Counted from the first letter of the stretch, positions 1-55,430 are shown. The stretch: DNA of 55,430 nucleotides from an uncultured Nitrososphaerota archaeon (GCA_964477685.1 CAYZHK010000002.1:1-55430); one strand, 5' to 3'. Notes: generated by a model from the sequence alone, not told the origin. Numbers and translations: made by a program.

Positions 1-912
1 GGCCCCTCCACCGCCGAGAAGCTGAGGAGGGCTGGGATATCGTCGGTCAAGGAGCTGGCGGCCCTCCCGGCCCATGAGCTGCTGATGAGGAGCGAGCTGG
101 GGGAGGGGAAGGCGGAGGAAGCCACGAAGGGGGCGAGGGAATCGGCGCTCTCCAAGGTCTTCACAGCCAAGGAGTACATGGAGAGGAGGTCAAAGATGTC
201 CAAGCTGACGACGGGCTCGTCCAACCTGGACGCCCTTATGGGCGGCGGGCTGGAGCCCGGGATCACGGAGCTGATAGGCGCCTACGGCACCGGAAAAACC
301 CAGATCTGCCTTCAGCTCTGCCTCACCGTGCAGCTGACAAAGAACCGGGGCGGGCTCAATGGCTGCGCCTTCTACCTGGACACCGAGGACACCCTCAAGC
401 CGGAGAGGCTGGTCGAGATCGCCAAGGGCCTCTCCCTTGAGGACGATGCCAGCCTCGACCGCATATTCGGCTACCGGGCAATCAACTCGGACCACCAGTT
501 CGAGGGGCTGGGCATCGCCTCCGACTATGTGAGGAGCAGGGGCGTGAGGCTCCTGGTCGTGGACTCCCTCACGGCCCACTTCAGGAGCGAGTACCCGGGG
601 AGGGAGAACCTCGTTGCCCGACAGCAGAGGCTGAACATGCTCATGCACGAGCTCCAGAGGATGGCGCTGCTCTACGACCTGGTGGTTGTGGTGACCAACC
701 AGATCCTGGACGTGCCGGAGGTGATACCCGGCGTCAAGCCCATGCGCCCTGTCGGGGGAAATGTGGTGGCCCACGGATCCACCTTCAGGCTCTGGCTGGA
801 GAGATCAAAGGGGAGGACCAGGATCACCGTGATCGATTCGCCCAAGCACGCCAGATCCTCGACCTACGTCAGGCTGACGGAGAAGGGTGTCGAGGATGCG
901 GAGGGGGACTGA
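1..912 (+). CDS. radA: DNA repair/recombination protein RadA, 5' end outside the window
   Basis: Frame 1 is open from nt 1 (GPSTAEKLRRAGISSVKELAALPAHELL, helix-hairpin-helix N-domain) and runs into the listed ORF. Walker A GAYGTGKTQ and a RecA/Rad51 core (RLLVVDSL, VVVTNQ) are present. TGA at 910-912. Confidence 0.9.
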   Translation, partial: GPSTAEKLRRAGISSVKELAALPAHELLMRSELGEGKAEEATKGARESALSKVFTAKEYMERRSKMSKLTTGSSNLDALMGGGLEPGITELIGAYGTGKTQICLQLCLTVQLTKNRGGLNGCAFYLDTEDTLKPERLVEIAKGLSLEDDASLDRIFGYRAINSDHQFEGLGIASDYVRSRGVRLLVVDSLTAHFRSEYPGRENLVARQQRLNMLMHELQRMALLYDLVVVVTNQILDVPEVIPGVKPMRPVGGNVVAHGSTFRLWLERSKGRTRITVIDSPKHARSSTYVRLTEKGVEDAEGD

Positions 913-917
913 ACGCT

Positions 918-1484
918 TCAGCTGCGGGTGCAGACTGCCGCCTCATCAGAGCTGGTGCAGACCCCCCTCAGGGTCATGAGGAAGCAGGGGAGGAAGGCGA
1001 AGGAGGAGAGGATCTCGGGCAGGGCAGCTCCCCTGAAGAATATGCCCTGGAAGTACATGGCCCAGAATATGGCCGCGAAGGGCGCTATCAGTGCGAGGTA
1101 GCAGCGCCTCTCTGCGAAGTACACCAGGGCACAGACCAGCAGCAGAACGAAGAGGAGGACGGAGACGTAGAAGTGGAGGAGGCCATAGGTCTCGTTGAAG
1201 GCGCCAACAAGCTGCATGGAGAATCCCATGAAGATGAAGGGGTAGGAAGTCCATCTGGCGTGGCTGTGGAGGTAGGTGATGGAGTATATGATGATTAGTA
1301 CGCCCGTGAGGAGGAGACCGAAGTTAAAGACCGGGGCGGCGGTGCTCTTTGTGGCGTGCCCCAGGTCGCTGAGCGCATTGTTGACCCAGTTGAACCAGGG
1401 GGAGAGGGCGATGGCTATTCCGATGCTGGAGTAGAGCGTCACTATGGGGGCGAGCCCGCCCAGCAGCGCCATCTTCCTGTTCAT
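918..1484 (-). CDS. Integral membrane protein, DUF998-like
   Basis: Several hydrophobic helices and an NNALSDLGH motif reminiscent of DUF998 proteins. Start placed at ATG 1484 (MNRKMALLGG) rather than the track start at 1511. Confidence 0.5.
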   Translation of the reverse strand: MNRKMALLGGLAPIVTLYSSIGIAIALSPWFNWVNNALSDLGHATKSTAAPVFNFGLLLTGVLIIIYSITYLHSHARWTSYPFIFMGFSMQLVGAFNETYGLLHFYVSVLLFVLLLVCALVYFAERRCYLALIAPFAAIFWAMYFQGIFFRGAALPEILSSFAFLPCFLMTLRGVCTSSDEAAVCTRS

Positions 1485-1624
1485 AGCATCCCCAATAACC
1501 CTCGGGAGCACCCTCTAATATAGATGGCAGCAGGTCGCAACAAGATTAAAAAAAGAATCTTCACTGAGAAAGGCGATGGGATTAAGTGTGTCCCGTATAG
1601 TTCTGATCTTGAAGGTGTCAGGTC

Positions 1625-1921
1625 ATGGTCAAGCACTCGGATGTTGTTGGGTTCTTTCCGCTGCTCCAGAAGCTGGATGTGGTGTACGCCAAGGGTGATG
1701 GCAGGGGTGGATTTTTCAAGAAGCCCGCCCTGGCGATGGCCATCGTGACCGAGGATGGGGACGACGCAATTTCCTACCTCGTGCCAATGGTCTCCATCAA
1801 CGACGCTGCCGAGATAGACATAGCCCATGAGGGGAACATAATCGGCTATGATGACGGATCCGGGGACACAGACTGGAAGAAGTTGGCGGAGAGGTACGAA
1901 GCGAAGGGCAGGAAAAAATGA
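1625..1921 (+). CDS. Hypothetical 98-aa soluble protein
   Basis: Codon usage matches the neighbours (GC-rich third positions). GGTG lies about 10 nt upstream of the ATG and a T7 run follows the stop. No family recognised. Confidence 0.5.
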   Translation: MVKHSDVVGFFPLLQKLDVVYAKGDGRGGFFKKPALAMAIVTEDGDDAISYLVPMVSINDAAEIDIAHEGNIIGYDDGSGDTDWKKLAERYEAKGRKK

Positions 1922-1953
1922 GCCGGCGCCCGGGGAGGCCAATTTCTTCAGGC

Positions 1954-1960
1954 TTTTTTT
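1954..1960 (+). terminator. Oligo-T tract (T7) downstream of the 98-aa ORF
   Basis: ggcTTTTTTTgcg lies 33 nt after the TGA at 1919-1921. Archaeal termination typically uses oligo-T runs. Confidence 0.35.
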
Positions 1961-2083
1961 GCGACCGGCAGGCCGTTGTCAGGCCTCTAGAGGTCGCTGA
2001 CGGACCCATTCGCGGCAGCAGAGGACCGCTAAGCAATTAAGAGGATTGGGCGATAGCATCTCAGCCGGTCTGGGGGCTGAGTG

Positions 2084-3232
2084 ATGGTGTCAGATGGTTT
2101 CGGAGGCAGTGCTGGCCTGCTGGCAACCTTCATCCGGCCGTGGCATGATTCCCTGGAGGATCCGGCCAGAGCCCAGGAGGCTGCGCTCTCTGCCCTCCTG
2201 GAGGGGTACTCCAGGACCGGGTACGGAAGGGATCATGGGGCAGAGGGGGTCGGGAACGCCGAGGATTTCAGGAGGGCTTTCCCTGCCTGTGGCTATGAAG
2301 GCTTCAGGCGCCAGATCGAAAGGGTGAAGGAGGGGGACGAGGGGGCGCTCCTGCCGGAGCCGGCTGTGGGGTGGGTGATGACCAGGGGCACGACCGGTGA
2401 TCCGAAGGTGATCCCGGTCACCAGGACCCATATGGGCCTCATAATGCTCCTGGGCGCCAGGGGGATAGTCAACCATGCCCTGAGGAAGCCTGAAAGCGGC
2501 GTCCTGCAGGGCCATGTGCTAAACCTGAACTTCCCGTCCCGGGTCAGCGCCATTCGCACAGGGAAGGGCGAGGAGGTCTACGGCTACAGCTCGGGAACCT
2601 ACGCCAAGTTCAACCCCCAGCTGGGTGATACGCGGCTTGTGCCGGCGCAGGAGGAGATAGATGCCCTGGGCGGCGGGATAGGGAGCAGGGACTGGGAGGC
2701 GCGCTTCGAGCTGGTCTACCAGCGGGCGAAGGGTGAGGGGGTGAAGAGCGTCATGGGCGTCACCCCCGTCATTGCAGCCTTCGGGAGGCATGTTAAGGGC
2801 AAGCACGGGAAGGCTCCGAGGGACCTCTGGGAAATGGGGGGCCTCTTCTGCACCAGCGTCGCCAAGATCCACACGAACTATGCCCCCCAGCTGAGGAAGC
2901 TCTACGGGGACACCGATGTGGTGGAGCTCTACACGGCAACGGAGGGGGTCTTTGGCCAGCAGCTTGACGATAACCCCTACTTCTCCCCCAACTATGACGT
3001 CTATTTCTTCGAGGTCGTCACCGGGAGGGGGGTGAAGATGCTCCACGAGCTGAAGGCGGGTGAATGGGGGAGGCTGGTAATCTCGGGACCGCTCTTCCCG
3101 CGCTATGATATCGGGGACCTTGTGGAAAGCGCGGGTAAAGGCTATTTCAGGGTCTTCGGGCGCTCCAAGCTCTCCACCGTCGTCGAGCACCGCCTCTTCA
3201 ACTTGATTACCGGCAGGTGGCTCGACCTCTAG
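2084..3232 (+). CDS. GH3-like / acyl-adenylate-forming enzyme, short form
   Basis: TRGTTGDPKVIPVT (adenylate-forming T/S-GTT-G-x-PK motif) and YTATEG are present, and the N-terminal layout resembles the GH3 family. At 382 aa the usual C-terminal domain seems absent. Confidence 0.55.
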   Translation: MVSDGFGGSAGLLATFIRPWHDSLEDPARAQEAALSALLEGYSRTGYGRDHGAEGVGNAEDFRRAFPACGYEGFRRQIERVKEGDEGALLPEPAVGWVMTRGTTGDPKVIPVTRTHMGLIMLLGARGIVNHALRKPESGVLQGHVLNLNFPSRVSAIRTGKGEEVYGYSSGTYAKFNPQLGDTRLVPAQEEIDALGGGIGSRDWEARFELVYQRAKGEGVKSVMGVTPVIAAFGRHVKGKHGKAPRDLWEMGGLFCTSVAKIHTNYAPQLRKLYGDTDVVELYTATEGVFGQQLDDNPYFSPNYDVYFFEVVTGRGVKMLHELKAGEWGRLVISGPLFPRYDIGDLVESAGKGYFRVFGRSKLSTVVEHRLFNLITGRWLDL

Positions 3233-3262
3233 GGAAAAATGGGCGGCCCGAAAAAAATGGGT

Positions 3263-3814
3263 TCAGGGCCTGGGGGTCCTTCTTCGGCCGAAGATCGCTA
3301 TGAGTATCACGAAGACGCCCAGCACGATCACAATGTAGGGCCAGATGGCATAGGTCCAGAAGAGGGGACCGATGCCCAGGAGGGCGATAATTGCGCCTCC
3401 CACGATGAGGCCGTAGAAGGGGCCGTAGGTTCCCCTCCGGGCACCCAGGATAATCCCCTCCAGCACCAGGATTATGCCCAGGCCGGCCAGGAAGTAGTTC
3501 CACCAGTTGTTCCATCCAACGCTGGGGGACGTGACCGCAATGGCGAAGACTATGCCGAGCCAGATGAGAATCAGCCCGCCAAACAGGGAGACCATCCAAT
3601 TGTCCTTGCCCCCCTTCTCATGCTTCTCCCCCTTTTCCTGCTTCTCGCCCTTCTCGTTTTTTTCGTCCTTCTCCCTGCGCTGCCTTTGCGGCGCAGCCTG
3701 TCCCGCTGCATAGGCAGCCCCGCCAGCTGCCACTGGCCTGCCGCAGCGACTGCAGTAGGCAGCCCCCTCGGCAATAGGGGCACCACAGTAGCTACAGAAT
3801 TTAGAGTCGGACAT
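3263..3814 (-). CDS. Zinc-ribbon membrane protein with an EK-rich linker
   Basis: N-terminal CSYCGAPIAEGAAYCSRCG (CxxC...CxxC), a low-complexity REKDEKNEKGEKQEKGEKHEKGGK stretch, then about 4 hydrophobic helices. Confidence 0.6.
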   Translation of the reverse strand: MSDSKFCSYCGAPIAEGAAYCSRCGRPVAAGGAAYAAGQAAPQRQRREKDEKNEKGEKQEKGEKHEKGGKDNWMVSLFGGLILIWLGIVFAIAVTSPSVGWNNWWNYFLAGLGIILVLEGIILGARRGTYGPFYGLIVGGAIIALLGIGPLFWTYAIWPYIVIVLGVFVILIAIFGRRRTPRP

Positions 3815-3914
3815 GCATATCCCATGATAAATGGGTCTACTGTGCTAATGAAGTTTGTGCAGGCAGGATGGAGAATGCTCTGCCGGTGCCACTGAGGCGA
3901 AAGAAGGGAGAGGT

Positions 3915-6305
3915 TCAGTCGGGGGGCTCCAGGCCGAAGTCGTCCGCCTTCTTGGAGAGAACCCTCTCCATGATGACCTTCCGCTCCACGCCGGCAACAA
4001 CCTTCCTGGTCCAGACCACCATGTCGGGGTTGACGCTGACACTGTCGATGCCGTTCCTCACCAGGAACTCCGAGAGCTCGGGATACTGGCTTGGCCCCTG
4101 CCCGCAGATGCTCACCGTGACCCCGTTGCTGTGGGCAACCTTAATGAGGTGCGCAATGGCCCTCAGCACCGCCGGATCCCTCTCATCAAAGTACCTGGGG
4201 TCCTGGGCTGGCAGTATGGGGGAGTCCCTGTCCACGCCCAGGGTAAGCTGGGTGAGGTCGTTGCTCCCCACGCTGAAGCCGTCGCAGAGCTTCGAGAACT
4301 CGTCCGCCATGAAGATTATGGAGGGAACTTCGGCCATCAGCCAGACCTTGAAGTCCCTGCTCCGCTCCAGTCCCTCTTCCTTCATGATGGCAAGGCAACG
4401 TTCGACCTCCCACGTCGTCCTTACGAAGGGCAGCATGGCATAGACGTTCTTGAGGCCCCACTCGTCCCTAACCCTCTTGATGGCCTGGCATTCCAGCCTG
4501 AAGCCGGGGGTGTACTTGGGCGAGACATACCTGCTGACCCCTCTCCAGCCGATCATGGGGTTGCTCTCCTGGGGCTCAAACTTTTCGCCGCCCTTGAGCT
4601 GGCGGTATTCGTTGGTCTTGAAGTCGCTGAACCTCACAACAACCGGGCGCGGGTAGATCTCCCGGGCCACGCGGGATACGCCGCTGGCCAGCCGGTCGAC
4701 GAATTTCTCCTCCTGCTTCATCTCTATGAGGTGGAGCGGGTGCTCTCCGACGACATCTGCGATGGTGAACTCCACCCTCATGAGGCCGATGCCGTCGAAG
4801 GGGAGGTCCTTATACTTCTCGATCATTGCCGGCTCGCCAAGGTTCATATAGATCTTTGTGCCGGTTGGCGGGAATGTTGCGCCGAGGTTGAGCGTGACAG
4901 GGGCAGCGGCGCCCATCTTCTGCTCCCCCATTAGCGCGTCGCCGTCATAGACGATGCCGTGGGTCGCGTCGACTGTGATCAGCTGGCCGGTCTTGATTGT
5001 GGTGGTTGCGGTGTTGGTCCCCACAACGCAGGGTATCCCCAGCTCCCTGCTGACTATGGCGGCGTGGCAGGTAATCCCTCCGCTGTTGGTGACGATTGCC
5101 AGGGCCTTGCGCATGGCAGGAGCCCAGTCGGGCGAGGTCATCTCTGTGACCAGGATCTGGCCGCTCTGGAACTTGGAGATGCCCTTGACGTCCAGAATGA
5201 CGTGGGCCTTCCCGGCCACCATGCCTGGGGCTGCTGGAAGCCCCCGGAGGAGGCGCTTTCTTTCGGCGCTCATCTGCTTGTCCTCAAGCTTCTTCGCTTC
5301 CCCGCTGGAGCATACGGTCTCGGGCCTGGCCTGCACGATGTAGAGCTCGCCGTTGTTGGCGTCGAGGGCCCATTCGATGTCCATCCCAATGCCATAGTGC
5401 TTCTCGATCTCAACGGCATAGCGGCCCAGGCTGAGGACTTGGTCGTCCCCAATGCAAGGCTTCTCCTGCAGCTCCTTGGGTATCTGCACTTCCTTAAGGA
5501 AGCCGCCACCACCCTCTGCCGGAGACCTGATGGACATGCCCTCCTTCTTGGAGATAAGCCTTTTCTTGATGATCATCGTGGACTTCTCTATGACGAACTG
5601 ATCGGGGCGGACCTTCCCCTGGACTATGCTTTCCCCAATGCCCCAGGTCCCCTCGATGACAACGACACTCCTGTCGCAGGTCGTTGGGTCGAGTGTGAAT
5701 ATGACGCCGGAAGATTTGCTGTTCACCATCTTCTGAACGGCAACGCTGAGGAAGACCTTGGAGTCGTCAAAGCCCTTGGCCTTCCTATAGGATATGGCCC
5801 TGGGGGTGTAGAGGGACGAGAAGCACTTCGCCACATACTTGAGGAGCTTGTCCTTGCCCTTCACGAAGAGGTAGGTGTCCTGTTGCCCTGCGAAGCTGGC
5901 TCCCGGCAGGTCTTCGGCAGTGGCGCTGCTCCTCACCGCAACGACAGGGTCCTTCTCCTTCAGCTTTGCGCCCAGGTCCCGGTAGGCGGCTGCGATGCCC
6001 TCCTGGAGGGCCTTGGGGAGGGGGGCAGCCTCCATGAGCGCCCTTATCTTCTTGGAGGCGCTTTCCAGGGAGTCGGTGCTGCCTTCATCTATCCCCTGGA
6101 GTATCTTGCTGATCTTCTCATCCATCCGGCTCTGGCTCACGTGGAGGACATAGCCGCCTGCGGTGATGGCAAAACCAGGCGGCACGGGCATATTGAAGGA
6201 TATCAGCTCGCCCAAATTCGCATTCTTCCCGCCAACAGTGGCGACATCCTCCTTCCGGAGGTTATCGAATGGGATGATGTAAGAATCCTTGGAGGAGTTG
6301 GACAT
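3915..6305 (-). CDS. ppsA: Phosphoenolpyruvate synthase (pyruvate, water dikinase)
   Basis: 796 aa with an ATP-grasp N-domain, a swivel-domain phosphohistidine region (GGITCHAAIVSRELGIPCVVG) and a PEP-utilising C-domain (SVGSNDLTQLTLGVDRDS). Confidence 0.95.
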   Translation of the reverse strand: MSNSSKDSYIIPFDNLRKEDVATVGGKNANLGELISFNMPVPPGFAITAGGYVLHVSQSRMDEKISKILQGIDEGSTDSLESASKKIRALMEAAPLPKALQEGIAAAYRDLGAKLKEKDPVVAVRSSATAEDLPGASFAGQQDTYLFVKGKDKLLKYVAKCFSSLYTPRAISYRKAKGFDDSKVFLSVAVQKMVNSKSSGVIFTLDPTTCDRSVVVIEGTWGIGESIVQGKVRPDQFVIEKSTMIIKKRLISKKEGMSIRSPAEGGGGFLKEVQIPKELQEKPCIGDDQVLSLGRYAVEIEKHYGIGMDIEWALDANNGELYIVQARPETVCSSGEAKKLEDKQMSAERKRLLRGLPAAPGMVAGKAHVILDVKGISKFQSGQILVTEMTSPDWAPAMRKALAIVTNSGGITCHAAIVSRELGIPCVVGTNTATTTIKTGQLITVDATHGIVYDGDALMGEQKMGAAAPVTLNLGATFPPTGTKIYMNLGEPAMIEKYKDLPFDGIGLMRVEFTIADVVGEHPLHLIEMKQEEKFVDRLASGVSRVAREIYPRPVVVRFSDFKTNEYRQLKGGEKFEPQESNPMIGWRGVSRYVSPKYTPGFRLECQAIKRVRDEWGLKNVYAMLPFVRTTWEVERCLAIMKEEGLERSRDFKVWLMAEVPSIIFMADEFSKLCDGFSVGSNDLTQLTLGVDRDSPILPAQDPRYFDERDPAVLRAIAHLIKVAHSNGVTVSICGQGPSQYPELSEFLVRNGIDSVSVNPDMVVWTRKVVAGVERKVIMERVLSKKADDFGLEPPD

Positions 6306-6334
6306 TTAACAACACCAAGCAGTTTTAGGATTCC

Positions 6335-6350
6335 TTTTTATAGATATAAA
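6335..6350 (-). promoter_or_regulatory. Candidate TATA box(es) for ppsA
   Basis: The minus strand reads TTTATATCTATAAAAA, 30-45 nt upstream of the ppsA ATG at 6305. Confidence 0.35.
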
Positions 6351-6466
6351 TTGCTTTTGGTGATGGTCTTACAATCCTGCACGGGAGACCATGGCCAAGT
6401 AAACGGGGCTTGCCAGGCGGCCTCCCCGGGAAACGGCCCCAGTCGGGGAACATGGAGCTGAAAAAG

Positions 6467-6742
6467 CTAGCGGAGGATCTTGAAGTCCCTCAAGTCCCCC
6501 TTTGGATCCTCCCACCTTAGGTTGAGGTTCTGTACGGAGGAGCCGGGTGGACCGATCCTGAGCTCCTCCACAAGCCTAAGCAGTTTGGGCCTCTCGCCCT
6601 CAGCCACCACCTCGACGGTGCCATCCCTCCGGTTTGTCACATAGCCCTGCAATGCCATCTTTTTGGCTACCCTATAGGTATAATAGCGGAAGCCGACACC
6701 CTGAACCACACCATGTACCACTATCTTCATCCTTGTCTGCAT
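6467..6742 (-). CDS. acyP: Acylphosphatase
   Basis: 91 aa with VHGVVQGVGFRYY and GYVTNRRDGTVEVVAEG signatures. Confidence 0.85.
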   Translation of the reverse strand: MQTRMKIVVHGVVQGVGFRYYTYRVAKKMALQGYVTNRRDGTVEVVAEGERPKLLRLVEELRIGPPGSSVQNLNLRWEDPKGDLRDFKILR

Positions 6743-6891
6743 CGGATCTCCCCGACGGATATTTGTATTATGTGTTTAGTATAAAAAATCGATTAATGCC
6801 GGCACTGCCCAAAGGTAGGGGGATCCGCCGGCCAGACCGCTAGGTTTATGTCGCAATCTGTAGGAATTAAATTCTGTTTCGGTGTGGCGCG

Positions 6892-7662
6892 ATGTCTTTG
6901 AGAACCATCGTGAGCGGCGAGGAGGTCCTCCTGTACCTCAATGAGAGGAAGAGTTGGATCGTGAGGGTGGAGGAGGGGAAGAAATTCCACTGCCACAGGG
7001 GGATTGTGGACCTCGGCGACCTCGTGGGGAAGCCCTATGGCTATGAGGCTGTGACCACACTGGGTGCCAGGCTGAAGGTCATGCCGTCCGACTACCTCGA
7101 TCACCTCGAAAGGATTTCCAGGAGGACGCAGGTCATATATCCGAAGGACATGGCCTACATTGCGCTGATGGGCAATGTCCGCTCAGGCAGCAGGGTGCTC
7201 GAGTGCGGGACCGGCAGTGGTGCCCTGACGAGCTACCTGGCCGGCCTGGTGAGGCCCAACGGGAAGGTCATCACCTATGAAATGAGAGAAGAGTTCCAGG
7301 AGAATGCAAGGAGGAACGTAGAGAAACTGGGCCTCTCGGATTCGGTTGAGTTCAGGCTGAAGGACCTTATGGCAGGCATAGACGAGTCGGACCTGGACTC
7401 CATAGTTCTGGACATGGCAACGCCTTGGCTCGCCATGCCCCAGGCCTACCAGTCTCTGAGGGCGGGGGGGCGGATTGTGAGCTTCAGCCCCACAATCAAC
7501 CAGGTGGAGAAGACCGTGGAGGAGATGAGAAGGATCGGCTTCGTGGGCATCAGGACGGTCGAACTGATAATGAGGACCTATAAGGTAAAGGCTAATGAGA
7601 CCCGCCCGGATATGGTAATGGTTGGCCACACCGGCTACATTGTTTCGGCTCGGAAGTGTTGA
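6892..7662 (+). CDS. trmI: tRNA (adenine-N1)-methyltransferase, TrmI/GCD14 family
   Basis: N-terminal beta domain, RRTQVIYPKDMAYI, and SAM motif VLECGTGSGALTSYL. Confidence 0.8.
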   Translation: MSLRTIVSGEEVLLYLNERKSWIVRVEEGKKFHCHRGIVDLGDLVGKPYGYEAVTTLGARLKVMPSDYLDHLERISRRTQVIYPKDMAYIALMGNVRSGSRVLECGTGSGALTSYLAGLVRPNGKVITYEMREEFQENARRNVEKLGLSDSVEFRLKDLMAGIDESDLDSIVLDMATPWLAMPQAYQSLRAGGRIVSFSPTINQVEKTVEEMRRIGFVGIRTVELIMRTYKVKANETRPDMVMVGHTGYIVSARKC

Positions 7663-7663
7663 T

Positions 7664-7990
7664 ATGGAAAATGCATTGAAGTCTCTGAAGAGTGCGGAAG
7701 AGCATGCCTCCGAGGTGGAGAGGGAGACAGCCCAGAGGGCCTCAGAACTGTCGAGGGATGCCGAAGAGGCGGTGAAAAAGATGGAGGCGGAGGCCGAGGG
7801 CAAGGCCAAGGATGCCGGGGAGAGGCATCTCGCCACAAGGGTGGATGCGGCCAAGGGCGAGTCCAAAAAGATAAAGGAGAAGGCAAAGGCAGAGGGTGAA
7901 GGCATGGAGAAGAAGGCGAAGGAGAAGATGGCCCAGGGCGTCGATCAGGTAGTGGATGCTGTGATAAGGAGAACTAGATCCGAAGAGTGA
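7664..7990 (+). CDS. atpH: A1AO ATP synthase subunit H (peripheral stalk)
   Basis: 108-aa highly charged A/E/K-rich helix resembling archaeal AhaH. The ATG at 7664 lies 1 nt after the trmI stop, and atpC follows directly. Confidence 0.65.
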   Translation: MENALKSLKSAEEHASEVERETAQRASELSRDAEEAVKKMEAEAEGKAKDAGERHLATRVDAAKGESKKIKEKAKAEGEGMEKKAKEKMAQGVDQVVDAVIRRTRSEE

Positions 7991-8949
7991 CCCCAGAGGG
8001 CATGGCATTGACAGACCTTGTCTTCGGAGCTGTAAAGGCTTCATCCAGAAAGGGCAAGCTCTTCACAGAGCAGCAGATCATTGACCTAGTTGGCTCCAGG
8101 GATCTGAAGGACCTCCAGAACAGGATAAAGGAGAGGTATCCCCTCCTCGCGGCTGCCACTCCCTCGCTGAAGGGCATAGAGGAGGGTCTGATCAAGTCGT
8201 ACAAGGATGAGATTGATAGGTTCATCAAGGCCACTCCGGATCTGGAGCCGGCCTTGAGGATGGCCCAGCGGGAGGTTGATGAGTACAGGGCAATAGAGAC
8301 CCTGAAGAGCCGAGTGGGGATCTTCGCCACCGACTCGAAAGGGGGGGAGAGGAGACCCCTGAAGGAGGACGCAGCCCAATCGGCGCTGAAGGGCTTTGAG
8401 CGGGAAGTGGAGGAGGCGACCGAGATCTATGAGAAGTACAAGGTGCCGGGGCTCATCGACGCGGTCTTTGCACGCCAGAGGATACGAAACCTGTTCAGCA
8501 CCGATGCGGGAATGACCAAGGATGTCTTGGAGGAATTGGGAGAATATGCGAGGCTTAAGGCAGATGTCTTCAACATCAGCGTCCTGCTCAGGGGCATAAA
8601 GAACGGAATCGACCGAAAGGCACTGATGGAGATGGTCTTGCCCGGCGGGGGCATCTCGTGGAAACTGCTCCAAGAGGCGGCCAAGCAGGCGGAGATCAAG
8701 AAGGCCATGACGCTTTTGGAGGTGGCAGGCCTCCCCAAGACGGATTCCCCCCGCGCCCTGGAGAGGTTCTATGAGAGCAGGATATCGAAGATGATGAATC
8801 GGGCGTATTATGACGGCTACTTGGGGGCAGGTGCCATAATGGGCTACCTGGAGCTGAAGTATCGGGAGATAAGGAATATAATGAGGATAGCGAATGCGAT
8901 AAGCCTTGGCATCGATCCGAAGAGGGCGGTGCAGGACTTCATTTTTTGA
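7987..8949 (+). CDS. atpC: A1AO ATP synthase subunit C (V-type d homologue)
   Basis: 320-aa all-helical protein with AtpC-like ends (YLELKYREIRNIMRIANAI). The GTG at 7987 overlaps the atpH stop as GTGA; an alternative ATG lies at 8002. Confidence 0.75.
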   Translation: MTPEGMALTDLVFGAVKASSRKGKLFTEQQIIDLVGSRDLKDLQNRIKERYPLLAAATPSLKGIEEGLIKSYKDEIDRFIKATPDLEPALRMAQREVDEYRAIETLKSRVGIFATDSKGGERRPLKEDAAQSALKGFEREVEEATEIYEKYKVPGLIDAVFARQRIRNLFSTDAGMTKDVLEELGEYARLKADVFNISVLLRGIKNGIDRKALMEMVLPGGGISWKLLQEAAKQAEIKKAMTLLEVAGLPKTDSPRALERFYESRISKMMNRAYYDGYLGAGAIMGYLELKYREIRNIMRIANAISLGIDPKRAVQDFIF

Positions 8950-10858
8950 TTATCGGTATTTCATTGTCTAGCCTGAAGGGCGAGAACCTGACGCCCCCAT
9001 CTTCGTAGAACCTGCTGAACCACTCGTAGAAGTGGAGCCTCAGGTCTTGGGCAAGAACGATTACCCCTTCGATAAGGACCACAAAGACGTTGCCGAGGAC
9101 GGCGAGGATGATTCCTAGGACTCCTCCACCCACCATATCCCCTAGGATGTAAAAGACCGTGGAGAGCATCACATGGGCCACCACCATCGCAAAGATCCTG
9201 AGGTATGAAACCGTGTTGGATATGAACCTTATGATGGTGTCAAATGTCTCGAACCCCATCTCCCCAAGCGCAGACATCCCCTTCTTTGCTCCGTGCTTCA
9301 GCATCTCGTAAATGGGCTTGGCCAGCATGAAGGTGAAGAGGGGGACAAGAATGATGTACAGAGGCCCTCCCACCCAGTGGGTGAGGTCCAGTCCATAGTA
9401 GACGATTACAAGGATTGAAGCGAAGTACAAGACGAGCCTGGGCACCCCCACCAGCAGTGCATCCACCTTCTTCTTCTGGAGCATGTTGTTGGCTATCCCC
9501 ATCACCATCCCCATGCTTATCTGGAAGACACCTATCACCAGGGCGAAGATGAGAAGCTGCATGATGTCCTCCTCGATGCCATGGGGGGTGATGAGACCGG
9601 GGTAGATGTGGTTTCCGAATGCCTCTCCATAGAGGATGGCGCCCATGATGGAGCCGGCGATGCCACATATTACGAGGTACAGCCCAATTTTTGAGAGGGA
9701 CTTGACGTACCGATTCAGGATCATCCCCAGAGCGGCCAGCATGATTCCGTGCCCAATATCCCCGAACATCATGCCGAAGAAGATGGGGAAGGTCAATGCC
9801 AATATGGGGGTGGGATTCAGTTCGTTGTAATTGGGGACACCGTACAGGTTTGTTATCGTATAGAACCGACCGAAAAACTTGGGGTATTTGAATGTGACGG
9901 GCACAAGGGGGGAAGAATGCTCCTCGTTCAGCGAATATAACATGCGCCCGCTGAGGCTTCCATTCAACTCGTCGATGAGGGAGCCCCCCTGCTTTGTGGG
10001 GACATAGCCTTCGACTAGGGACCACCGGCCCTCCACAGATGATGTTTCCCTTATGGAGAGGATGGAATAGGATTCGGAGAGGACGGAGGAGATGTGCCTC
10101 ATCCTGGGCATCACGGCCAGAAGGGATGCCGTTCTCTCCTTGATGGAGCTGTCCCCTTTTTTCAGGGTGGCATCGTAGGAACTGATGAACCCTCCCAGCG
10201 AAGCCGGATCTTGGGGCACGCCCTCCAGGCTCTGCAGCGGGAGATACCCCCTCTCCGAAGCCTGCTGGAGAACCTTGGGCGCGTCCCCATTCAGGCATAC
10301 GACAAGCAGTATCCTTGGTGATTCCCGAAGGAGATAAACCAGGCTGGATTCCGGGAGCTCGCTGCCGATCTCAGTCGGTGATTCGGATTCGGTGCTGAGC
10401 AGCAGGGTTGCGAGGCCCTTGTATGAATTCAGGAAGGGGAGGGAGGCACGGCCGTCGGGCGAGGAGTAAAGGTTGCTCCAGAGGGAGTAAAGAGTTCGGG
10501 CGGCGCTGGCACTTACCGCCTCGGCCTCGAGCTGCTGGACCTGCTTCTCAAACTCCACGACTTCCCTATTGACGATCTCCACAAAGGATGGCCAGTCGGG
10601 TGCGCTTATTGGTGGTGGCGCGGCTTGGGTCATGGACGCCTGGGCATCAGAGACCAGCAGTTCAGCCCTTCCAATGATTTCCCTGATCCTGCCCATGAGG
10701 TCTTGGACCTTGTAGCCCAAGTCAGATGTTGCCAGCCCTTCGGCCTCCTTCACCGTGAGGTGGAAGGCGCCATGGCTGTGGAAGGCCTTAAGCACCAGCT
10801 CAGAGTCGTCACTCAGAAATAGAATCTTTGCCTGGGACATTGATTCTGGACGGAGCAT
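8939..10858 (-). CDS. atpI: A1AO ATP synthase subunit I (stator a-subunit)
   Basis: 639 aa with a soluble N-half plus a multi-TM C-half containing YLRIFAMVVAHVML and LRLHFYEWFSRFY. Directly downstream of atpK. Confidence 0.85.
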   Translation of the reverse strand: MLRPESMSQAKILFLSDDSELVLKAFHSHGAFHLTVKEAEGLATSDLGYKVQDLMGRIREIIGRAELLVSDAQASMTQAAPPPISAPDWPSFVEIVNREVVEFEKQVQQLEAEAVSASAARTLYSLWSNLYSSPDGRASLPFLNSYKGLATLLLSTESESPTEIGSELPESSLVYLLRESPRILLVVCLNGDAPKVLQQASERGYLPLQSLEGVPQDPASLGGFISSYDATLKKGDSSIKERTASLLAVMPRMRHISSVLSESYSILSIRETSSVEGRWSLVEGYVPTKQGGSLIDELNGSLSGRMLYSLNEEHSSPLVPVTFKYPKFFGRFYTITNLYGVPNYNELNPTPILALTFPIFFGMMFGDIGHGIMLAALGMILNRYVKSLSKIGLYLVICGIAGSIMGAILYGEAFGNHIYPGLITPHGIEEDIMQLLIFALVIGVFQISMGMVMGIANNMLQKKKVDALLVGVPRLVLYFASILVIVYYGLDLTHWVGGPLYIILVPLFTFMLAKPIYEMLKHGAKKGMSALGEMGFETFDTIIRFISNTVSYLRIFAMVVAHVMLSTVFYILGDMVGGGVLGIILAVLGNVFVVLIEGVIVLAQDLRLHFYEWFSRFYEDGGVRFSPFRLDNEIPIIKK

Positions 10859-10874
10859 TAGGGAGACATCCAGG

Positions 10875-11397
<523 letters not shown>

Positions 11398-11403
11398 TCG
11401 CCA

Positions 11404-12036
11404 TCACCTTTCCATCTGCTTTCTTTCGAGAAGGTTCTTGACCTTCTTTACCCTTACGAATTCCTCACGGTCCCTCTCCTCGAGGACGCTGGTTATCAAA
11501 GAGACCGTGGCGGCGTAGCGGGGTATCAACGACTGTTCGAGGGCATTTATCCTCTGCTGGGTCTTTTTGACCTCCTCCACGAGCCGGAAGAGCGTGCTCT
11601 CAAGCTCGGCCACCCTGATAATTAGGGGCAGTGCCTGGAAAAACCTCTCAGAAGTATCGTCGAGGAGCACGGTAGGGCGGGATATGTCGTAGCCGATGGT
11701 CCTCTTGATGTTGGCCAGCTGGAACGAGACTGTCGTCACCCCCATAACCTTCCTCTTGGAGGAGGTAAGGTCAAAACTTATCCTGGGAATCTTGCCTGCG
11801 GTCTCAAGCTCCTTTGTTCCCATGACCACAGTCGTCGACTCCAGCAGCTCGTAGGCTTCCTTGAGGCTCCTGTTCAGCTCCTCCCGAACCTTAGCCGCCT
11901 CCCCTGCCCTCCGGCTGACCTCCAGCAGCAGTATGTCCCTCTTGTCTTCAAGAAGGTCATGGGCCTTCCTCAGAAAGACCAGTGTCCGCTTGAAGCGGAT
12001 GAGGTTCATTTTTGAGGGGGGAACGCGCTCAGACAA
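11404..12036 (-). CDS. atpD: A1AO ATP synthase subunit D (central stalk)
   Basis: 210 aa. N-terminus PSKMNLIRFKRTLVFLRKAHDLLEDKRDILL and C-terminus EERDREEFVRVKKVK are typical of AtpD. Confidence 0.85.
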   Translation of the reverse strand: MSERVPPSKMNLIRFKRTLVFLRKAHDLLEDKRDILLLEVSRRAGEAAKVREELNRSLKEAYELLESTTVVMGTKELETAGKIPRISFDLTSSKRKVMGVTTVSFQLANIKRTIGYDISRPTVLLDDTSERFFQALPLIIRVAELESTLFRLVEEVKKTQQRINALEQSLIPRYAATVSLITSVLEERDREEFVRVKKVKNLLERKQMER

Positions 12037-12046
12037 ATGGGCAGCC

Positions 12047-13426
12047 TCAGCGGGCTTTGTAGTACTGCTTCAGGAAGCGGTCGGCTATCCTTGTGAGTTC
12101 GGAATCAGGGAGCAGGGACAGCTGTTCCCAGGCTACTCTGAGGGTCGTCTCCAGGGTCCGGTTCTCGTCGTACTTCTGGCTCAGGAAATTCCTCTCGAAC
12201 TCGTCCCCGAACCTCAGGTAGGCCCTGTCCTTGTCCGTGAGGCCCTCCTCGCCGATGATTGAGCTGAGCTGCCGCAGGTCCTGGGCCCTGGAGTATGCGG
12301 AGTAGAGCTGGCTGGCCACTGGGCCGTGATCTTCCCTCGTCTTCCCCTTTCCAATCCCGTCCTTCATCAGCCTGGAGAGGCTCGGAAGGATATTGATGGG
12401 CGGGTAGAGGCCCCTCCGGTGGAGATCTCTGTCGATGACTATCTGCCCTTCGGTGATGTAGCCAGTCAGATCGGGGATGGGGTGAGTGATGTCGTCGTTC
12501 GGCATGGTTAGGACGGGCATCTGGGTGATGCTGCCCTTCCGTCCGCGGATCCTTCCGGCCCTCTCGTATATGGAGGCGAAGTCGCTGTACATGTAGCCGG
12601 GATAACCCTTCCGGCTTGGAACCTCCTCCCGGGCAGCGCTGATTTCCCTCAGCGCTTCGGCATAATTCGTCATGTCGGTGATGACCACAAGCACGTGCAG
12701 ATCCTGCTCGAAAGCCAGGTATTCGGCCAGGGTCAGGGCACTCCTAGGGGTTACGAGCCGTTCCACTGGTGGGTCATCGGCTAGGTTCAGGAATATGGCA
12801 GAGTTCTTGAGCGCACCGGACTCCTCAAAGCTTCTCTTGAAGAAGGCCGCCTCGTCATGCTTTATCCCCATGGCGCAGAAGACAACAGCGAAACCAGTCT
12901 CTTCGCCCACGATGGTTGCCTGTCGGGCTACCTGCGTAGCCAAGAGGTTGTGAGGAAGGCCAGAGCCGGAAAAGATCGGCAGCTTCTGCCCTCTCACGAG
13001 GGTGTCCATGCCATCTATGGCTGAAACGCCGGTCTGGATGAACTGCACTGGGTAGTCCCTTGAGTAGGGGTTCATTGGTAGACCATTCACGTCCCGGTAG
13101 TCCTCGGTGAAGGGCACTGGCCCCTGATCGATGGGTTCGCCCAGACCGTTGAAAACCCTCCCGAGCATCTCTGTGGACAGGGGTATGGTGAGCGGCTTGC
13201 CCAGAAACTTGACAGAGGTTTCCGTGGTGGAGAGCCCTGCTGTGCCCTCGAAGACCTCCACAGCCGCTACATCCCTGTTGATCTGGAGGACCCTTCCCTG
13301 CCTCAGGCTCCCATTGGGGAGCCTCACCTCGGCGAGCTCGCTGAAGCCGACATTTGATGTCCCCTCCACGAACAGGAGGGGGCCGCTGATCTTCTGGACA
13401 CTCCTGTATTCGATTGGCAGTTCCAT
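12047..13426 (-). CDS. atpB: A1AO ATP synthase subunit B
   Basis: 459 aa; motifs [26 protein letters not shown]. Confidence 0.95.
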
Positions 13427-15199
13427 CTACTTGGCCTCCAACTCCCTGATCTCCTGTCCAGCCTTCTCTACGTAGTTATCTATCTCAGCTATGCGCTCGT
13501 TCTCCACAGACATCCTCAGCTTTGTCAGATCGGGTATGACTGGGAGCGTCGCTATCTTGCTGGAGGGGACTCCCTTGGACACCGCCTCCATGGCCATGTC
13601 ATAGAACTTGAGGATGGCCTCCAGCAGCTTATACTGCTTTTCGGGAGAAGAGTAGGTGTCTATGGGGTCATAGGCATTTTGCTGGAGGTACCCTTCCCTG
13701 AGGAGCCTCGCTACCTCCAGGAGGATCTTCTCCGACTCAGGGAGCGACTCGGGGCCGACCAGCCTTATTATTTCCTTCAGCTCGTCCTCCCTCTTCAGGA
13801 TGTTCAGCGCCTTAATGGTAATCTCCCTCCACCTGCCACCGGTCTTTTCCCTCCACCAGGGTTCGACATAGCTCACATATTCGGAATAACTGGTGAGCCA
13901 GTTAATTGCGGGGTAATGGCGCATGCTCGCAAGGGTACTGTCAAGGGCCCAGAAGGCCCTGACGAACCTCTTGGTGTGGACTGTGACAGGCTCCGAGAAG
14001 TCTCCGCCTGGGGGCGAGACGGCCCCCACAATGGAAACAGATCCGAAGCCTCCGCTGAAGGTCCCTACCCTGCCGGCCCTCTCGTAGAATTCGCCGACCC
14101 TCGATGAGAGGTAGGATGGGAAGCCCTCTTCGGCGGGCATCTCCTCCAGCCTTCCCGATATCTCCCTGAGCGCCTCGGCCCACCTGCTGGTGGAGTCGGC
14201 AAGCACGGCCACGTTGTAGCCCATGTCCCTGTAGTATTCTGCTATGGTGATGCCGGTGTAAATGCTGGCCTCGCGCGCGGAAACTGGCATGTTGCTGGTG
14301 TTGGCAATCAGGACTGTCCGCTCCATCAGAGGCCTGCCGGACTTGGGGTCTTTCCATTCGGGGAAGGTGAGGAGCACCTCGGTCATCTCGTTCCCCCGCT
14401 CCCCGCAGCCGATGTAGACTATTATCTCTGCGTCTGACCAAGCAGCAACCTGGTGGGACGTGATGGTCTTCCCGGTCCCGAAACCGCCAGGTATCGCCAC
14501 TGAGCCGCCCTTTGCTACAGGGAAGAACATGTCTATTATCCGCTGCCCGGTGATGAGGGGCTCCGAAGGCTCAAGGCGTTCCTTGTAGGGCCTCGGTTGC
14601 CGGACAGGCCACCTGTGGTAAAGCCTTAGGTCTATTTGCCCTTTCTCGCTCTGGACTCGGGCAATGATCTCCTCGACGGTGTAGTCCCCTTCGGCCGCCT
14701 CGAATTCCAGCTCTCCCATCACATTGGGGGGGACAAGGATCCTGTGCTCGAAGAGGGGGGTTTCCTTGACTGTCCCGAGGATATCGCCGCCGGATACCCT
14801 ATCGCCCTTCTGCTTCAGGGGGATAAAATGCCATTTCTTGCTCCTGTTGAGGGAAGGAGTCTTGACTCCCCTTGCGATGTAGTCTCCGGTCATGTCCCTT
14901 ATGACAGGCAGTGGTCGCTGGATCCCATCGAAAATGCCCTCCAGGAGGCCTGGCCCCAGCTCCACTGCCAAGGGAAGGCCGAACCCTCTGACCTTCTCGC
15001 CGATCTTGAGGCCACCTGTTTCCTCGTAGACCTGGATCGTTGCCTGGTCTCCCTCGACCCTGACAACTTCCCCTATGAGTTCGGCCTCTCCTACCAATGC
15101 CAATTCGTACATTTGGAGGCCGGAGACACCCTCCGCCTGGACCACAGGTCCGCTGATCTTGATCAGTTTGCCAGTGATGGTCATGTTCAGCTCACCCAA
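13427..15199 (-). CDS. atpA: A1AO ATP synthase catalytic subunit A (no intein)
   Basis: 590 aa with Walker A PGGFGTGKTI, plus GERGNEMTEVL and [22 protein letters not shown]. The length rules out an intein. Confidence 0.95.
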   Translation of the reverse strand: MGELNMTITGKLIKISGPVVQAEGVSGLQMYELALVGEAELIGEVVRVEGDQATIQVYEETGGLKIGEKVRGFGLPLAVELGPGLLEGIFDGIQRPLPVIRDMTGDYIARGVKTPSLNRSKKWHFIPLKQKGDRVSGGDILGTVKETPLFEHRILVPPNVMGELEFEAAEGDYTVEEIIARVQSEKGQIDLRLYHRWPVRQPRPYKERLEPSEPLITGQRIIDMFFPVAKGGSVAIPGGFGTGKTITSHQVAAWSDAEIIVYIGCGERGNEMTEVLLTFPEWKDPKSGRPLMERTVLIANTSNMPVSAREASIYTGITIAEYYRDMGYNVAVLADSTSRWAEALREISGRLEEMPAEEGFPSYLSSRVGEFYERAGRVGTFSGGFGSVSIVGAVSPPGGDFSEPVTVHTKRFVRAFWALDSTLASMRHYPAINWLTSYSEYVSYVEPWWREKTGGRWREITIKALNILKREDELKEIIRLVGPESLPESEKILLEVARLLREGYLQQNAYDPIDTYSSPEKQYKLLEAILKFYDMAMEAVSKGVPSSKIATLPVIPDLTKLRMSVENERIAEIDNYVEKAGQEIRELEAK

Positions 15200-15803
15200 A
15201 CAGGATTTCAGCTATCTTGCCCCTCAGCGCCTTCCTCTCAGATTCCAGTATGCTGTCTATGGATCTGTCAATTGCCGCACGCCCGTCCTTTCGGATTGCG
15301 ATGAAGCCGCCAGTCCCAATCTGCTTCTGCATGATCGAAGCGCCCGAGCCTGCGGCCTGCCTGATCTTTTCCTCCCCGACCAGACTCAGATCGCCGGGAT
15401 TGATCAGCAGCTCGCCTATGGGCATCTTCTTCGATATCGCCTTGAGCTCATTGAGCAGTATGGACCTGTATTCGGGGGTTGTGGTAAAGGACTGGAGCTT
15501 CTTCTTCGCTTCCACCAGAACCATATCAACGTAGGATTCCTTGAGCTGTAGCAGCCCCATGCGGGCCTCGATCTCTGCCTTGGATATTTCCTTCCGGGCC
15601 TCGATCTCAGCCATCTCACCATAGGACGAGGATATCTCCTCGACCCGCCGCAGGGCAAACTTCTCCGACTCGTCCAGAGCTGCCAATGCCTTCTTTTCAG
15701 CCTCGGCTATGGCTTTTTCGGCATTGGCGCGGGACTGCTCGAAGATGGCGTCCATCAGTTTCCTGAAGCCATCCTGCTGGCCTCGCCCCAGCTCGCCGCT
15801 CAT
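15192..15803 (-). CDS. atpE: A1AO ATP synthase subunit E
   Basis: 203 aa with a long N-terminal coiled coil plus a globular C-domain (GGFIAIRKDGRAAIDRSIDSILE). ATGA overlap with atpF. Confidence 0.75.
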   Translation of the reverse strand: MSGELGRGQQDGFRKLMDAIFEQSRANAEKAIAEAEKKALAALDESEKFALRRVEEISSSYGEMAEIEARKEISKAEIEARMGLLQLKESYVDMVLVEAKKKLQSFTTTPEYRSILLNELKAISKKMPIGELLINPGDLSLVGEEKIRQAAGSGASIMQKQIGTGGFIAIRKDGRAAIDRSIDSILESERKALRGKIAEILFG

Positions 15804-16099
15804 ATTTTTGCACCCATAATCCGAGTGATTGTGGATTTAATATCTATATCGGAACCGCCATGACGGCCGGGCACTTCCACGAGGACAGGGAGGGCATGCT
15901 TGACCCTCAATTCCTCGACCTTCGCCCTTGCCTGGGAGGAGTAGTCCCTGTCCACCAGTATGATGCCGACCCCTTCGGTCTTGAAGGCTGCGTTCAGCGC
16001 GTCGATCAGCTGGTCGACGCTCGAGACCGCAACAACCTCAACCCCGGCGAGCCTGTAACCATTCACCAGTGCTGGATCACCAATAAAGAAGGTTCGCAT
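15800..16099 (-). CDS. atpF: A1AO ATP synthase subunit F
   Basis: 99 aa; FIGDPALVNGYRLAGVEVV and GIILVD are typical of AtpF. Confidence 0.8.
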   Translation of the reverse strand: MRTFFIGDPALVNGYRLAGVEVVAVSSVDQLIDALNAAFKTEGVGIILVDRDYSSQARAKVEELRVKHALPVLVEVPGRHGGSDIDIKSTITRIMGAKI

Positions 16100-16107
16100 T
16101 GTGGAGG

Positions 16108-16389
16108 CTACTCCTTGGTAGGGGTACCTGCCTCAATGAGGGCTTTTACTTTCTTTAATTTTTCGATGAGGAGGTCGTAGGGGGCCACAGGCTCCACTAT
16201 CAGCCCCAACTCCTGGATGGCCTTGACCCCTTCGATGGAGTAGATCGGCGCCTCGATCTTGACATGCTCGCTGAAGGGGTTTCCCACAACATAATCCCGA
16301 TAGGGGAGCTTGGCCCTGTGTTCCAGGACCCAGCCGCCCAGGTTTACCACATCTTTTGCGCGGATGGCTATTTTGGGCATCATTATCAC
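16108..16389 (-). CDS. Hypothetical 93-aa soluble protein, last gene of the hydrogenase module
   Basis: Starts 4 nt after the NuoH-like gene and ends 8 nt before atpF. No TM helix and no recognisable motif. It occupies the position that EhbP has after EhbO (positional analogy only). Confidence 0.5.
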   Translation of the reverse strand: MIMMPKIAIRAKDVVNLGGWVLEHRAKLPYRDYVVGNPFSEHVKIEAPIYSIEGVKAIQELGLIVEPVAPYDLLIEKLKKVKALIEAGTPTKE

Positions 16390-16393
16390 CAGA

Positions 16394-17440
16394 TCATAGG
16401 CTTATGGTCAATATCATGGCGAGGACTCCGATCGCTGAGAGGCTGACAGTAATCGGGTAGATCTGCCTGAAGGTCAGAATCGGCGAGAAGGCGGCGAGGA
16501 TCGCCAACGAGACGGGCAGGATCAGGCTGAGGAGCATGTTGGTAATGAATGCCAGAGGCATGAGGGGATCAAAAGGTATTCCTATGAAGAGGGTCACGAA
16601 GATGCTGGACATTGTGAAGAGAAGAAGGTTTCGCATTATGTAGTAGTAACCCCTGAGCTTGGATGCATATTCCAGCACCCCGCCCTCGATCACATCGGCC
16701 TTGGCCTTGAGGATGCTGAAGGGCTTTTCGTTCAGCAGCATTACGTACCCCATCAGGTAGACTATGGCCGCGAGGAAGCCTGAAATGCTGAGGATTATTG
16801 GTGATGACGGCAGAGGAAGACCGTACCAGGGGGCAAAGAAGTAGGAGGGGTTCTGGTAGGCAACCACCATGGAGATGAGTGGGCTCCTAGCGGCAACGAA
16901 CGGGACGACGAGGGCCAAGTAGATGGGGAGTGAGCCGATGGCCATCATCTTCAGGGCCCTTTCGGAAGAGTGCTGCTCCACGAACTCCCTCCTCACGCAC
17001 GGCATCTTGGAGCCCTTGGCAAGGTCAGGGACGGGCATGGAGGTGGAGAGGATCGACTGGGACTGGGACCCCATGAGGACGTACAGCACCTCCTCCAGCT
17101 TCAGCATTCCGGCAATCCCGAGGATGCTCCCCCAGCCGAGCACAGCCCACCAGAAGGGGGTCCTGAAGAGGAAGAGAAGAGCGACAAAGCCGACGCCGAA
17201 GTAGACCAGATATTTGTAGAACTTCGGCATCTGGGCGATGGGCTCCATCTTGGACTTGTAGCCGAACTTGATGACTGTCCAGAAGCCAGGGGTAAGGATG
17301 GGCGGGCCTATCCTCTGCTGGATCCTCGCCTGGACTTTCCTTTCGATTCCGGGGAGGATCAGCGAATAGCTAATGGCTATGCCTATGGCTATTATTGATG
17401 AGGCTATGAGGCCCGCTGCGAAAATTAGATAGTCGACCAT
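16394..17440 (-). CDS. Hydrogenase membrane subunit, NuoH/HycD/MbhM/EhbO-like
   Basis: 348 aa, multi-TM. N-terminal GIERKVQARIQQRIGPP matches the NuoH-family ER+xxAxxQxRxGP motif. Confidence 0.8.
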   Translation of the reverse strand: MVDYLIFAAGLIASSIIAIGIAISYSLILPGIERKVQARIQQRIGPPILTPGFWTVIKFGYKSKMEPIAQMPKFYKYLVYFGVGFVALLFLFRTPFWWAVLGWGSILGIAGMLKLEEVLYVLMGSQSQSILSTSMPVPDLAKGSKMPCVRREFVEQHSSERALKMMAIGSLPIYLALVVPFVAARSPLISMVVAYQNPSYFFAPWYGLPLPSSPIILSISGFLAAIVYLMGYVMLLNEKPFSILKAKADVIEGGVLEYASKLRGYYYIMRNLLLFTMSSIFVTLFIGIPFDPLMPLAFITNMLLSLILPVSLAILAAFSPILTFRQIYPITVSLSAIGVLAMILTISL

Positions 17441-17443
17441 CCC

Positions 17444-18637
17444 TCACCGCCTCCAGCCAAATTTCTTGACTATCTCCAGCTCGCTCATCGATCTGCTCTT
17501 CCCCGATTCCACCACCTCTGCCCTGGTGCAGCAGGTGAGGCACGGGTCGCAGCTCGCTATTGTGACGATGGCGTCGGTGACGTGGTCGCCGATGCAGACC
17601 TGTTCCATTGCGGCCAGGTTGGTAATGGTGGGTGTCCTGATCTTATAGTTCCTGAGGAGGCCGCGGTCGTCGAGGGCGTAGGAATGCATCAGCTCGCCCC
17701 TGTAGGATTCATTGTAGGCGGTGGTATAGTCCATCCTCGCTACGCACCATTCGTTGTTTATTATTGGGCCGTCGGGGATGTTTTTCACCACCTGGCGGAT
17801 GATCTTCACGCTCTCGATTACCTCCAGGGCCCTTACCACAATCCTGGCCTTATTGTCACAGCCATCTTGGGTGATAATGTTGAAGTCGAAGGGCTTGTAC
17901 TCCTTCATGTCCCTCCGCAGGTCGAAATCCCATGCAGAGCCCCTGCCGGTGGGCCCTGTGGCATACCACTTGATTGCCTCCTCCTTGGTCATGAATCCGA
18001 CACCGGTCAGCCTCGCCATGACCATGGGGTCGGCAAGCACCCTCTCCACAAAGTTGAGGTATTTCTTTTCGAACTCGTCGATCCTGTCAAGGATGGCCCT
18101 CTTGAGGGGTTCGGTGAGGTCTGCCCTCGGCCTGATCCCCCCTATAACGGCCACTGACGCCATCACCCGGTTTCCGCCGAGATATCCCATCAGATCCATG
18201 AAGGTCTCCCTGAGGAGGAAGGTCCTCATGGAGAATGTCTCGTGTCCCAGGACCTCGAAGGCGTGCGCCAAGAGGATGAGGTGGCTCGTGATCCGCTGGG
18301 TTTCGTGGGTCAGCACTCGGATGTAATTTGCCCTCTCGGGGACGTTGATCTTCAAACCGCCTTCCACGACCCTGACGGAATTGAAGGCGTGCACATGGGA
18401 GCAGATGCCGCAGACCTTCTCGGCTATGAGGAGGGCCCTATCCACCGGCAGACCCTCGAAGAGCTTCTCAATGCCCCTGTATGCCATGTTGATGGTAATC
18501 TCACAGTCTTCAACGTACTCATCGTTGACAAAGAGCCGTATTCTGTAGGGCTCAATGAGGGCCGGGTGAACCGGTCCAAAGGAGAGCTCTTTCTCGATGA
18601 CCTTTGCGGGTGTATTTGATTTTGCATTTTCTGCCAT
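17444..18637 (-). CDS. Group 4 [NiFe] hydrogenase large subunit (NuoD-like)
   Basis: 397 aa. N-terminal ligand motif KVCGICSHVH (C76, C79) and C-terminal DPCLTCCTR (C366, C369, R372), so all four Ni-Fe cysteines are present. A 25-aa tail follows R372. Confidence 0.9.
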   Translation of the reverse strand: MAENAKSNTPAKVIEKELSFGPVHPALIEPYRIRLFVNDEYVEDCEITINMAYRGIEKLFEGLPVDRALLIAEKVCGICSHVHAFNSVRVVEGGLKINVPERANYIRVLTHETQRITSHLILLAHAFEVLGHETFSMRTFLLRETFMDLMGYLGGNRVMASVAVIGGIRPRADLTEPLKRAILDRIDEFEKKYLNFVERVLADPMVMARLTGVGFMTKEEAIKWYATGPTGRGSAWDFDLRRDMKEYKPFDFNIITQDGCDNKARIVVRALEVIESVKIIRQVVKNIPDGPIINNEWCVARMDYTTAYNESYRGELMHSYALDDRGLLRNYKIRTPTITNLAAMEQVCIGDHVTDAIVTIASCDPCLTCCTRAEVVESGKSRSMSELEIVKKFGWRR

Positions 18638-18638
18638 T

Positions 18639-19088
18639 CTATGGCGCCTCCAGCAGTTTCGGTATGGCCTTTACAACGCCCGCCAGTATGTCCTCGGGCC
18701 TTGGCGGGCACCCCGGCACGCGCACATCCACTGGGATCACATTCTCCACCGGGGCATGGATCTCATCGTTGGTGCCGATCTCTCCCACCATGTTCTTGTA
18801 GACGTTGCCATTGAGGGCGCAGGAGCCGATGGCCACAACGCCCTTTGGATCAGGGATCATGGAGTAGAACTTCTTCAGAGGCTCAAGCAGCTGCCAGGAG
18901 ACGATGCCAGAGACCACCAGCACGTCGGCTTCCCTAGGGTTCCATGTGAAGAGTACCTTGTACTGCTCCATGTCGTACCTGGGCGATAGGAGGGCGTTGA
19001 CGGCCTCTATGTCGCAGCCGTTGCAGCCCCCGGAGTAGAAGAGCATGACATGGATCGAGTTGCTTCGGGCTCTAACCTTTAGGCTCAT
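18639..19088 (-). CDS. Group 4 [NiFe] hydrogenase small subunit (NuoB-like)
   Basis: 149 aa from [10 protein letters not shown]. The four cluster cysteines are GGCNGCD (C22, C25), IGSCALNG (C90) and PGCPPRP (C127). The start makes an ATGA overlap with the upstream gene; the longer track ORF (to 19409) is an out-of-frame overlap. Confidence 0.85.
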
Positions 19089-19576
19089 TTGCTCACTTCC
19101 TTGATGAATGTCATCTGGTCCGCGGGGATCAGCTTGCTGAGAGCTTCGATCTTCTCGGGCGGTGCCCTCACGGGCTTCTTCAGTATCTCCTGCAGCGTCA
19201 GGTGGGGGCTTCCGATGTCCCTTGGGTGAATCGGGGCGGCCTCGCCGAATATGGAGAAGATGGGGCATATGTCGTGGCAGTTGAGGCAGAAGACGCATTT
19301 GAGGAGGTCTATCCTTGGCACCTGGGTGCGCATGTAGCCCTCGACGATCTCCACAGGCTTCTCGAGCTGCACCATGGTTATCGCCTTGGTAGGGCAGACG
19401 TAGTAGCACCCGCTGCAGCCGATGCAGGTCTCGTCCAGCACGGTCGGGGTGGGCTGGACACTGAGGGTTGCCACGCTCTTCCTTAGCTCAATACTTGTGG
19501 CCCTATCATTCTTTGCGACAATCCTGACGAAATTCTTGTAGGCCCCCTCCAGCATCAGTCTGAAGAATGTGATCAT
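19085..19576 (-). CDS. 2x[4Fe-4S] subunit, NuoI/MbhN/EhbL-like
   Basis: 163 aa with two cubane motifs, [12 protein letters not shown] and [12 protein letters not shown]. Confidence 0.85.
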
Positions 19577-20007
19577 GGTATTACCAACACCTCTTCTGCC
19601 CTGCCCCTCACCACCTTGGGGCTATAGAACTTGACAACCCTAATGCATTCCGTGGGGCAGGTTGTGGCGCATGCCCCGCATCCTATGCACTTCTTCTCGT
19701 CGATGTATGCCAGCCCGTCCTTGATGTAGGGGGCATGGTCACCCTTCAGGGTGATCTTGCAGGCGTCGACGCAGAGCGCGCAGCCTATGCAGAGGTTCCG
19801 GTCGACGCTGATGGTGTGCCGCTCCAGCTTCCTGACCGGGAGGTTCCAGAGGACAGGGATGGCCATGGTGGGGCAATGCGAGCCGCAGAGCTCACAGAGT
19901 ACGCATTTGTCCAGGTCTATGGTGGGCTTTGTGTCTGTGATCGGGTTGAATTTGATGGCGTTGGTGGGGCAGACCCTGACGCAGGTTCCGCACCTTATGC
20001 ATATCAT
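19573..20007 (-). CDS. Polyferredoxin, 4 cubane motifs
   Basis: Start at MICIRCG (ATGA overlap at 20004-20007). Motifs: CIRCGTCVRVCP, CVLCELCGSHCP, CIGCALCVDACK, CIGCGACATTCP. Confidence 0.85.
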   Translation of the reverse strand: MICIRCGTCVRVCPTNAIKFNPITDTKPTIDLDKCVLCELCGSHCPTMAIPVLWNLPVRKLERHTISVDRNLCIGCALCVDACKITLKGDHAPYIKDGLAYIDEKKCIGCGACATTCPTECIRVVKFYSPKVVRGRAEEVLVIP

Positions 20008-20666
20008 TCGATTTCGCCCTCCCAGCTCTCTGTTTTTATGGACAACGCCCCCACAGGGCATGAGCGGACGCAGCGTCCGCAAAGCACGCAGTAGCCAGCT
20101 GGATACCTGTCCTTGAGGTGGATGGTCTGCGGCGGGCAAGCGCGGACGCACTCCCCGCAAAGGACGCAGAGGTCCGCGTAGAGCTTGACCCTACCCAGCT
20201 CGAACTTCAGAGCCTCAGTCGGACAGGCTATGCAGCAGAGGCTACAGAGCGAGCAGTTGATTATGGAGGCGCCAGCATCGCCCTTGTTGATCTTCAGCTC
20301 GTTGTTCTCGAGGCGGATGGCCCCGGTTGGGCATTTCTCGTAGCACTGCATGCACTTTACGCAGTTGAACTTGATGACCCGGTCCTTGTACGTGGAGGTG
20401 AGGAAGTACTTCTTTCCATAGTCCTCCGGCTTGAATTTGGTCTCAAACGAGTCTATTGCCTTGACCGGGCAGACCTCGGCACAGAGGTTGCAATGGGTGC
20501 AGAGGCCCCGCCTCTCCACGGTGAACTTGATGGATTTGGTTGGGCAGACGTTCCTGCAGCGGCCACAGAGTATGCACTTGGACATGTCGCGGTAGATCTT
20601 CCGCTTCATGACCTTGGTCTTCGGCACCGGTGCGGCTGCTGCGGCGGCCGTGGCTGGGGCGGTCAT
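20004..20666 (-). CDS. Polyferredoxin, 6 cubane motifs
   Basis: Motifs: CILCGRCRNVCP, CTHCNLCAEVCP, CVKCMQCYEKCP, CSLCSLCCIACP, CVLCGECVRACP, CVLCGRCVRSCP. The N-terminus is Ala-rich. Confidence 0.85.
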   Translation of the reverse strand: MTAPATAAAAAAPVPKTKVMKRKIYRDMSKCILCGRCRNVCPTKSIKFTVERRGLCTHCNLCAEVCPVKAIDSFETKFKPEDYGKKYFLTSTYKDRVIKFNCVKCMQCYEKCPTGAIRLENNELKINKGDAGASIINCSLCSLCCIACPTEALKFELGRVKLYADLCVLCGECVRACPPQTIHLKDRYPAGYCVLCGRCVRSCPVGALSIKTESWEGEIE

Positions 20667-21130
20667 CAGGGGCTCACCGCCTTTGCCTCCACTTTGGGTT
20701 TTGCCTTCCCCTCAAGTATCTCGGCCAGCCTCTCCGGGGAGGCAATCTCGAGGATGAGCGGATAGTCTATGGGCTTCTTCAGCTTGGGCAGTATATCCAC
20801 CCTGGCATTCTTTGGACAGACCTTGACGCAGAGGCCGCACCTCACGCAGATGCCCTTCACCCTCTGGTTTCCCTTCGCCTTTTCGCCTACGATCTTGGCA
20901 AAGTCAAAGGGGCAGTGCTTGACGCACATGCCGCAGAGTGTGCACCTCTTCCTGTCAACGTACCAGCCCCCGAATTTGTTCTTCCTTATGGCATTGGTGG
21001 GGCAGACAGAAGCGCATTGGCCGCAGGTTGTGCAGCTGAATGGGAAGCCGTCAGGATGCCTTATGCAGTCCGTGGGGCAGACCTCCCAGCATTTTCCGCA
21101 CTTGTCGCAGGCTGTGGTGGTGATGTACAT
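20666..21130 (-). CDS. Polyferredoxin, 4 cubane motifs
   Basis: Motifs: CDKCGKCWEVCP, CTTCGQCASVCP, CTLCGMCVKHCP, CVRCGLCVKVCP. Confidence 0.85.
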   Translation of the reverse strand: MYITTTACDKCGKCWEVCPTDCIRHPDGFPFSCTTCGQCASVCPTNAIRKNKFGGWYVDRKRCTLCGMCVKHCPFDFAKIVGEKAKGNQRVKGICVRCGLCVKVCPKNARVDILPKLKKPIDYPLILEIASPERLAEILEGKAKPKVEAKAVSP

Positions 21131-21391
21131 CTATTTTCCTCCAACATACTTGCCGATGAGCAGCCCCACCACTGCCCCTATGAGGGGTGTGGCGAAGCTA
21201 ATCTCAGGGGTAATGAATCCTCCCAGAATGCTGGTTGTGAATAGTGGGGCCTCAAAGAGGAAGGCCGCCACTATGGTGAGGCCAATGATCAGGAGGATCC
21301 CCCGCCGGCTCAACTGCCCCAGGAACTGGGTTCCGAATAGGAAGCCCAGAAGGAGGGCAATGAAGAAGGGGGTTATCTCGCCAAGCATCAT
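21131..21391 (-). CDS. Small membrane protein (86 aa), unassigned subunit
   Basis: Three hydrophobic segments. ATGA overlap upstream, and it abuts the next ATG downstream (TAG followed directly by ATG). Confidence 0.55.
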   Translation of the reverse strand: MMLGEITPFFIALLLGFLFGTQFLGQLSRRGILLIIGLTIVAAFLFEAPLFTTSILGGFITPEISFATPLIGAVVGLLIGKYVGGK

Positions 21392-22248
21392 TTGCCATCG
21401 CCCTCCTTCACAGCCGGCTCACTTACCGCATCGCTCCAGCCATAGATGAATGCAAAGAAGATCAGCCCAATTGCCCCGATCACGTTGAAGGCCTCGCCCA
21501 GATTGATCAGGGGGACTATCCCTGACGTGGAATAGAAGGTCCCCTCCTGAAGGGTGAGGGCCAGGCGGAACGGATCCCCAAAGACGGAGGTCCAAGCGGA
21601 GGACACCAGCCCCCAGAGGTCTGTTCCAACGTTATACTGCCAGTAGCCGGTGGTTAGGTAACCCGGCAGGCCCAGAAGGGCGTAGAGGGCCCAGCCAAAG
21701 CTGCCTATGGCGACAAGGAATTTCCTGTTGAGGTTCATCGGATTGTGCTTTCCGAACATGATGACGCTGAGAAGGTAGGCGGAGGAGATGATCACACCGC
21801 ATTGGAAGCCGCCTCCGCCAGAGGTTGCCACCCCTGTCACCACCATTATGCCGTAGGCAGTAAGCAGTATGGCCGTGGGTAGGGCAAAGTACTTCAGGAT
21901 GGGGGTGATGGACTCTGTCTTGAGCTGAAGGGGAGGCGAGACCATGGGCGGCTGCCCCTCGTCGGCAGTCAGCCTGACCACTCCCCTGCCGATCACCATA
22001 ACCGATACGACAGCCCCCACATAAATCACCCCCGTCTCCATCAGTGTGTCAAAGCCTCTCCAGTCGTAGACCCACATGGACAGGCTGTTGGGGGCCTGAA
22101 GGAACGCCAGGGCGTTGTAGTAGGGGCTGATGCCAGGGGTTACATTCCCATTGAGGTCAAATAGGGCGGCGAAAAGACCGACGGTTATGATCGCCAGTGC
22201 CACCACCACAATGATACCACGCCCGCCTTTGAGATCATTTGGACCCAT
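21388..22248 (-). CDS. MrpB/MnhB-like membrane subunit (long form, 286 aa)
   Basis: Contains both MnhB hallmarks: DWRGFDTLMETGVIYVGA (YRGxDTLGE-like) and SGGGGFQCGVIISSA (GGGFQGG-like). Confidence 0.75.
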   Translation of the reverse strand: MGPNDLKGGRGIIVVVALAIITVGLFAALFDLNGNVTPGISPYYNALAFLQAPNSLSMWVYDWRGFDTLMETGVIYVGAVVSVMVIGRGVVRLTADEGQPPMVSPPLQLKTESITPILKYFALPTAILLTAYGIMVVTGVATSGGGGFQCGVIISSAYLLSVIMFGKHNPMNLNRKFLVAIGSFGWALYALLGLPGYLTTGYWQYNVGTDLWGLVSSAWTSVFGDPFRLALTLQEGTFYSTSGIVPLINLGEAFNVIGAIGLIFFAFIYGWSDAVSEPAVKEGDGK

Positions 22249-22251
22249 TGT

Positions 22252-22578
22252 CTATCTCCCCCACATGGTTACAGCTATTATCACCGCGAAGTAGATCACG
22301 ACCCAGAAGAGGACGGTGTTCAGGTCATTGCTGCTCTCCTTCTGGACCCTGCGGAGCACAGGGGCAAAGTAGAGGATGCCCGCTATTGCCCCCACCAAAA
22401 TCACTATCCCGAGGGGCACCGAGAAGATCCTGAAGAAGGATGCCAGTATCAATATGAACACCAGCGCCTGCAGCTCCCCGGTCATATAGCCCGTTAGCTG
22501 GTCAGTGAATCCTCTCCCCTCAATGAATGGGGAAGCCCACTTCTTTAGACGGTCATAGATGCTCTCTACAGATACCAT
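22252..22578 (-). CDS. Small membrane protein (108 aa), unassigned subunit
   Basis: Only the last 108 codons of the 382-aa track ORF are taken (MVSVESIYDR...). ATG at 22578; 13-nt overlap with the MrpD-like gene; 2-3 TM helices. Confidence 0.55.
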   Translation of the reverse strand: MVSVESIYDRLKKWASPFIEGRGFTDQLTGYMTGELQALVFILILASFFRIFSVPLGIVILVGAIAGILYFAPVLRRVQKESSNDLNTVLFWVVIYFAVIIAVTMWGR

Positions 22579-24095
22579 GGTATGCTCACCAACTCCGCTA
22601 TGGGTGTCACGAACTGAAGCACGATGTTGGGATAGACGCCGATCACCAGAGCGATGGCGATAAGGATCCCAAGGGCTACGTAGATCCAGCGGGGGATCGG
22701 ACTCTCCTTCGGCACAGCAGCAGAGCCCTCCTCGCTGACAATGGGATCTGCCGGCTTGAAGAAGAGGGTGTAGATTCCCCTGAAGATGGCTATGAAGGTT
22801 GTCACGCTCACAAGCAGTATTACGGCGGCAATTTCCGGAAGGTTCACCAGGAGCGCAGCCCGGATCAGGATGATCTCGCTCTGGAAGCCGTTGAAGAGAG
22901 GTATGCCCGACGCTGCCATGGCACCGAGGACGACGGCAGCCGTGAGCCAGGGGGCCTTCTTGGCTATGCCGATGGCCGTCTTTGTGGATGTACCCCTCCC
23001 GAAGTAGATGACAGCCTCCACAGCGATCAGCAGAACGCTCATGTAGATGATATCGTTCACTGCCTGGAAGAGACCCCCGGTGAGGCCCTCGGTGGTGCCC
23101 AGCGAGATGCCTATGGTCACAAGACCGCTGTGGCTCACTATCAGGTAGGCCAGTATCCAGCGGAAGTCGGTCTGGAGTAGGGCCATCACTACGCCGAACA
23201 TCATGGTCAGGACGCTGACTGCGATCATCACCTCCCTCGTGAAGGGGAGAGTCCCGAAGAGCCTCAGCATAACTATACCCATGGCCACTAGGGAAAGTTT
23301 GGACTGTGCCTGGAGCATCACTGTGCCATGGGGGAATGAAGCCCCGTAGACATCTGATTTGAGCGGGTGGACAGGGACCAGACCGCCGGCGTATATCCAT
23401 GAGAGGGCGAAGAAGCCGAATGCCACATAGAGGACGGTGGCCATGCCCCCGAGGTCATGGCTGTGGAGGAAGGTTATGGAATCCGAAATGTTTGAGAACC
23501 CTGTCAGGCCGAGGATCAGTGCAAGGGAGACGGCCAGGCCGGCGCCACTGAGCGCCGAGAAGAAGGTGTACTTGAGGGCTGCCCTGTGGCTTACGCCATC
23601 GCCGGAGGCGACAACTATTCCTGCCACCACAAGGCTTCCAAGCTCCACACCAATCCAGAGGTGGTAAAAGTCATTCACCATGATTATTATGGCGGCAGAC
23701 ATGAAGGTGAGGAAGATCATCGCCATGTAGGCGCCCTGGTTCTTGGTCAGGTTGGGGCTCGCCACCAGGACGACGAGGACTAGGACGAGGGCCAGCACGG
23801 CGATCAGTATCTGCTGGAGGGGGCCGAAATAGTACTCCAAGGCCAGTCGCCAGGCAGAGGTGCCTGCGCCGAAGGTGAATGTGAATGTGCTGGTATCCAC
23901 TGCCGGGACGCCCGTGAACCAGTAATAGCCATAGGTCGAGATCAGCGTAATTGCCAGAAGGGCTACCGCCGAAGCCACTGAGACGCAGCGGATCAGCCTC
24001 TTCTTGTTGAAGAGGAAGTTCACAAGTATTGCTGTGAGCAGTGGGATGATCACCAGCAGGGCGATTGACCAGAGGTTCGTCACGGTTTCGCTCAT
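22566..24095 (-). CDS. Antiporter-like subunit, MrpD/NuoN/MbhH family
   Basis: 509 aa, about 14 TM. Proton_antipo_M-type features: NDFYHLWIGVELGS, AALKYTFFSALSGAGL, LVPVHPLKSDVYGA. Confidence 0.85.
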   Translation of the reverse strand: MSETVTNLWSIALLVIIPLLTAILVNFLFNKKRLIRCVSVASAVALLAITLISTYGYYWFTGVPAVDTSTFTFTFGAGTSAWRLALEYYFGPLQQILIAVLALVLVLVVLVASPNLTKNQGAYMAMIFLTFMSAAIIIMVNDFYHLWIGVELGSLVVAGIVVASGDGVSHRAALKYTFFSALSGAGLAVSLALILGLTGFSNISDSITFLHSHDLGGMATVLYVAFGFFALSWIYAGGLVPVHPLKSDVYGASFPHGTVMLQAQSKLSLVAMGIVMLRLFGTLPFTREVMIAVSVLTMMFGVVMALLQTDFRWILAYLIVSHSGLVTIGISLGTTEGLTGGLFQAVNDIIYMSVLLIAVEAVIYFGRGTSTKTAIGIAKKAPWLTAAVVLGAMAASGIPLFNGFQSEIILIRAALLVNLPEIAAVILLVSVTTFIAIFRGIYTLFFKPADPIVSEEGSAAVPKESPIPRWIYVALGILIAIALVIGVYPNIVLQFVTPIAELVSIPWYL

Positions 24096-24466
24096 CGCTT
24101 CTCCTCCTTGAGGACTTTGGATGCCTTGAGAGTCCCGTGGCGCCGGTAGAGCATTATGACCAAGGCAACGAGGATCGCCGTCGTACTGACGCCTATGACA
24201 ATGTTGGTCAGAACGATTCCCACGGGGAAGACAAGGACGGCGTTGTTGACGAATTCGGTGACCGAGTCGCCGGGCTCCAGGATGGCCGCCACGCCGCCCT
24301 GGACGTATCCAACCGCCACCAGCAGAAGGTTCACGCCGTCCGAGAGGAGGGTGAAGGCTATGATCTTCTTGATGAGGTTGTCCATGAGCAGCAGGCCGGC
24401 CAGCCCGATTATGACCAGCGCGGCGGCCGCAATGAATGCAAGAAGCTGGAGGGAGATCTCGATCAT
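24092..24466 (-). CDS. MrpC/NuoK-like subunit
   Basis: 124 aa, 3 TM. LIKKIIAFTLLSDGVNLLLVAVGY resembles MnhC/NuoK. Confidence 0.8.
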   Translation of the reverse strand: MIEISLQLLAFIAAAALVIIGLAGLLLMDNLIKKIIAFTLLSDGVNLLLVAVGYVQGGVAAILEPGDSVTEFVNNAVLVFPVGIVLTNIVIGVSTTAILVALVIMLYRRHGTLKASKVLKEEKR

Positions 24467-24720
24467 TCCTCTTCAGTCCTCCTTGTCTTGAAGATTGCCA
24501 GTATGATGAGGCCGGGGAGGAGCACCGTACCGACTATGGCCTGCGTGACGCCGAGGTCAGGTGCCAGGAGGGCCTGGAATATGAAGGCTAGGGCAATGCT
24601 CTCAGCCCCCGAGATGAAGGCTGCCCTGAGAAGGTCCTTCTGCAGGAGCGCTGCCACAGCGCCCACCGTAATGCCGACGACCATTATGTAGGCTATAACC
24701 ATGAAACTGTCTATGATCAT
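24463..24720 (-). CDS. MrpB N-terminal/DUF4040-like subunit (MbhD-like)
   Basis: 85 aa. ALLAPDLGVTQAIVG matches the DUF4040 APDVAxTEAxVG motif. Confidence 0.7.
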   Translation of the reverse strand: MIIDSFMVIAYIMVVGITVGAVAALLQKDLLRAAFISGAESIALAFIFQALLAPDLGVTQAIVGTVLLPGLIILAIFKTRRTEEE

Positions 24721-25205
24721 TTTTCCAACCTCCTATGGTAGGTGTAATAGTAGGCATTCGCCAGCGCGTTTCCAGAGAACGGGATCAGCAGGAAGAAGAA
24801 AAATCCCACTGCCACAAGGTCTATCCTCAATATCAATATCCCCACGAAGATCATAACAAGCGAGGCCGTGACGTCTATGACCCCTGTGATGTGGTTCCGG
24901 GCATAGAAGATGCTAGGGCCGTGCTCGTCGTTGAACCTGAAGAGGCCGACCGTCGCAGCTATCATAGGGGCGACTCCTGCAAAGAGGATGCCGGCTGCGC
25001 CTATCTTCATGACCACCTCAAGGGCCTCCGCCGGAGGAGTGCCCATCAGAGCCAGCGCCACGGAGGCGAGCACGAAGACAAAGATGAGGATCGGTATCGA
25101 TTTTGATGCGTCGAAGATGAAGCTGCCCTTGCGTATATTCAATGCCACATATGCGATCACTATTGCGCCGTATACGGCTACGAATATCTCCTCCAGCATT
25201 GTCAT
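24717..25205 (-). CDS. MrpG/MnhG-like subunit with two extra N-terminal helices
   Basis: 162 aa. GLFRFNDEHGPSIFYARNHITGVIDVTAS resembles the MnhG RFPDxxxRxHAxxxxDTxG region. Confidence 0.65.
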   Translation of the reverse strand: MTMLEEIFVAVYGAIVIAYVALNIRKGSFIFDASKSIPILIFVFVLASVALALMGTPPAEALEVVMKIGAAGILFAGVAPMIAATVGLFRFNDEHGPSIFYARNHITGVIDVTASLVMIFVGILILRIDLVAVGFFFFLLIPFSGNALANAYYYTYHRRLEK

Positions 25206-25498
25206 TCCTCCGTCCTGAATATCCTGGCAAATACTATGGTTCCAACGCCCCCAAAGACCAAGAGGGCAATGGCGGTGTCCCTGGCGAAGCCAACATTGAA
25301 GAGTTCAGGGAGCGAAATAAGGTAGAGCCCAGCTCCAGCTATGGTGGTGAAGCAGCTCACTCCCATAAGGGATGTGATCGCCTCGCCCTTCAGGGCTAGG
25401 CGGATGCACCCAAGCCCAGCCAGGGTGAGGGCCACAAGAAAAATGAGGGCGGACCAGAAGAAGGCCGTCCCTGCCAGGGTAACAAGGAAGTCACTCAT
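25202..25498 (-). CDS. MrpF/MnhF-like subunit
   Basis: 98 aa, 3 TM. Start at MSDFLV gives an ATGA overlap with the MrpE-like gene. The family call rests on size, topology and position after MrpE. Confidence 0.6.
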   Translation of the reverse strand: MSDFLVTLAGTAFFWSALIFLVALTLAGLGCIRLALKGEAITSLMGVSCFTTIAGAGLYLISLPELFNVGFARDTAIALLVFGGVGTIVFARIFRTEE

Positions 25499-25800
25499 TC
25501 GCCCAACCACCCAAGGACGTGGGGCTCGAGGGGAGTAACGTCTGCCCTTCCCCTCGGATTTATTGCGCCCACGATATACTGCCTCTTTTCACGGTCAATC
25601 TCGATCGTGACTGTGCCGGGGGTATAGGTAATGCTGTTAGCCACCATTACCTGTCCCAATGGATTCTTGACGTCTGTGTCAATGTGCACAATACATGGGT
25701 CAATGTCTCCGTTGAGGCACCTTTTACTGACATCTATAACGGAGGCCAGGATCTCTCTCACCAGTCTGAGCCAATACCTGATTCCATAAACCAGACCCAT
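25495..25800 (-). CDS. MrpE/MnhE-like subunit
   Basis: 101 aa. VMVANSITYTPGTVTIEID matches the MnhE ITLTPGT motif. Confidence 0.75.
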   Translation of the reverse strand: MGLVYGIRYWLRLVREILASVIDVSKRCLNGDIDPCIVHIDTDVKNPLGQVMVANSITYTPGTVTIEIDREKRQYIVGAINPRGRADVTPLEPHVLGWLGE

Positions 25801-25806
25801 AGCTAT

Positions 25807-26091
25807 TCACCTTAGTACCCTATTCAGACCGACAATGAACGCGCGGCCATAGTCCATGTAAGAACCTTCGTCACCCGGTCTCACTTCAATGGCAATCGAT
25901 CTGTCCTGCCCATTCCCAATGAAGATGACCAGGTGCACCATCCGCCCCTTATCTTTTTTATGGAGGTGAAGCGTCCCCCTCTCCGGATCATCGACAGAAA
26001 TAAAGTAGCCTTGATCTTTGGCAACCTCTAGGGTTTTTTCATGCAGGGCAGAGTTGGTGGCGAAGTATCTCGCGAAAAGCGTGGGGACCAT
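25807..26091 (-). CDS. Hypothetical 94-aa soluble protein, first gene of the block
   Basis: Begins MVPTLFARYF... No TM helix and no recognised motif. Lies 6 nt upstream of the MrpE-like gene. An alternative GTG start at 26127 would sit almost on top of the TATA candidate. Confidence 0.5.
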   Translation of the reverse strand: MVPTLFARYFATNSALHEKTLEVAKDQGYFISVDDPERGTLHLHKKDKGRMVHLVIFIGNGQDRSIAIEVRPGDEGSYMDYGRAFIVGLNRVLR

Positions 26092-26132
26092 AGATGAACA
26101 TTCCCGCAATGGAGAGAGATTAGGCACCGGTG

Positions 26133-26140
26133 TTTTATAA
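26133..26140 (-). promoter_or_regulatory. Candidate TATA box for the antiporter-hydrogenase-ATPase block
   Basis: The minus strand reads TTATAAAA, preceded by purine-rich AAAAGAG, about 45 nt upstream of ATG 26091. It lies in the only AT-rich spacer bordering the block (26128-26246). Confidence 0.35.
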
Positions 26141-26261
26141 CTCTTTTTCCTTTGGAGACTGGTTAATTTATTGGCCTTTTTTTCTCAGGTGTGTATAGCG
26201 GCGTTATCTTTTCCTGCGATTCTTAATAGGGGAGATATACTAGGGATTGATCGATTCAAAG

Positions 26262-27554
26262 ATGAGGGTTATTGCCGATCTGCACATCCACAGCCCCTTC
26301 AGCAGGGCAGTGAGCAGAGACATGTCCCTGAGGAATATTGAGCGGGGGGCCATTGCCAAAGGACTCCAGGTTGTGGGCACAGGAGATTTCACCCACCCGC
26401 TCTGGCGGAAGGAACTCGGCACCCTTGTGGAGGAGGACGGCCTCTTCCGAACAGAGGATGTGGGCGCAGTCCGTTTTCTGATCTCGGGGGAGGTCTGCAC
26501 CAACTTTGTGGTCAAGGAGAAGACGAGGAGGATACACCACCTCATACTCCTCCCTTCCCTGGAGGCGGCGGATTCCCTCTCGGCACTGCTGGGGAAGAGG
26601 GGAAAGCTCGATTCTGACGGGAGACCCAACCTCTCCATGACAGGGGCGGAGTTGGCAGAGGCGGTTACGGACCTGGGCGAAGAAGCCATGCTCATACCTG
26701 CCCACATATGGACCCCCTGGTTCTCACTCTTCGGGGATCGGGGCGGCGTGGACAGTTTGGAGGAGTGCTATGAGGATATGGCCCCCCACATATTCGCCCT
26801 GGAGACGGGCCTCTCTTCTGACCCGCCCATGAACTGGCGGGTCAGCGCCCTGGACAGCTACACCCTTGTCTCCAACAGCGACAGCCACAGCCCCAGCCCC
26901 TGGAGGATCGGGAGGGAGGCCAATATCCTGGAGGCCCCACAGCTAAGGTACAGCGACATTGTTGACACCATAATGCACCACAAGGAGAGGGTCACAACCA
27001 TCGAGGTGGACCCCGCCTACGGGAAGTACCACTGGACCGGGCACAGGAACTGCAACATCTCGGTCCCTCCCGGCGAGGCGGTCCGGCTGAAGGGCATCTG
27101 CCCCATCTGCGGCAGGAAGATGACCAAGGGGGTTGCCGAGAGGGTTGAGGAGCTTGCGGACAGGCCGGAGGGAGCAGTCCCAGCGGGTGCCCAGAGGTAC
27201 ATCAAGGTTCTGCCACTGAGCGAGATAGTGGCTGTTGTGATGCGGAAGGCCGTCTTTTCTGCTGATGTGCAGAAAAGCTACTGGGGGATTGTCTCCAAGT
27301 TCGCGGGCGAGATGGAGGCCCTGATCTATGCGCCGCGGGATGCCTTGGTCGACGCATGTGGGGAGGAGATAGCCGAGGTGATCATGAGGAGCCGGGAGGG
27401 GAAGCTGGTGATAGAGCCCGGCTATGATGGGGTCTACGGCAAGCCTGTTATTGCGGCGGTCGAGCCAAGGAGAAACGGTGAGCGGTCCAGGCCTGTGAGA
27501 GAAGGGGCGAGATTTTTAAGAGGGGGTAGGAACCTAGATGATTATACTTCCTAG
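26262..27554 (+). CDS. endoQ: PHP-domain endonuclease with Zn ribbon, EndoQ-like (COG1379)
   Basis: MRVIADLHIHSPFSRAVSRDMS and VVGTGDFTHPLW closely resemble the Pyrococcus EndoQ N-terminus. Zn ribbon: NCNISV...CPICGRKMTKGVAERVEEL. Confidence 0.75.
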   Translation: MRVIADLHIHSPFSRAVSRDMSLRNIERGAIAKGLQVVGTGDFTHPLWRKELGTLVEEDGLFRTEDVGAVRFLISGEVCTNFVVKEKTRRIHHLILLPSLEAADSLSALLGKRGKLDSDGRPNLSMTGAELAEAVTDLGEEAMLIPAHIWTPWFSLFGDRGGVDSLEECYEDMAPHIFALETGLSSDPPMNWRVSALDSYTLVSNSDSHSPSPWRIGREANILEAPQLRYSDIVDTIMHHKERVTTIEVDPAYGKYHWTGHRNCNISVPPGEAVRLKGICPICGRKMTKGVAERVEELADRPEGAVPAGAQRYIKVLPLSEIVAVVMRKAVFSADVQKSYWGIVSKFAGEMEALIYAPRDALVDACGEEIAEVIMRSREGKLVIEPGYDGVYGKPVIAAVEPRRNGERSRPVREGARFLRGGRNLDDYTS

Positions 27555-27556
27555 GG

Positions 27557-29014
27557 ATGATCGAGATGCCCAAGCCCCCCGAGCGCAAGGTATGGTCCGA
27601 GAACTACAGCGACTGGTTCCATAAGGTGATAGCCGAGATACCAGTATACGACACCAGGTATCCGGTCAAGGGGACCGGGGTCTGGACACCCTTTGGCTTC
27701 AAGATAAGGAATGCAGTGACAACCATCATGAGGGACGAGCTGGGCAGGACTGGGCATGACGAGGTGCTCTTCCCGCTGCTGATCCCGGACTACATGCTCA
27801 ACAGGGAAGGCGAGCACATAAAGAGCTTCGAGAGCGAGGTCTTCTGGGTCACCCATGGCGGCACCACCCCCCTGGACATAAAGCTGGCCCTGAGGCCGAC
27901 CAGCGAGACCTCCATTTACCCGATGTTCAAGCTGTGGGTTAACGCCTACTCCGACCTTCCCATTAGGATCTTTCAGATAGTCAACGTTTTCCGGTATGAG
28001 ACGAAGGCAACGAGGCCAATGATAAGGGTCCGCGAGGTGAGCACCTTCAAGGAGGCCCACACTGCCCATGCCACGAGGGGGGAGGCCGAGGAGCAGGTCA
28101 GGCAGGGCGTGGAGATCTACTCGAGGATCTTCTCGGCCCTGAAGATACCCTTCGCCATCTCGGTCAGGCCAGAATGGGACAAGTTCCCAGGTGCCGAGTA
28201 CACCATTGCCTTCGACACAGTCCTTCCCGACGGGAAGGTCCTGCAGATAGGCACAGTCCATTTCCTGGGCCAGGGTTTCGCAAAGGCCTTCGACATCAAG
28301 TACATGCGCGCTGACAACGAGTACGAGTACGTCTGGCAGAATTGCTACGGCATTTCCGAGAGGCTCATTGCTGCGCTCCTGTCGGTCCACGGGGACGACC
28401 ATGGCCTTGTGCTGCCCAGCACTGCTGCCCCGGTCCAGGTGGCAATAGTCCCGATCGTCTACAAGGGGAGGGACGAGGAGGTCGTCGCCCGCTGCAGGGC
28501 ATTGAGGGAGGAGCTGGTGTCCAAGGGGTTCCGCGTGGCGCTGGACGACCGCAAGGAGATCACGCCAGGGAGCAAGTATTTCACGTGGGAGCAGAGGGGG
28601 GCATGCGTCCGAGTCGAGCTCGGGCCCAGGGACTTGGAGGGTGGGACGATGGTGCTCGTGCGGAGGGACACGCTGGAGAAGAAGATCATCCAAGGGGGCG
28701 CTCTCATGTCAGAGGTTGAGGCCATGCTATCGAACCTGGACGGGAACCTTGCAGCCAGGGCAGAGGCCTGGATGGGCGGGAAGCAGTGCTTTGTAGCTGG
28801 GCTCGATGAGGCGAAAAAGAGGCTTGATGGCGTAGGGGGCATAGTGGAGGCCCCATGGTGCGGCGACAGGGAGTGCGGCGAGGGGCTTGAGCAGAAAATC
28901 GATGCCAGGGTATTGGGTACCCCACTGACCGGTGGATCCCCCGTCGCTGGGGCGAACTGCGTTGGCTGCGGCAAAGGGGCTACAAAGTCCATCAGGATTG
29001 CAAGGTCATATTAG
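27557..29014 (+). CDS. proS: Prolyl-tRNA synthetase, archaeal/eukaryotic type
   Basis: 485 aa with class II motifs (FRYETKATRPMIRVREV, GISERLIAALL), an anticodon-binding domain and a C-terminal Zn domain (CGDRECG...CVGCG). Confidence 0.95.
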   Translation: MIEMPKPPERKVWSENYSDWFHKVIAEIPVYDTRYPVKGTGVWTPFGFKIRNAVTTIMRDELGRTGHDEVLFPLLIPDYMLNREGEHIKSFESEVFWVTHGGTTPLDIKLALRPTSETSIYPMFKLWVNAYSDLPIRIFQIVNVFRYETKATRPMIRVREVSTFKEAHTAHATRGEAEEQVRQGVEIYSRIFSALKIPFAISVRPEWDKFPGAEYTIAFDTVLPDGKVLQIGTVHFLGQGFAKAFDIKYMRADNEYEYVWQNCYGISERLIAALLSVHGDDHGLVLPSTAAPVQVAIVPIVYKGRDEEVVARCRALREELVSKGFRVALDDRKEITPGSKYFTWEQRGACVRVELGPRDLEGGTMVLVRRDTLEKKIIQGGALMSEVEAMLSNLDGNLAARAEAWMGGKQCFVAGLDEAKKRLDGVGGIVEAPWCGDRECGEGLEQKIDARVLGTPLTGGSPVAGANCVGCGKGATKSIRIARSY

Positions 29015-29176
29015 GCGGCATTCCCCATCAACCCCTCTGCCAGTCAGGGACTGGCTGCCACAGGGAACTCGTGCAGCCATAACTGGAGCTGCTCCCGACC
29101 CGGGGAGGCGAACGGCCGGCTGGTGAGTTTGGGCTGTCCGGCTATGCGGATAGGTACGTAAGATAGTTTCGTGTTC

Positions 29177-29188
29177 TTTTATTTATAT
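29177..29188 (+). promoter_or_regulatory. Candidate TATA box for the 29221 membrane-protein gene
   Basis: TTTTATTTATAT lies 33-44 nt upstream of the ATG at 29221. Confidence 0.3.
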
Positions 29189-29220
29189 GGAGAGAGGGAG
29201 AGACTCCAGTGAAATGAAAG

Positions 29221-29844
29221 ATGTCAAGCATAGAGAGAAGGTTGGGCAGGGAACTTGGAAGCTTCTATGCCCTTTTGGTCATTAACATTGCAGCTGGCGC
29301 AGTGGCGATGGGTCTCTCCATGAGCTACGGCGTTCAGTATATTCTTGCAGCAGTCAAAGCATTGCCAGCCATCGGATGGCTGGACGGCCTGCCCCTGGCG
29401 GTAATTGCCTTTGCGGTCTTTGGTATTGCGATAGGGTGGCTCATATCATCTGCCGAGGTCTTTAGCGAGGCCCAGGAGATCCGCGATGAATTCGAGAAGG
29501 GGGGCAATGTGGAAGACCAGAGCCCAACATCGATGATCGTGAAGACGATGGCGCTTTACCGGGAGAAGAAATCCACCATAGGCAGGATGGCGCTGGTGAG
29601 CAGGCTTGCTGGAATACTGCTCATCTTGGCTGGAGCGTACAGCCTTGCAGGGCCTGTAATCTATGGAATGTCGGGAGAACCATGGATGATCGTCGCAGCG
29701 ATTGCCATGAACTTGGGGATAGGTGCGCTGGCGCTCTACATACCGCACATCTTCTCCAATTTTTCCAAAGCCTGGGATCTCAGGCTGGCGAAGGGGGAGG
29801 AGGCGGAGGTGGCGCTGAGGAGGGTTCTGGAGGGCAAGTCTTGA
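29221..29844 (+). CDS. Hypothetical membrane protein (207 aa)
   Basis: Four hydrophobic helices with a charged central loop. No family recognised. Confidence 0.6.
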   Translation: MSSIERRLGRELGSFYALLVINIAAGAVAMGLSMSYGVQYILAAVKALPAIGWLDGLPLAVIAFAVFGIAIGWLISSAEVFSEAQEIRDEFEKGGNVEDQSPTSMIVKTMALYREKKSTIGRMALVSRLAGILLILAGAYSLAGPVIYGMSGEPWMIVAAIAMNLGIGALALYIPHIFSNFSKAWDLRLAKGEEAEVALRRVLEGKS

Positions 29845-30113
29845 AGCTGAGGATCCAGTACGAGATCTTCTGGGAGATACTCAGCTACTGCAGGGGGGCT
29901 AAGAGCTTCACGCATGTGATAAACCGCTGCGACCTGAACTCCAAGATAGGTCAGGAGCATGTTGATTTCTTACTGGGGAGGGGATACCTTACAAAAATCC
30001 AGTCGGAGGGCAAGACCCTTCTGCAGACCACGGAGCGGGCCTCGGAATTCCTTGTTCCCTTTGAGCGGATGTACCTAGAACTCTTCGAGAACAGCCCCGA
30101 ATTCAAGCTCTGA
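29841..30113 (+). CDS. Small winged-helix DNA-binding protein
   Basis: The TTG at 29841 overlaps the upstream TGA (TTGA). KLRIQYEIFWEILSYCRGAKSFTHVINRCDLNSKIGQEHVDFLLGRGYL looks like a short archaeal wHTH. The longer track ORF (29682) overlaps the membrane gene out of frame. Confidence 0.5.
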   Translation: MKLRIQYEIFWEILSYCRGAKSFTHVINRCDLNSKIGQEHVDFLLGRGYLTKIQSEGKTLLQTTERASEFLVPFERMYLELFENSPEFKL

Positions 30114-30125
30114 TTAAGGCGGGGC

Positions 30126-30509
30126 TCATTCCTTTTTGGACCTGTCGGCGAAGTGCTTTGTCAGGGATTTCGGCTTCATCTTTGAGACGATATAGTCGAA
30201 GGCCAGGACGGGGTCGCTCTTGTCGCCGCAGGTGAAGACGTCCACCGTCGCGTACTGGAACTCATTCCAGGTGTGGATTGCTATATGGCTCTCGAGTATC
30301 AGGGCAAGGGCCGAGACGCCGCCCTTCTCGCCGCCAAACTTCCAGACCTTGGTGTCCCACACGGTCATATTGGCCACCTTGGCCGCCTCGATCACCAAGT
30401 TCTTGAGCGCGGTTTCGTTGTTTATGAAAGACTGCTGGCAGCCGTAGAGGTTGCCGTATATGTGCTTGCCAATTATCTCCCCAGGATTGCCTGGGGGAAT
30501 CTCGCGCAT
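30126..30509 (-). CDS. speH: S-adenosylmethionine decarboxylase proenzyme (pyruvoyl type)
   Basis: GKHIYGNLYGC, the self-cleavage site LILESHIAIHTW, and VDVFTCG. Confidence 0.9.
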   Translation of the reverse strand: MREIPPGNPGEIIGKHIYGNLYGCQQSFINNETALKNLVIEAAKVANMTVWDTKVWKFGGEKGGVSALALILESHIAIHTWNEFQYATVDVFTCGDKSDPVLAFDYIVSKMKPKSLTKHFADRSKKE

Positions 30510-30848
30510 CAACTTCTGAAAGTACCTCCCCCAAACTCAGAAACTTATGAAATCAGCTCAGAAGTGCTTCTCTATTTAAGCTTAATCCCAGTGGAGGAGA
30601 TTTTGTAGAAAATGAGAGAGCTCAGCGCCTGCGTCTCCTCGGGAATTCTTCCTTCGGAGCGTAGACCATCCTCTTCAGAAAATTCTTGCGGTTCCGATGG
30701 AGCGGCGTTAGCCCGACCCTCTCCTTTGCAGGGACCTTTGGGGTCTGGGACCTCACCTTTCCAGCCTTTGTCAAAGAGCCGTGTGATGGCATAGATCATC
30801 CACTCGGGTTAACCATTGCGATGTGGGATAAAAAGCTTTGCGTTGGCC

Positions 30849-32066
30849 TCACCGGCTGGCTTTCCCACCCCGGATCCCCCCAACGGTCTTGGTCAGGTCC
30901 TGCAAAGGAGCGTCTGTCTTCACGGCCTTTGGGTGGAAGTGGGTCGGCGCTGCCCTGTAGCCGCATTCCTTGAGGGAGTCGATGACCATCGCGAGCTGCG
31001 GCACGTCCCGCCGGATCCTGCTGCAGATCTCGTCGATGAGGTAGTAGGTGGGGGGAAGCCCCAACTCCCCCAGCAGCAGGAGGAGGAATTTGGCAATCCT
31101 CTTTCGGGTACCCATCCCTGAGCTGTCGCAGGAGGCGAGGGCGGAAAGGAATGCCCCGTCGCCCAGCTCACCCAGCCATAGCGGTCCGCCCCTCCTCAGG
31201 GGACCGCTGCAGCTGGGGCATGAGCACAGCAGAGCGTCCCCCAGCCCGGCGGGGGATCTCCAGCCGCAGGACGGGCAGTGGAGGATGTAGCCCATTTTTG
31301 CCGCCGATTCGTCGCCCTTCTTTGCGCCCAGAGAGAGCTGGAGGTAGGCCCTGAAGTAGTGGTCAGCGCTGTAGGATAGGAGGACTTTGGTCCCGAAGTC
31401 GTGCTTGAGGGCTTCTGTAACGGCGTCGCCGATCATGAGCCTGAGGCCCGTTTCGTGGCAGAACTCACCCCTCAGCGGCAGCCCTCCGTATTTCCTGACG
31501 CAGGCCCGGGGGTAAATGCCGCAGAGGGGGGCTGTGTCTGTGGCTGTGAGGGCGATGATGCCGCCGTTCTTCGTTGCCCTTATGGCCGAGTCGACAAAGG
31601 TGGAAGGCGTGCCGAAAGGGTCAACATCAACGTAATCGAACCTCCTCCCAGGCTCGACATGCTCGCTGAGCAGGAGGTTGGCGTCCCTGCAGGCAACGGT
31701 GACCTTCCCCTCCACGCTGTTTATCTTCGCATTCTCCTTGATGAGGGGGATGGCATCCTCGTTCAGATCGGAGAATACAACCGATGAGATGCAAGGGACC
31801 TCTTTTACATAGCGAATACCACGGGCCCCTGATCCTGCCAGCGGATCGCATACCTCCAGCGGCTTTTCCCTCATGCCCGTGAAGACCCGGAGGAAGAGCA
31901 CGGCCAGGTCTCTGCTGAACTCCATTCGGGGGTTGTAGAAGACTGGGGCTAGGGAGGGCTCGAACCTCCCTCGGGCCATATAGGCCGAAGGGTCTGGAGT
32001 CAGCAGATCGGTATCGCCTTCCCTGACCCGTCGGAGCTCCAATACACCCCCCTCCTGACCATCCAC
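30849..32066 (-). CDS. trm1: tRNA (guanine26-N2)-dimethyltransferase
   Basis: 405 aa; VFYNPRMEFSRDLAV, DPLAGSGARGIRY, VDVDPFGTP, and a C-terminal Cys cluster CPSCGW...CSCPSC. Confidence 0.9.
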   Translation of the reverse strand: MDGQEGGVLELRRVREGDTDLLTPDPSAYMARGRFEPSLAPVFYNPRMEFSRDLAVLFLRVFTGMREKPLEVCDPLAGSGARGIRYVKEVPCISSVVFSDLNEDAIPLIKENAKINSVEGKVTVACRDANLLLSEHVEPGRRFDYVDVDPFGTPSTFVDSAIRATKNGGIIALTATDTAPLCGIYPRACVRKYGGLPLRGEFCHETGLRLMIGDAVTEALKHDFGTKVLLSYSADHYFRAYLQLSLGAKKGDESAAKMGYILHCPSCGWRSPAGLGDALLCSCPSCSGPLRRGGPLWLGELGDGAFLSALASCDSSGMGTRKRIAKFLLLLLGELGLPPTYYLIDEICSRIRRDVPQLAMVIDSLKECGYRAAPTHFHPKAVKTDAPLQDLTKTVGGIRGGKASR

Positions 32067-32104
32067 TGCCTTTTAAAAGCCTAGAGATGGCATATAAATG
32101 TTAG

Positions 32105-32446
32105 ATGGTAGCTGGCTTTTCCAAAGAAGGCCGCCCCTTTTTACCAAAACTCGATGGCGCAGGTTTAAACAACTCAAAGAGAATGAGGCTACTAACAGTT
32201 ATACAGCAGAACCATCACAGTATGTTATTTAGAAACAGCGCCTTTGGTGGGGTTGCATTGGGTGATTATACCAAGATTGGTGGGGCATTGCAGGAAGCAG
32301 GCGGATTGAATATAGCATTAGGTGGCCTAGCCCTTATATTTGGCATGTATTTAGCTAATTTTATTAGCAATTTTCTAGTTAATTTGGGGATGCTCATGGT
32401 TGGAGTGCCAATATTGATCACTGGTACAATAATAAAAAATATCTAG
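32105..32446 (+). CDS. Small hydrophobic protein in an AT-rich islet (start uncertain: 32105, 32183 or 32222)
   Basis: The C-terminal 60 aa form two Gly/Leu-rich helices (GGLALIFGMYLANFISNFLVNLGMLMVGVPILITG). Codon usage is atypical for this window. Confidence 0.35.
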   Translation: MVAGFSKEGRPFLPKLDGAGLNNSKRMRLLTVIQQNHHSMLFRNSAFGGVALGDYTKIGGALQEAGGLNIALGGLALIFGMYLANFISNFLVNLGMLMVGVPILITGTIIKNI

Positions 32447-32465
32447 CCAAAATTCAGGGAAACTT

Positions 32466-33128
32466 ATGCGGCTGATAGCAGGCATCGATGAGGCGGGGAG
32501 GGGGCCGGTCATAGGGCCCCTGGTAATCGCGGGAGTGCGGGTCCGGGAAGATCTACTCGGCGAACTCCTTGCCCTCGGCGTCAGGGATTCCAAGAGGCTC
32601 AGCCCAAAGAAGAGGGAGCGCCTTGCTGGGGAGATCCCAGGACTAGTCGACCTCCAGCATGTGGAGGTCATACAGGCCCATCAGATTGACCAAAGGCGGA
32701 GGGGGGAGAGCCTCAACAGGATCGAGGCCACTGCGATGGCTAAGATACTGAGCGCGTTGAGGCCGGACATGGCCCAGGTGGGCAGTGTGGATGTTGTCTG
32801 CGAGCGTTTCAGGTCCATGATACTGTCGGAGATGGATGACGCAGTGGAGATAGATTCGGTCCACCATGCGGAGGATCGGTTCCCCGCCGTGGCTGCCGCC
32901 TCCATCATTGCCAAGGTGGCGAGGGACCGCTTGGTGGAAACGCTGAGGAGGGAATACGGGAACTTCGGGTCGGGTTACCCCAGCGACCCCAGGACAAGGT
33001 CATTCATAAGGGAGTGGTACGGCAGGGAGGGCTCGCTCCCGCCCATTGTGAGGAAGAGCTGGAAGACGGTGCAGTCGTTGGTCGGAATTCAGATGGGGCT
33101 GCCCTTCTCAAGGCGGTCCTTGGAATAA
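32466..33128 (+). CDS. rnhB: Ribonuclease HII
   Basis: MRLIAGIDEAGRGPVIGPLVIAGV, DSKRLSPKKRE, AASIIAKVARD. Confidence 0.95.
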   Translation: MRLIAGIDEAGRGPVIGPLVIAGVRVREDLLGELLALGVRDSKRLSPKKRERLAGEIPGLVDLQHVEVIQAHQIDQRRRGESLNRIEATAMAKILSALRPDMAQVGSVDVVCERFRSMILSEMDDAVEIDSVHHAEDRFPAVAAASIIAKVARDRLVETLRREYGNFGSGYPSDPRTRSFIREWYGREGSLPPIVRKSWKTVQSLVGIQMGLPFSRRSLE

Positions 33129-34063
33129 CCCCTGTCCTCGATCCCCAACATGCGCTCGAGATCCTTGACCGACTTTAGCTGCTTGATCTCCTCGGGCCGC
33201 AGAATATAGATGTCAGCTCCGTCGGGTTTCCGGTCGCTGGTAACCAGCACAGGAACCATGTCCAAGAGCTTCGCAAGCTCGAGGGCCTTCTCGACCCTCG
33301 AGTTCAGGTCCTTGGCCTGACCCTTCTCGTGGGTGAGGAAGCTGACGCCGACGGTTCTGGCATGCACGTCGATGGGAGCGTAGTCAAAGCCCATGGCCCT
33401 GCATCCGATCTCCTTCAGTTTCCAATGGAGCTGCCTGGCCTGTGGATCCGATGGGGCCTTGGCCTCCGGCTCCCCTGTGCACTGCCAGTCAAAAATGTCG
33501 ATCCCTTCGGTGAGGCCGACGTTGAAGGCCTCCTCGATCCTGGCCACAGTCTCCAGAGTTGCGCCCATCCCGCCGCTCTCGTATTCGTAAACAGCCTTGC
33601 GGCTAACGCCGATCTTCTTCGCCAGGTCCCCGAGGGACATATTGTGTCCTTCCCTTAGTTTCTTCAGTACCTTCCCGTTGATCCGAAAGTAGAGCCCGCC
33701 CCTCTTGGACTGGACGAAGGGAAGCCTGCCCTTGAGGGTGGCGTTCTTGAAGGTCTCCGGGCTGACGACGTTGACGCCATACCTCTCGTAGAGGGCCCCC
33801 TCCTCCAGCCTCCCGGACTGGACCCTGGAGCCGATTATCAGCGGCGATGAGGATGTGGCAGCTGCCAAGGACTTCAGCTCCTCGGCCGCATCCCTCCTCT
33901 CGGTATCGATGTTCTCTAGGGTATTGATAATTAGCTTGACGTCACCCTTCTTTGCCACGAGCTGCAGGCAGCACTGCTCCGAGTCGACCTCGGAAATGGA
34001 GAAGCCTGCCCGGTGTAGTATTTGGAGTATCTCAATGAGGGTATCCTTGGAACTGCCCATCAT
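33089..34063 (-). CDS. Conserved archaeal HTH-type regulatory protein (COG1395-like)
   Basis: 324 aa with a central XRE-type HTH (LREGHNMSLGDLAKKIGVSRKAVYEYESG) flanked by the N- and C-domains typical of this archaeal family. Confidence 0.8.
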   Translation of the reverse strand: MMGSSKDTLIEILQILHRAGFSISEVDSEQCCLQLVAKKGDVKLIINTLENIDTERRDAAEELKSLAAATSSSPLIIGSRVQSGRLEEGALYERYGVNVVSPETFKNATLKGRLPFVQSKRGGLYFRINGKVLKKLREGHNMSLGDLAKKIGVSRKAVYEYESGGMGATLETVARIEEAFNVGLTEGIDIFDWQCTGEPEAKAPSDPQARQLHWKLKEIGCRAMGFDYAPIDVHARTVGVSFLTHEKGQAKDLNSRVEKALELAKLLDMVPVLVTSDRKPDGADIYILRPEEIKQLKSVKDLERMLGIEDRGYSKDRLEKGSPI

Positions 34064-34116
34064 CTGGATTCCAAGTTAAGGTTTGTGGGGTTTAGATATA
34101 AACCCTTTTGAAGAGT

Positions 34117-34527
34117 TCAGAGGATGTATCCGAAGGTGATCAGTGACGGGAAACGCGAGCACAGCTCCATCACCTCTGGCCGGAAGAGGAACTGGCCCTC
34201 CTTGGCTTTCCTCAGGGCTGCACCCACGGCCTTCGTCTCTTCGGCATTCCCCTCGATGCGGTAGGTGCCGCGCTTGAGGGAGGCCTCCTTCATGATGATG
34301 AGTGGGAGACGCACCTCGCCTTTCCTATTGGGCGGGACGAGCTTTGAGAACTCCTCGATCTCTTCCCGGTCCAGGCGGACCGATTCGCCGCTGGCGTTTT
34401 TGTAGGCGGGGGAGTCCTCCTTGAGGAGGTCGGAGAGCGGCCGGCGTGCCCGTGGAAGCCCCTCGTTGAGCCTCCTCAGCTCCACTTCCCAGAAGGTCTT
34501 CCCTATGCTCTCCCCGTCGCTCTCCAT
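34117..34527 (-). CDS. UPF0216/DUF61 family protein
   Basis: 136 aa. LNEGLPRARRPLSDLLKEDSP and the C-terminus FLFRPEVMELCSRFPSLITFGYIL resemble DUF61 proteins. Confidence 0.7.
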   Translation of the reverse strand: MESDGESIGKTFWEVELRRLNEGLPRARRPLSDLLKEDSPAYKNASGESVRLDREEIEEFSKLVPPNRKGEVRLPLIIMKEASLKRGTYRIEGNAEETKAVGAALRKAKEGQFLFRPEVMELCSRFPSLITFGYIL

Positions 34528-34531
34528 TGGG

Positions 34532-35218
34532 CTAGCCCAGCCTGGCCACTACCATGGCATGGTCCTTGTCGAAGGGCTCGAGGTTCTTCACGTCCACAAC
34601 CTTGAATCCCCTGCCCTCGAGGATAGAGATCTCATGCCTGAAGACTTCCATCGGGTCCTTTGTAACGTCAACGGACCTTGCCTTGATGGCTATCATGACG
34701 TGGCCCTTTGGTTTGAGGTACATGTCGGCATTGTCAGCAAGGAGCTTTGCCTGCTCCGGCTGGGCGACGTCGCAGTAGATGACGTCTGCGGCCTCAACGA
34801 AGAAGCGGTAGGCCGAGGGGGTTCGCGCGTCCCCCATTATGGGTATCATGTTCCTTCTGGGGGCAGTCACTTCCACAAGCTCACGGATCACCCTTGGCGC
34901 GAACTCTATGCAGAAGACGCGCCCGCTTGTGCCAACGATGTCAGAGACATGGCTTGGTGTCGTGCCGCTGGCGGCACCCAGGTATAAGACCCTCTTTCCC
35001 AAGGCCACGGGCACCTCGGCGATGCCCTTCTCGATGGCGGCAGCCAGTTTGCTGCGGAAGCTATTCCATGCCCTGTATTCGGTCTTCTTGAATTTGTAGA
35101 GGTCCTCACCGTAGACCTTGACCCCGGGGACCAGGTTCTCGGTGGCCAACCTCGTGCCCTCGTTGTCCTCGATATAGAATACTCCCTCGAATTTTGGATG
35201 AGCCTTCAGCGTCGCCAT
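34532..35218 (-). CDS. flpA: Fibrillarin-like rRNA/tRNA 2'-O-methyltransferase
   Basis: Start at MATLKAHPKFEGV. Motifs: YRAWNSFRSKLAAAI, VLYLGAASGTTPSHVSDIV, VDVIFADVAQP-like VIYCDVAQPEQA. Confidence 0.95.
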   Translation of the reverse strand: MATLKAHPKFEGVFYIEDNEGTRLATENLVPGVKVYGEDLYKFKKTEYRAWNSFRSKLAAAIEKGIAEVPVALGKRVLYLGAASGTTPSHVSDIVGTSGRVFCIEFAPRVIRELVEVTAPRRNMIPIMGDARTPSAYRFFVEAADVIYCDVAQPEQAKLLADNADMYLKPKGHVMIAIKARSVDVTKDPMEVFRHEISILEGRGFKVVDVKNLEPFDKDHAMVVARLG

Positions 35219-36501
35219 TTGTTGTCCCTCCTCCAATTCTGGTTCCGGTTGCGATCGCGGTCCCACCTGTCCCTCTTGCCGAAGCGGTCCCTCCGGAAGT
35301 CCCGGCCTCCCGGCCTTCCCCTTCGGAAGTCCCGTGGCGGCACCCTTTCGCGTTCGGGTGGTTTTGCATACTTCTTCCGGATGTCTGCAACCCTCTTCTC
35401 AAAGCTTTCCTTGAGGGAGGTTGCGACGAACTCGCCACCGAAAGAGTCGACCCTGGCAGCGATGGAGATCTTGCCTGCCAGCGCCCGTGCTATCTTGCCC
35501 CTCTGCCATCTAGGGGCGGTGTGAATGTCCTGGTGCTGGAATATGATGCCGTGCTTGGGCGGGCGGGCGCCGGTTTTTAGCGACCTGAAGAGAGCCTTCT
35601 CTGCACCGATGACCTGTACGGTGCTGGCGGGCTTCTTCGCCAGGGACTCCAAGCTCCCGGTTAGGGCGATCAGCCTTCCACCCAGCCCTGCGCCTATGAG
35701 CTCCCGGAGGTTTGGCGCTACGTCCTTCATGGTATCGTCGATGTACTTCTCGAGCTCGTCCCTGTAGGTGTAGAGGGAGAGCTGGCTCTCGGCCAGGGAC
35801 TTGACCTGGGTTAGGTCCACGCCGCCAATTTCGGCGCCCATGGATTTCTTGGCGGTCTCGACGATGGCCCTCGCCTTGCTCTCAGACTGGACAATCCTGT
35901 TGGCCCGCTTCTCGTCCATGTGGGACCTGTTGCCAAACTGGACCACCAGCTGCATGTACTGCCGGTGGTCTGGTACCAGGGCATCAAGCTCAGGAAAATG
36001 GAGGCCGTACCACTCCCTCACCCTGGAAACACTGATGTTGACATTCTTGTCTATCTCGTCCATGGCAGTCACGGCCTGCGCCACAAGCCTGTCCCTCTTT
36101 TCTGAGGCGGTCCTCACCTTCATCCTCAGTATGGATTCGGAGGTCTCCTTGAGCTGCGCCTCGGCCTTCCTTGCCGGTACGCCCATGGAAGTTGCCGAGG
36201 AAGCCAGGGATGACCTGAAGACCTTGCCCCCCGGGCTGGGGGCCGTCACCGAAGCCTCCACTCCAAACTTGACCTTAATCGATTTTGCCTCCAGCTCGTC
36301 TTCGCAGACGAAGCTGTCGTAGCCCATCTTTGTGAGGTCTCCGATGAAGGCCTCCAGGAGCGGGCAGGTACCGGATCTCTCCAGCTCAGCTATCTGGGTG
36401 GCCGCCTCTGCCGCGTCCTCGAAGGTCTTGGCGCTGATGAGCTTCAGGTCCTCGCCATAGGCATAGAAACCCATGAAGCTGTCAACAATATAACACTTCA
36501 T
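35206..36501 (-). CDS. nop5: C/D box sRNP protein Nop5 (Nop56/58) with an Arg-rich tail
   Basis: NOSIC/Nop domain (WYGLHFPEL, AEKALFRSLKTGARPPKHGIIFQH) immediately upstream of fibrillarin. ATG at 36501. Confidence 0.9.
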   Translation of the reverse strand: MKCYIVDSFMGFYAYGEDLKLISAKTFEDAAEAATQIAELERSGTCPLLEAFIGDLTKMGYDSFVCEDELEAKSIKVKFGVEASVTAPSPGGKVFRSSLASSATSMGVPARKAEAQLKETSESILRMKVRTASEKRDRLVAQAVTAMDEIDKNVNISVSRVREWYGLHFPELDALVPDHRQYMQLVVQFGNRSHMDEKRANRIVQSESKARAIVETAKKSMGAEIGGVDLTQVKSLAESQLSLYTYRDELEKYIDDTMKDVAPNLRELIGAGLGGRLIALTGSLESLAKKPASTVQVIGAEKALFRSLKTGARPPKHGIIFQHQDIHTAPRWQRGKIARALAGKISIAARVDSFGGEFVATSLKESFEKRVADIRKKYAKPPERERVPPRDFRRGRPGGRDFRRDRFGKRDRWDRDRNRNQNWRRDNKWRR

Positions 36502-36552
36502 AACCAACACCTACCATCTCCTATCGAGGAAGCCTGTTAATAAAGCCCGAGG

Positions 36553-37170
36553 TCATCCCAAGAATCCGCGGCAGACAACATATATCTCGGTGCTGCTTTC
36601 CCGCGATGCCTTTGGTTTGATGATCCGCACCTGGGTGAATCTCCGCCTGATCTCCCCCAGGAAGGCATCAAACTCTCCGCCCATCAGAACCTTGGCAACC
36701 ATGGAGCCGCCCCTCCTGAGGATCGTTGGCGCTGCCCCCAGGGCGGTCCTGGCCAGGTCAATCTGCCGGCCATGGTCAAGGTCGTGTATGCCTGTAAATT
36801 TGGGGGCGAGATCCGAGACGAGGGTATCCACAGGCCCTCCTGTCAGGGCAAGGAGTGCCTCCAGGGCCTTCGGGTCGGTGATGTCGCCCTGGAGGACCTT
36901 CACGTTGTCATAGGGGAGGGGGCGTATTGGGGAGAGGTCGATGCCAACGATGAGGCCATTGGGGCCAACGAGCTCCCTCTCCACCTGCAGCCACCCACCA
37001 GGAGCTGCCCCAAGGTCGGCGACCCGCTCCCCGGGTTTCAGTATGCCCTGGCCCCTGGCTATCTCCTTGAGCTTGAGGGCCGAACGGGAGCGGTAGCCCT
37101 CCCTCTTCGCCTGCCTGTAGTAGAAATCGCCCAGGACCTCCCGCTTGCTAGGCAGGCCTTTTCCCCCCCA
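36553..37170 (-). CDS. rlmE: 23S rRNA 2'-O-ribose methyltransferase RlmE/FtsJ (start unresolved)
   Basis: DFYYRQAKREGYRSRSALKL, DLGAAPGGWLQV, VSDLAPKFTG, KVLMGGEF. No ATG/GTG/TTG lies within 30 codons upstream of the conserved N-terminus (see finding). Confidence 0.8.
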   Translation of the reverse strand, partial: WGGKGLPSKREVLGDFYYRQAKREGYRSRSALKLKEIARGQGILKPGERVADLGAAPGGWLQVERELVGPNGLIVGIDLSPIRPLPYDNVKVLQGDITDPKALEALLALTGGPVDTLVSDLAPKFTGIHDLDHGRQIDLARTALGAAPTILRRGGSMVAKVLMGGEFDAFLGEIRRRFTQVRIIKPKASRESSTEIYVVCRGFLG

Positions 37171-37531
37171 GGATCTCGAGCTTGCTGTTCTCGGCCTTGA
37201 GGGATGTGGTGAGCTTGTTGCAGGTCTCAGGCGAGATCGGCTGCCCCCTGCCACACTTCTCCAGGTCGGGGCAGGTGAAGCAGGCGCACCATGCAACATC
37301 GTTCAGGTCTATCTTGGGGGTCCTCTTGAGGAGCTTCACCTTGTAGGAGCTCCTCCCCCCGTCCTTGACCCGAAGCCTCTTGACCACCCCCCTCCGCTCG
37401 AGCTTTATGACGATCCGGGAGATGTCCCTGCTTGTCATCTGGAGCGTCTTTGCCAGCCCGCTCTGGGTCGTTGTGAGGTTTTCAGAACTCTGGAGGATGG
37501 ACAGTATTCTGTCCTCAAGTGACTCTGGCAA
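37148..37531 (-). CDS. Winged-helix protein with a C-terminal Cys cluster
   Basis: wHTH region ILSILQSSENLTTTQSGLAKTLQMTSRDISRIVIKLERRGVV, then WCACFTCPDLEKCGRGQPISPETC. TTG start at 37531, or TTG at 37600 overlapping tfb. Confidence 0.6.
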   Translation of the reverse strand: MPESLEDRILSILQSSENLTTTQSGLAKTLQMTSRDISRIVIKLERRGVVKRLRVKDGGRSSYKVKLLKRTPKIDLNDVAWCACFTCPDLEKCGRGQPISPETCNKLTTSLKAENSKLEILGGKRPA

Positions 37532-37568
37532 AGACCGGGCACTCTCTATTAGGAAAATGGCGTATCGT

Positions 37569-38507
37569 CTATAAATATATCTCCAAGTCCAGCTTCTCAA
37601 GGAGCTCCTTGTAGCGGTTCCTGACCGTGACTTCCGTTACTCCTGCGGCATTGGCGATGTCCCTCTGCGTCCTCTTGCGCTCCAGCAGGACGCTCGCAAT
37701 GTATACGGCAGCCGCCGCCACACCCGTCGGTCCACGGCCTGATGTGAGGCCCTCGCTACTGGCGAATTTGATCACCTCTATGGACTTGCGCTGGACGGTG
37801 CCGTCGAGGTCGAGCTTGGATATGAGGCGGGGCACATAGTTCACCGGGTCCGTGGGGGAGACCTTGATGGTCAGTTCGCTGGATATGAAGCGGTATGACC
37901 TTGCGATCTCCTTCTTGTTGGCCCGAGAGACCCCGGCCACCTCGTCCAGTGTCAGGGGGACATTGTACTTCCTGCAGGCGGCATAGAGGGCGGCTCCGGT
38001 CATGCTCTCGATGGACCTGCCCCGTATAAGCTGGCTCTCCACGGCCTTCCTGTAGAGGAGGGCCGAGGCTTCCCGGATGTTCCTGGAAAGGCCGAGCTGG
38101 GAGGCCATGCGCTCCAGCTCCGAAAGGGCAAAGGCCAGATTCCTCTCCGAGGCGTCGGATACCCTAATCCGCCTCTGCCATTTGCGGAGGCGGTAGATCT
38201 GTGCCCTCTTCTTGGAGGTGAGGGACTTGCCGTAGCTGTCCTTGTCCCTCCAGTCGATCATGGTGGAGAGGCCCTTGTCGTGGATTGTGAGGGTGACTGG
38301 AGCCCCTGCCCTCGACCTCTTGTCCCTCTGGTCGTTGTCGAAGGCCCTCCACTCAGGCCCGGGGTCGAGGAGCTTGTCGCGGATGACGAGGCCGCACCCC
38401 GTGCAGGTCACCTCTGCCCTCTCATAGTCCCTCACGAGGGATCTGCCGCCACACTCAGGGCAGATGTCGTCCAGCCGCTCATGCGACTCAGTAAGGTCTC
38501 TTTGCAT
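37569..38507 (-). CDS. tfb: Transcription initiation factor B
   Basis: Zn ribbon CPECGG...CTGCG, a B-reader/linker, and two cyclin folds. ATG at 38507 (MQRDLTES). Confidence 0.95.
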
Positions 38508-38760
38508 GGTAGCCCCTTCCCCGCATTGGCCTCGCTTCCTCCCACCAGATTTCGGCATCGTGGAGCTGGTTCATGTCGATGCCGTGCCTCAGCTTGACCG
38601 AGGCATAGGGGGACGAAACCGGACCGAAAACATCGATTATCGTGCCCAAGTGCATCCTTCCGCGATAGAAGGCCTGCGAGCCTATCTTGGGCAGGTTGTC
38701 TGTTTTTACGGTGAGAAGACCACTTTTAGAAATATGCAGGGTCTTCCCCAGAAATTTCAA
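38488..38760 (-). CDS. gar1: H/ACA RNP protein Gar1
   Basis: TTG start at 38760 with GGAG 8 nt upstream. (M)[19 protein letters not shown] and [18 protein letters not shown] match archaeal Gar1. It overlaps the tfb start by 20 nt, the conserved gar1-tfb pairing. Confidence 0.75.
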
Positions 38761-38820
38761 AGAACCATCTCCAAAATGGAAACCATTATACTGAGTGCAA
38801 GCGGTAATTATATTCTTTCC

Positions 38821-38828
38821 TTTTATAA
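38821..38828 (-). promoter_or_regulatory. Candidate TATA box for gar1-tfb
   Basis: The minus strand reads TTATAAAA in the AT-rich 88-nt spacer between srp19 and gar1, about 60 nt upstream of the TTG start. Confidence 0.3.
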
Positions 38829-38848
38829 TAACTGGTTGATAAATTCGG

Positions 38849-39160
38849 TTAACGGGTTTCCTTTCGGGGGGCGGCAGATCTCTTCCTTTGGAGGGAGGCT
38901 GCAATCTCCTTGAGGGCCTTCTGCTTGGGCCCATCATTCTTTATGAGGACGCGCCCCGGCTTACCCCCTGAGGCGGCGGGCATCCTCTTCTTCTCCTCAA
39001 GTACCGGCGACTTCTTCAGCTCGCAGCAGACCTCGTAGATCTCCTCAGCCGTCGGGGACTCGACAGCAAGGCGCTTGGGGACTGCCCTCCCTCCGGCCCT
39101 GCTCCTGTCCATGTCGAAGTAGGCAGGCCATATGGCAATGAGTCCGTCCTTTCTCCCCAA
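38849..39160 (-). CDS. srp19: Signal recognition particle protein SRP19
   Basis: IAIWPAYFDMDRSRAGGRAVPKRLAV is the SRP19 signature region. Confidence 0.85.
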   Translation of the reverse strand: MGRKDGLIAIWPAYFDMDRSRAGGRAVPKRLAVESPTAEEIYEVCCELKKSPVLEEKKRMPAASGGKPGRVLIKNDGPKQKALKEIAASLQRKRSAAPRKETR

Positions 39161-39225
39161 GGTTGGATCGCCCTAGGTAACTATTATTAGGGTGCTTAAA
39201 TTTCTTAACATGGCTGTTGGTAAGG

Positions 39226-39588
39226 ATGCACGAGCTTTCCCTTGCAACCAGCGTTGTTGAATATATCCAGAAGGTGGCAGGGGAAAATGGCTTGGCCAAG
39301 GTGTGCGAGTACAAACTTGAGGTAGGTGACATGACCCACATCGAACCTTGGCAGCTGAGGTACTGCCTCACCATGGTCAGCAAGGGGACGGTCGTCGAGG
39401 GAGCCAGGATCCACATAAGGAGGAGGAGAGTGGCCCTGAAATGCAGGAACTGCGGCAGGGTCAGCGCCCTGAAGCTGGTCAAATCCCTTGCCAATTTCGA
39501 GCTGAGGTGCCCCCGCTGCAACAGTGAGGAAGTTGAAATAGACAAGGGCAGGGAGCTGACGCTGATCCGGATAAGGGGGACAAAATAG
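39226..39588 (+). CDS. hypA: Hydrogenase nickel-insertion protein HypA
   Basis: MHELSLATSVVEYI N-terminus and Zn site CRNCG...CPRCNS. Confidence 0.9.
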   Translation: MHELSLATSVVEYIQKVAGENGLAKVCEYKLEVGDMTHIEPWQLRYCLTMVSKGTVVEGARIHIRRRRVALKCRNCGRVSALKLVKSLANFELRCPRCNSEEVEIDKGRELTLIRIRGTK

Positions 39589-39612
39589 GGGGCTGGCCTT
39601 CCGCCGGAAGCG

Positions 39613-39999
39613 CTACTTGACCAGAATTGCGTTGAGCATGCCATTTTGGCCGGGTCTGGAAGTTACGCGGGCATCGCCGAGCTCAGTCTCAACCACCGCG
39701 CCCTTGGTGATGACACCTCTCCTCGCATAGTCCACGTTGGAGGGGTTGTTCTTAACCTTGAGCAGCTTCACCTTCTTGGACGAGTTGTCCTTCGGGTTCG
39801 TGACATTGACAAAGGCAGCCTCGTCGAGCCGGATCTTGCTGTTGCCGCCAGAAACCCTTGTGACCTTCTTGGCGTCCGCCTTGATCCCCAGTGCGGTCTC
39901 GGTGGGTGGAGAGCCAAGCTCGAAGCGTTTCTTCTCTCTGCGGGTATGGAGCCTACCACCCGTAGGCTTCTTCTTGTCGCGACCCTGGAAGTAGCTCAT
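39613..39999 (-). CDS. rps8e: 30S ribosomal protein S8e
   Basis: MSYFQGRDKKKPTGGRLHTRREKKRFELG and NPSNVDYARRGVITKGAVVET. Confidence 0.9.
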   Translation of the reverse strand: MSYFQGRDKKKPTGGRLHTRREKKRFELGSPPTETALGIKADAKKVTRVSGGNSKIRLDEAAFVNVTNPKDNSSKKVKLLKVKNNPSNVDYARRGVITKGAVVETELGDARVTSRPGQNGMLNAILVK

Positions 40000-40105
40000 C
40001 GTCAGACCTCGCGTAGCACCCTACCTAAAATAAATACAGATATAAGGTTTTTGAGAGAATGGAAGCCGTAAGTTGATGTTGTAGCAGAATTTGTGGTGGT
40101 TCCCT

Positions 40106-41128
40106 ATGACAGACAGCGTCCAGCTGAGCCACGGCGCCGGTGGCACGTTGATGAACGACCTGATAAGGTCGGTGATAATCGCCAATATTGACAGGAGGAA
40201 GGCTGGCAGTGGGGCCGGGCTCGATGAGTTCGACGACGGGGCAACTCTGCCACTGGGTCAGGGGGATCTGGTAGTCTCCTCCGATGCCCATACGGTGGAT
40301 CCGCTCTTCTTCCCCGGGGGGGACATCGGCAAGCTCTCGGTCTGCGGAGCTGTCAATGACCTTGCGATGATGGGGGCCGAGCCGATTGCGCTGACGGATA
40401 CCATGGTGGTCGAGGAGGGGTTCCCCACCGAGACGCTACGGAGGATAGTCAAGTCAATGAATGAGACGCTCAATTCAGTGGGCATGTCACTGGTCCACGG
40501 AGATTTCAAGGTGATGCCAAAGTCCAAGCTCGACGGGCTCATCATCTCCACAACCGGGTTGGGGACCACCAGGGGGAGAAAGCCCGTGCTGGATTCGGGG
40601 CTGCGCCCCGGGGACAGGATCATTGTGACCGGCCCCATAGGGGACCACGGCATAGTGATCTCCTCCCTCAGGGAGGGCATATCCTTCGCCACATCCCTGG
40701 TATCCGATGTGGCTCCCCTCTGGGGACTCATGAAGAGCGGGCTGGGGGCGGGCGAGATCACAGCGGCAAAGGACCCGACCAGGGGAGGGCTGGCCATGGC
40801 GCTCAACGAGATGGCGGGGCAGTCCAAGGTGAGCATCTGGCTTCGGGAGGAGGCGGTGCCCGTGAGGGAGGAGGTGAGGGGGGCCTGTGAGATGCTAGGC
40901 CTCGACCCGATGGAACTCACATGCGAAGGAAGGGCAGCGCTGGGGGTCAGGAGGGTGGATGCGGAGGCTGTGCTCCGGGCGATAAGGTCAACCCCCGAAG
41001 GCAGGGATGCGGCGGTGGTGGGGGAGGTGAGGGAGATCAATCCGGGCTATGTGATCATGGAGACGTCGGTGGGCGGAAAACGGGTTGTGAATCCGCCCCT
41101 AGGCGAGCCTACGCCGAGGATCTGTTGA
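40106..41128 (+). CDS. hypE: Hydrogenase maturation carbamoyl dehydratase HypE
   Basis: AIR-synthase-like fold (VQLSHGAGG, AVNDLAMMGAEP) and the diagnostic C-terminal PRIC. Confidence 0.95.
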   Translation: MTDSVQLSHGAGGTLMNDLIRSVIIANIDRRKAGSGAGLDEFDDGATLPLGQGDLVVSSDAHTVDPLFFPGGDIGKLSVCGAVNDLAMMGAEPIALTDTMVVEEGFPTETLRRIVKSMNETLNSVGMSLVHGDFKVMPKSKLDGLIISTTGLGTTRGRKPVLDSGLRPGDRIIVTGPIGDHGIVISSLREGISFATSLVSDVAPLWGLMKSGLGAGEITAAKDPTRGGLAMALNEMAGQSKVSIWLREEAVPVREEVRGACEMLGLDPMELTCEGRAALGVRRVDAEAVLRAIRSTPEGRDAAVVGEVREINPGYVIMETSVGGKRVVNPPLGEPTPRIC

Positions 41129-41725
41129 TTTTTTCCTAGGAATGGCTATAATTTCCATCAGGTTGAAGGATTTCTCAGGGTCAAAAGAGAGGAGCCTGTT
41201 CGGAAAGGTGGTCCTGGCCACGATAGCCGTATCGGCCCCCCGATGGAAACCGCCAACCCCGATGACGGCCCTGTAGGGTTTCACCGCGCCCACGGACGTG
41301 GCCATGAGGATTGACTCCACGGCCACCTTGAAGCCGTTTCCAAAGGCGGAGATGAGGAACTCTCTCAAAATGCGCTCAGGGACATGGGTCTCTGTGTCCT
41401 CACCACCCACATAGCTGTGGAAGACGTAGGGGGCTGTGTTAACGACCTCAGCCCTTAGCCGCTTCAGCTCCTTATCGTACCGGTCCTGGAGCGTGGGCCA
41501 CCTCCCCTCCACTTCCGCATAGGATGGAGGTTCCGAGACACAGACTACCTTTGCGTTCGTGACGGCCCTGGCAAACTTTAACGCGGTAAGCCCAGATGTG
41601 CTTCCCACCACCACTGACTCGCAGGGAGGCCCGGGCTGGGCGAGCCGCTCAACCACCGCATCGATAACATTTTGGGTATTCTGCGGGCCCGGCTCGTCGA
41701 AGTAGGTGCATGAGCCCTTCTGCAT
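41099..41725 (-). CDS. Pyruvate kinase C-terminal (alpha/beta) domain-like protein
   Basis: YFDEPGPQNTQNVIDAVVERL and VVVGSTSGLTALKFA fit the stand-alone PK_C-like archaeal family. Confidence 0.6.
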   Translation of the reverse strand: MQKGSCTYFDEPGPQNTQNVIDAVVERLAQPGPPCESVVVGSTSGLTALKFARAVTNAKVVCVSEPPSYAEVEGRWPTLQDRYDKELKRLRAEVVNTAPYVFHSYVGGEDTETHVPERILREFLISAFGNGFKVAVESILMATSVGAVKPYRAVIGVGGFHRGADTAIVARTTFPNRLLSFDPEKSFNLMEIIAIPRKKSTDPRRRLA

Positions 41726-41783
41726 AGTCCATAGCCTCAACCATTGAATTGGGTCAATTGGTATTTAAACGGGATGGAGCTTG

Positions 41784-42320
41784 TCATCCAAAGTAGAGGC
41801 CCTCGTTGACCCTTGGCAGCAGTGCCATCAGAACTGCCTGCTCCGAGAGGGCTGTCCTGTCCAGATGGCCCTTCGAGAAGTAGCCTATGGCGCCCTGCTT
41901 CTGGCCGAGCTCATGGATGCCGGTCAGCCGGTCCATCGCATCGCCCACTTCAACCCCCTCCCCCAGCACCTTGGCTACGATTGCCGACGGGTATTCAAAG
42001 GAGGGCCCTCCTCCCAGGGTCACCCTTCCCCTCCGGTCGACTATCGCGGCGAACTGCTGGTCCATGTAGCCGGAGATGGTGCCGGGCACCTGGATGAGCC
42101 CCGCCTCTATGCCGACCCCCAGCTCCGCGCCCTCTGAGGCCGCCAGAGCGCCCCTTGCCCTTGAGACCGCCCCCCGGATCGTCACCTCCAGACCGACTGG
42201 CTGTGGCGGGACACCGCTGGAGACTGGCACCGTAACCACGGAGACCTCATAGAACTTGGAGAAGACCCTCTCGACAGCCTTCGCCTTAACCGGATTGGAT
42301 GAACCGACAGCTATCCTCAT
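41784..42320 (-). CDS. Inosine/xanthosine triphosphatase (YjjX/DUF84 family)
   Basis: MRIAVGSSNPVKAKAVERVF and SGVPPQPVGLEVTIRGAVSRA. Confidence 0.75.
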   Translation of the reverse strand: MRIAVGSSNPVKAKAVERVFSKFYEVSVVTVPVSSGVPPQPVGLEVTIRGAVSRARGALAASEGAELGVGIEAGLIQVPGTISGYMDQQFAAIVDRRGRVTLGGGPSFEYPSAIVAKVLGEGVEVGDAMDRLTGIHELGQKQGAIGYFSKGHLDRTALSEQAVLMALLPRVNEGLYFG

Positions 42321-42382
42321 GGACAACACTCGCTATTTTATTATTACCCGCTGAAATAAGTGTATGCTGTGTTGGTGCAGAA

Positions 42383-43459
42383 ATGATGGATTACGAGAGA
42401 AGGAAGAAGGCCCTCAGCGCGGTTATGGAGTCCGAGGGGATGGATGGCGCCATTGTCCTAAGCCCAGAGAACATTTTCTACCTGACTGGGTCGCCTTTTG
42501 TCCATGGCAGCATCGGGAAGATACTCTACCTCGGAAAGGACGGTAAGGATTTTCTCATCGTGAGCGACATCGACTATGAGGAGGCCATGGACAAGTCGGC
42601 TGGGGCCGAGGTTGTGAAGACCGATTTCCTCGAGAGGCCGTCCGATCGCCTCAGGAAATTCGCCGGCAAGGTCCTGGGCTATGAGGAGGGGTTCGTGTCC
42701 ATCAGCCTCCAGGAGACACTTTCCAAGGGCTTCAGGCTGAAGCCGCTGGGCGGAGCCATAGAGAAGCTCAGGGAGGTAAAGGAGAAGGGGGAGGTGGCGA
42801 GGATTGTGGATTCCCAGAGGGCCACCGAGAGGGCGCTGGAGCGGGCGATGAAGGAGTTCAAGGAAGGCATGACCGAACTCGAGATAGCGGCAGAGATAGA
42901 GTATAACATGAGGAGGCAGGGAGCGGAGGTCTATGCCTTCGACAGCCTAGTCGCCTCGGGGAAGAGGGGGGTATACCCCCATGGCATACCGTCCCAAAGG
43001 AAGGTGGGCGGTGGGGACCCTGTGGTCATCGACATTGGTTCCAAGGTTAGCGGCTACTGCTCGGACATGACCAGGACAGTCTTCTTTGGAAAGCCTTCGG
43101 AGGTGGCCGTGGATGTCTATCAGGCCGTGAAGGAGGCGCAGGAGGCCGCCATCGGCTCCGCCAAGCCGGGCATCAAGGGCAAAGGGCTCGACGCTGTGGC
43201 AAGGGCGGTGCTGGAGAAGAGGGGGTACGGGCAATACTTCTCGCATGGCCTTGGCCATGGGGTTGGGATAGCAGTCCATGAGGGCCCAAACGCAGGGCCG
43301 CGCGGCGAAGACCCTCTTGCCCCGGGAAATGTTGTGACGGCTGAGCCGGGCGTCTATCTCCCCAAGAAATTTGGGATAAGGATAGAGGACATGGTGCTTA
43401 TCAAAGGTAACGGGGCTGAAAACCTGACATCCTTTACAAAGGACATGCTGGTATTTTGA
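42383..43459 (+). CDS. pepQ: Xaa-Pro peptidase, M24 family
   Basis: Creatinase-like N-domain plus the pita-bread metal ligands (DIGSKVSGYCSDMTRT, HGLGHGVGIAVHEGP, EPGVY, IRIEDMV). Confidence 0.85.
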   Translation: MMDYERRKKALSAVMESEGMDGAIVLSPENIFYLTGSPFVHGSIGKILYLGKDGKDFLIVSDIDYEEAMDKSAGAEVVKTDFLERPSDRLRKFAGKVLGYEEGFVSISLQETLSKGFRLKPLGGAIEKLREVKEKGEVARIVDSQRATERALERAMKEFKEGMTELEIAAEIEYNMRRQGAEVYAFDSLVASGKRGVYPHGIPSQRKVGGGDPVVIDIGSKVSGYCSDMTRTVFFGKPSEVAVDVYQAVKEAQEAAIGSAKPGIKGKGLDAVARAVLEKRGYGQYFSHGLGHGVGIAVHEGPNAGPRGEDPLAPGNVVTAEPGVYLPKKFGIRIEDMVLIKGNGAENLTSFTKDMLVF

Positions 43460-43519
43460 CATGGAAGTTACCGTTATCTTCCTGAACAGTGTGAAAAGGC
43501 GTGGAGCGGGTGATGCCAG

Positions 43520-44314
43520 ATGGTTCCCGGAATCATCACGGCGATAAAAACCGAGCTCAGCAAGCCCATCTACAGCTACTATGAGGGGCGGCTCGAGGAT
43601 CAGGTGCGGAAGGGGAGAATGCCAGCCCATGTCGGGCTCATCCTGGACGGAAACCGGCGGTGGGCCAAGGATATGGGCTTCGATGTGAATATGGGCCACA
43701 GGTATGGCTTCGAGAAACTCAAGAGTGTCCTCAGGTGGTGCTGGCAGCTCGGCATACACGTTGTGACGGTATACGCCCTTTCGGTGGAGAATCTGCAGAG
43801 GAACCCCAAAGAGGTGGGTGAGCTGATGACCCTGCTCTCAAAGGGGTTCACGGAGGTGCTTGGTGACCAGGAAATTCACAGCCACCGGGTCCAGGTCAAG
43901 GCCATCGGCAGGCTTGAACTTCTCAGCGAGGACCTCAGGAAGACGATCGAGAAGGCAGAGGAAGCCACCAAGGGGTACGATGCCAACACCATATATGTGG
44001 CAGTCGCCTATGGCGGAAGGGCCGAGATCCTCGATGCCGCCAAGAAGGTTGTCAGGGAAGTCCTCGATGGCAAGCTCAGGCTCGAGGACATCAGTGAGGA
44101 GACTTTTTCAAAGCACCTCTACACGGCGGGTGAGCCCGACCCCGACCTCGTCATCAGAACATCTGGGGAAGAGAGGCTGAGCGGGTTCCTCCTCTGGCAG
44201 AGCGCCTACTCCGAGTTCTGCTTCATCGATGTCTATTGGCCCGAGATGCGAAGAATCGACCTCCTCAGGGCACTGAGAACATACCAGAGAAGGAAGAGGA
44301 ACTATGGAAAATGA
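43520..44314 (+). CDS. uppS: Undecaprenyl (cis-prenyl) diphosphate synthase
   Basis: PAHVGLILDGNRRWAK, AYGGRAEI, IRTSGEERLSGFLLWQSAYSEF. Confidence 0.95.
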   Translation: MVPGIITAIKTELSKPIYSYYEGRLEDQVRKGRMPAHVGLILDGNRRWAKDMGFDVNMGHRYGFEKLKSVLRWCWQLGIHVVTVYALSVENLQRNPKEVGELMTLLSKGFTEVLGDQEIHSHRVQVKAIGRLELLSEDLRKTIEKAEEATKGYDANTIYVAVAYGGRAEILDAAKKVVREVLDGKLRLEDISEETFSKHLYTAGEPDPDLVIRTSGEERLSGFLLWQSAYSEFCFIDVYWPEMRRIDLLRALRTYQRRKRNYGK

Positions 44315-44323
44315 TGGAGAACG

Positions 44324-45439
44324 CTAGAGGCGGTTCTCTAATGCCGGTTTCCCGCTGGCCCGGCCCGTCACCCTCTTCCGTACCCTTGGGGTGATGGTGA
44401 AGATCACAACGAGGATGGCGCAGACAATTACCCCTAGACCTGCCGTAAAGAGGAAGGGTAGTATATTGCCCTGGGGGTCTTCAATGATCGGCGCCACGTC
44501 TATCACCATTTGCCTTATGAAAATCAAGGCGACCACGCCCACGATTTCGTGCCAGAGCCGAGGGGAATCGTCGAGGTACTTAACCACAAGGCTGCCCATG
44601 ATATACACTGCGATACCCAGCGAGAAGAGATCTATGGTGTTGACCAGCATAACGCTCAGGAACCTTGCGCTGCTCACTGCCGGAGGGGCCAGCTCCAGGG
44701 CTATGCCGATACCCCGGTAGAGGGAGACGGAGCAGATGAGGGCCGCGATAATGGCTGAGATGAGCTTGATGGGAGACGACTCCCAGGCGTCCCTCACGAA
44801 ACGGTCCATGGAGAACCCTTTCACTATGAGGACGGCTCCGATGATGATCCCCAGTGCCAGGATTGCGTAGTTGAGGAGGTCGTAGTAGTAGAGGACAATA
44901 GTTGCAAAGATCATAAGCCCGGGGACGCCCAGGGCCAGCCGGGCGTACTGGGGCTCCCCAAGCTTCTTGAAGTACCGCGCCAGAAGGACGTAGGTCTCCT
45001 CCACGCTCTTCTCCTGTTGGACAAAAACCCTCCTGACTGAGATGATTGGCACCTTTGAGACGATGGTGGGAATCACTTGCTCGTCGGATGCCCCGTCGCT
45101 GACGAAAATGACTCCGTCCGCCCTGAACTGGGAAAGGATAGAATCGAGGTCCGATGTGATCTTCAGATCGGATTCGAAGCCGCCCTCCTCCTTACCGGCG
45201 ATGAGCGCCACTTCGCAGCTAAAGCCCTGATCCTGGAGCGAGTCATAGGTATTCATGGCGGCAAAGACCGCATTGGCGTCCGAGTCCTCGGGACTCCTGG
45301 TGGCGAAGAGGTTTGCGGCCGATGCGACGCGGTCCCGGCCAATGATGGGGGTGGAGAGGCCGGTAGCCCTGCCTAGGTCGTTATCCTTGTCAACATTGAG
45401 GACCAGGATTTTCTTTGTGGGCTTGCTCATCGGCTGCAC
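44324..45439 (-). CDS. DUF373 family membrane protein
   Basis: Soluble N-domain ILVLNVDKDNDLG...PEDSDANAVF followed by about 6 TM helices, as in archaeal DUF373. Confidence 0.7.
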   Translation of the reverse strand: MQPMSKPTKKILVLNVDKDNDLGRATGLSTPIIGRDRVASAANLFATRSPEDSDANAVFAAMNTYDSLQDQGFSCEVALIAGKEEGGFESDLKITSDLDSILSQFRADGVIFVSDGASDEQVIPTIVSKVPIISVRRVFVQQEKSVEETYVLLARYFKKLGEPQYARLALGVPGLMIFATIVLYYYDLLNYAILALGIIIGAVLIVKGFSMDRFVRDAWESSPIKLISAIIAALICSVSLYRGIGIALELAPPAVSSARFLSVMLVNTIDLFSLGIAVYIMGSLVVKYLDDSPRLWHEIVGVVALIFIRQMVIDVAPIIEDPQGNILPFLFTAGLGVIVCAILVVIFTITPRVRKRVTGRASGKPALENRL

Positions 45440-45493
45440 GGATAAAAGATATATTATATAGGTTTAAAATATTGCTGCCAAAAAAGGCAAGGT

Positions 45494-46381
45494 TTAAATA
45501 GCGTTGGAGCCGGGGACGCCGGAAGTCTCGACCATCGCCGCGAATTCCTCGAAGGTCACCCTTCCGCCGTTCTTGAGCTTGACGTTCGCCTTCTCAGCCA
45601 GCTCCGATTTCTTGCTCATGATCAGCTTTGCCTGCTCCGCCAGCTGTTCGGCCTTCTGCTGCTCCATTTGGTTCTTGGCCACCTTGAACTGGGCGTTGGC
45701 CACAAAGAGCTCGTCCTTGGCCTTGTCGATCTCCTCCCTCAGCCCCTGCATGACCTTCCTGCTAGCATCGAGCTCGGAGACCAGGGCCGACCTCTCCTCA
45801 TAGCCCTTTATCAGGGATTCGTGGTAGCCCTTGGACTCGTCCGCCAGGGCAATGACCTCGTTGTGGGTGGCATTTGCCTGGTTCCTCAGATCGTCAAACC
45901 TAGCTCGCTTGCGGCCTATCTCCTGGTCGACATCCTTCACCTTCTTGAAGTAGACAAGCCGCCTCTCCAGCTCCGATATCTTCTGGACCGCCCTCCGGTC
46001 CTCATCCAGGGAAAGGGTAGTCGTCTGGTAGCGCCAGCTGATCTCCTTCAGCTGCACCATCAGCTCGTCCTCGTGGTAGTCCACGTTGGAGAGGATTGTT
46101 CTTCTCTTTTCCAGGAGCTCCTTTATCTTCTCGGAGATCTCGGCCCTCTCTGCATGGAGGCGGTCCCTAAGGGCCTTCTTCTCCGCAATGAGTTTGTTCT
46201 TCTCGTCCCTGGCGGCCCTGTTGGTCTCAATCGACTTGCGGATTTCTTCGAGCCGCGTCAGGATTTCAGATTTTCTCTTCCTCAGCCTGTCCAATTTTTG
46301 GTAGTTAATGTCAATCTGCTCTTGAAGGTTCCTCATACTACGCGTTGCATTGCCAAGGTTTGGATGCGTATCTTCCATCAA
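45494..46381 (-). CDS. Archaeal coiled-coil protein (COG1340-like)
   Basis: 295 aa, almost entirely heptad-like E/K/R/L-rich helix. Confidence 0.6.
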   Translation of the reverse strand: MMEDTHPNLGNATRSMRNLQEQIDINYQKLDRLRKRKSEILTRLEEIRKSIETNRAARDEKNKLIAEKKALRDRLHAERAEISEKIKELLEKRRTILSNVDYHEDELMVQLKEISWRYQTTTLSLDEDRRAVQKISELERRLVYFKKVKDVDQEIGRKRARFDDLRNQANATHNEVIALADESKGYHESLIKGYEERSALVSELDASRKVMQGLREEIDKAKDELFVANAQFKVAKNQMEQQKAEQLAEQAKLIMSKKSELAEKANVKLKNGGRVTFEEFAAMVETSGVPGSNAI

Positions 46382-46398
46382 TCTATCACCATTGAAAG

Positions 46399-47160
46399 TT
46401 ACGGATCTTCACTGCTTGTGTGTATGCGCTGCAACTGGGCATGCAAGCTGTCCAGTCCCTCTCCAGTATTCGAGGACGTAAATATAAACTCTCCGAGGGC
46501 GCCCACATCCAGAAGGCTGTCCAACATGCGCTGTGACATTTCGTTGGCGGAGTCGGTTTTTTCGTCGAGGAAGGCTTCCCTGAGGGTCTCTGGGTCACTG
46601 GTCCACAAAATTGCCCGATCGTAGATCTCCTTTGGCAGCAGGTCGACCTTGGAGACGCAGTTCACCTGGGGGGCCCTGAACCGCATGGCTATGGAGTAGG
46701 AAAGGAGGAGTATGGATACGAAATCAGAGGCCTTGTTTAAAAAGAGCGAGTCGGCCAGGAAGACGAGGGACTTGTCACTGCCCGAAAGGGCGTTGGTGAG
46801 GTAGGTTCCCGAACTCCTGTAGGCGAAGAGCTCCATCTGCCCCGGCGTGTCAACGATGACCGCGTCGGGGCGCAGCTTTTCGAGTTCGTCCCTCATGGAG
46901 TCGACATGGTTCACGGCAGCATCGACGCTGGCCACCAGCGCGCCATTGGGGCCGAGCCTGAACTCCTGGACAAGCTTCGCATAGTCAACATAGTCCCTTA
47001 TGTCCACGTCGGGGGCATAGGGGAGCCACTGCACGCCCGGGTCTAGGTTGAGCATTGCAACCTCGACCTCCGAAGCCCTCAACCTCTCGGCAAGGGAGAG
47101 CGCCAGGGTGGACTTGCCGGACCCTGCCGTTCCCATCAGATAGGTGAAGTACATGGTCAT
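46399..47160 (-). CDS. GPN-loop GTPase
   Basis: Start MTMYFTYLMGTAGSGKST (P-loop), LNLDPG, GPNGALV (GPN motif). ATGA overlap with the upstream gene. Confidence 0.85.
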   Translation of the reverse strand: MTMYFTYLMGTAGSGKSTLALSLAERLRASEVEVAMLNLDPGVQWLPYAPDVDIRDYVDYAKLVQEFRLGPNGALVASVDAAVNHVDSMRDELEKLRPDAVIVDTPGQMELFAYRSSGTYLTNALSGSDKSLVFLADSLFLNKASDFVSILLLSYSIAMRFRAPQVNCVSKVDLLPKEIYDRAILWTSDPETLREAFLDEKTDSANEMSQRMLDSLLDVGALGEFIFTSSNTGEGLDSLHAQLQRIHTSSEDP

Positions 47161-47951
47161 CCCCTTCCTATGCGCCCTCTGTGGCGCCTTACAAGGGCTG
47201 CGAAAGAGCTTCTGGCGGAGCTCAATTGCCTGGACATGGCAGCCCTGTCCTTGCCAGCAATGGAGAGGTGGACGAGGATCGTTGGCTTCCCCTCGCCTCC
47301 GGAAGGGTGCGATTTGAGGTAGACCCCCCTTCCCCTGGGGCCCCATTCATCGATCAGCGGAGCAAGAGAGGACTCAGGCATCCCCTCCACCAGCAGGGTC
47401 GTCTCGAGAAATGAGGCAGGCCCCGCCCTCTCCCTCAGCACCCTTGATACCCATGAGTCGAACATGCGGGTCATCTCTCCGGGGACGCCGGGCAGGCAGA
47501 AAATCATTGCCCCCGCTGACTCCATGAATATCCCCGGGGCGGTGCCCGTTTCGTTCGGGATCGGTGTGGAGCCGGGGGGCATCATGGCCATCTTGGCCCT
47601 TGCAGGGGTCATCTCCAGGCCGATGGACCGATATCTTGCCGCCACCTGCTCCAAGGCCACCCTGTTGGTTTCCTTAGGGAGGTGGAGGGCAGATGATAGG
47701 CCGTCGGCAGTGAGGTCGTCATAGGTCGGACCGAGGCCGCCGGTGGTCAGCAGGACATCGGGACGCCTCTGCAGGGAATCGGCGATTGCGCCCGAGATCT
47801 GGTTGATGGTATCCGTGACAACGGTTATCCTCTCCACGGAGATGCCCAGGGAGGTCAGCTGGCCGGCTATCCATGATGCGTTGGTGTTTATCGTCTTTCC
47901 TATGAGAAGTTCCCGACCTAAGGTAAGGATCTCTGCCCGAATGGTCAACAC
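47157..47951 (-). CDS. CinA-like MoCF-binding domain protein
   Basis: AEILTLGRELLIGKTINTNASWIA and LLTTGGLGPTYDDLT. Confidence 0.8.
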   Translation of the reverse strand: MLTIRAEILTLGRELLIGKTINTNASWIAGQLTSLGISVERITVVTDTINQISGAIADSLQRRPDVLLTTGGLGPTYDDLTADGLSSALHLPKETNRVALEQVAARYRSIGLEMTPARAKMAMMPPGSTPIPNETGTAPGIFMESAGAMIFCLPGVPGEMTRMFDSWVSRVLRERAGPASFLETTLLVEGMPESSLAPLIDEWGPRGRGVYLKSHPSGGEGKPTILVHLSIAGKDRAAMSRQLSSARSSFAALVRRHRGRIGRG

Positions 47952-47957
47952 CAGGCC

Positions 47958-48161
47958 CTACTTCTTGTTGGACCACCATTTGAGGTAGTCCTTCTTCTGG
48001 CGCTCCTTTTCCTCAGTCGGGTCATTCTTCGAGATTTTCAGCCGGATGTCGTCGATCTCGTCCCTGGTAACTGCCAGTCCGCAGCTCAGGCAGACATACC
48101 TCTTATGGTTTGGATCAAACCTGAGATTTCCGCCGCATTCTGGACAGGCACTCATGGCCAA
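47958..48161 (-). CDS. Small zinc-ribbon protein (67 aa)
   Basis: CPECGG...CLSCG followed by a basic/charged tail. Confidence 0.5.
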   Translation of the reverse strand: MAMSACPECGGNLRFDPNHKRYVCLSCGLAVTRDEIDDIRLKISKNDPTEEKERQKKDYLKWWSNKK

Positions 48162-48225
48162 ACCTCATTCCCTAATCAAGAACCTTCCATTAATAAACCT
48201 AACAGCGGGGCTGTTCCCAACGGGT

Positions 48226-49272
48226 TCAGGTTATGACATTCTCCAATCCTGCATCCAGGGCGATCTTCATGGCCGTCTGCCATTCGCGGTGGGTGAGCCT
48301 CCTGTTCAGCCCCGGTAACTCCCTTGCCCTCCAGTGCGGAGTGTACTGCCTCATGAGGTTGACCCGGGTATTCCTGCCCAGCCTTCTCGCAATGAATTCA
48401 ACAATGCGTGGAAGGCAGCACTCCAGATGCCCTGGGAGGACCAGGATCCGGACGAGGAGTTCGGCGTCCTCCTTTGCCAAGAGGAGATTGCGGGTCAGGG
48501 TATCCCAATAGCGGGAGGCATCGGAGGTTGCCTCGGCGCAATGGTCGGACCCGTACTTGAAATCAATCTTGTAGACATCCACAACCCCCCTGAGGAGGGT
48601 CGCCGCCTCGAGGGAGTGGTAGCCATTGGTGTTGAAGAAAACAGGGGTGCTCTCCACCTCGTGCAGGAGAACCTTGAGCCAGAATGGGATATGGGGTATC
48701 GGGTCTCCCCCGACCCAGTTCTGGTTCCTGCAGCCCTCTCTCCTGGCGGCGTCGATCATCGCCGCCACCTCTTCTGGGGAGAGGGCCTCTCCCCTGTCGA
48801 GCTGCTGGCTGATGGTCCAGTTCTGGCAGTGGAGGCACCTGAGGTTGCAGCCCAGGCTAATTCGGCCGGCTCAGAGGCCGCATACCGTGAAGCTGGGCAC
48901 TATCTCAGGCTCCTCCCCCAAGTGGACAAAGGATGAGGAGATGCGCATGCCATCACCCAGCCGGCAATATCCAAGCCGGCCACCGGCACGGTCAACCCCG
49001 CACCTCCTCTCGCAGAGGCAGCATTTCCTCATTATCCTGCTGCCCAAGAGTATCTTCAGGTGGAGCAGCGAGCGGCAGGGCTTTGGAGGGACGGCCAGGG
49101 TTTCCTTCTCATCCATGGCTTCCATCACCCGACGTTCTTTCTCAAGGGCGCGCTCATGCTCCCGGAAGAGGTCTTCATCGGAGAACCCATCTGAAAATGA
49201 GGCCTCTGCCAACCTTGCCAAGGTATACCTGGCGGGGAGCTGCCCCTTGACAACCTTCACATAGCGGGGCAT
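48226..49272 (-). pseudogene. PflX-like radical SAM protein interrupted by one in-frame TGA (48871-48873)
   Basis: The two track ORFs are in the same frame (645 nt apart). The N-part carries CCLCERRCGVDRAGGRLGYC and HLGEEPEI. Directly after the TGA comes AGRISLGCNLRCLHCQNW (Cx3Cx2C), then the C-part. Confidence 0.7.
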
Positions 49273-49351
49273 TGCGCGCAGAACCGCTGGATTTTCCAGC
49301 GCCCCGGTTGCGTCAGGTCTAGCGATTCCCCAGATCTTTATCACCTCCCCT

Positions 49352-50344
49352 TCAGACCACAAGGTTGAGCCTTTTACCGCAGAATTCGCAGCGATTCCCA
49401 TTGAGGTGCATGGATGATACGCCCATTCCAACCCTATCGATCACAACTTTCCCGCATTGGGGGCAGATTGTGTTGCTGTAGCGCCCGTCCAGGACGTTCC
49501 CCAGGTAGACATGCCTCATGCCCGCACCCCTTGCCTGCTTCCACAGCTCCACCAGGCGGCCCATGGAGAGGTCGTCGGGACCCGTGTACCTGTAGCTGCT
49601 GAAGAAGCGGAGGATGTGGAAGGGAACCTCGTCCCCAAGGTTCTCAATGACCCATCTTACCAGCTTTGAAAAGGCGTCGGCCGAGTCACCTGCGCCAGGG
49701 ACGATGAGGTTAGTTATCTCAATGAAGATTCCCTGTTCCTTCATGGAAAGGAGGGCTTCGTAGATCGGTCCGACGTCAATGGTGCCGCAGAAGTGCCTAT
49801 AGAACTCTGGGTTGCCGCTCCCCTTGAAATCCACGGTGGCTGCATCGAGGTAGCCGTTTATGGTTTTTACTGCCTCGGGCGTCATGTAGCCGTTCGTCAC
49901 AAATGTGTTTAGGATTCCCTCCCGGTGGGCAAGCCTGGCGGTGTCATAGGCATACTCGAAGAAGATGGTGGGCTCGGTGTAGGTGTAGCTGATGGACCTG
50001 CAGCCCATGGATTTTGCCATGGAGACCAGGCGCTCGGGGGGCATCTCGTCCCCAGCAATATCGGCTTCCTGGCTGATGCTCCAGTTGTCGCAAAAGACGC
50101 AGCGGAAATTGCAGCCCACAGTGGCGACGGAGAAGGCTGTGGAGCCGGGGTGGAAATGGTAGAGGGGCTTCTTCTCGATGGGGTCGACGGCGTAGGACGC
50201 AGCTCTCCCATAGACCAGGGTGTGGAGAACCCCTCCCCTGTTTTCCCGCACCATGCACCTTCCCTTCCTGCCGGACTGGATCACGCACCTCCATCCGCAG
50301 AGGTTGCACTTCACGGCTGCCGAGGGCAGCCGCTCCCACAGCAT
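49352..50344 (-). CDS. Radical SAM enzyme, AmmeMemoRadiSam/PflA-like
   Basis: N-terminal CNLCGWRC, DPIEKKPLYHF, radical SAM motif GCNFRCVFCDNW, and a C-terminal Zn ribbon CPQCG...CEFCG. Confidence 0.8.
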   Translation of the reverse strand: MLWERLPSAAVKCNLCGWRCVIQSGRKGRCMVRENRGGVLHTLVYGRAASYAVDPIEKKPLYHFHPGSTAFSVATVGCNFRCVFCDNWSISQEADIAGDEMPPERLVSMAKSMGCRSISYTYTEPTIFFEYAYDTARLAHREGILNTFVTNGYMTPEAVKTINGYLDAATVDFKGSGNPEFYRHFCGTIDVGPIYEALLSMKEQGIFIEITNLIVPGAGDSADAFSKLVRWVIENLGDEVPFHILRFFSSYRYTGPDDLSMGRLVELWKQARGAGMRHVYLGNVLDGRYSNTICPQCGKVVIDRVGMGVSSMHLNGNRCEFCGKRLNLVV

Positions 50345-50415
50345 GGCTTCCAGAGGCTGTCACCCATAAATTCTTAAGAAAACGACTGTGATAAGAGTTT
50401 TTGAGGTTTTATGGA

Positions 50416-51285
50416 ATGATAGTTGTTCCAGGGCCTTCCTCGCCAAGGCTTGGCAGGGGTGTGGCAGATATACTGGGGGCCAAGGTCGTCCCTGTCGAAT
50501 ATAAGAACTTCCCAGATGGTGAATCGTACGTTAGGGTCACGGAAAGCGTGAAGGGCGAGGCGGTGACCCTCGTGCAGACAACCTACCCACAGCCGGACAA
50601 GCGGCTGGTTGAACTCCTCCTCCTGATTGACGCCCTGCGGGACCTGGAAGCGGCTGCCATAAAGGTGGTCGTGCCCTATATGGCCTATGCAAGGCAGGAC
50701 ACCAGGTTCAGGGAAGGGGAGGCCGTCAGCATCAGGGCCCTCTTCAGGACCATCGAAGGTGCCGGCTGCGATGAGTTCTACACCATAGACCTCCACAAGG
50801 AATCTTCCCTGGAGGCCTTCAGAGTTAAGGCGAAGAACATCTACGCCTCGGAGGCCATCGCCTCGCACCTCAGGGGGATGGGGCTGATGGAGCCCTACAT
50901 CCTCTCCCCGGACAAGGGAGCCATCAACATCGCGAAGCGGGTTGCGGATCTGCTTGGCGCCGAGTATGGGCATTTCGAGAAGACGAGAGACAGGATAACC
51001 GGAGCCATAAGCGTTAGGGGAGAGCGTATAGAGGCCAAGGGCAGACCTGTTGTCATAACGGACGACCTGATCAGCACAGGAGGCACCATAGCCAATGCTG
51101 CCAAGCTCGTCAAGGAGGCAGGCGCCGAGAGGGTTGTAGCCGTCTGCACCCATCCGCTGCTTGTGGCAGGCGCCTACGACAGGATGAAGGCATCGGGGGT
51201 GGACGAGATTCTTGGGACCGATACCATTGAGGGGGATGTCAGCAGGATCTCCGTAGCCCCCCTCATAGCAAGGGAGTTCAGGTAG
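50416..51285 (+). CDS. prs: Ribose-phosphate pyrophosphokinase
   Basis: PYMAYARQD and the PRPP loop VVITDDLISTGGT. Confidence 0.95.
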   Translation: MIVVPGPSSPRLGRGVADILGAKVVPVEYKNFPDGESYVRVTESVKGEAVTLVQTTYPQPDKRLVELLLLIDALRDLEAAAIKVVVPYMAYARQDTRFREGEAVSIRALFRTIEGAGCDEFYTIDLHKESSLEAFRVKAKNIYASEAIASHLRGMGLMEPYILSPDKGAINIAKRVADLLGAEYGHFEKTRDRITGAISVRGERIEAKGRPVVITDDLISTGGTIANAAKLVKEAGAERVVAVCTHPLLVAGAYDRMKASGVDEILGTDTIEGDVSRISVAPLIAREFR

Positions 51286-51286
51286 C

Positions 51287-52330
51287 TTGAGGAAAGGGGC
51301 CTTCGTGGGGAAGGTTGCGCTTCTCCTCTCGGGAGAACATCCTACGCTGCCCCGCTCCGAAGCATTGGCCATCCTGGGGGCGGAGGGGATACCCCATCGA
51401 GGGCTGGAAGAGCACGACCAGCTTCTTCTCCTTGAAGCGGGCAGGGGATATGGGCAAGCCCTGGAAGCCAGATCCGCCTTCACCATGGAGGGGGGCGGGC
51501 ATGTGCTATCCTCAGCATTGGACTACAGGGCAATTTCGGCGTTGGTTGATGGCGCCGACTGGGGGTTCCTGAGAGGGAGGAGCTTTGGCGTCAAGGTGAC
51601 AAGGGTCAAGGAGCACTGCCCTGGGCTGGATACCCAAAGGCTGCAGGGGGAGGTTGGCCATGCCATAAGGGAGAAGACAGACTCCACCGTCGACCTGCGG
51701 GACCCGGACGTCTGGATGCGCGGGATCATAACCGATGGCGGTTTCTTCCTCTTCGCCCGGGATTTCGCCACCGACAGGACCGCCTTTGCCAAACGCAGGC
51801 CCAAGTCCAGACCATTTTTCCATCCGGGCGTGCTGGAGCCCAAGCTGGGGAGGGCGTTCGTAAACCTGAGCCGGGTTAGGGGAGGGGATGTATTTTTTGA
51901 CCCCTTCTGCGGCACCGGGGGGTTCCTGATCGAGGCGGGACTGATGGGAATCAGGGCCGTGGGGATGGACCTGGATGCAAGCATGGTGAGGGGGGCCAGG
52001 AGGAATCTCGCCCATTGCGGCATCGGGGCGGAGTTCATCCATGGGGATGCCCGGCAGATCCCCCTGCAGAGGGCGGACGGCATAGCCACGGACCCGCCCT
52101 ACGGACGGGGAACTTCCACCATGGGGAGTGACGTGAGGCAGATCCTGGCGGATTTTCTTTCGGAGGCGTCCTGTCTGCTGGAAAGAGGGAAGATCATCTG
52201 CACCGCGGCGCCGATTGAGCTCAAGCCCTCCCTCCTTGCGGGAAGGTCAGGATTCGATGTAAAGGAGGAGCACCACATGAGGGTTCATAAGTCCCTGACG
52301 AGGTCTATAGTAGTGGCGGAGAGGTCGTAG
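51287..52330 (+). CDS. trm11: tRNA (guanine10-N2)-methyltransferase, THUMP plus class I MTase (Trm11/TrmG10-like)
   Basis: FDPFCGTGGFLIEAG and ATDPPYG. TTG at 51287 or GTG at 51304 as start. Confidence 0.8.
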   Translation: MRKGAFVGKVALLLSGEHPTLPRSEALAILGAEGIPHRGLEEHDQLLLLEAGRGYGQALEARSAFTMEGGGHVLSSALDYRAISALVDGADWGFLRGRSFGVKVTRVKEHCPGLDTQRLQGEVGHAIREKTDSTVDLRDPDVWMRGIITDGGFFLFARDFATDRTAFAKRRPKSRPFFHPGVLEPKLGRAFVNLSRVRGGDVFFDPFCGTGGFLIEAGLMGIRAVGMDLDASMVRGARRNLAHCGIGAEFIHGDARQIPLQRADGIATDPPYGRGTSTMGSDVRQILADFLSEASCLLERGKIICTAAPIELKPSLLAGRSGFDVKEEHHMRVHKSLTRSIVVAERS

Positions 52331-52331
52331 G

Positions 52332-53237
52332 ATGAAGATCACGTTCCTTGGCACGGCTGCAGGCCTGCCCACGGCCGAGAGGGGGCTGCCGGCCGTACTG
52401 GTTGAAGTGGAAGGGGAGTACATACTCTTCGACTGCGGGGAAGGGACTCAGAGGCAGATGGCGAAGGCCGGCTTCAGCCTAGGGAAGAGGATGAACGTCT
52501 TCATATCCCACCTTCATGGCGACCACGTGTTCGGCCTGCCTGGCATGATACAGACAATGAACCTCCTCAACAGGGTGCATCCCCTGCACATATTCGGCCC
52601 TCCGGGTCTCTGTAAATTCATCCAGTCCACCACGGTGTCAACCATGTCGGAGCCTACCTTCCAGCTCGCTGTGGAGGAGGCCTCTCAGGGGGAGGTGTTC
52701 AGCTGCAAGAACTATCGGGTGGAGGGGGCCTGGGCGGAGCATTCCAGAGCCAACATCGCATACCGCTTGACCGTCGGTGGGAGCCGTGGCACCTTCATGC
52801 CCAAGAAGGCCAGGAGGCTCGGCGTGCCGGAAGGGCCCCTGTGGAGCCGACTGAAGGGAGGGGAAAGTGTCAGGCTGGAGGACGGCAGGGTCGTGGAGGC
52901 GGCTGAGGTGCTGGGTGAGCCGATGCCCGGCAGGGTCGTCGTCTACAGCGGCGACACGCGCCCCTCAGAGGCTGTGGCCAGGCTTGCCAAGGGGGCAGAC
53001 ATTCTGATCCACGAGGCGACGCTCTCGGAGGCCCTGCTGGCTGCCGCGGAGAGGGACGGCCACTCCACGGCCAGTGGTGTGGCCAAGATGGCTGCCGATG
53101 CAGGGGTTGGGAGGCTCATACTGACCCACATCAGCGCTCGCTACAAGGACCCGGCTGTCCTCCTTGCGAAGGCGAGGCGGTTCTTCCCGAAGGCAGAGGT
53201 GGCAGAGGATCTGGCTTCCTACGAGCTGAAGATCTGA
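52332..53237 (+). CDS. rnz: Ribonuclease Z
   Basis: MKITFLGT, LFDCGEGTQRQM, ISHLHGDHVFGLPG. Confidence 0.95.
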   Translation: MKITFLGTAAGLPTAERGLPAVLVEVEGEYILFDCGEGTQRQMAKAGFSLGKRMNVFISHLHGDHVFGLPGMIQTMNLLNRVHPLHIFGPPGLCKFIQSTTVSTMSEPTFQLAVEEASQGEVFSCKNYRVEGAWAEHSRANIAYRLTVGGSRGTFMPKKARRLGVPEGPLWSRLKGGESVRLEDGRVVEAAEVLGEPMPGRVVVYSGDTRPSEAVARLAKGADILIHEATLSEALLAAAERDGHSTASGVAKMAADAGVGRLILTHISARYKDPAVLLAKARRFFPKAEVAEDLASYELKI

Positions 53238-53998
53238 CGGGCCCTTGAATAAGATTGAAGCGCGTCGCTCAGGCTGTTGGCCTCTATCACGCCCGTCAGG
53301 CTTCCCATGTCGAGGCTCCTTTTCAGGAAGCCCCAGTCAATGGTCCCCTTCCCAACGACGAGGTGCTCATCGTCATTGCCTCTGTTGTCGTGGAGGTGGA
53401 CATGGGCTATCCTGTTGCCCATATCCCTGATATAGTTCTCCAGCTGGGAGGTGGTGTTTGCGTGGCCGACATCCAAAGTCATCTGGAGGGGGAGGCCCTC
53501 GCCTATGAGCTCCAGGAATTCTGATGACTTCTCAAGAAGGAAAGAGTGGTTGCCGGGCATGTTCTCGACCCCGACCTTGACCCCACTGGCCTCGGCATGG
53601 TTCAGGATCTCCCTCAGCGATTCGCGGTTGAAGCCCCAATGGATCCCGGGGTACAGGAAATCCAGCGGCGTCCTGACGCCTGGATGCACAACGACGAGCT
53701 CTGCCCCCATCAGTGCGGCATTGTCCACGGACCGGATAACCTGGCGGATGGACTCAGCCCTGAAGGCCCGGGTGGAGGAGGCGATGTTCATGTCAAGGAT
53801 CGGAGAGTGGATGGTGAGCCTCACATCATACGAGTCGGTGAGCTCCTCGACCTTCCTCATGCGGGTAGGGTTGAGCCGGTCTTTATACTCCTCGAGGATC
53901 TCCAGGACGTCGATCCCCAGTTCCAGGAGCCGCCCCATCTCGCTGTAGGTTCTCCCGATGGTGCAGAGCGTCGAGATACCCAGAGGCATTTCAATCAA
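53219..53998 (-). CDS. Sugar phosphate isomerase/epimerase (xylose isomerase-like TIM barrel)
   Basis: VVVHPG, VGVENMPG, LDVGHAN, HVHLHDN. Confidence 0.8.
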   Translation of the reverse strand: MIEMPLGISTLCTIGRTYSEMGRLLELGIDVLEILEEYKDRLNPTRMRKVEELTDSYDVRLTIHSPILDMNIASSTRAFRAESIRQVIRSVDNAALMGAELVVVHPGVRTPLDFLYPGIHWGFNRESLREILNHAEASGVKVGVENMPGNHSFLLEKSSEFLELIGEGLPLQMTLDVGHANTTSQLENYIRDMGNRIAHVHLHDNRGNDDEHLVVGKGTIDWGFLKRSLDMGSLTGVIEANSLSDALQSYSRARQIFSS

Positions 53999-54404
53999 CG
54001 GGAATCCCGTCTACTGTCCTTGTGGCAAGCCATTCTATTAATGAGTATGGGTCGTCATCGGTTATGCAGAAGGTGATAGGCCCCATCGGGGATTCCCCGG
54101 TCGGTCTACAGAAGGAGGCGTGCCCTGCGAAGGCCACCTGCTTGTTCATGCAGAAGGTCACCGTGCCGCCCTCCATGCCCCTGTGGATCATCTTCCTTGC
54201 GGCGTCCAGTATCCTCTCCCTCCGGAGCAGCGTCCTCAGGTTGGAGAGGAGCCCTCTGTCGCCCTCCTGGACGAGCAGCACCCGCCTCCCCTCCTTCGAC
54301 CTTCGGAAAACGCTCGAGCTGGTGAGGTTCGTGACGGCGGCTCTGACCTTCGCCTCGTCTTCCGTGGGGTTAACCTCTGCCCTAACGAGCACTGTCGTCG
54401 GCAT
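53991..54404 (-). CDS. UPF0201 family protein (COG1931)
   Basis: 137 aa. VRAEVNPTEDEAKV and FCMNKQVAFAG resemble UPF0201, and it sits in the usual pairing with a UPF0200 kinase-like gene. Confidence 0.7.
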   Translation of the reverse strand: MPTTVLVRAEVNPTEDEAKVRAAVTNLTSSSVFRRSKEGRRVLLVQEGDRGLLSNLRTLLRRERILDAARKMIHRGMEGGTVTFCMNKQVAFAGHASFCRPTGESPMGPITFCITDDDPYSLIEWLATRTVDGIPVD

Positions 54405-54948
54405 TTTTCATCACCCTCAACAGCTTCATGGCAGACCGCCTCAAGTTCCCCACAGGTCCCTCGTTGACGAGCATGGTATCGGCAAGGGCGATCACCGAGC
54501 CGATTCCGACGCGCAGTTCCCTGGAGTCGCGCTTCCTGAAGGTCTCATAGTCCTTGGGGTCGTCGGGCCTCCCCCTTCGGAGGAGGCGCTGGTACCTCGA
54601 GGCGGGGGAGGCGTGGACTGCAATCAGAAAGACGGGGGCATTCTTCTGGAAGAAGTGGAGCTCGTCGAGGCTCCTTACTCCTTCGATCAGGGAAGGCCCT
54701 CCCTTCTGCGCCCTGGAGAGGCACCTCTTGGCCACCACGTCCTTTCCCTCCTCGCGCCTGAGGCACAACATCAGGGCACCCAGGGACTTCGGAGATTCCT
54801 CAATGCCCCTGGATCTTGCCGCCTCCCGGACAACCTCCCCCATGGCGATGACACGGTATCCGGTTTTGGCAGCCTGCCCCGCCACTATGGATTTTCCGGA
54901 CCCTGGCATGCCGGTGATGCAGATGATCAAGATTATACCCCGGCCCAA
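54382..54948 (-). CDS. UPF0200 nucleotide-kinase-like protein (dephospho-CoA kinase-like fold)
   Basis: ICITGMPGSGKS (P-loop), IEGVRSLDELHFF, AVHASPASRYQRLLRRGRPDDP, GIGSVIALADTMLVNEG. Confidence 0.8.
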   Translation of the reverse strand: MGRGIILIICITGMPGSGKSIVAGQAAKTGYRVIAMGEVVREAARSRGIEESPKSLGALMLCLRREEGKDVVAKRCLSRAQKGGPSLIEGVRSLDELHFFQKNAPVFLIAVHASPASRYQRLLRRGRPDDPKDYETFRKRDSRELRVGIGSVIALADTMLVNEGPVGNLRRSAMKLLRVMKNADDSAR

Positions 54949-55062
54949 TGCTGGATAGTATAAGTTAATGGTAGGGCATTAAAATATATTCGGATGGCAG
55001 GATCGCCCACCGATGCGCTATTTTATTAGTTGGGGGAATAGCGGTTTATCTGGGTGGCCTGG

Positions 55063-55430
55063 ATGGAGACCCACCGTGCCTTTCTTGCCCTAGACCTTTC
55101 GCAGGAGGTGAGGGGCAGGATAATGAAGCTCGAGGAGGAAGTGGGCCGAGCCAGGGGAGATGTGAAGCTTGTGGCGGCCGAGAACCTCCACGTGACCATG
55201 AAATTCCTTGGCGCCATAGGAGATGGAGGCGTAGAGGCGGTCCAGGAGGTGATGAGGTCGGTTAGGTGGAAACCTTTCCCCATGGAGGCGAAGGGAACAG
55301 GCGTCTTCCCCAACCCCAGAATGGCAAGGGTTATCTGGGTAGGCGTGGGGGCGGGCAGCGAGGATGTTGTCGCGGTCTTCAGGCAGCTGGAGGCAGGGCT
55401 GGCGAGGGCGGGGTTCCCCAGGGAGAGGGA
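55063..55430 (+). CDS. thpR: RNA 2',3'-cyclic phosphodiesterase (ThpR/LigT, 2H family), 3' end outside the window
   Basis: My own translation from ATG 55063 gives METHRAFLALDLSQEV...ENLHVTMKFLG (first HxT motif). It is open to the window end, and is absent from the track because there is no stop. Confidence 0.8.
   Translation, partial: METHRAFLALDLSQEVRGRIMKLEEEVGRARGDVKLVAAENLHVTMKFLGAIGDGGVEAVQEVMRSVRWKPFPMEAKGTGVFPNPRMARVIWVGVGAGSEDVVAVFRQLEAGLARAGFPRER

Follow-up and report, generated by a model that had tools for sequence, protein, structure and literature searches.

An energy-converting hydrogenase B operon whose polyferredoxin EhbK is split into three genes in an uncultured Candidatus Methanomethylicia archaeon

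[quoted passage not shown] The DNA comes from an uncultured member of the Candidatus Methanomethylicia (Verstraetearchaeota, Thermoproteota). In HydDB terms we take the complex to be a group 4 hydrogenase, 'group 4i, Ehb-type'. Three consecutive polyferredoxin ORFs within the array are a single known subunit, the 14 x [4Fe-4S] protein EhbK, encoded as polypeptides with 4, 6 and 4 clusters. Ehb as such is already known; the fission of EhbK is a small, lineage-specific twist on an ordinary complex. We assign a probability of about 0.9 to this identification, an Ehb operon whose EhbK is divided over three genes, together with the general electron-wire and ion-coupling mechanism described below, a figure from which the direction of operation is excluded. 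The identity of the operon, its gene order, the one-to-one match of its motifs with single-chain EhbK and the genuineness of the split are direct observations. The genes are as follows.

25807 to 26091, minus strand: conserved 94-aa ORF of no family, directly upstream of ehbA
25495 to 25800, minus strand: EhbA, MrpE/MnhE-like membrane subunit (Pfam MNHE, E=1.5e-18; NCBIfam PRK06279, 107 bits, cutoff 99)
25202 to 25510, minus strand: EhbB, MrpF-like (NCBIfam antiporter subunit F model, E=9e-11)
24717 to 25205, minus strand: EhbC, MrpG/MnhG-like (Pfam PhaG_MnhG_YufB, E=1.8e-6)
24463 to 24720, minus strand: EhbD, MbhD-type, like the MrpA C-terminus (Pfam MbhD, E=4e-14; NCBIfam PRK06280, E=6e-21)
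24092 to 24466, minus strand: EhbE, MrpC/NuoK-like (Pfam Oxidored_q2, E=5e-18; NCBIfam PRK07375.1-3, 122 bits, cutoff 107)
22566 to 24095, minus strand: EhbF, MrpD/NuoL-M-N-like antiporter subunit, 509 aa (NCBIfam PRK06277, E=3e-108)
22252 to 22578, minus strand: EhbG, 108-aa membrane protein with orthologues in the same position
21388 to 22248, minus strand: EhbH-EhbI fusion, MrpB/MnhB-like, 286 aa (Pfam MnhB at residues 118-260; NCBIfam PRK12579 and PRK06281)
21131 to 21391, minus strand: small membrane protein of 86 aa, assigned to EhbJ by position only
20666 to 21130, minus strand: EhbK part 1 (K1), 154 aa, 17 Cys, 4 canonical CxxCxxCxxxCP motifs
20004 to 20666, minus strand: EhbK part 2 (K2), 220 aa, 25 Cys, 6 [4Fe-4S] motifs
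19573 to 20007, minus strand: EhbK part 3 (K3), 144 aa from its ATG, 17 Cys, 4 motifs
19085 to 19576, minus strand: EhbL, NuoI-like, 163 aa, 2 x [4Fe-4S] (NCBIfam PRK06273, E=1e-55)
18639 to 19088, minus strand: EhbM, NuoB-type small subunit, 149 aa, 4 Cys, one [4Fe-4S] (Pfam Oxidored_q6, E=2e-28)
17444 to 18637, minus strand: EhbN, [NiFe] large subunit, 397 aa, with L1 and L2 motifs
16394 to 17440, minus strand: EhbO, NuoH-like membrane subunit (Pfam NADHdh, E=2.6e-17)
16108 to 16389, minus strand: EhbP (Pfam PF10622, 'Energy-converting hydrogenase B subunit P', E=4e-15)
40091 to 41128, plus strand: HypE, [NiFe]-hydrogenase maturation (NCBIfam TIGR02124 hypE, E=6e-118, 393 bits, cutoff 252)

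HypE lies elsewhere in the window; it indicates that [NiFe] maturation is encoded and says nothing on the activity of Ehb itself. A tRNA scan and an Rfam scan of the whole window found nothing.

We assign the operon to Ehb because the Pfam model for EhbP (56 bits, cutoff 27) and the NCBIfam models for EhbF and EhbL match, and because of the way the identities of EhbN divide. The EhbL model is matched over its full length (188 bits, cutoff 163), and the models for EhbA and EhbE are also matched above their cutoffs. For EhbF, the model PRK06277 ('energy conserving hydrogenase EhbF') scores 363 bits against 123 for the next model; the score stays under the equivalog cutoff of 578, as expected of a distant lineage. 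EhbN carries the L1 motif KVCGICSHVH and the L2 motif CDPCLTC, and C76, C79, C366 and C369 are invariant in our large-subunit alignment (A1). The protein is 47-56% identical to EhbN from outside the Methanomethylicia (52-56% to Methanobacterium EhbN, down to 47% for Methanobrevibacter EhbN) and at most 39% identical to the other group 4 large subunits found. A genome scan with EhbN divides in the same place: among the best 80 of 590 matches, a block of Ehb loci lies at 47-77%, and everything else at 39% or below. One Methanobacterium MAG carries both kinds of enzyme, and its Ehb copy is 52% and its Eha copy 38% identical to EhbN of the window. The grouping of the large subunit with EhbN is also supported by a neighbor-joining tree, which is rough. 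Homologues bear the JGI labels 'energy-converting hydrogenase B subunit L' and 'subunit N', and the spacing of EhbA, EhbF, EhbN and EhbP is unchanged across about 40 loci.

The Ehb of Methanothermobacter and Methanobacterium (Tersteegen and Hedderich 1999; Kaster et al. 2011, PMC3087415) has the same ehbA-P order, and its Mrp-like module, the position of its 14-motif polyferredoxin, the two-cluster EhbL and EhbM, EhbN, EhbO and EhbP all correspond in Methanobacterium. In one Methanobacterium locus, MnhE, MrpF, MnhG, MbhD, MnhC-like, MrpD-like and MnhB genes precede a 451-aa polyferredoxin, which is followed by a two-cluster protein, NuoB-, NuoD- and NuoH-like genes and EhbP. Gene by gene, this order agrees with that of the window: Mrp-like E, F, G, MbhD, C, D, (G, H), B and (J), then the polyferredoxin K, L, M, N, O and P. 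EhbA is 38-48% identical to the gene in the ehbA position of Ehb loci outside the Methanomethylicia such as those of Methanobacterium, and the gene in the EhbB position of the compared locus matches Pfam MrpF_PhaF. The true start of EhbB in the window is likely the ATG at 25498, in an ATGA overlap with ehbA. The EhbJ position of the Methanobacterium locus holds an 82-aa ORF; the protein in this position here has no family match in Pfam or NCBIfam. EhbG of the window has no match in our local copy of Pfam, and its orthologues in three other loci carry a precomputed PF27305 (MJ1308). The earlier note had taken the polyferredoxins to be inserted between the Mrp module and the hydrogenase core, in an architecture it did not recognize as described. 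They occupy the usual ehbK position in every Ehb operon that we examined, and the combination with a full Mrp module is that of the Methanobacterium locus.

There are also differences. EhbK of Methanothermobacter and Methanobacterium is one chain of 450-490 aa, whereas here there are three. EhbH and EhbI are separate in those genera (98 and 165 aa in the Methanobacterium locus) but fused here, a fusion that has been reported for Methanomethylicales (PMC9635834). EhbQ, present in their subunit set, was not found in the window. The additional 94-aa ORF upstream of ehbA occupies this place, with 46-55% identity, in all Methanomethylicia loci but in none of about 30 other Ehb loci, and neither Pfam nor NCBIfam gives it a significant match. 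A TATA-like box (TTATAAA) about 45 nt upstream of its ATG makes it the probable first gene of the transcription unit.

Closer relatives are found within the same class. The Ehb of Candidatus Methanomethylicus and Methanosuratincola is reportedly described in work by Vanwonterghem from 2016. Its operon is the same, with proteins 66-77% identical to those of the window, and its neighborhood is shared: Trm1, ProRS, the 94-aa ORF, ehb and ATP synthase. The Ehb of Methanomethylicales and the organization of its cluster are already in print (Adam et al. 2022, PMC9635834), with further reports for Methanomethylicales and Methanomethylicia (PMC6421429; bioRxiv 10.1101/2022.08.18.504445), and homologues are annotated by JGI, so that the novelty suspected in the earlier note is not borne out.

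One could also argue that the operon encodes a new architecture, an Mrp-linked hydrogenase of the Mbh/Mbx type (group 4d) that acquired a polyferredoxin array. A full set of Mrp-like subunits is indeed present, and the best solved relative of the large subunit is MbhL of Pyrococcus furiosus (6cfw_L), although only because no structure of Ehb exists: the PDB contains no Ehb chain, and Ehb has yet to be purified or solved as a complex. Mbh (PDB 6CFW) shares with Ehb the group 4 [NiFe] core (L, J, N, M) and an Mrp-derived ion-translocating module, and of the solved structures it serves best as a template for core and membrane arm. Against this reading, identity of the large subunit reaches 47-56% with EhbN from outside the Methanomethylicia and only 35-39% with the enzymes of Thermococcus and the Desulfurococcales type, the models specific to EhbP, EhbF and EhbL match, and canonical Ehb already combines an Mrp module with a polyferredoxin. 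Mbh has the two-cluster MbhN only, lacks a polyferredoxin and contains the NuoC-like MbhK, while no protein of the window operon has a NuoC (Complex1_30kDa) match in Pfam. We consider an origin from group 4d extremely improbable. An Mbh-type enzyme as such is rejected in view of the distance of MbhL (E=5e-48, as opposed to about 54% identity to EhbN), of the Thermococcus and Desulfurococcaceae loci (35-36%) and of the 14 extra clusters here.

Eha, the sister complex, also distributes its clusters over more than one polyferredoxin (EhaP with 6 and EhaQ with 10 clusters), but we reject it as well. EhaA (PF17367), DUF2105-2109 and DUF1959 have no significant match in the window operon, and all of them are found in an Eha locus whose large subunit is 38% identical to EhbN here. 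The EhbE protein gives a DUF2108 match below threshold (24 bits, cutoff 29.6). Finally, the polyferredoxins resemble MvhB and FmdF/FwdF (PDB 9SW6, 5T5I, 7BKB), which are long cluster chains built, like K2, of tandem 2x[4Fe-4S] repeats. The best PDB match of K2 is MvhB (9sw6_G, E=3.6e-36), and FmdF/FwdF match at about 1e-17. These proteins, encoded in the mvh and fwd operons, carry their 12 or 8 clusters on one chain and serve soluble enzymes rather than a membrane hydrogenase. Despite the high similarity, the genes of the window lie inside ehb and have no mvh or hdr neighbors, and we do not regard them as MvhB-type.

Translation bears out the 4, 6 and 4 motifs that the earlier note had counted on the three ORFs, as well as the two-motif protein and the NuoB-type subunit behind them. 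Pfam Fer4 matches K1, K2 and K3 with E-values between 1e-26 and 5e-32. Together they hold 14 motifs in 518 aa, far above chance, and every motif is conserved in orthologues; one motif of K3 (motif 13) ends in CK instead of CP. K1 has a conserved C-terminal tail beyond its four motifs, and an Ala/Pro/Lys-rich linker forms the N-terminus of K2 ahead of its six. When concatenated, the three proteins align end to end with single-chain EhbK, and 14 of 14 motif positions correspond one to one, K1 covering residues 1 to about 150. The motif content of the single chain is hence all present, yet spread over three polypeptides. The earlier note had offered an Ehb-like wire split into three as one of two readings, and the family matches, the identity of EhbN and the collinear motifs bear it out; its figures of 14 clusters for EhbK and 2 for EhbL were right (14[4Fe4S] in Methanothermobacter, PMC3087415).

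In operon order, the junctions read TAG|ATG (adjacent), TGATG (a 1-nt overlap, K1/K2), ATGA (a 4-nt overlap, K2/K3), ATGA and ATGA. Such tight junctions from K1 through K2, K3 and EhbL to EhbM suggest that the genes are probably translationally coupled, as the earlier note proposed. A longer, TTG-started ORF (19573-20160) is an artefact of ORF calling and not K3, since relatives begin at the same ATG or GTG. A word-indexed homologue search with K2 and EhbL returned proteins of Methanomethylicia only; distant EhbK sequences were reached through homologues of EhbN, by a genome scan followed by ORF and motif parsing.

Could the three ORFs be one ehbK that errors in sequencing or assembly, or a recent pseudogenization, have broken up? 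A lone base indel separates split K2/K3 from the fused (4+10) relatives, and a Methanobrevibacter MAG does show an apparently spurious split. This 3+8 split goes back to an 11-nt tandem duplication that shifts the reading frame, its 'start' is a TTG, and an error or a pseudogene is the probable explanation; we do not count it as a third independent fission. The three-gene arrangement of the window, on the other hand, recurs at 58-71% identity in independent assemblies, and both break points are shared by at least three independently assembled lineages with diverged DNA (the window, L003/L004 and L005-L008). The split forms have proper ATG or GTG starts, ATGA or GTGA overlaps and a GGGAGGG 8-10 nt upstream. 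The index of the contig collection lists a 221-aa orthologue of K2 in 50 blocks; we read 24 contigs that carry it. In addition, 56 of 56 motif cysteines are retained. The split of EhbK is genuine, and we consider a broken gene extremely improbable.

The layout of the polyferredoxin upstream of EhbN follows lineage. It is a single chain of 444-492 aa in Methanobacteriaceae, Hadarchaeota and Methanofastidiosia, and 4+6+4 or 4+10 in Methanomethylicia. Relatives of Methanomethylicus and Methanosuratincola have K2 and K3 fused into one protein of 358-365 aa (4+10), differing from the window by the 1-nt indel at the junction. The first break falls in a variable linker, the second directly before motif 11. 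The K1|K2 linker is also split in another lineage (L012), and K1 is separate in three further proteins (P0170, P0172, P0177). Because other lineages split off K1 too, the single-chain form is probably not a defining trait of Ehb. The arrangement 4+6+4 may be ancestral in Methanomethylicia with later re-fusion, or it may have arisen twice; the rough neighbor-joining tree is too coarse to choose between the two. In the literature we found no mention of EhbK fission, and neither the text nor the supplement of Adam et al. (2022), Figure 3B aside, refers to one.

By homology of the parts to Mbh, complex I and MvhB/FmdF, electrons would pass between the [NiFe] site (EhbN) and a 14-cluster wire K3-K2-K1 by way of one cluster in EhbM and two in EhbL, and at the end of that wire a soluble ferredoxin or a docked ferredoxin-dependent enzyme would sit. 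The reaction H2 <-> 2H+ + 2 Fd(red) would be coupled to movement of Na+ or H+ through EhbO and the Mrp-like EhbA-J, and should be reversible in principle. The cluster order and the status of EhbK as a fixed subunit are likewise predictions. The K pieces are probably self-folding ferredoxin-repeat modules that assemble non-covalently, because the breaks lie at a variable linker and directly before motif 11; the overlapping stop and start codons would hold their stoichiometry. An AlphaFold2 model of a fused K2K3 homologue from a 16-sequence alignment was unusable (mean pLDDT 41.7, pTM 0.29).

Alternatively, K1-K3 could be dissociable carriers or docking arms, and fission would let K1, or K1 and K2, shuttle between Ehb and a second redox partner, for instance an Fpo-like complex, HdrD/GlcD or a system that activates Mcr. 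Fission at module borders fits this idea, as do stand-alone K1-type proteins of 136-152 aa, which form at least four clusters at 50% identity. There is also a precedent in MvhB, a polyferredoxin that bridges two enzymes: MvhB and FwdF are electron wires between enzymes in cryo-EM supercomplexes (PMC13580544). However, in every lineage these genes have remained part of the operon, their stop and start codons overlapping; the fused and split versions are collinear apart from the junction, and no partner gene is linked. We therefore regard dissociable carriers as unlikely and retain K1-K3 as parts of one wire.

The last feature of the locus lies directly downstream of the hydrogenase genes.

8939 to 16099, minus strand: A-type ATP synthase F, E, A, B, D, (small ORF), K and I (from ORFs and the Pfam families of orthologues; K confirmed)

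These genes begin 8 nt after ehbP, and the adjacency occurs in all Methanomethylicia loci and only in that class; the ATP synthase genes of Methanothermobacter and Methanobacterium are non-adjacent. They are not part of Ehb but, given the gap of only 8 nt, are probably in the same expression unit. Together with ehb they would form a 'super-operon' of 26 same-strand genes (26091 to 8939) that is specific to Methanomethylicia. This adjacency and the lifestyle of an H2-dependent, methyl-reducing methanogen lead us to favor, by a narrow margin, an Ehb that acts as a ferredoxin-oxidizing, H2-evolving ion pump feeding the ATP synthase. An ion-pump model of Ehb exists for methyl-reducing methanogens (PMC6019823), and in the metabolic models published for Methanomethylicia, Methanosphaera and Methanofastidiosa it is Ehb that generates the gradient.

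The opposite direction is nearly as plausible to us, though we would not bet on it. An anabolic Ehb would spend the ion gradient on reducing ferredoxin with H2 for biosynthesis, the direction known from Methanococcus and Methanothermobacter, and its polyferredoxin would spread low-potential electrons over several acceptors (pyruvate and 2-oxoacid synthases, Mcr activation and similar). To our knowledge, the only genetically characterized Ehb is that of Methanococcus maripaludis, which works anabolically. This is the accepted role of Eha and Ehb in hydrogenotrophic methanogens (PMC12350162; PMC13580544), and every subunit here is orthologous to those of their complexes. Neither the Methanomethylicia-specific linkage to ATP synthase nor the published use of Ehb as a gradient generator is decisive against it. 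Lynes et al. describe Yellowstone Methanomethylicia MAGs without HdrABC/MvhADG, which weakens a simple scheme of bifurcation and H2 cycling. Within the searchable literature we found nothing on the hydrogenase physiology of cultured Methanosuratincola.

The finding itself adds little: Ehb has been known since 1999, is reported in Methanomethylicales and is annotated by public pipelines. What the fission points of EhbK do define are modules of 4, 6 and 4 clusters, which could guide the design of constructs for Ehb polyferredoxins. The head-to-tail linkage of ehb and ATP synthase lends circumstantial genomic support to an energy-conserving, ion-pumping role of Ehb in H2-dependent methyl-reducing methanogens, a question that can now be tested in cultured strains of Methanosuratincola. 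A bolder proposal, which we think doubtful, is that the fission is functional, with K1 docking reversibly to other ferredoxin-dependent enzymes, and that the 'super-operon' marks Ehb as the primary site of chemiosmotic coupling in methyl-reducing methanogens of the Thermoproteota.

Judged by their sequences, the three tandem polyferredoxins of the window (K1, K2 and K3) are EhbK, a subunit of energy-converting [NiFe]-hydrogenase B (Ehb). Their coordinates and their 4, 6 and 4 motifs match the translated minus strand, and the 2-motif and NuoB-type proteins said to come after them are where the earlier note placed them:

20666-21130, minus strand: K1, 154 aa, four CxxCxxCxxxCP motifs
20004-20666, minus strand: K2, 220 aa, six motifs
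19573-20007, minus strand: K3, 144 aa from its ATG, four motifs, one of the four ending in CK
19085-19576, minus strand: 2-cluster protein (EhbL), 163 aa, two motifs, downstream of K3
18639-19088, minus strand: NuoB-type protein (EhbM), 149 aa

The Pfam Fer4 E-values of the three polyferredoxins range from 1e-26 to 5e-32. Read along the minus strand, the gene junctions around them are, in order, TAG/ATG, TGATG, ATGA, ATGA and ATGA, which bears out the description of these genes as translationally coupled.

We scanned every ORF from 26127 to 16108 with Pfam and NCBIfam models, and by these matches the order of the minus-strand array is ehbA-P. MnhE-, MrpF- and MnhG-like proteins come first in transcription order, followed by an MbhD-like and an MnhC/NuoK-like protein (Pfam/NCBIfam), an MrpD-like protein of 509 aa (EhbF), a 108-aa membrane protein, an MnhB-like protein of 286 aa and an 86-aa membrane protein that directly precedes the polyferredoxins. 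Behind the polyferredoxins, the 2-cluster and NuoB-like proteins are followed by the [NiFe] large subunit (397 aa, L1 and L2 cysteines intact), a NuoH-like protein and, last, a 93-aa protein that matches Pfam PF10622, 'Energy-converting hydrogenase B subunit P'. The MrpD-like protein matches the NCBIfam model 'energy conserving hydrogenase EhbF' with E=3e-108, the second-best model scoring 240 bits lower, and the 2-cluster protein matches PRK06273 above cutoff over its full length. The same scans found no NuoC/MbhK-like subunit among the operon proteins. They also gave no significant match to Eha-specific families in the operon, the sole trace being a sub-threshold DUF2108 match on the EhbE protein.

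The large subunit points the same way. Homologues of K2, EhbL and EhbN carry the names Candidatus Methanomethylicia, Methanomethylicus or Methanosuratincola, and JGI labels them 'energy-converting hydrogenase B subunit L/N'. Outside Methanomethylicia the closest large subunits are EhbN proteins of Methanobacterium (52-56% identity). The genome scan covered one genome per species and yielded 590 relatives. Among the best 80 of these, on which the grouping rests, an Ehb block at 47-77% identity comprises Methanomethylicia, Methanobacteriaceae, Methanofastidiosia, Hadarchaeota and a 'Thermococci' MAG, and large subunits outside the block reach at most 39%. In a single Methanobacterium MAG, an Ehb locus (L019, 52%) is accompanied by locus L054 (38%), which by its gene content is an Eha locus because EhaA, DUF2105-2109 and DUF1959 are present. 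Pyrococcus furiosus MbhL is the best solved structure for the large subunit, yet it is far more distant (E=5e-48).

The suggestion of an Ehb-like wire split into three polypeptides held up. In 40 loci we tallied the motifs of each ORF upstream of EhbN. EhbK is one chain in Methanobacteriaceae (451-492 aa, 11-12 strict motifs plus two with altered spacing), Hadarchaeota (457 aa, 14 motifs) and Methanofastidiosia (444 aa, 14 motifs). In a MAFFT alignment K1+K2+K3 is collinear with these single chains from end to end, and the motif positions correspond one-to-one for 14 of 14. Methanomethylicia show two forms: 4+6+4 in the window and loci L003, L005 and L008, and 4+10, with K2 and K3 in one protein of 358-365 aa, in loci L001, L009 and L010; the latter form is seen in Methanomethylicus and Methanosuratincola. 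The break between K1 and K2 falls within a variable linker, which in Methanomethylicia is longer and rich in Ala, Pro and Lys. The break between K2 and K3 lies two residues ahead of motif 11, where the split form reads WEGEIE/MICIRCGTC and the fused form WDGKIEDSCIRCGTC.

One could also argue, as the earlier note allowed, that a single gene was broken by assembly errors. This reading is ruled out for the window by the same breaks in independently assembled, diverged contigs. Such contigs again show the 4+6+4 form, its genes starting with ATG or GTG and overlapping by xTGA; their K2 is 58-71% identical to that of the window and their DNA has diverged. The index of the contig collection lists P0006, a 221-aa K2 orthologue, in 50 blocks, and we read 24 contigs that carry it. 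Split and fused K2/K3 differ by a 1-nt indel at the junction (20004-20007 in the window). In split forms the K3 start is preceded, at a distance of 8-10 nt, by GGGAGGG, a stronger Shine-Dalgarno-like sequence than the GGGATGG or GGGAAGG of fused forms. All motif cysteines are conserved in the alignment. Recurrence, the number of contigs, the junction differences and the conserved cysteines show that the split is real. A rough NJ tree of EhbN nests the 4+10 lineages in the 4+6+4 lineages, and is too crude to order events.

Breaks occur elsewhere as well. When K1 was the query of an exhaustive HMMER search, the matches included single-chain relatives 445-569 aa long, together with complete K1-type proteins that stand alone (136-152 aa); the latter fall into at least four clusters at 50% identity. 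In the Ehb-type locus of the 'Thermococci' MAG (L012, 7665-9034), K1 is separated from the rest at the same linker by a TAATG stop/start overlap, and this EhbK has lost a cysteine from each of motifs 1 and 5. Because of the stand-alone proteins and this split, the linker after cluster 4 is a recurrent fission point. An apparent 3+8 split in a Methanobrevibacter MAG (L034, 7378-8867) is a different matter: it comes from an 11-nt tandem duplication (CTTGAAAATGG twice) and probably reflects an assembly error or a pseudogene rather than a genuine fission.

The genes around ehb, and one farther away, are:

8939-16108, minus strand: A-type ATP synthase genes F, E, A, B, D, a small ORF, K and I (junction with ehb at 16099-16108)
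10875-11237, minus strand: ATP synthase c/K subunit, ...GISLARAG... in helix 1 and ...LCEAVAIYG... in helix 2
25807-26091, minus strand: soluble 94-aa ORF of no family, 6 nt upstream of ehbA
26247-27554, plus strand: TIGR00375 / MJ0043_C family protein of 435 aa, encoded divergently from the ehb promoter region
40091-41128, plus strand: HypE, a [NiFe]-hydrogenase maturation protein (TIGR02124 above cutoff), about 14 kb from ehb

The ATP synthase genes begin 8 nt past ehbP and form with ehb a 26-gene same-strand array. All Methanomethylicia loci whose sequence extends far enough show this adjacency, which is absent from the roughly 30 Ehb loci of Methanobacteriaceae, Hadarchaeota, Methanofastidiosia and the 'Thermococci' MAG. 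The c/K subunit lacks the Gln and the Ser/Thr beside the carboxylate that we take to be typical of Na+-binding c subunits; its residues would hint at H+ coupling. The 94-aa ORF occupies its position upstream of ehbA in Methanomethylicia only (46-55% identity). Some 45 nt ahead of its ATG there is a TATA-like TTATAAA, with a purine-rich stretch before it. The ORF may encode an additional Ehb component peculiar to this lineage, or a regulator. The 435-aa protein has an N-terminal HIHSPFS motif, presumably PHP-domain-like; its gene and those for ProRS, AdoMet decarboxylase and Trm1 stand beside ehb in all Methanomethylicia loci.

Reading the observed parts and homologies by analogy with Mbh and complex I and with the MvhB and FmdF wires, electrons would pass from the [NiFe] site in EhbN to the EhbM cluster, the two EhbL clusters and then a 14-cluster chain on K3-K2-K1 towards ferredoxin or a docked enzyme. 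Their flow would be coupled to ion movement via EhbO and the Mrp-like EhbA-J module. K1, K2 and K3 probably fold separately as ferredoxin-repeat modules that join non-covalently. Ehb could serve here as an anabolic ferredoxin reducer, since Eha and Ehb reduce ferredoxin for anabolism in hydrogenotrophic methanogens. Alternatively, it could oxidise ferredoxin, evolve H2 and build a gradient for ATP synthesis, a role proposed for Ehb in H2-dependent methyl-reducing methanogens (PMC6019823). Because A-type ATP synthase genes adjoin ehb in Methanomethylicia, we lean slightly towards the ferredoxin-oxidising direction.

The view that an Mrp module, polyferredoxins and a hydrogenase core make up an undescribed architecture has to be given up: Ehb is published, and a Methanobacterium Ehb locus (L014), scanned gene by gene, has the same order as the window. 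It begins with MNHE, MrpF, MnhG, MbhD, a NuoK-like protein and an antiporter-like protein of 505 aa; two small ORFs, MnhB, an 82-aa ORF and a 451-aa polyferredoxin come next; and a 165-aa 2-cluster protein, the small, large and NuoH-like subunits and EhbP complete it. The spacing of EhbA, EhbF, EhbN and EhbP is constant across about 40 loci. EhbH and EhbI are two genes in L014 (98 and 165 aa), whereas in the window they are fused into the one 286-aa MnhB-like protein (21388-22248, minus strand). This agrees with the EhbH-I fusion in Methanomethylicales reported by Adam et al. 2022, who depict the Ehb cluster of Ca. Methanomethylicus mesodigestum (PMC9635834). EhbK of Methanothermobacter is known as a 14[4Fe4S] polyferredoxin (PMC3087415), and Ehb has been reported from Methanomethyliales/Methanomethylicia (PMC6421429; bioRxiv 10.1101/2022.08.18.504445). 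No mention of the EhbK fission turned up in the literature; it is a minor gene-structure variant. The Ehb complex and its occurrence in Methanomethylicia are already known and already annotated, and the ATP synthase linkage and the conserved 94-aa ORF ahead of ehbA are minor features particular to the lineage.
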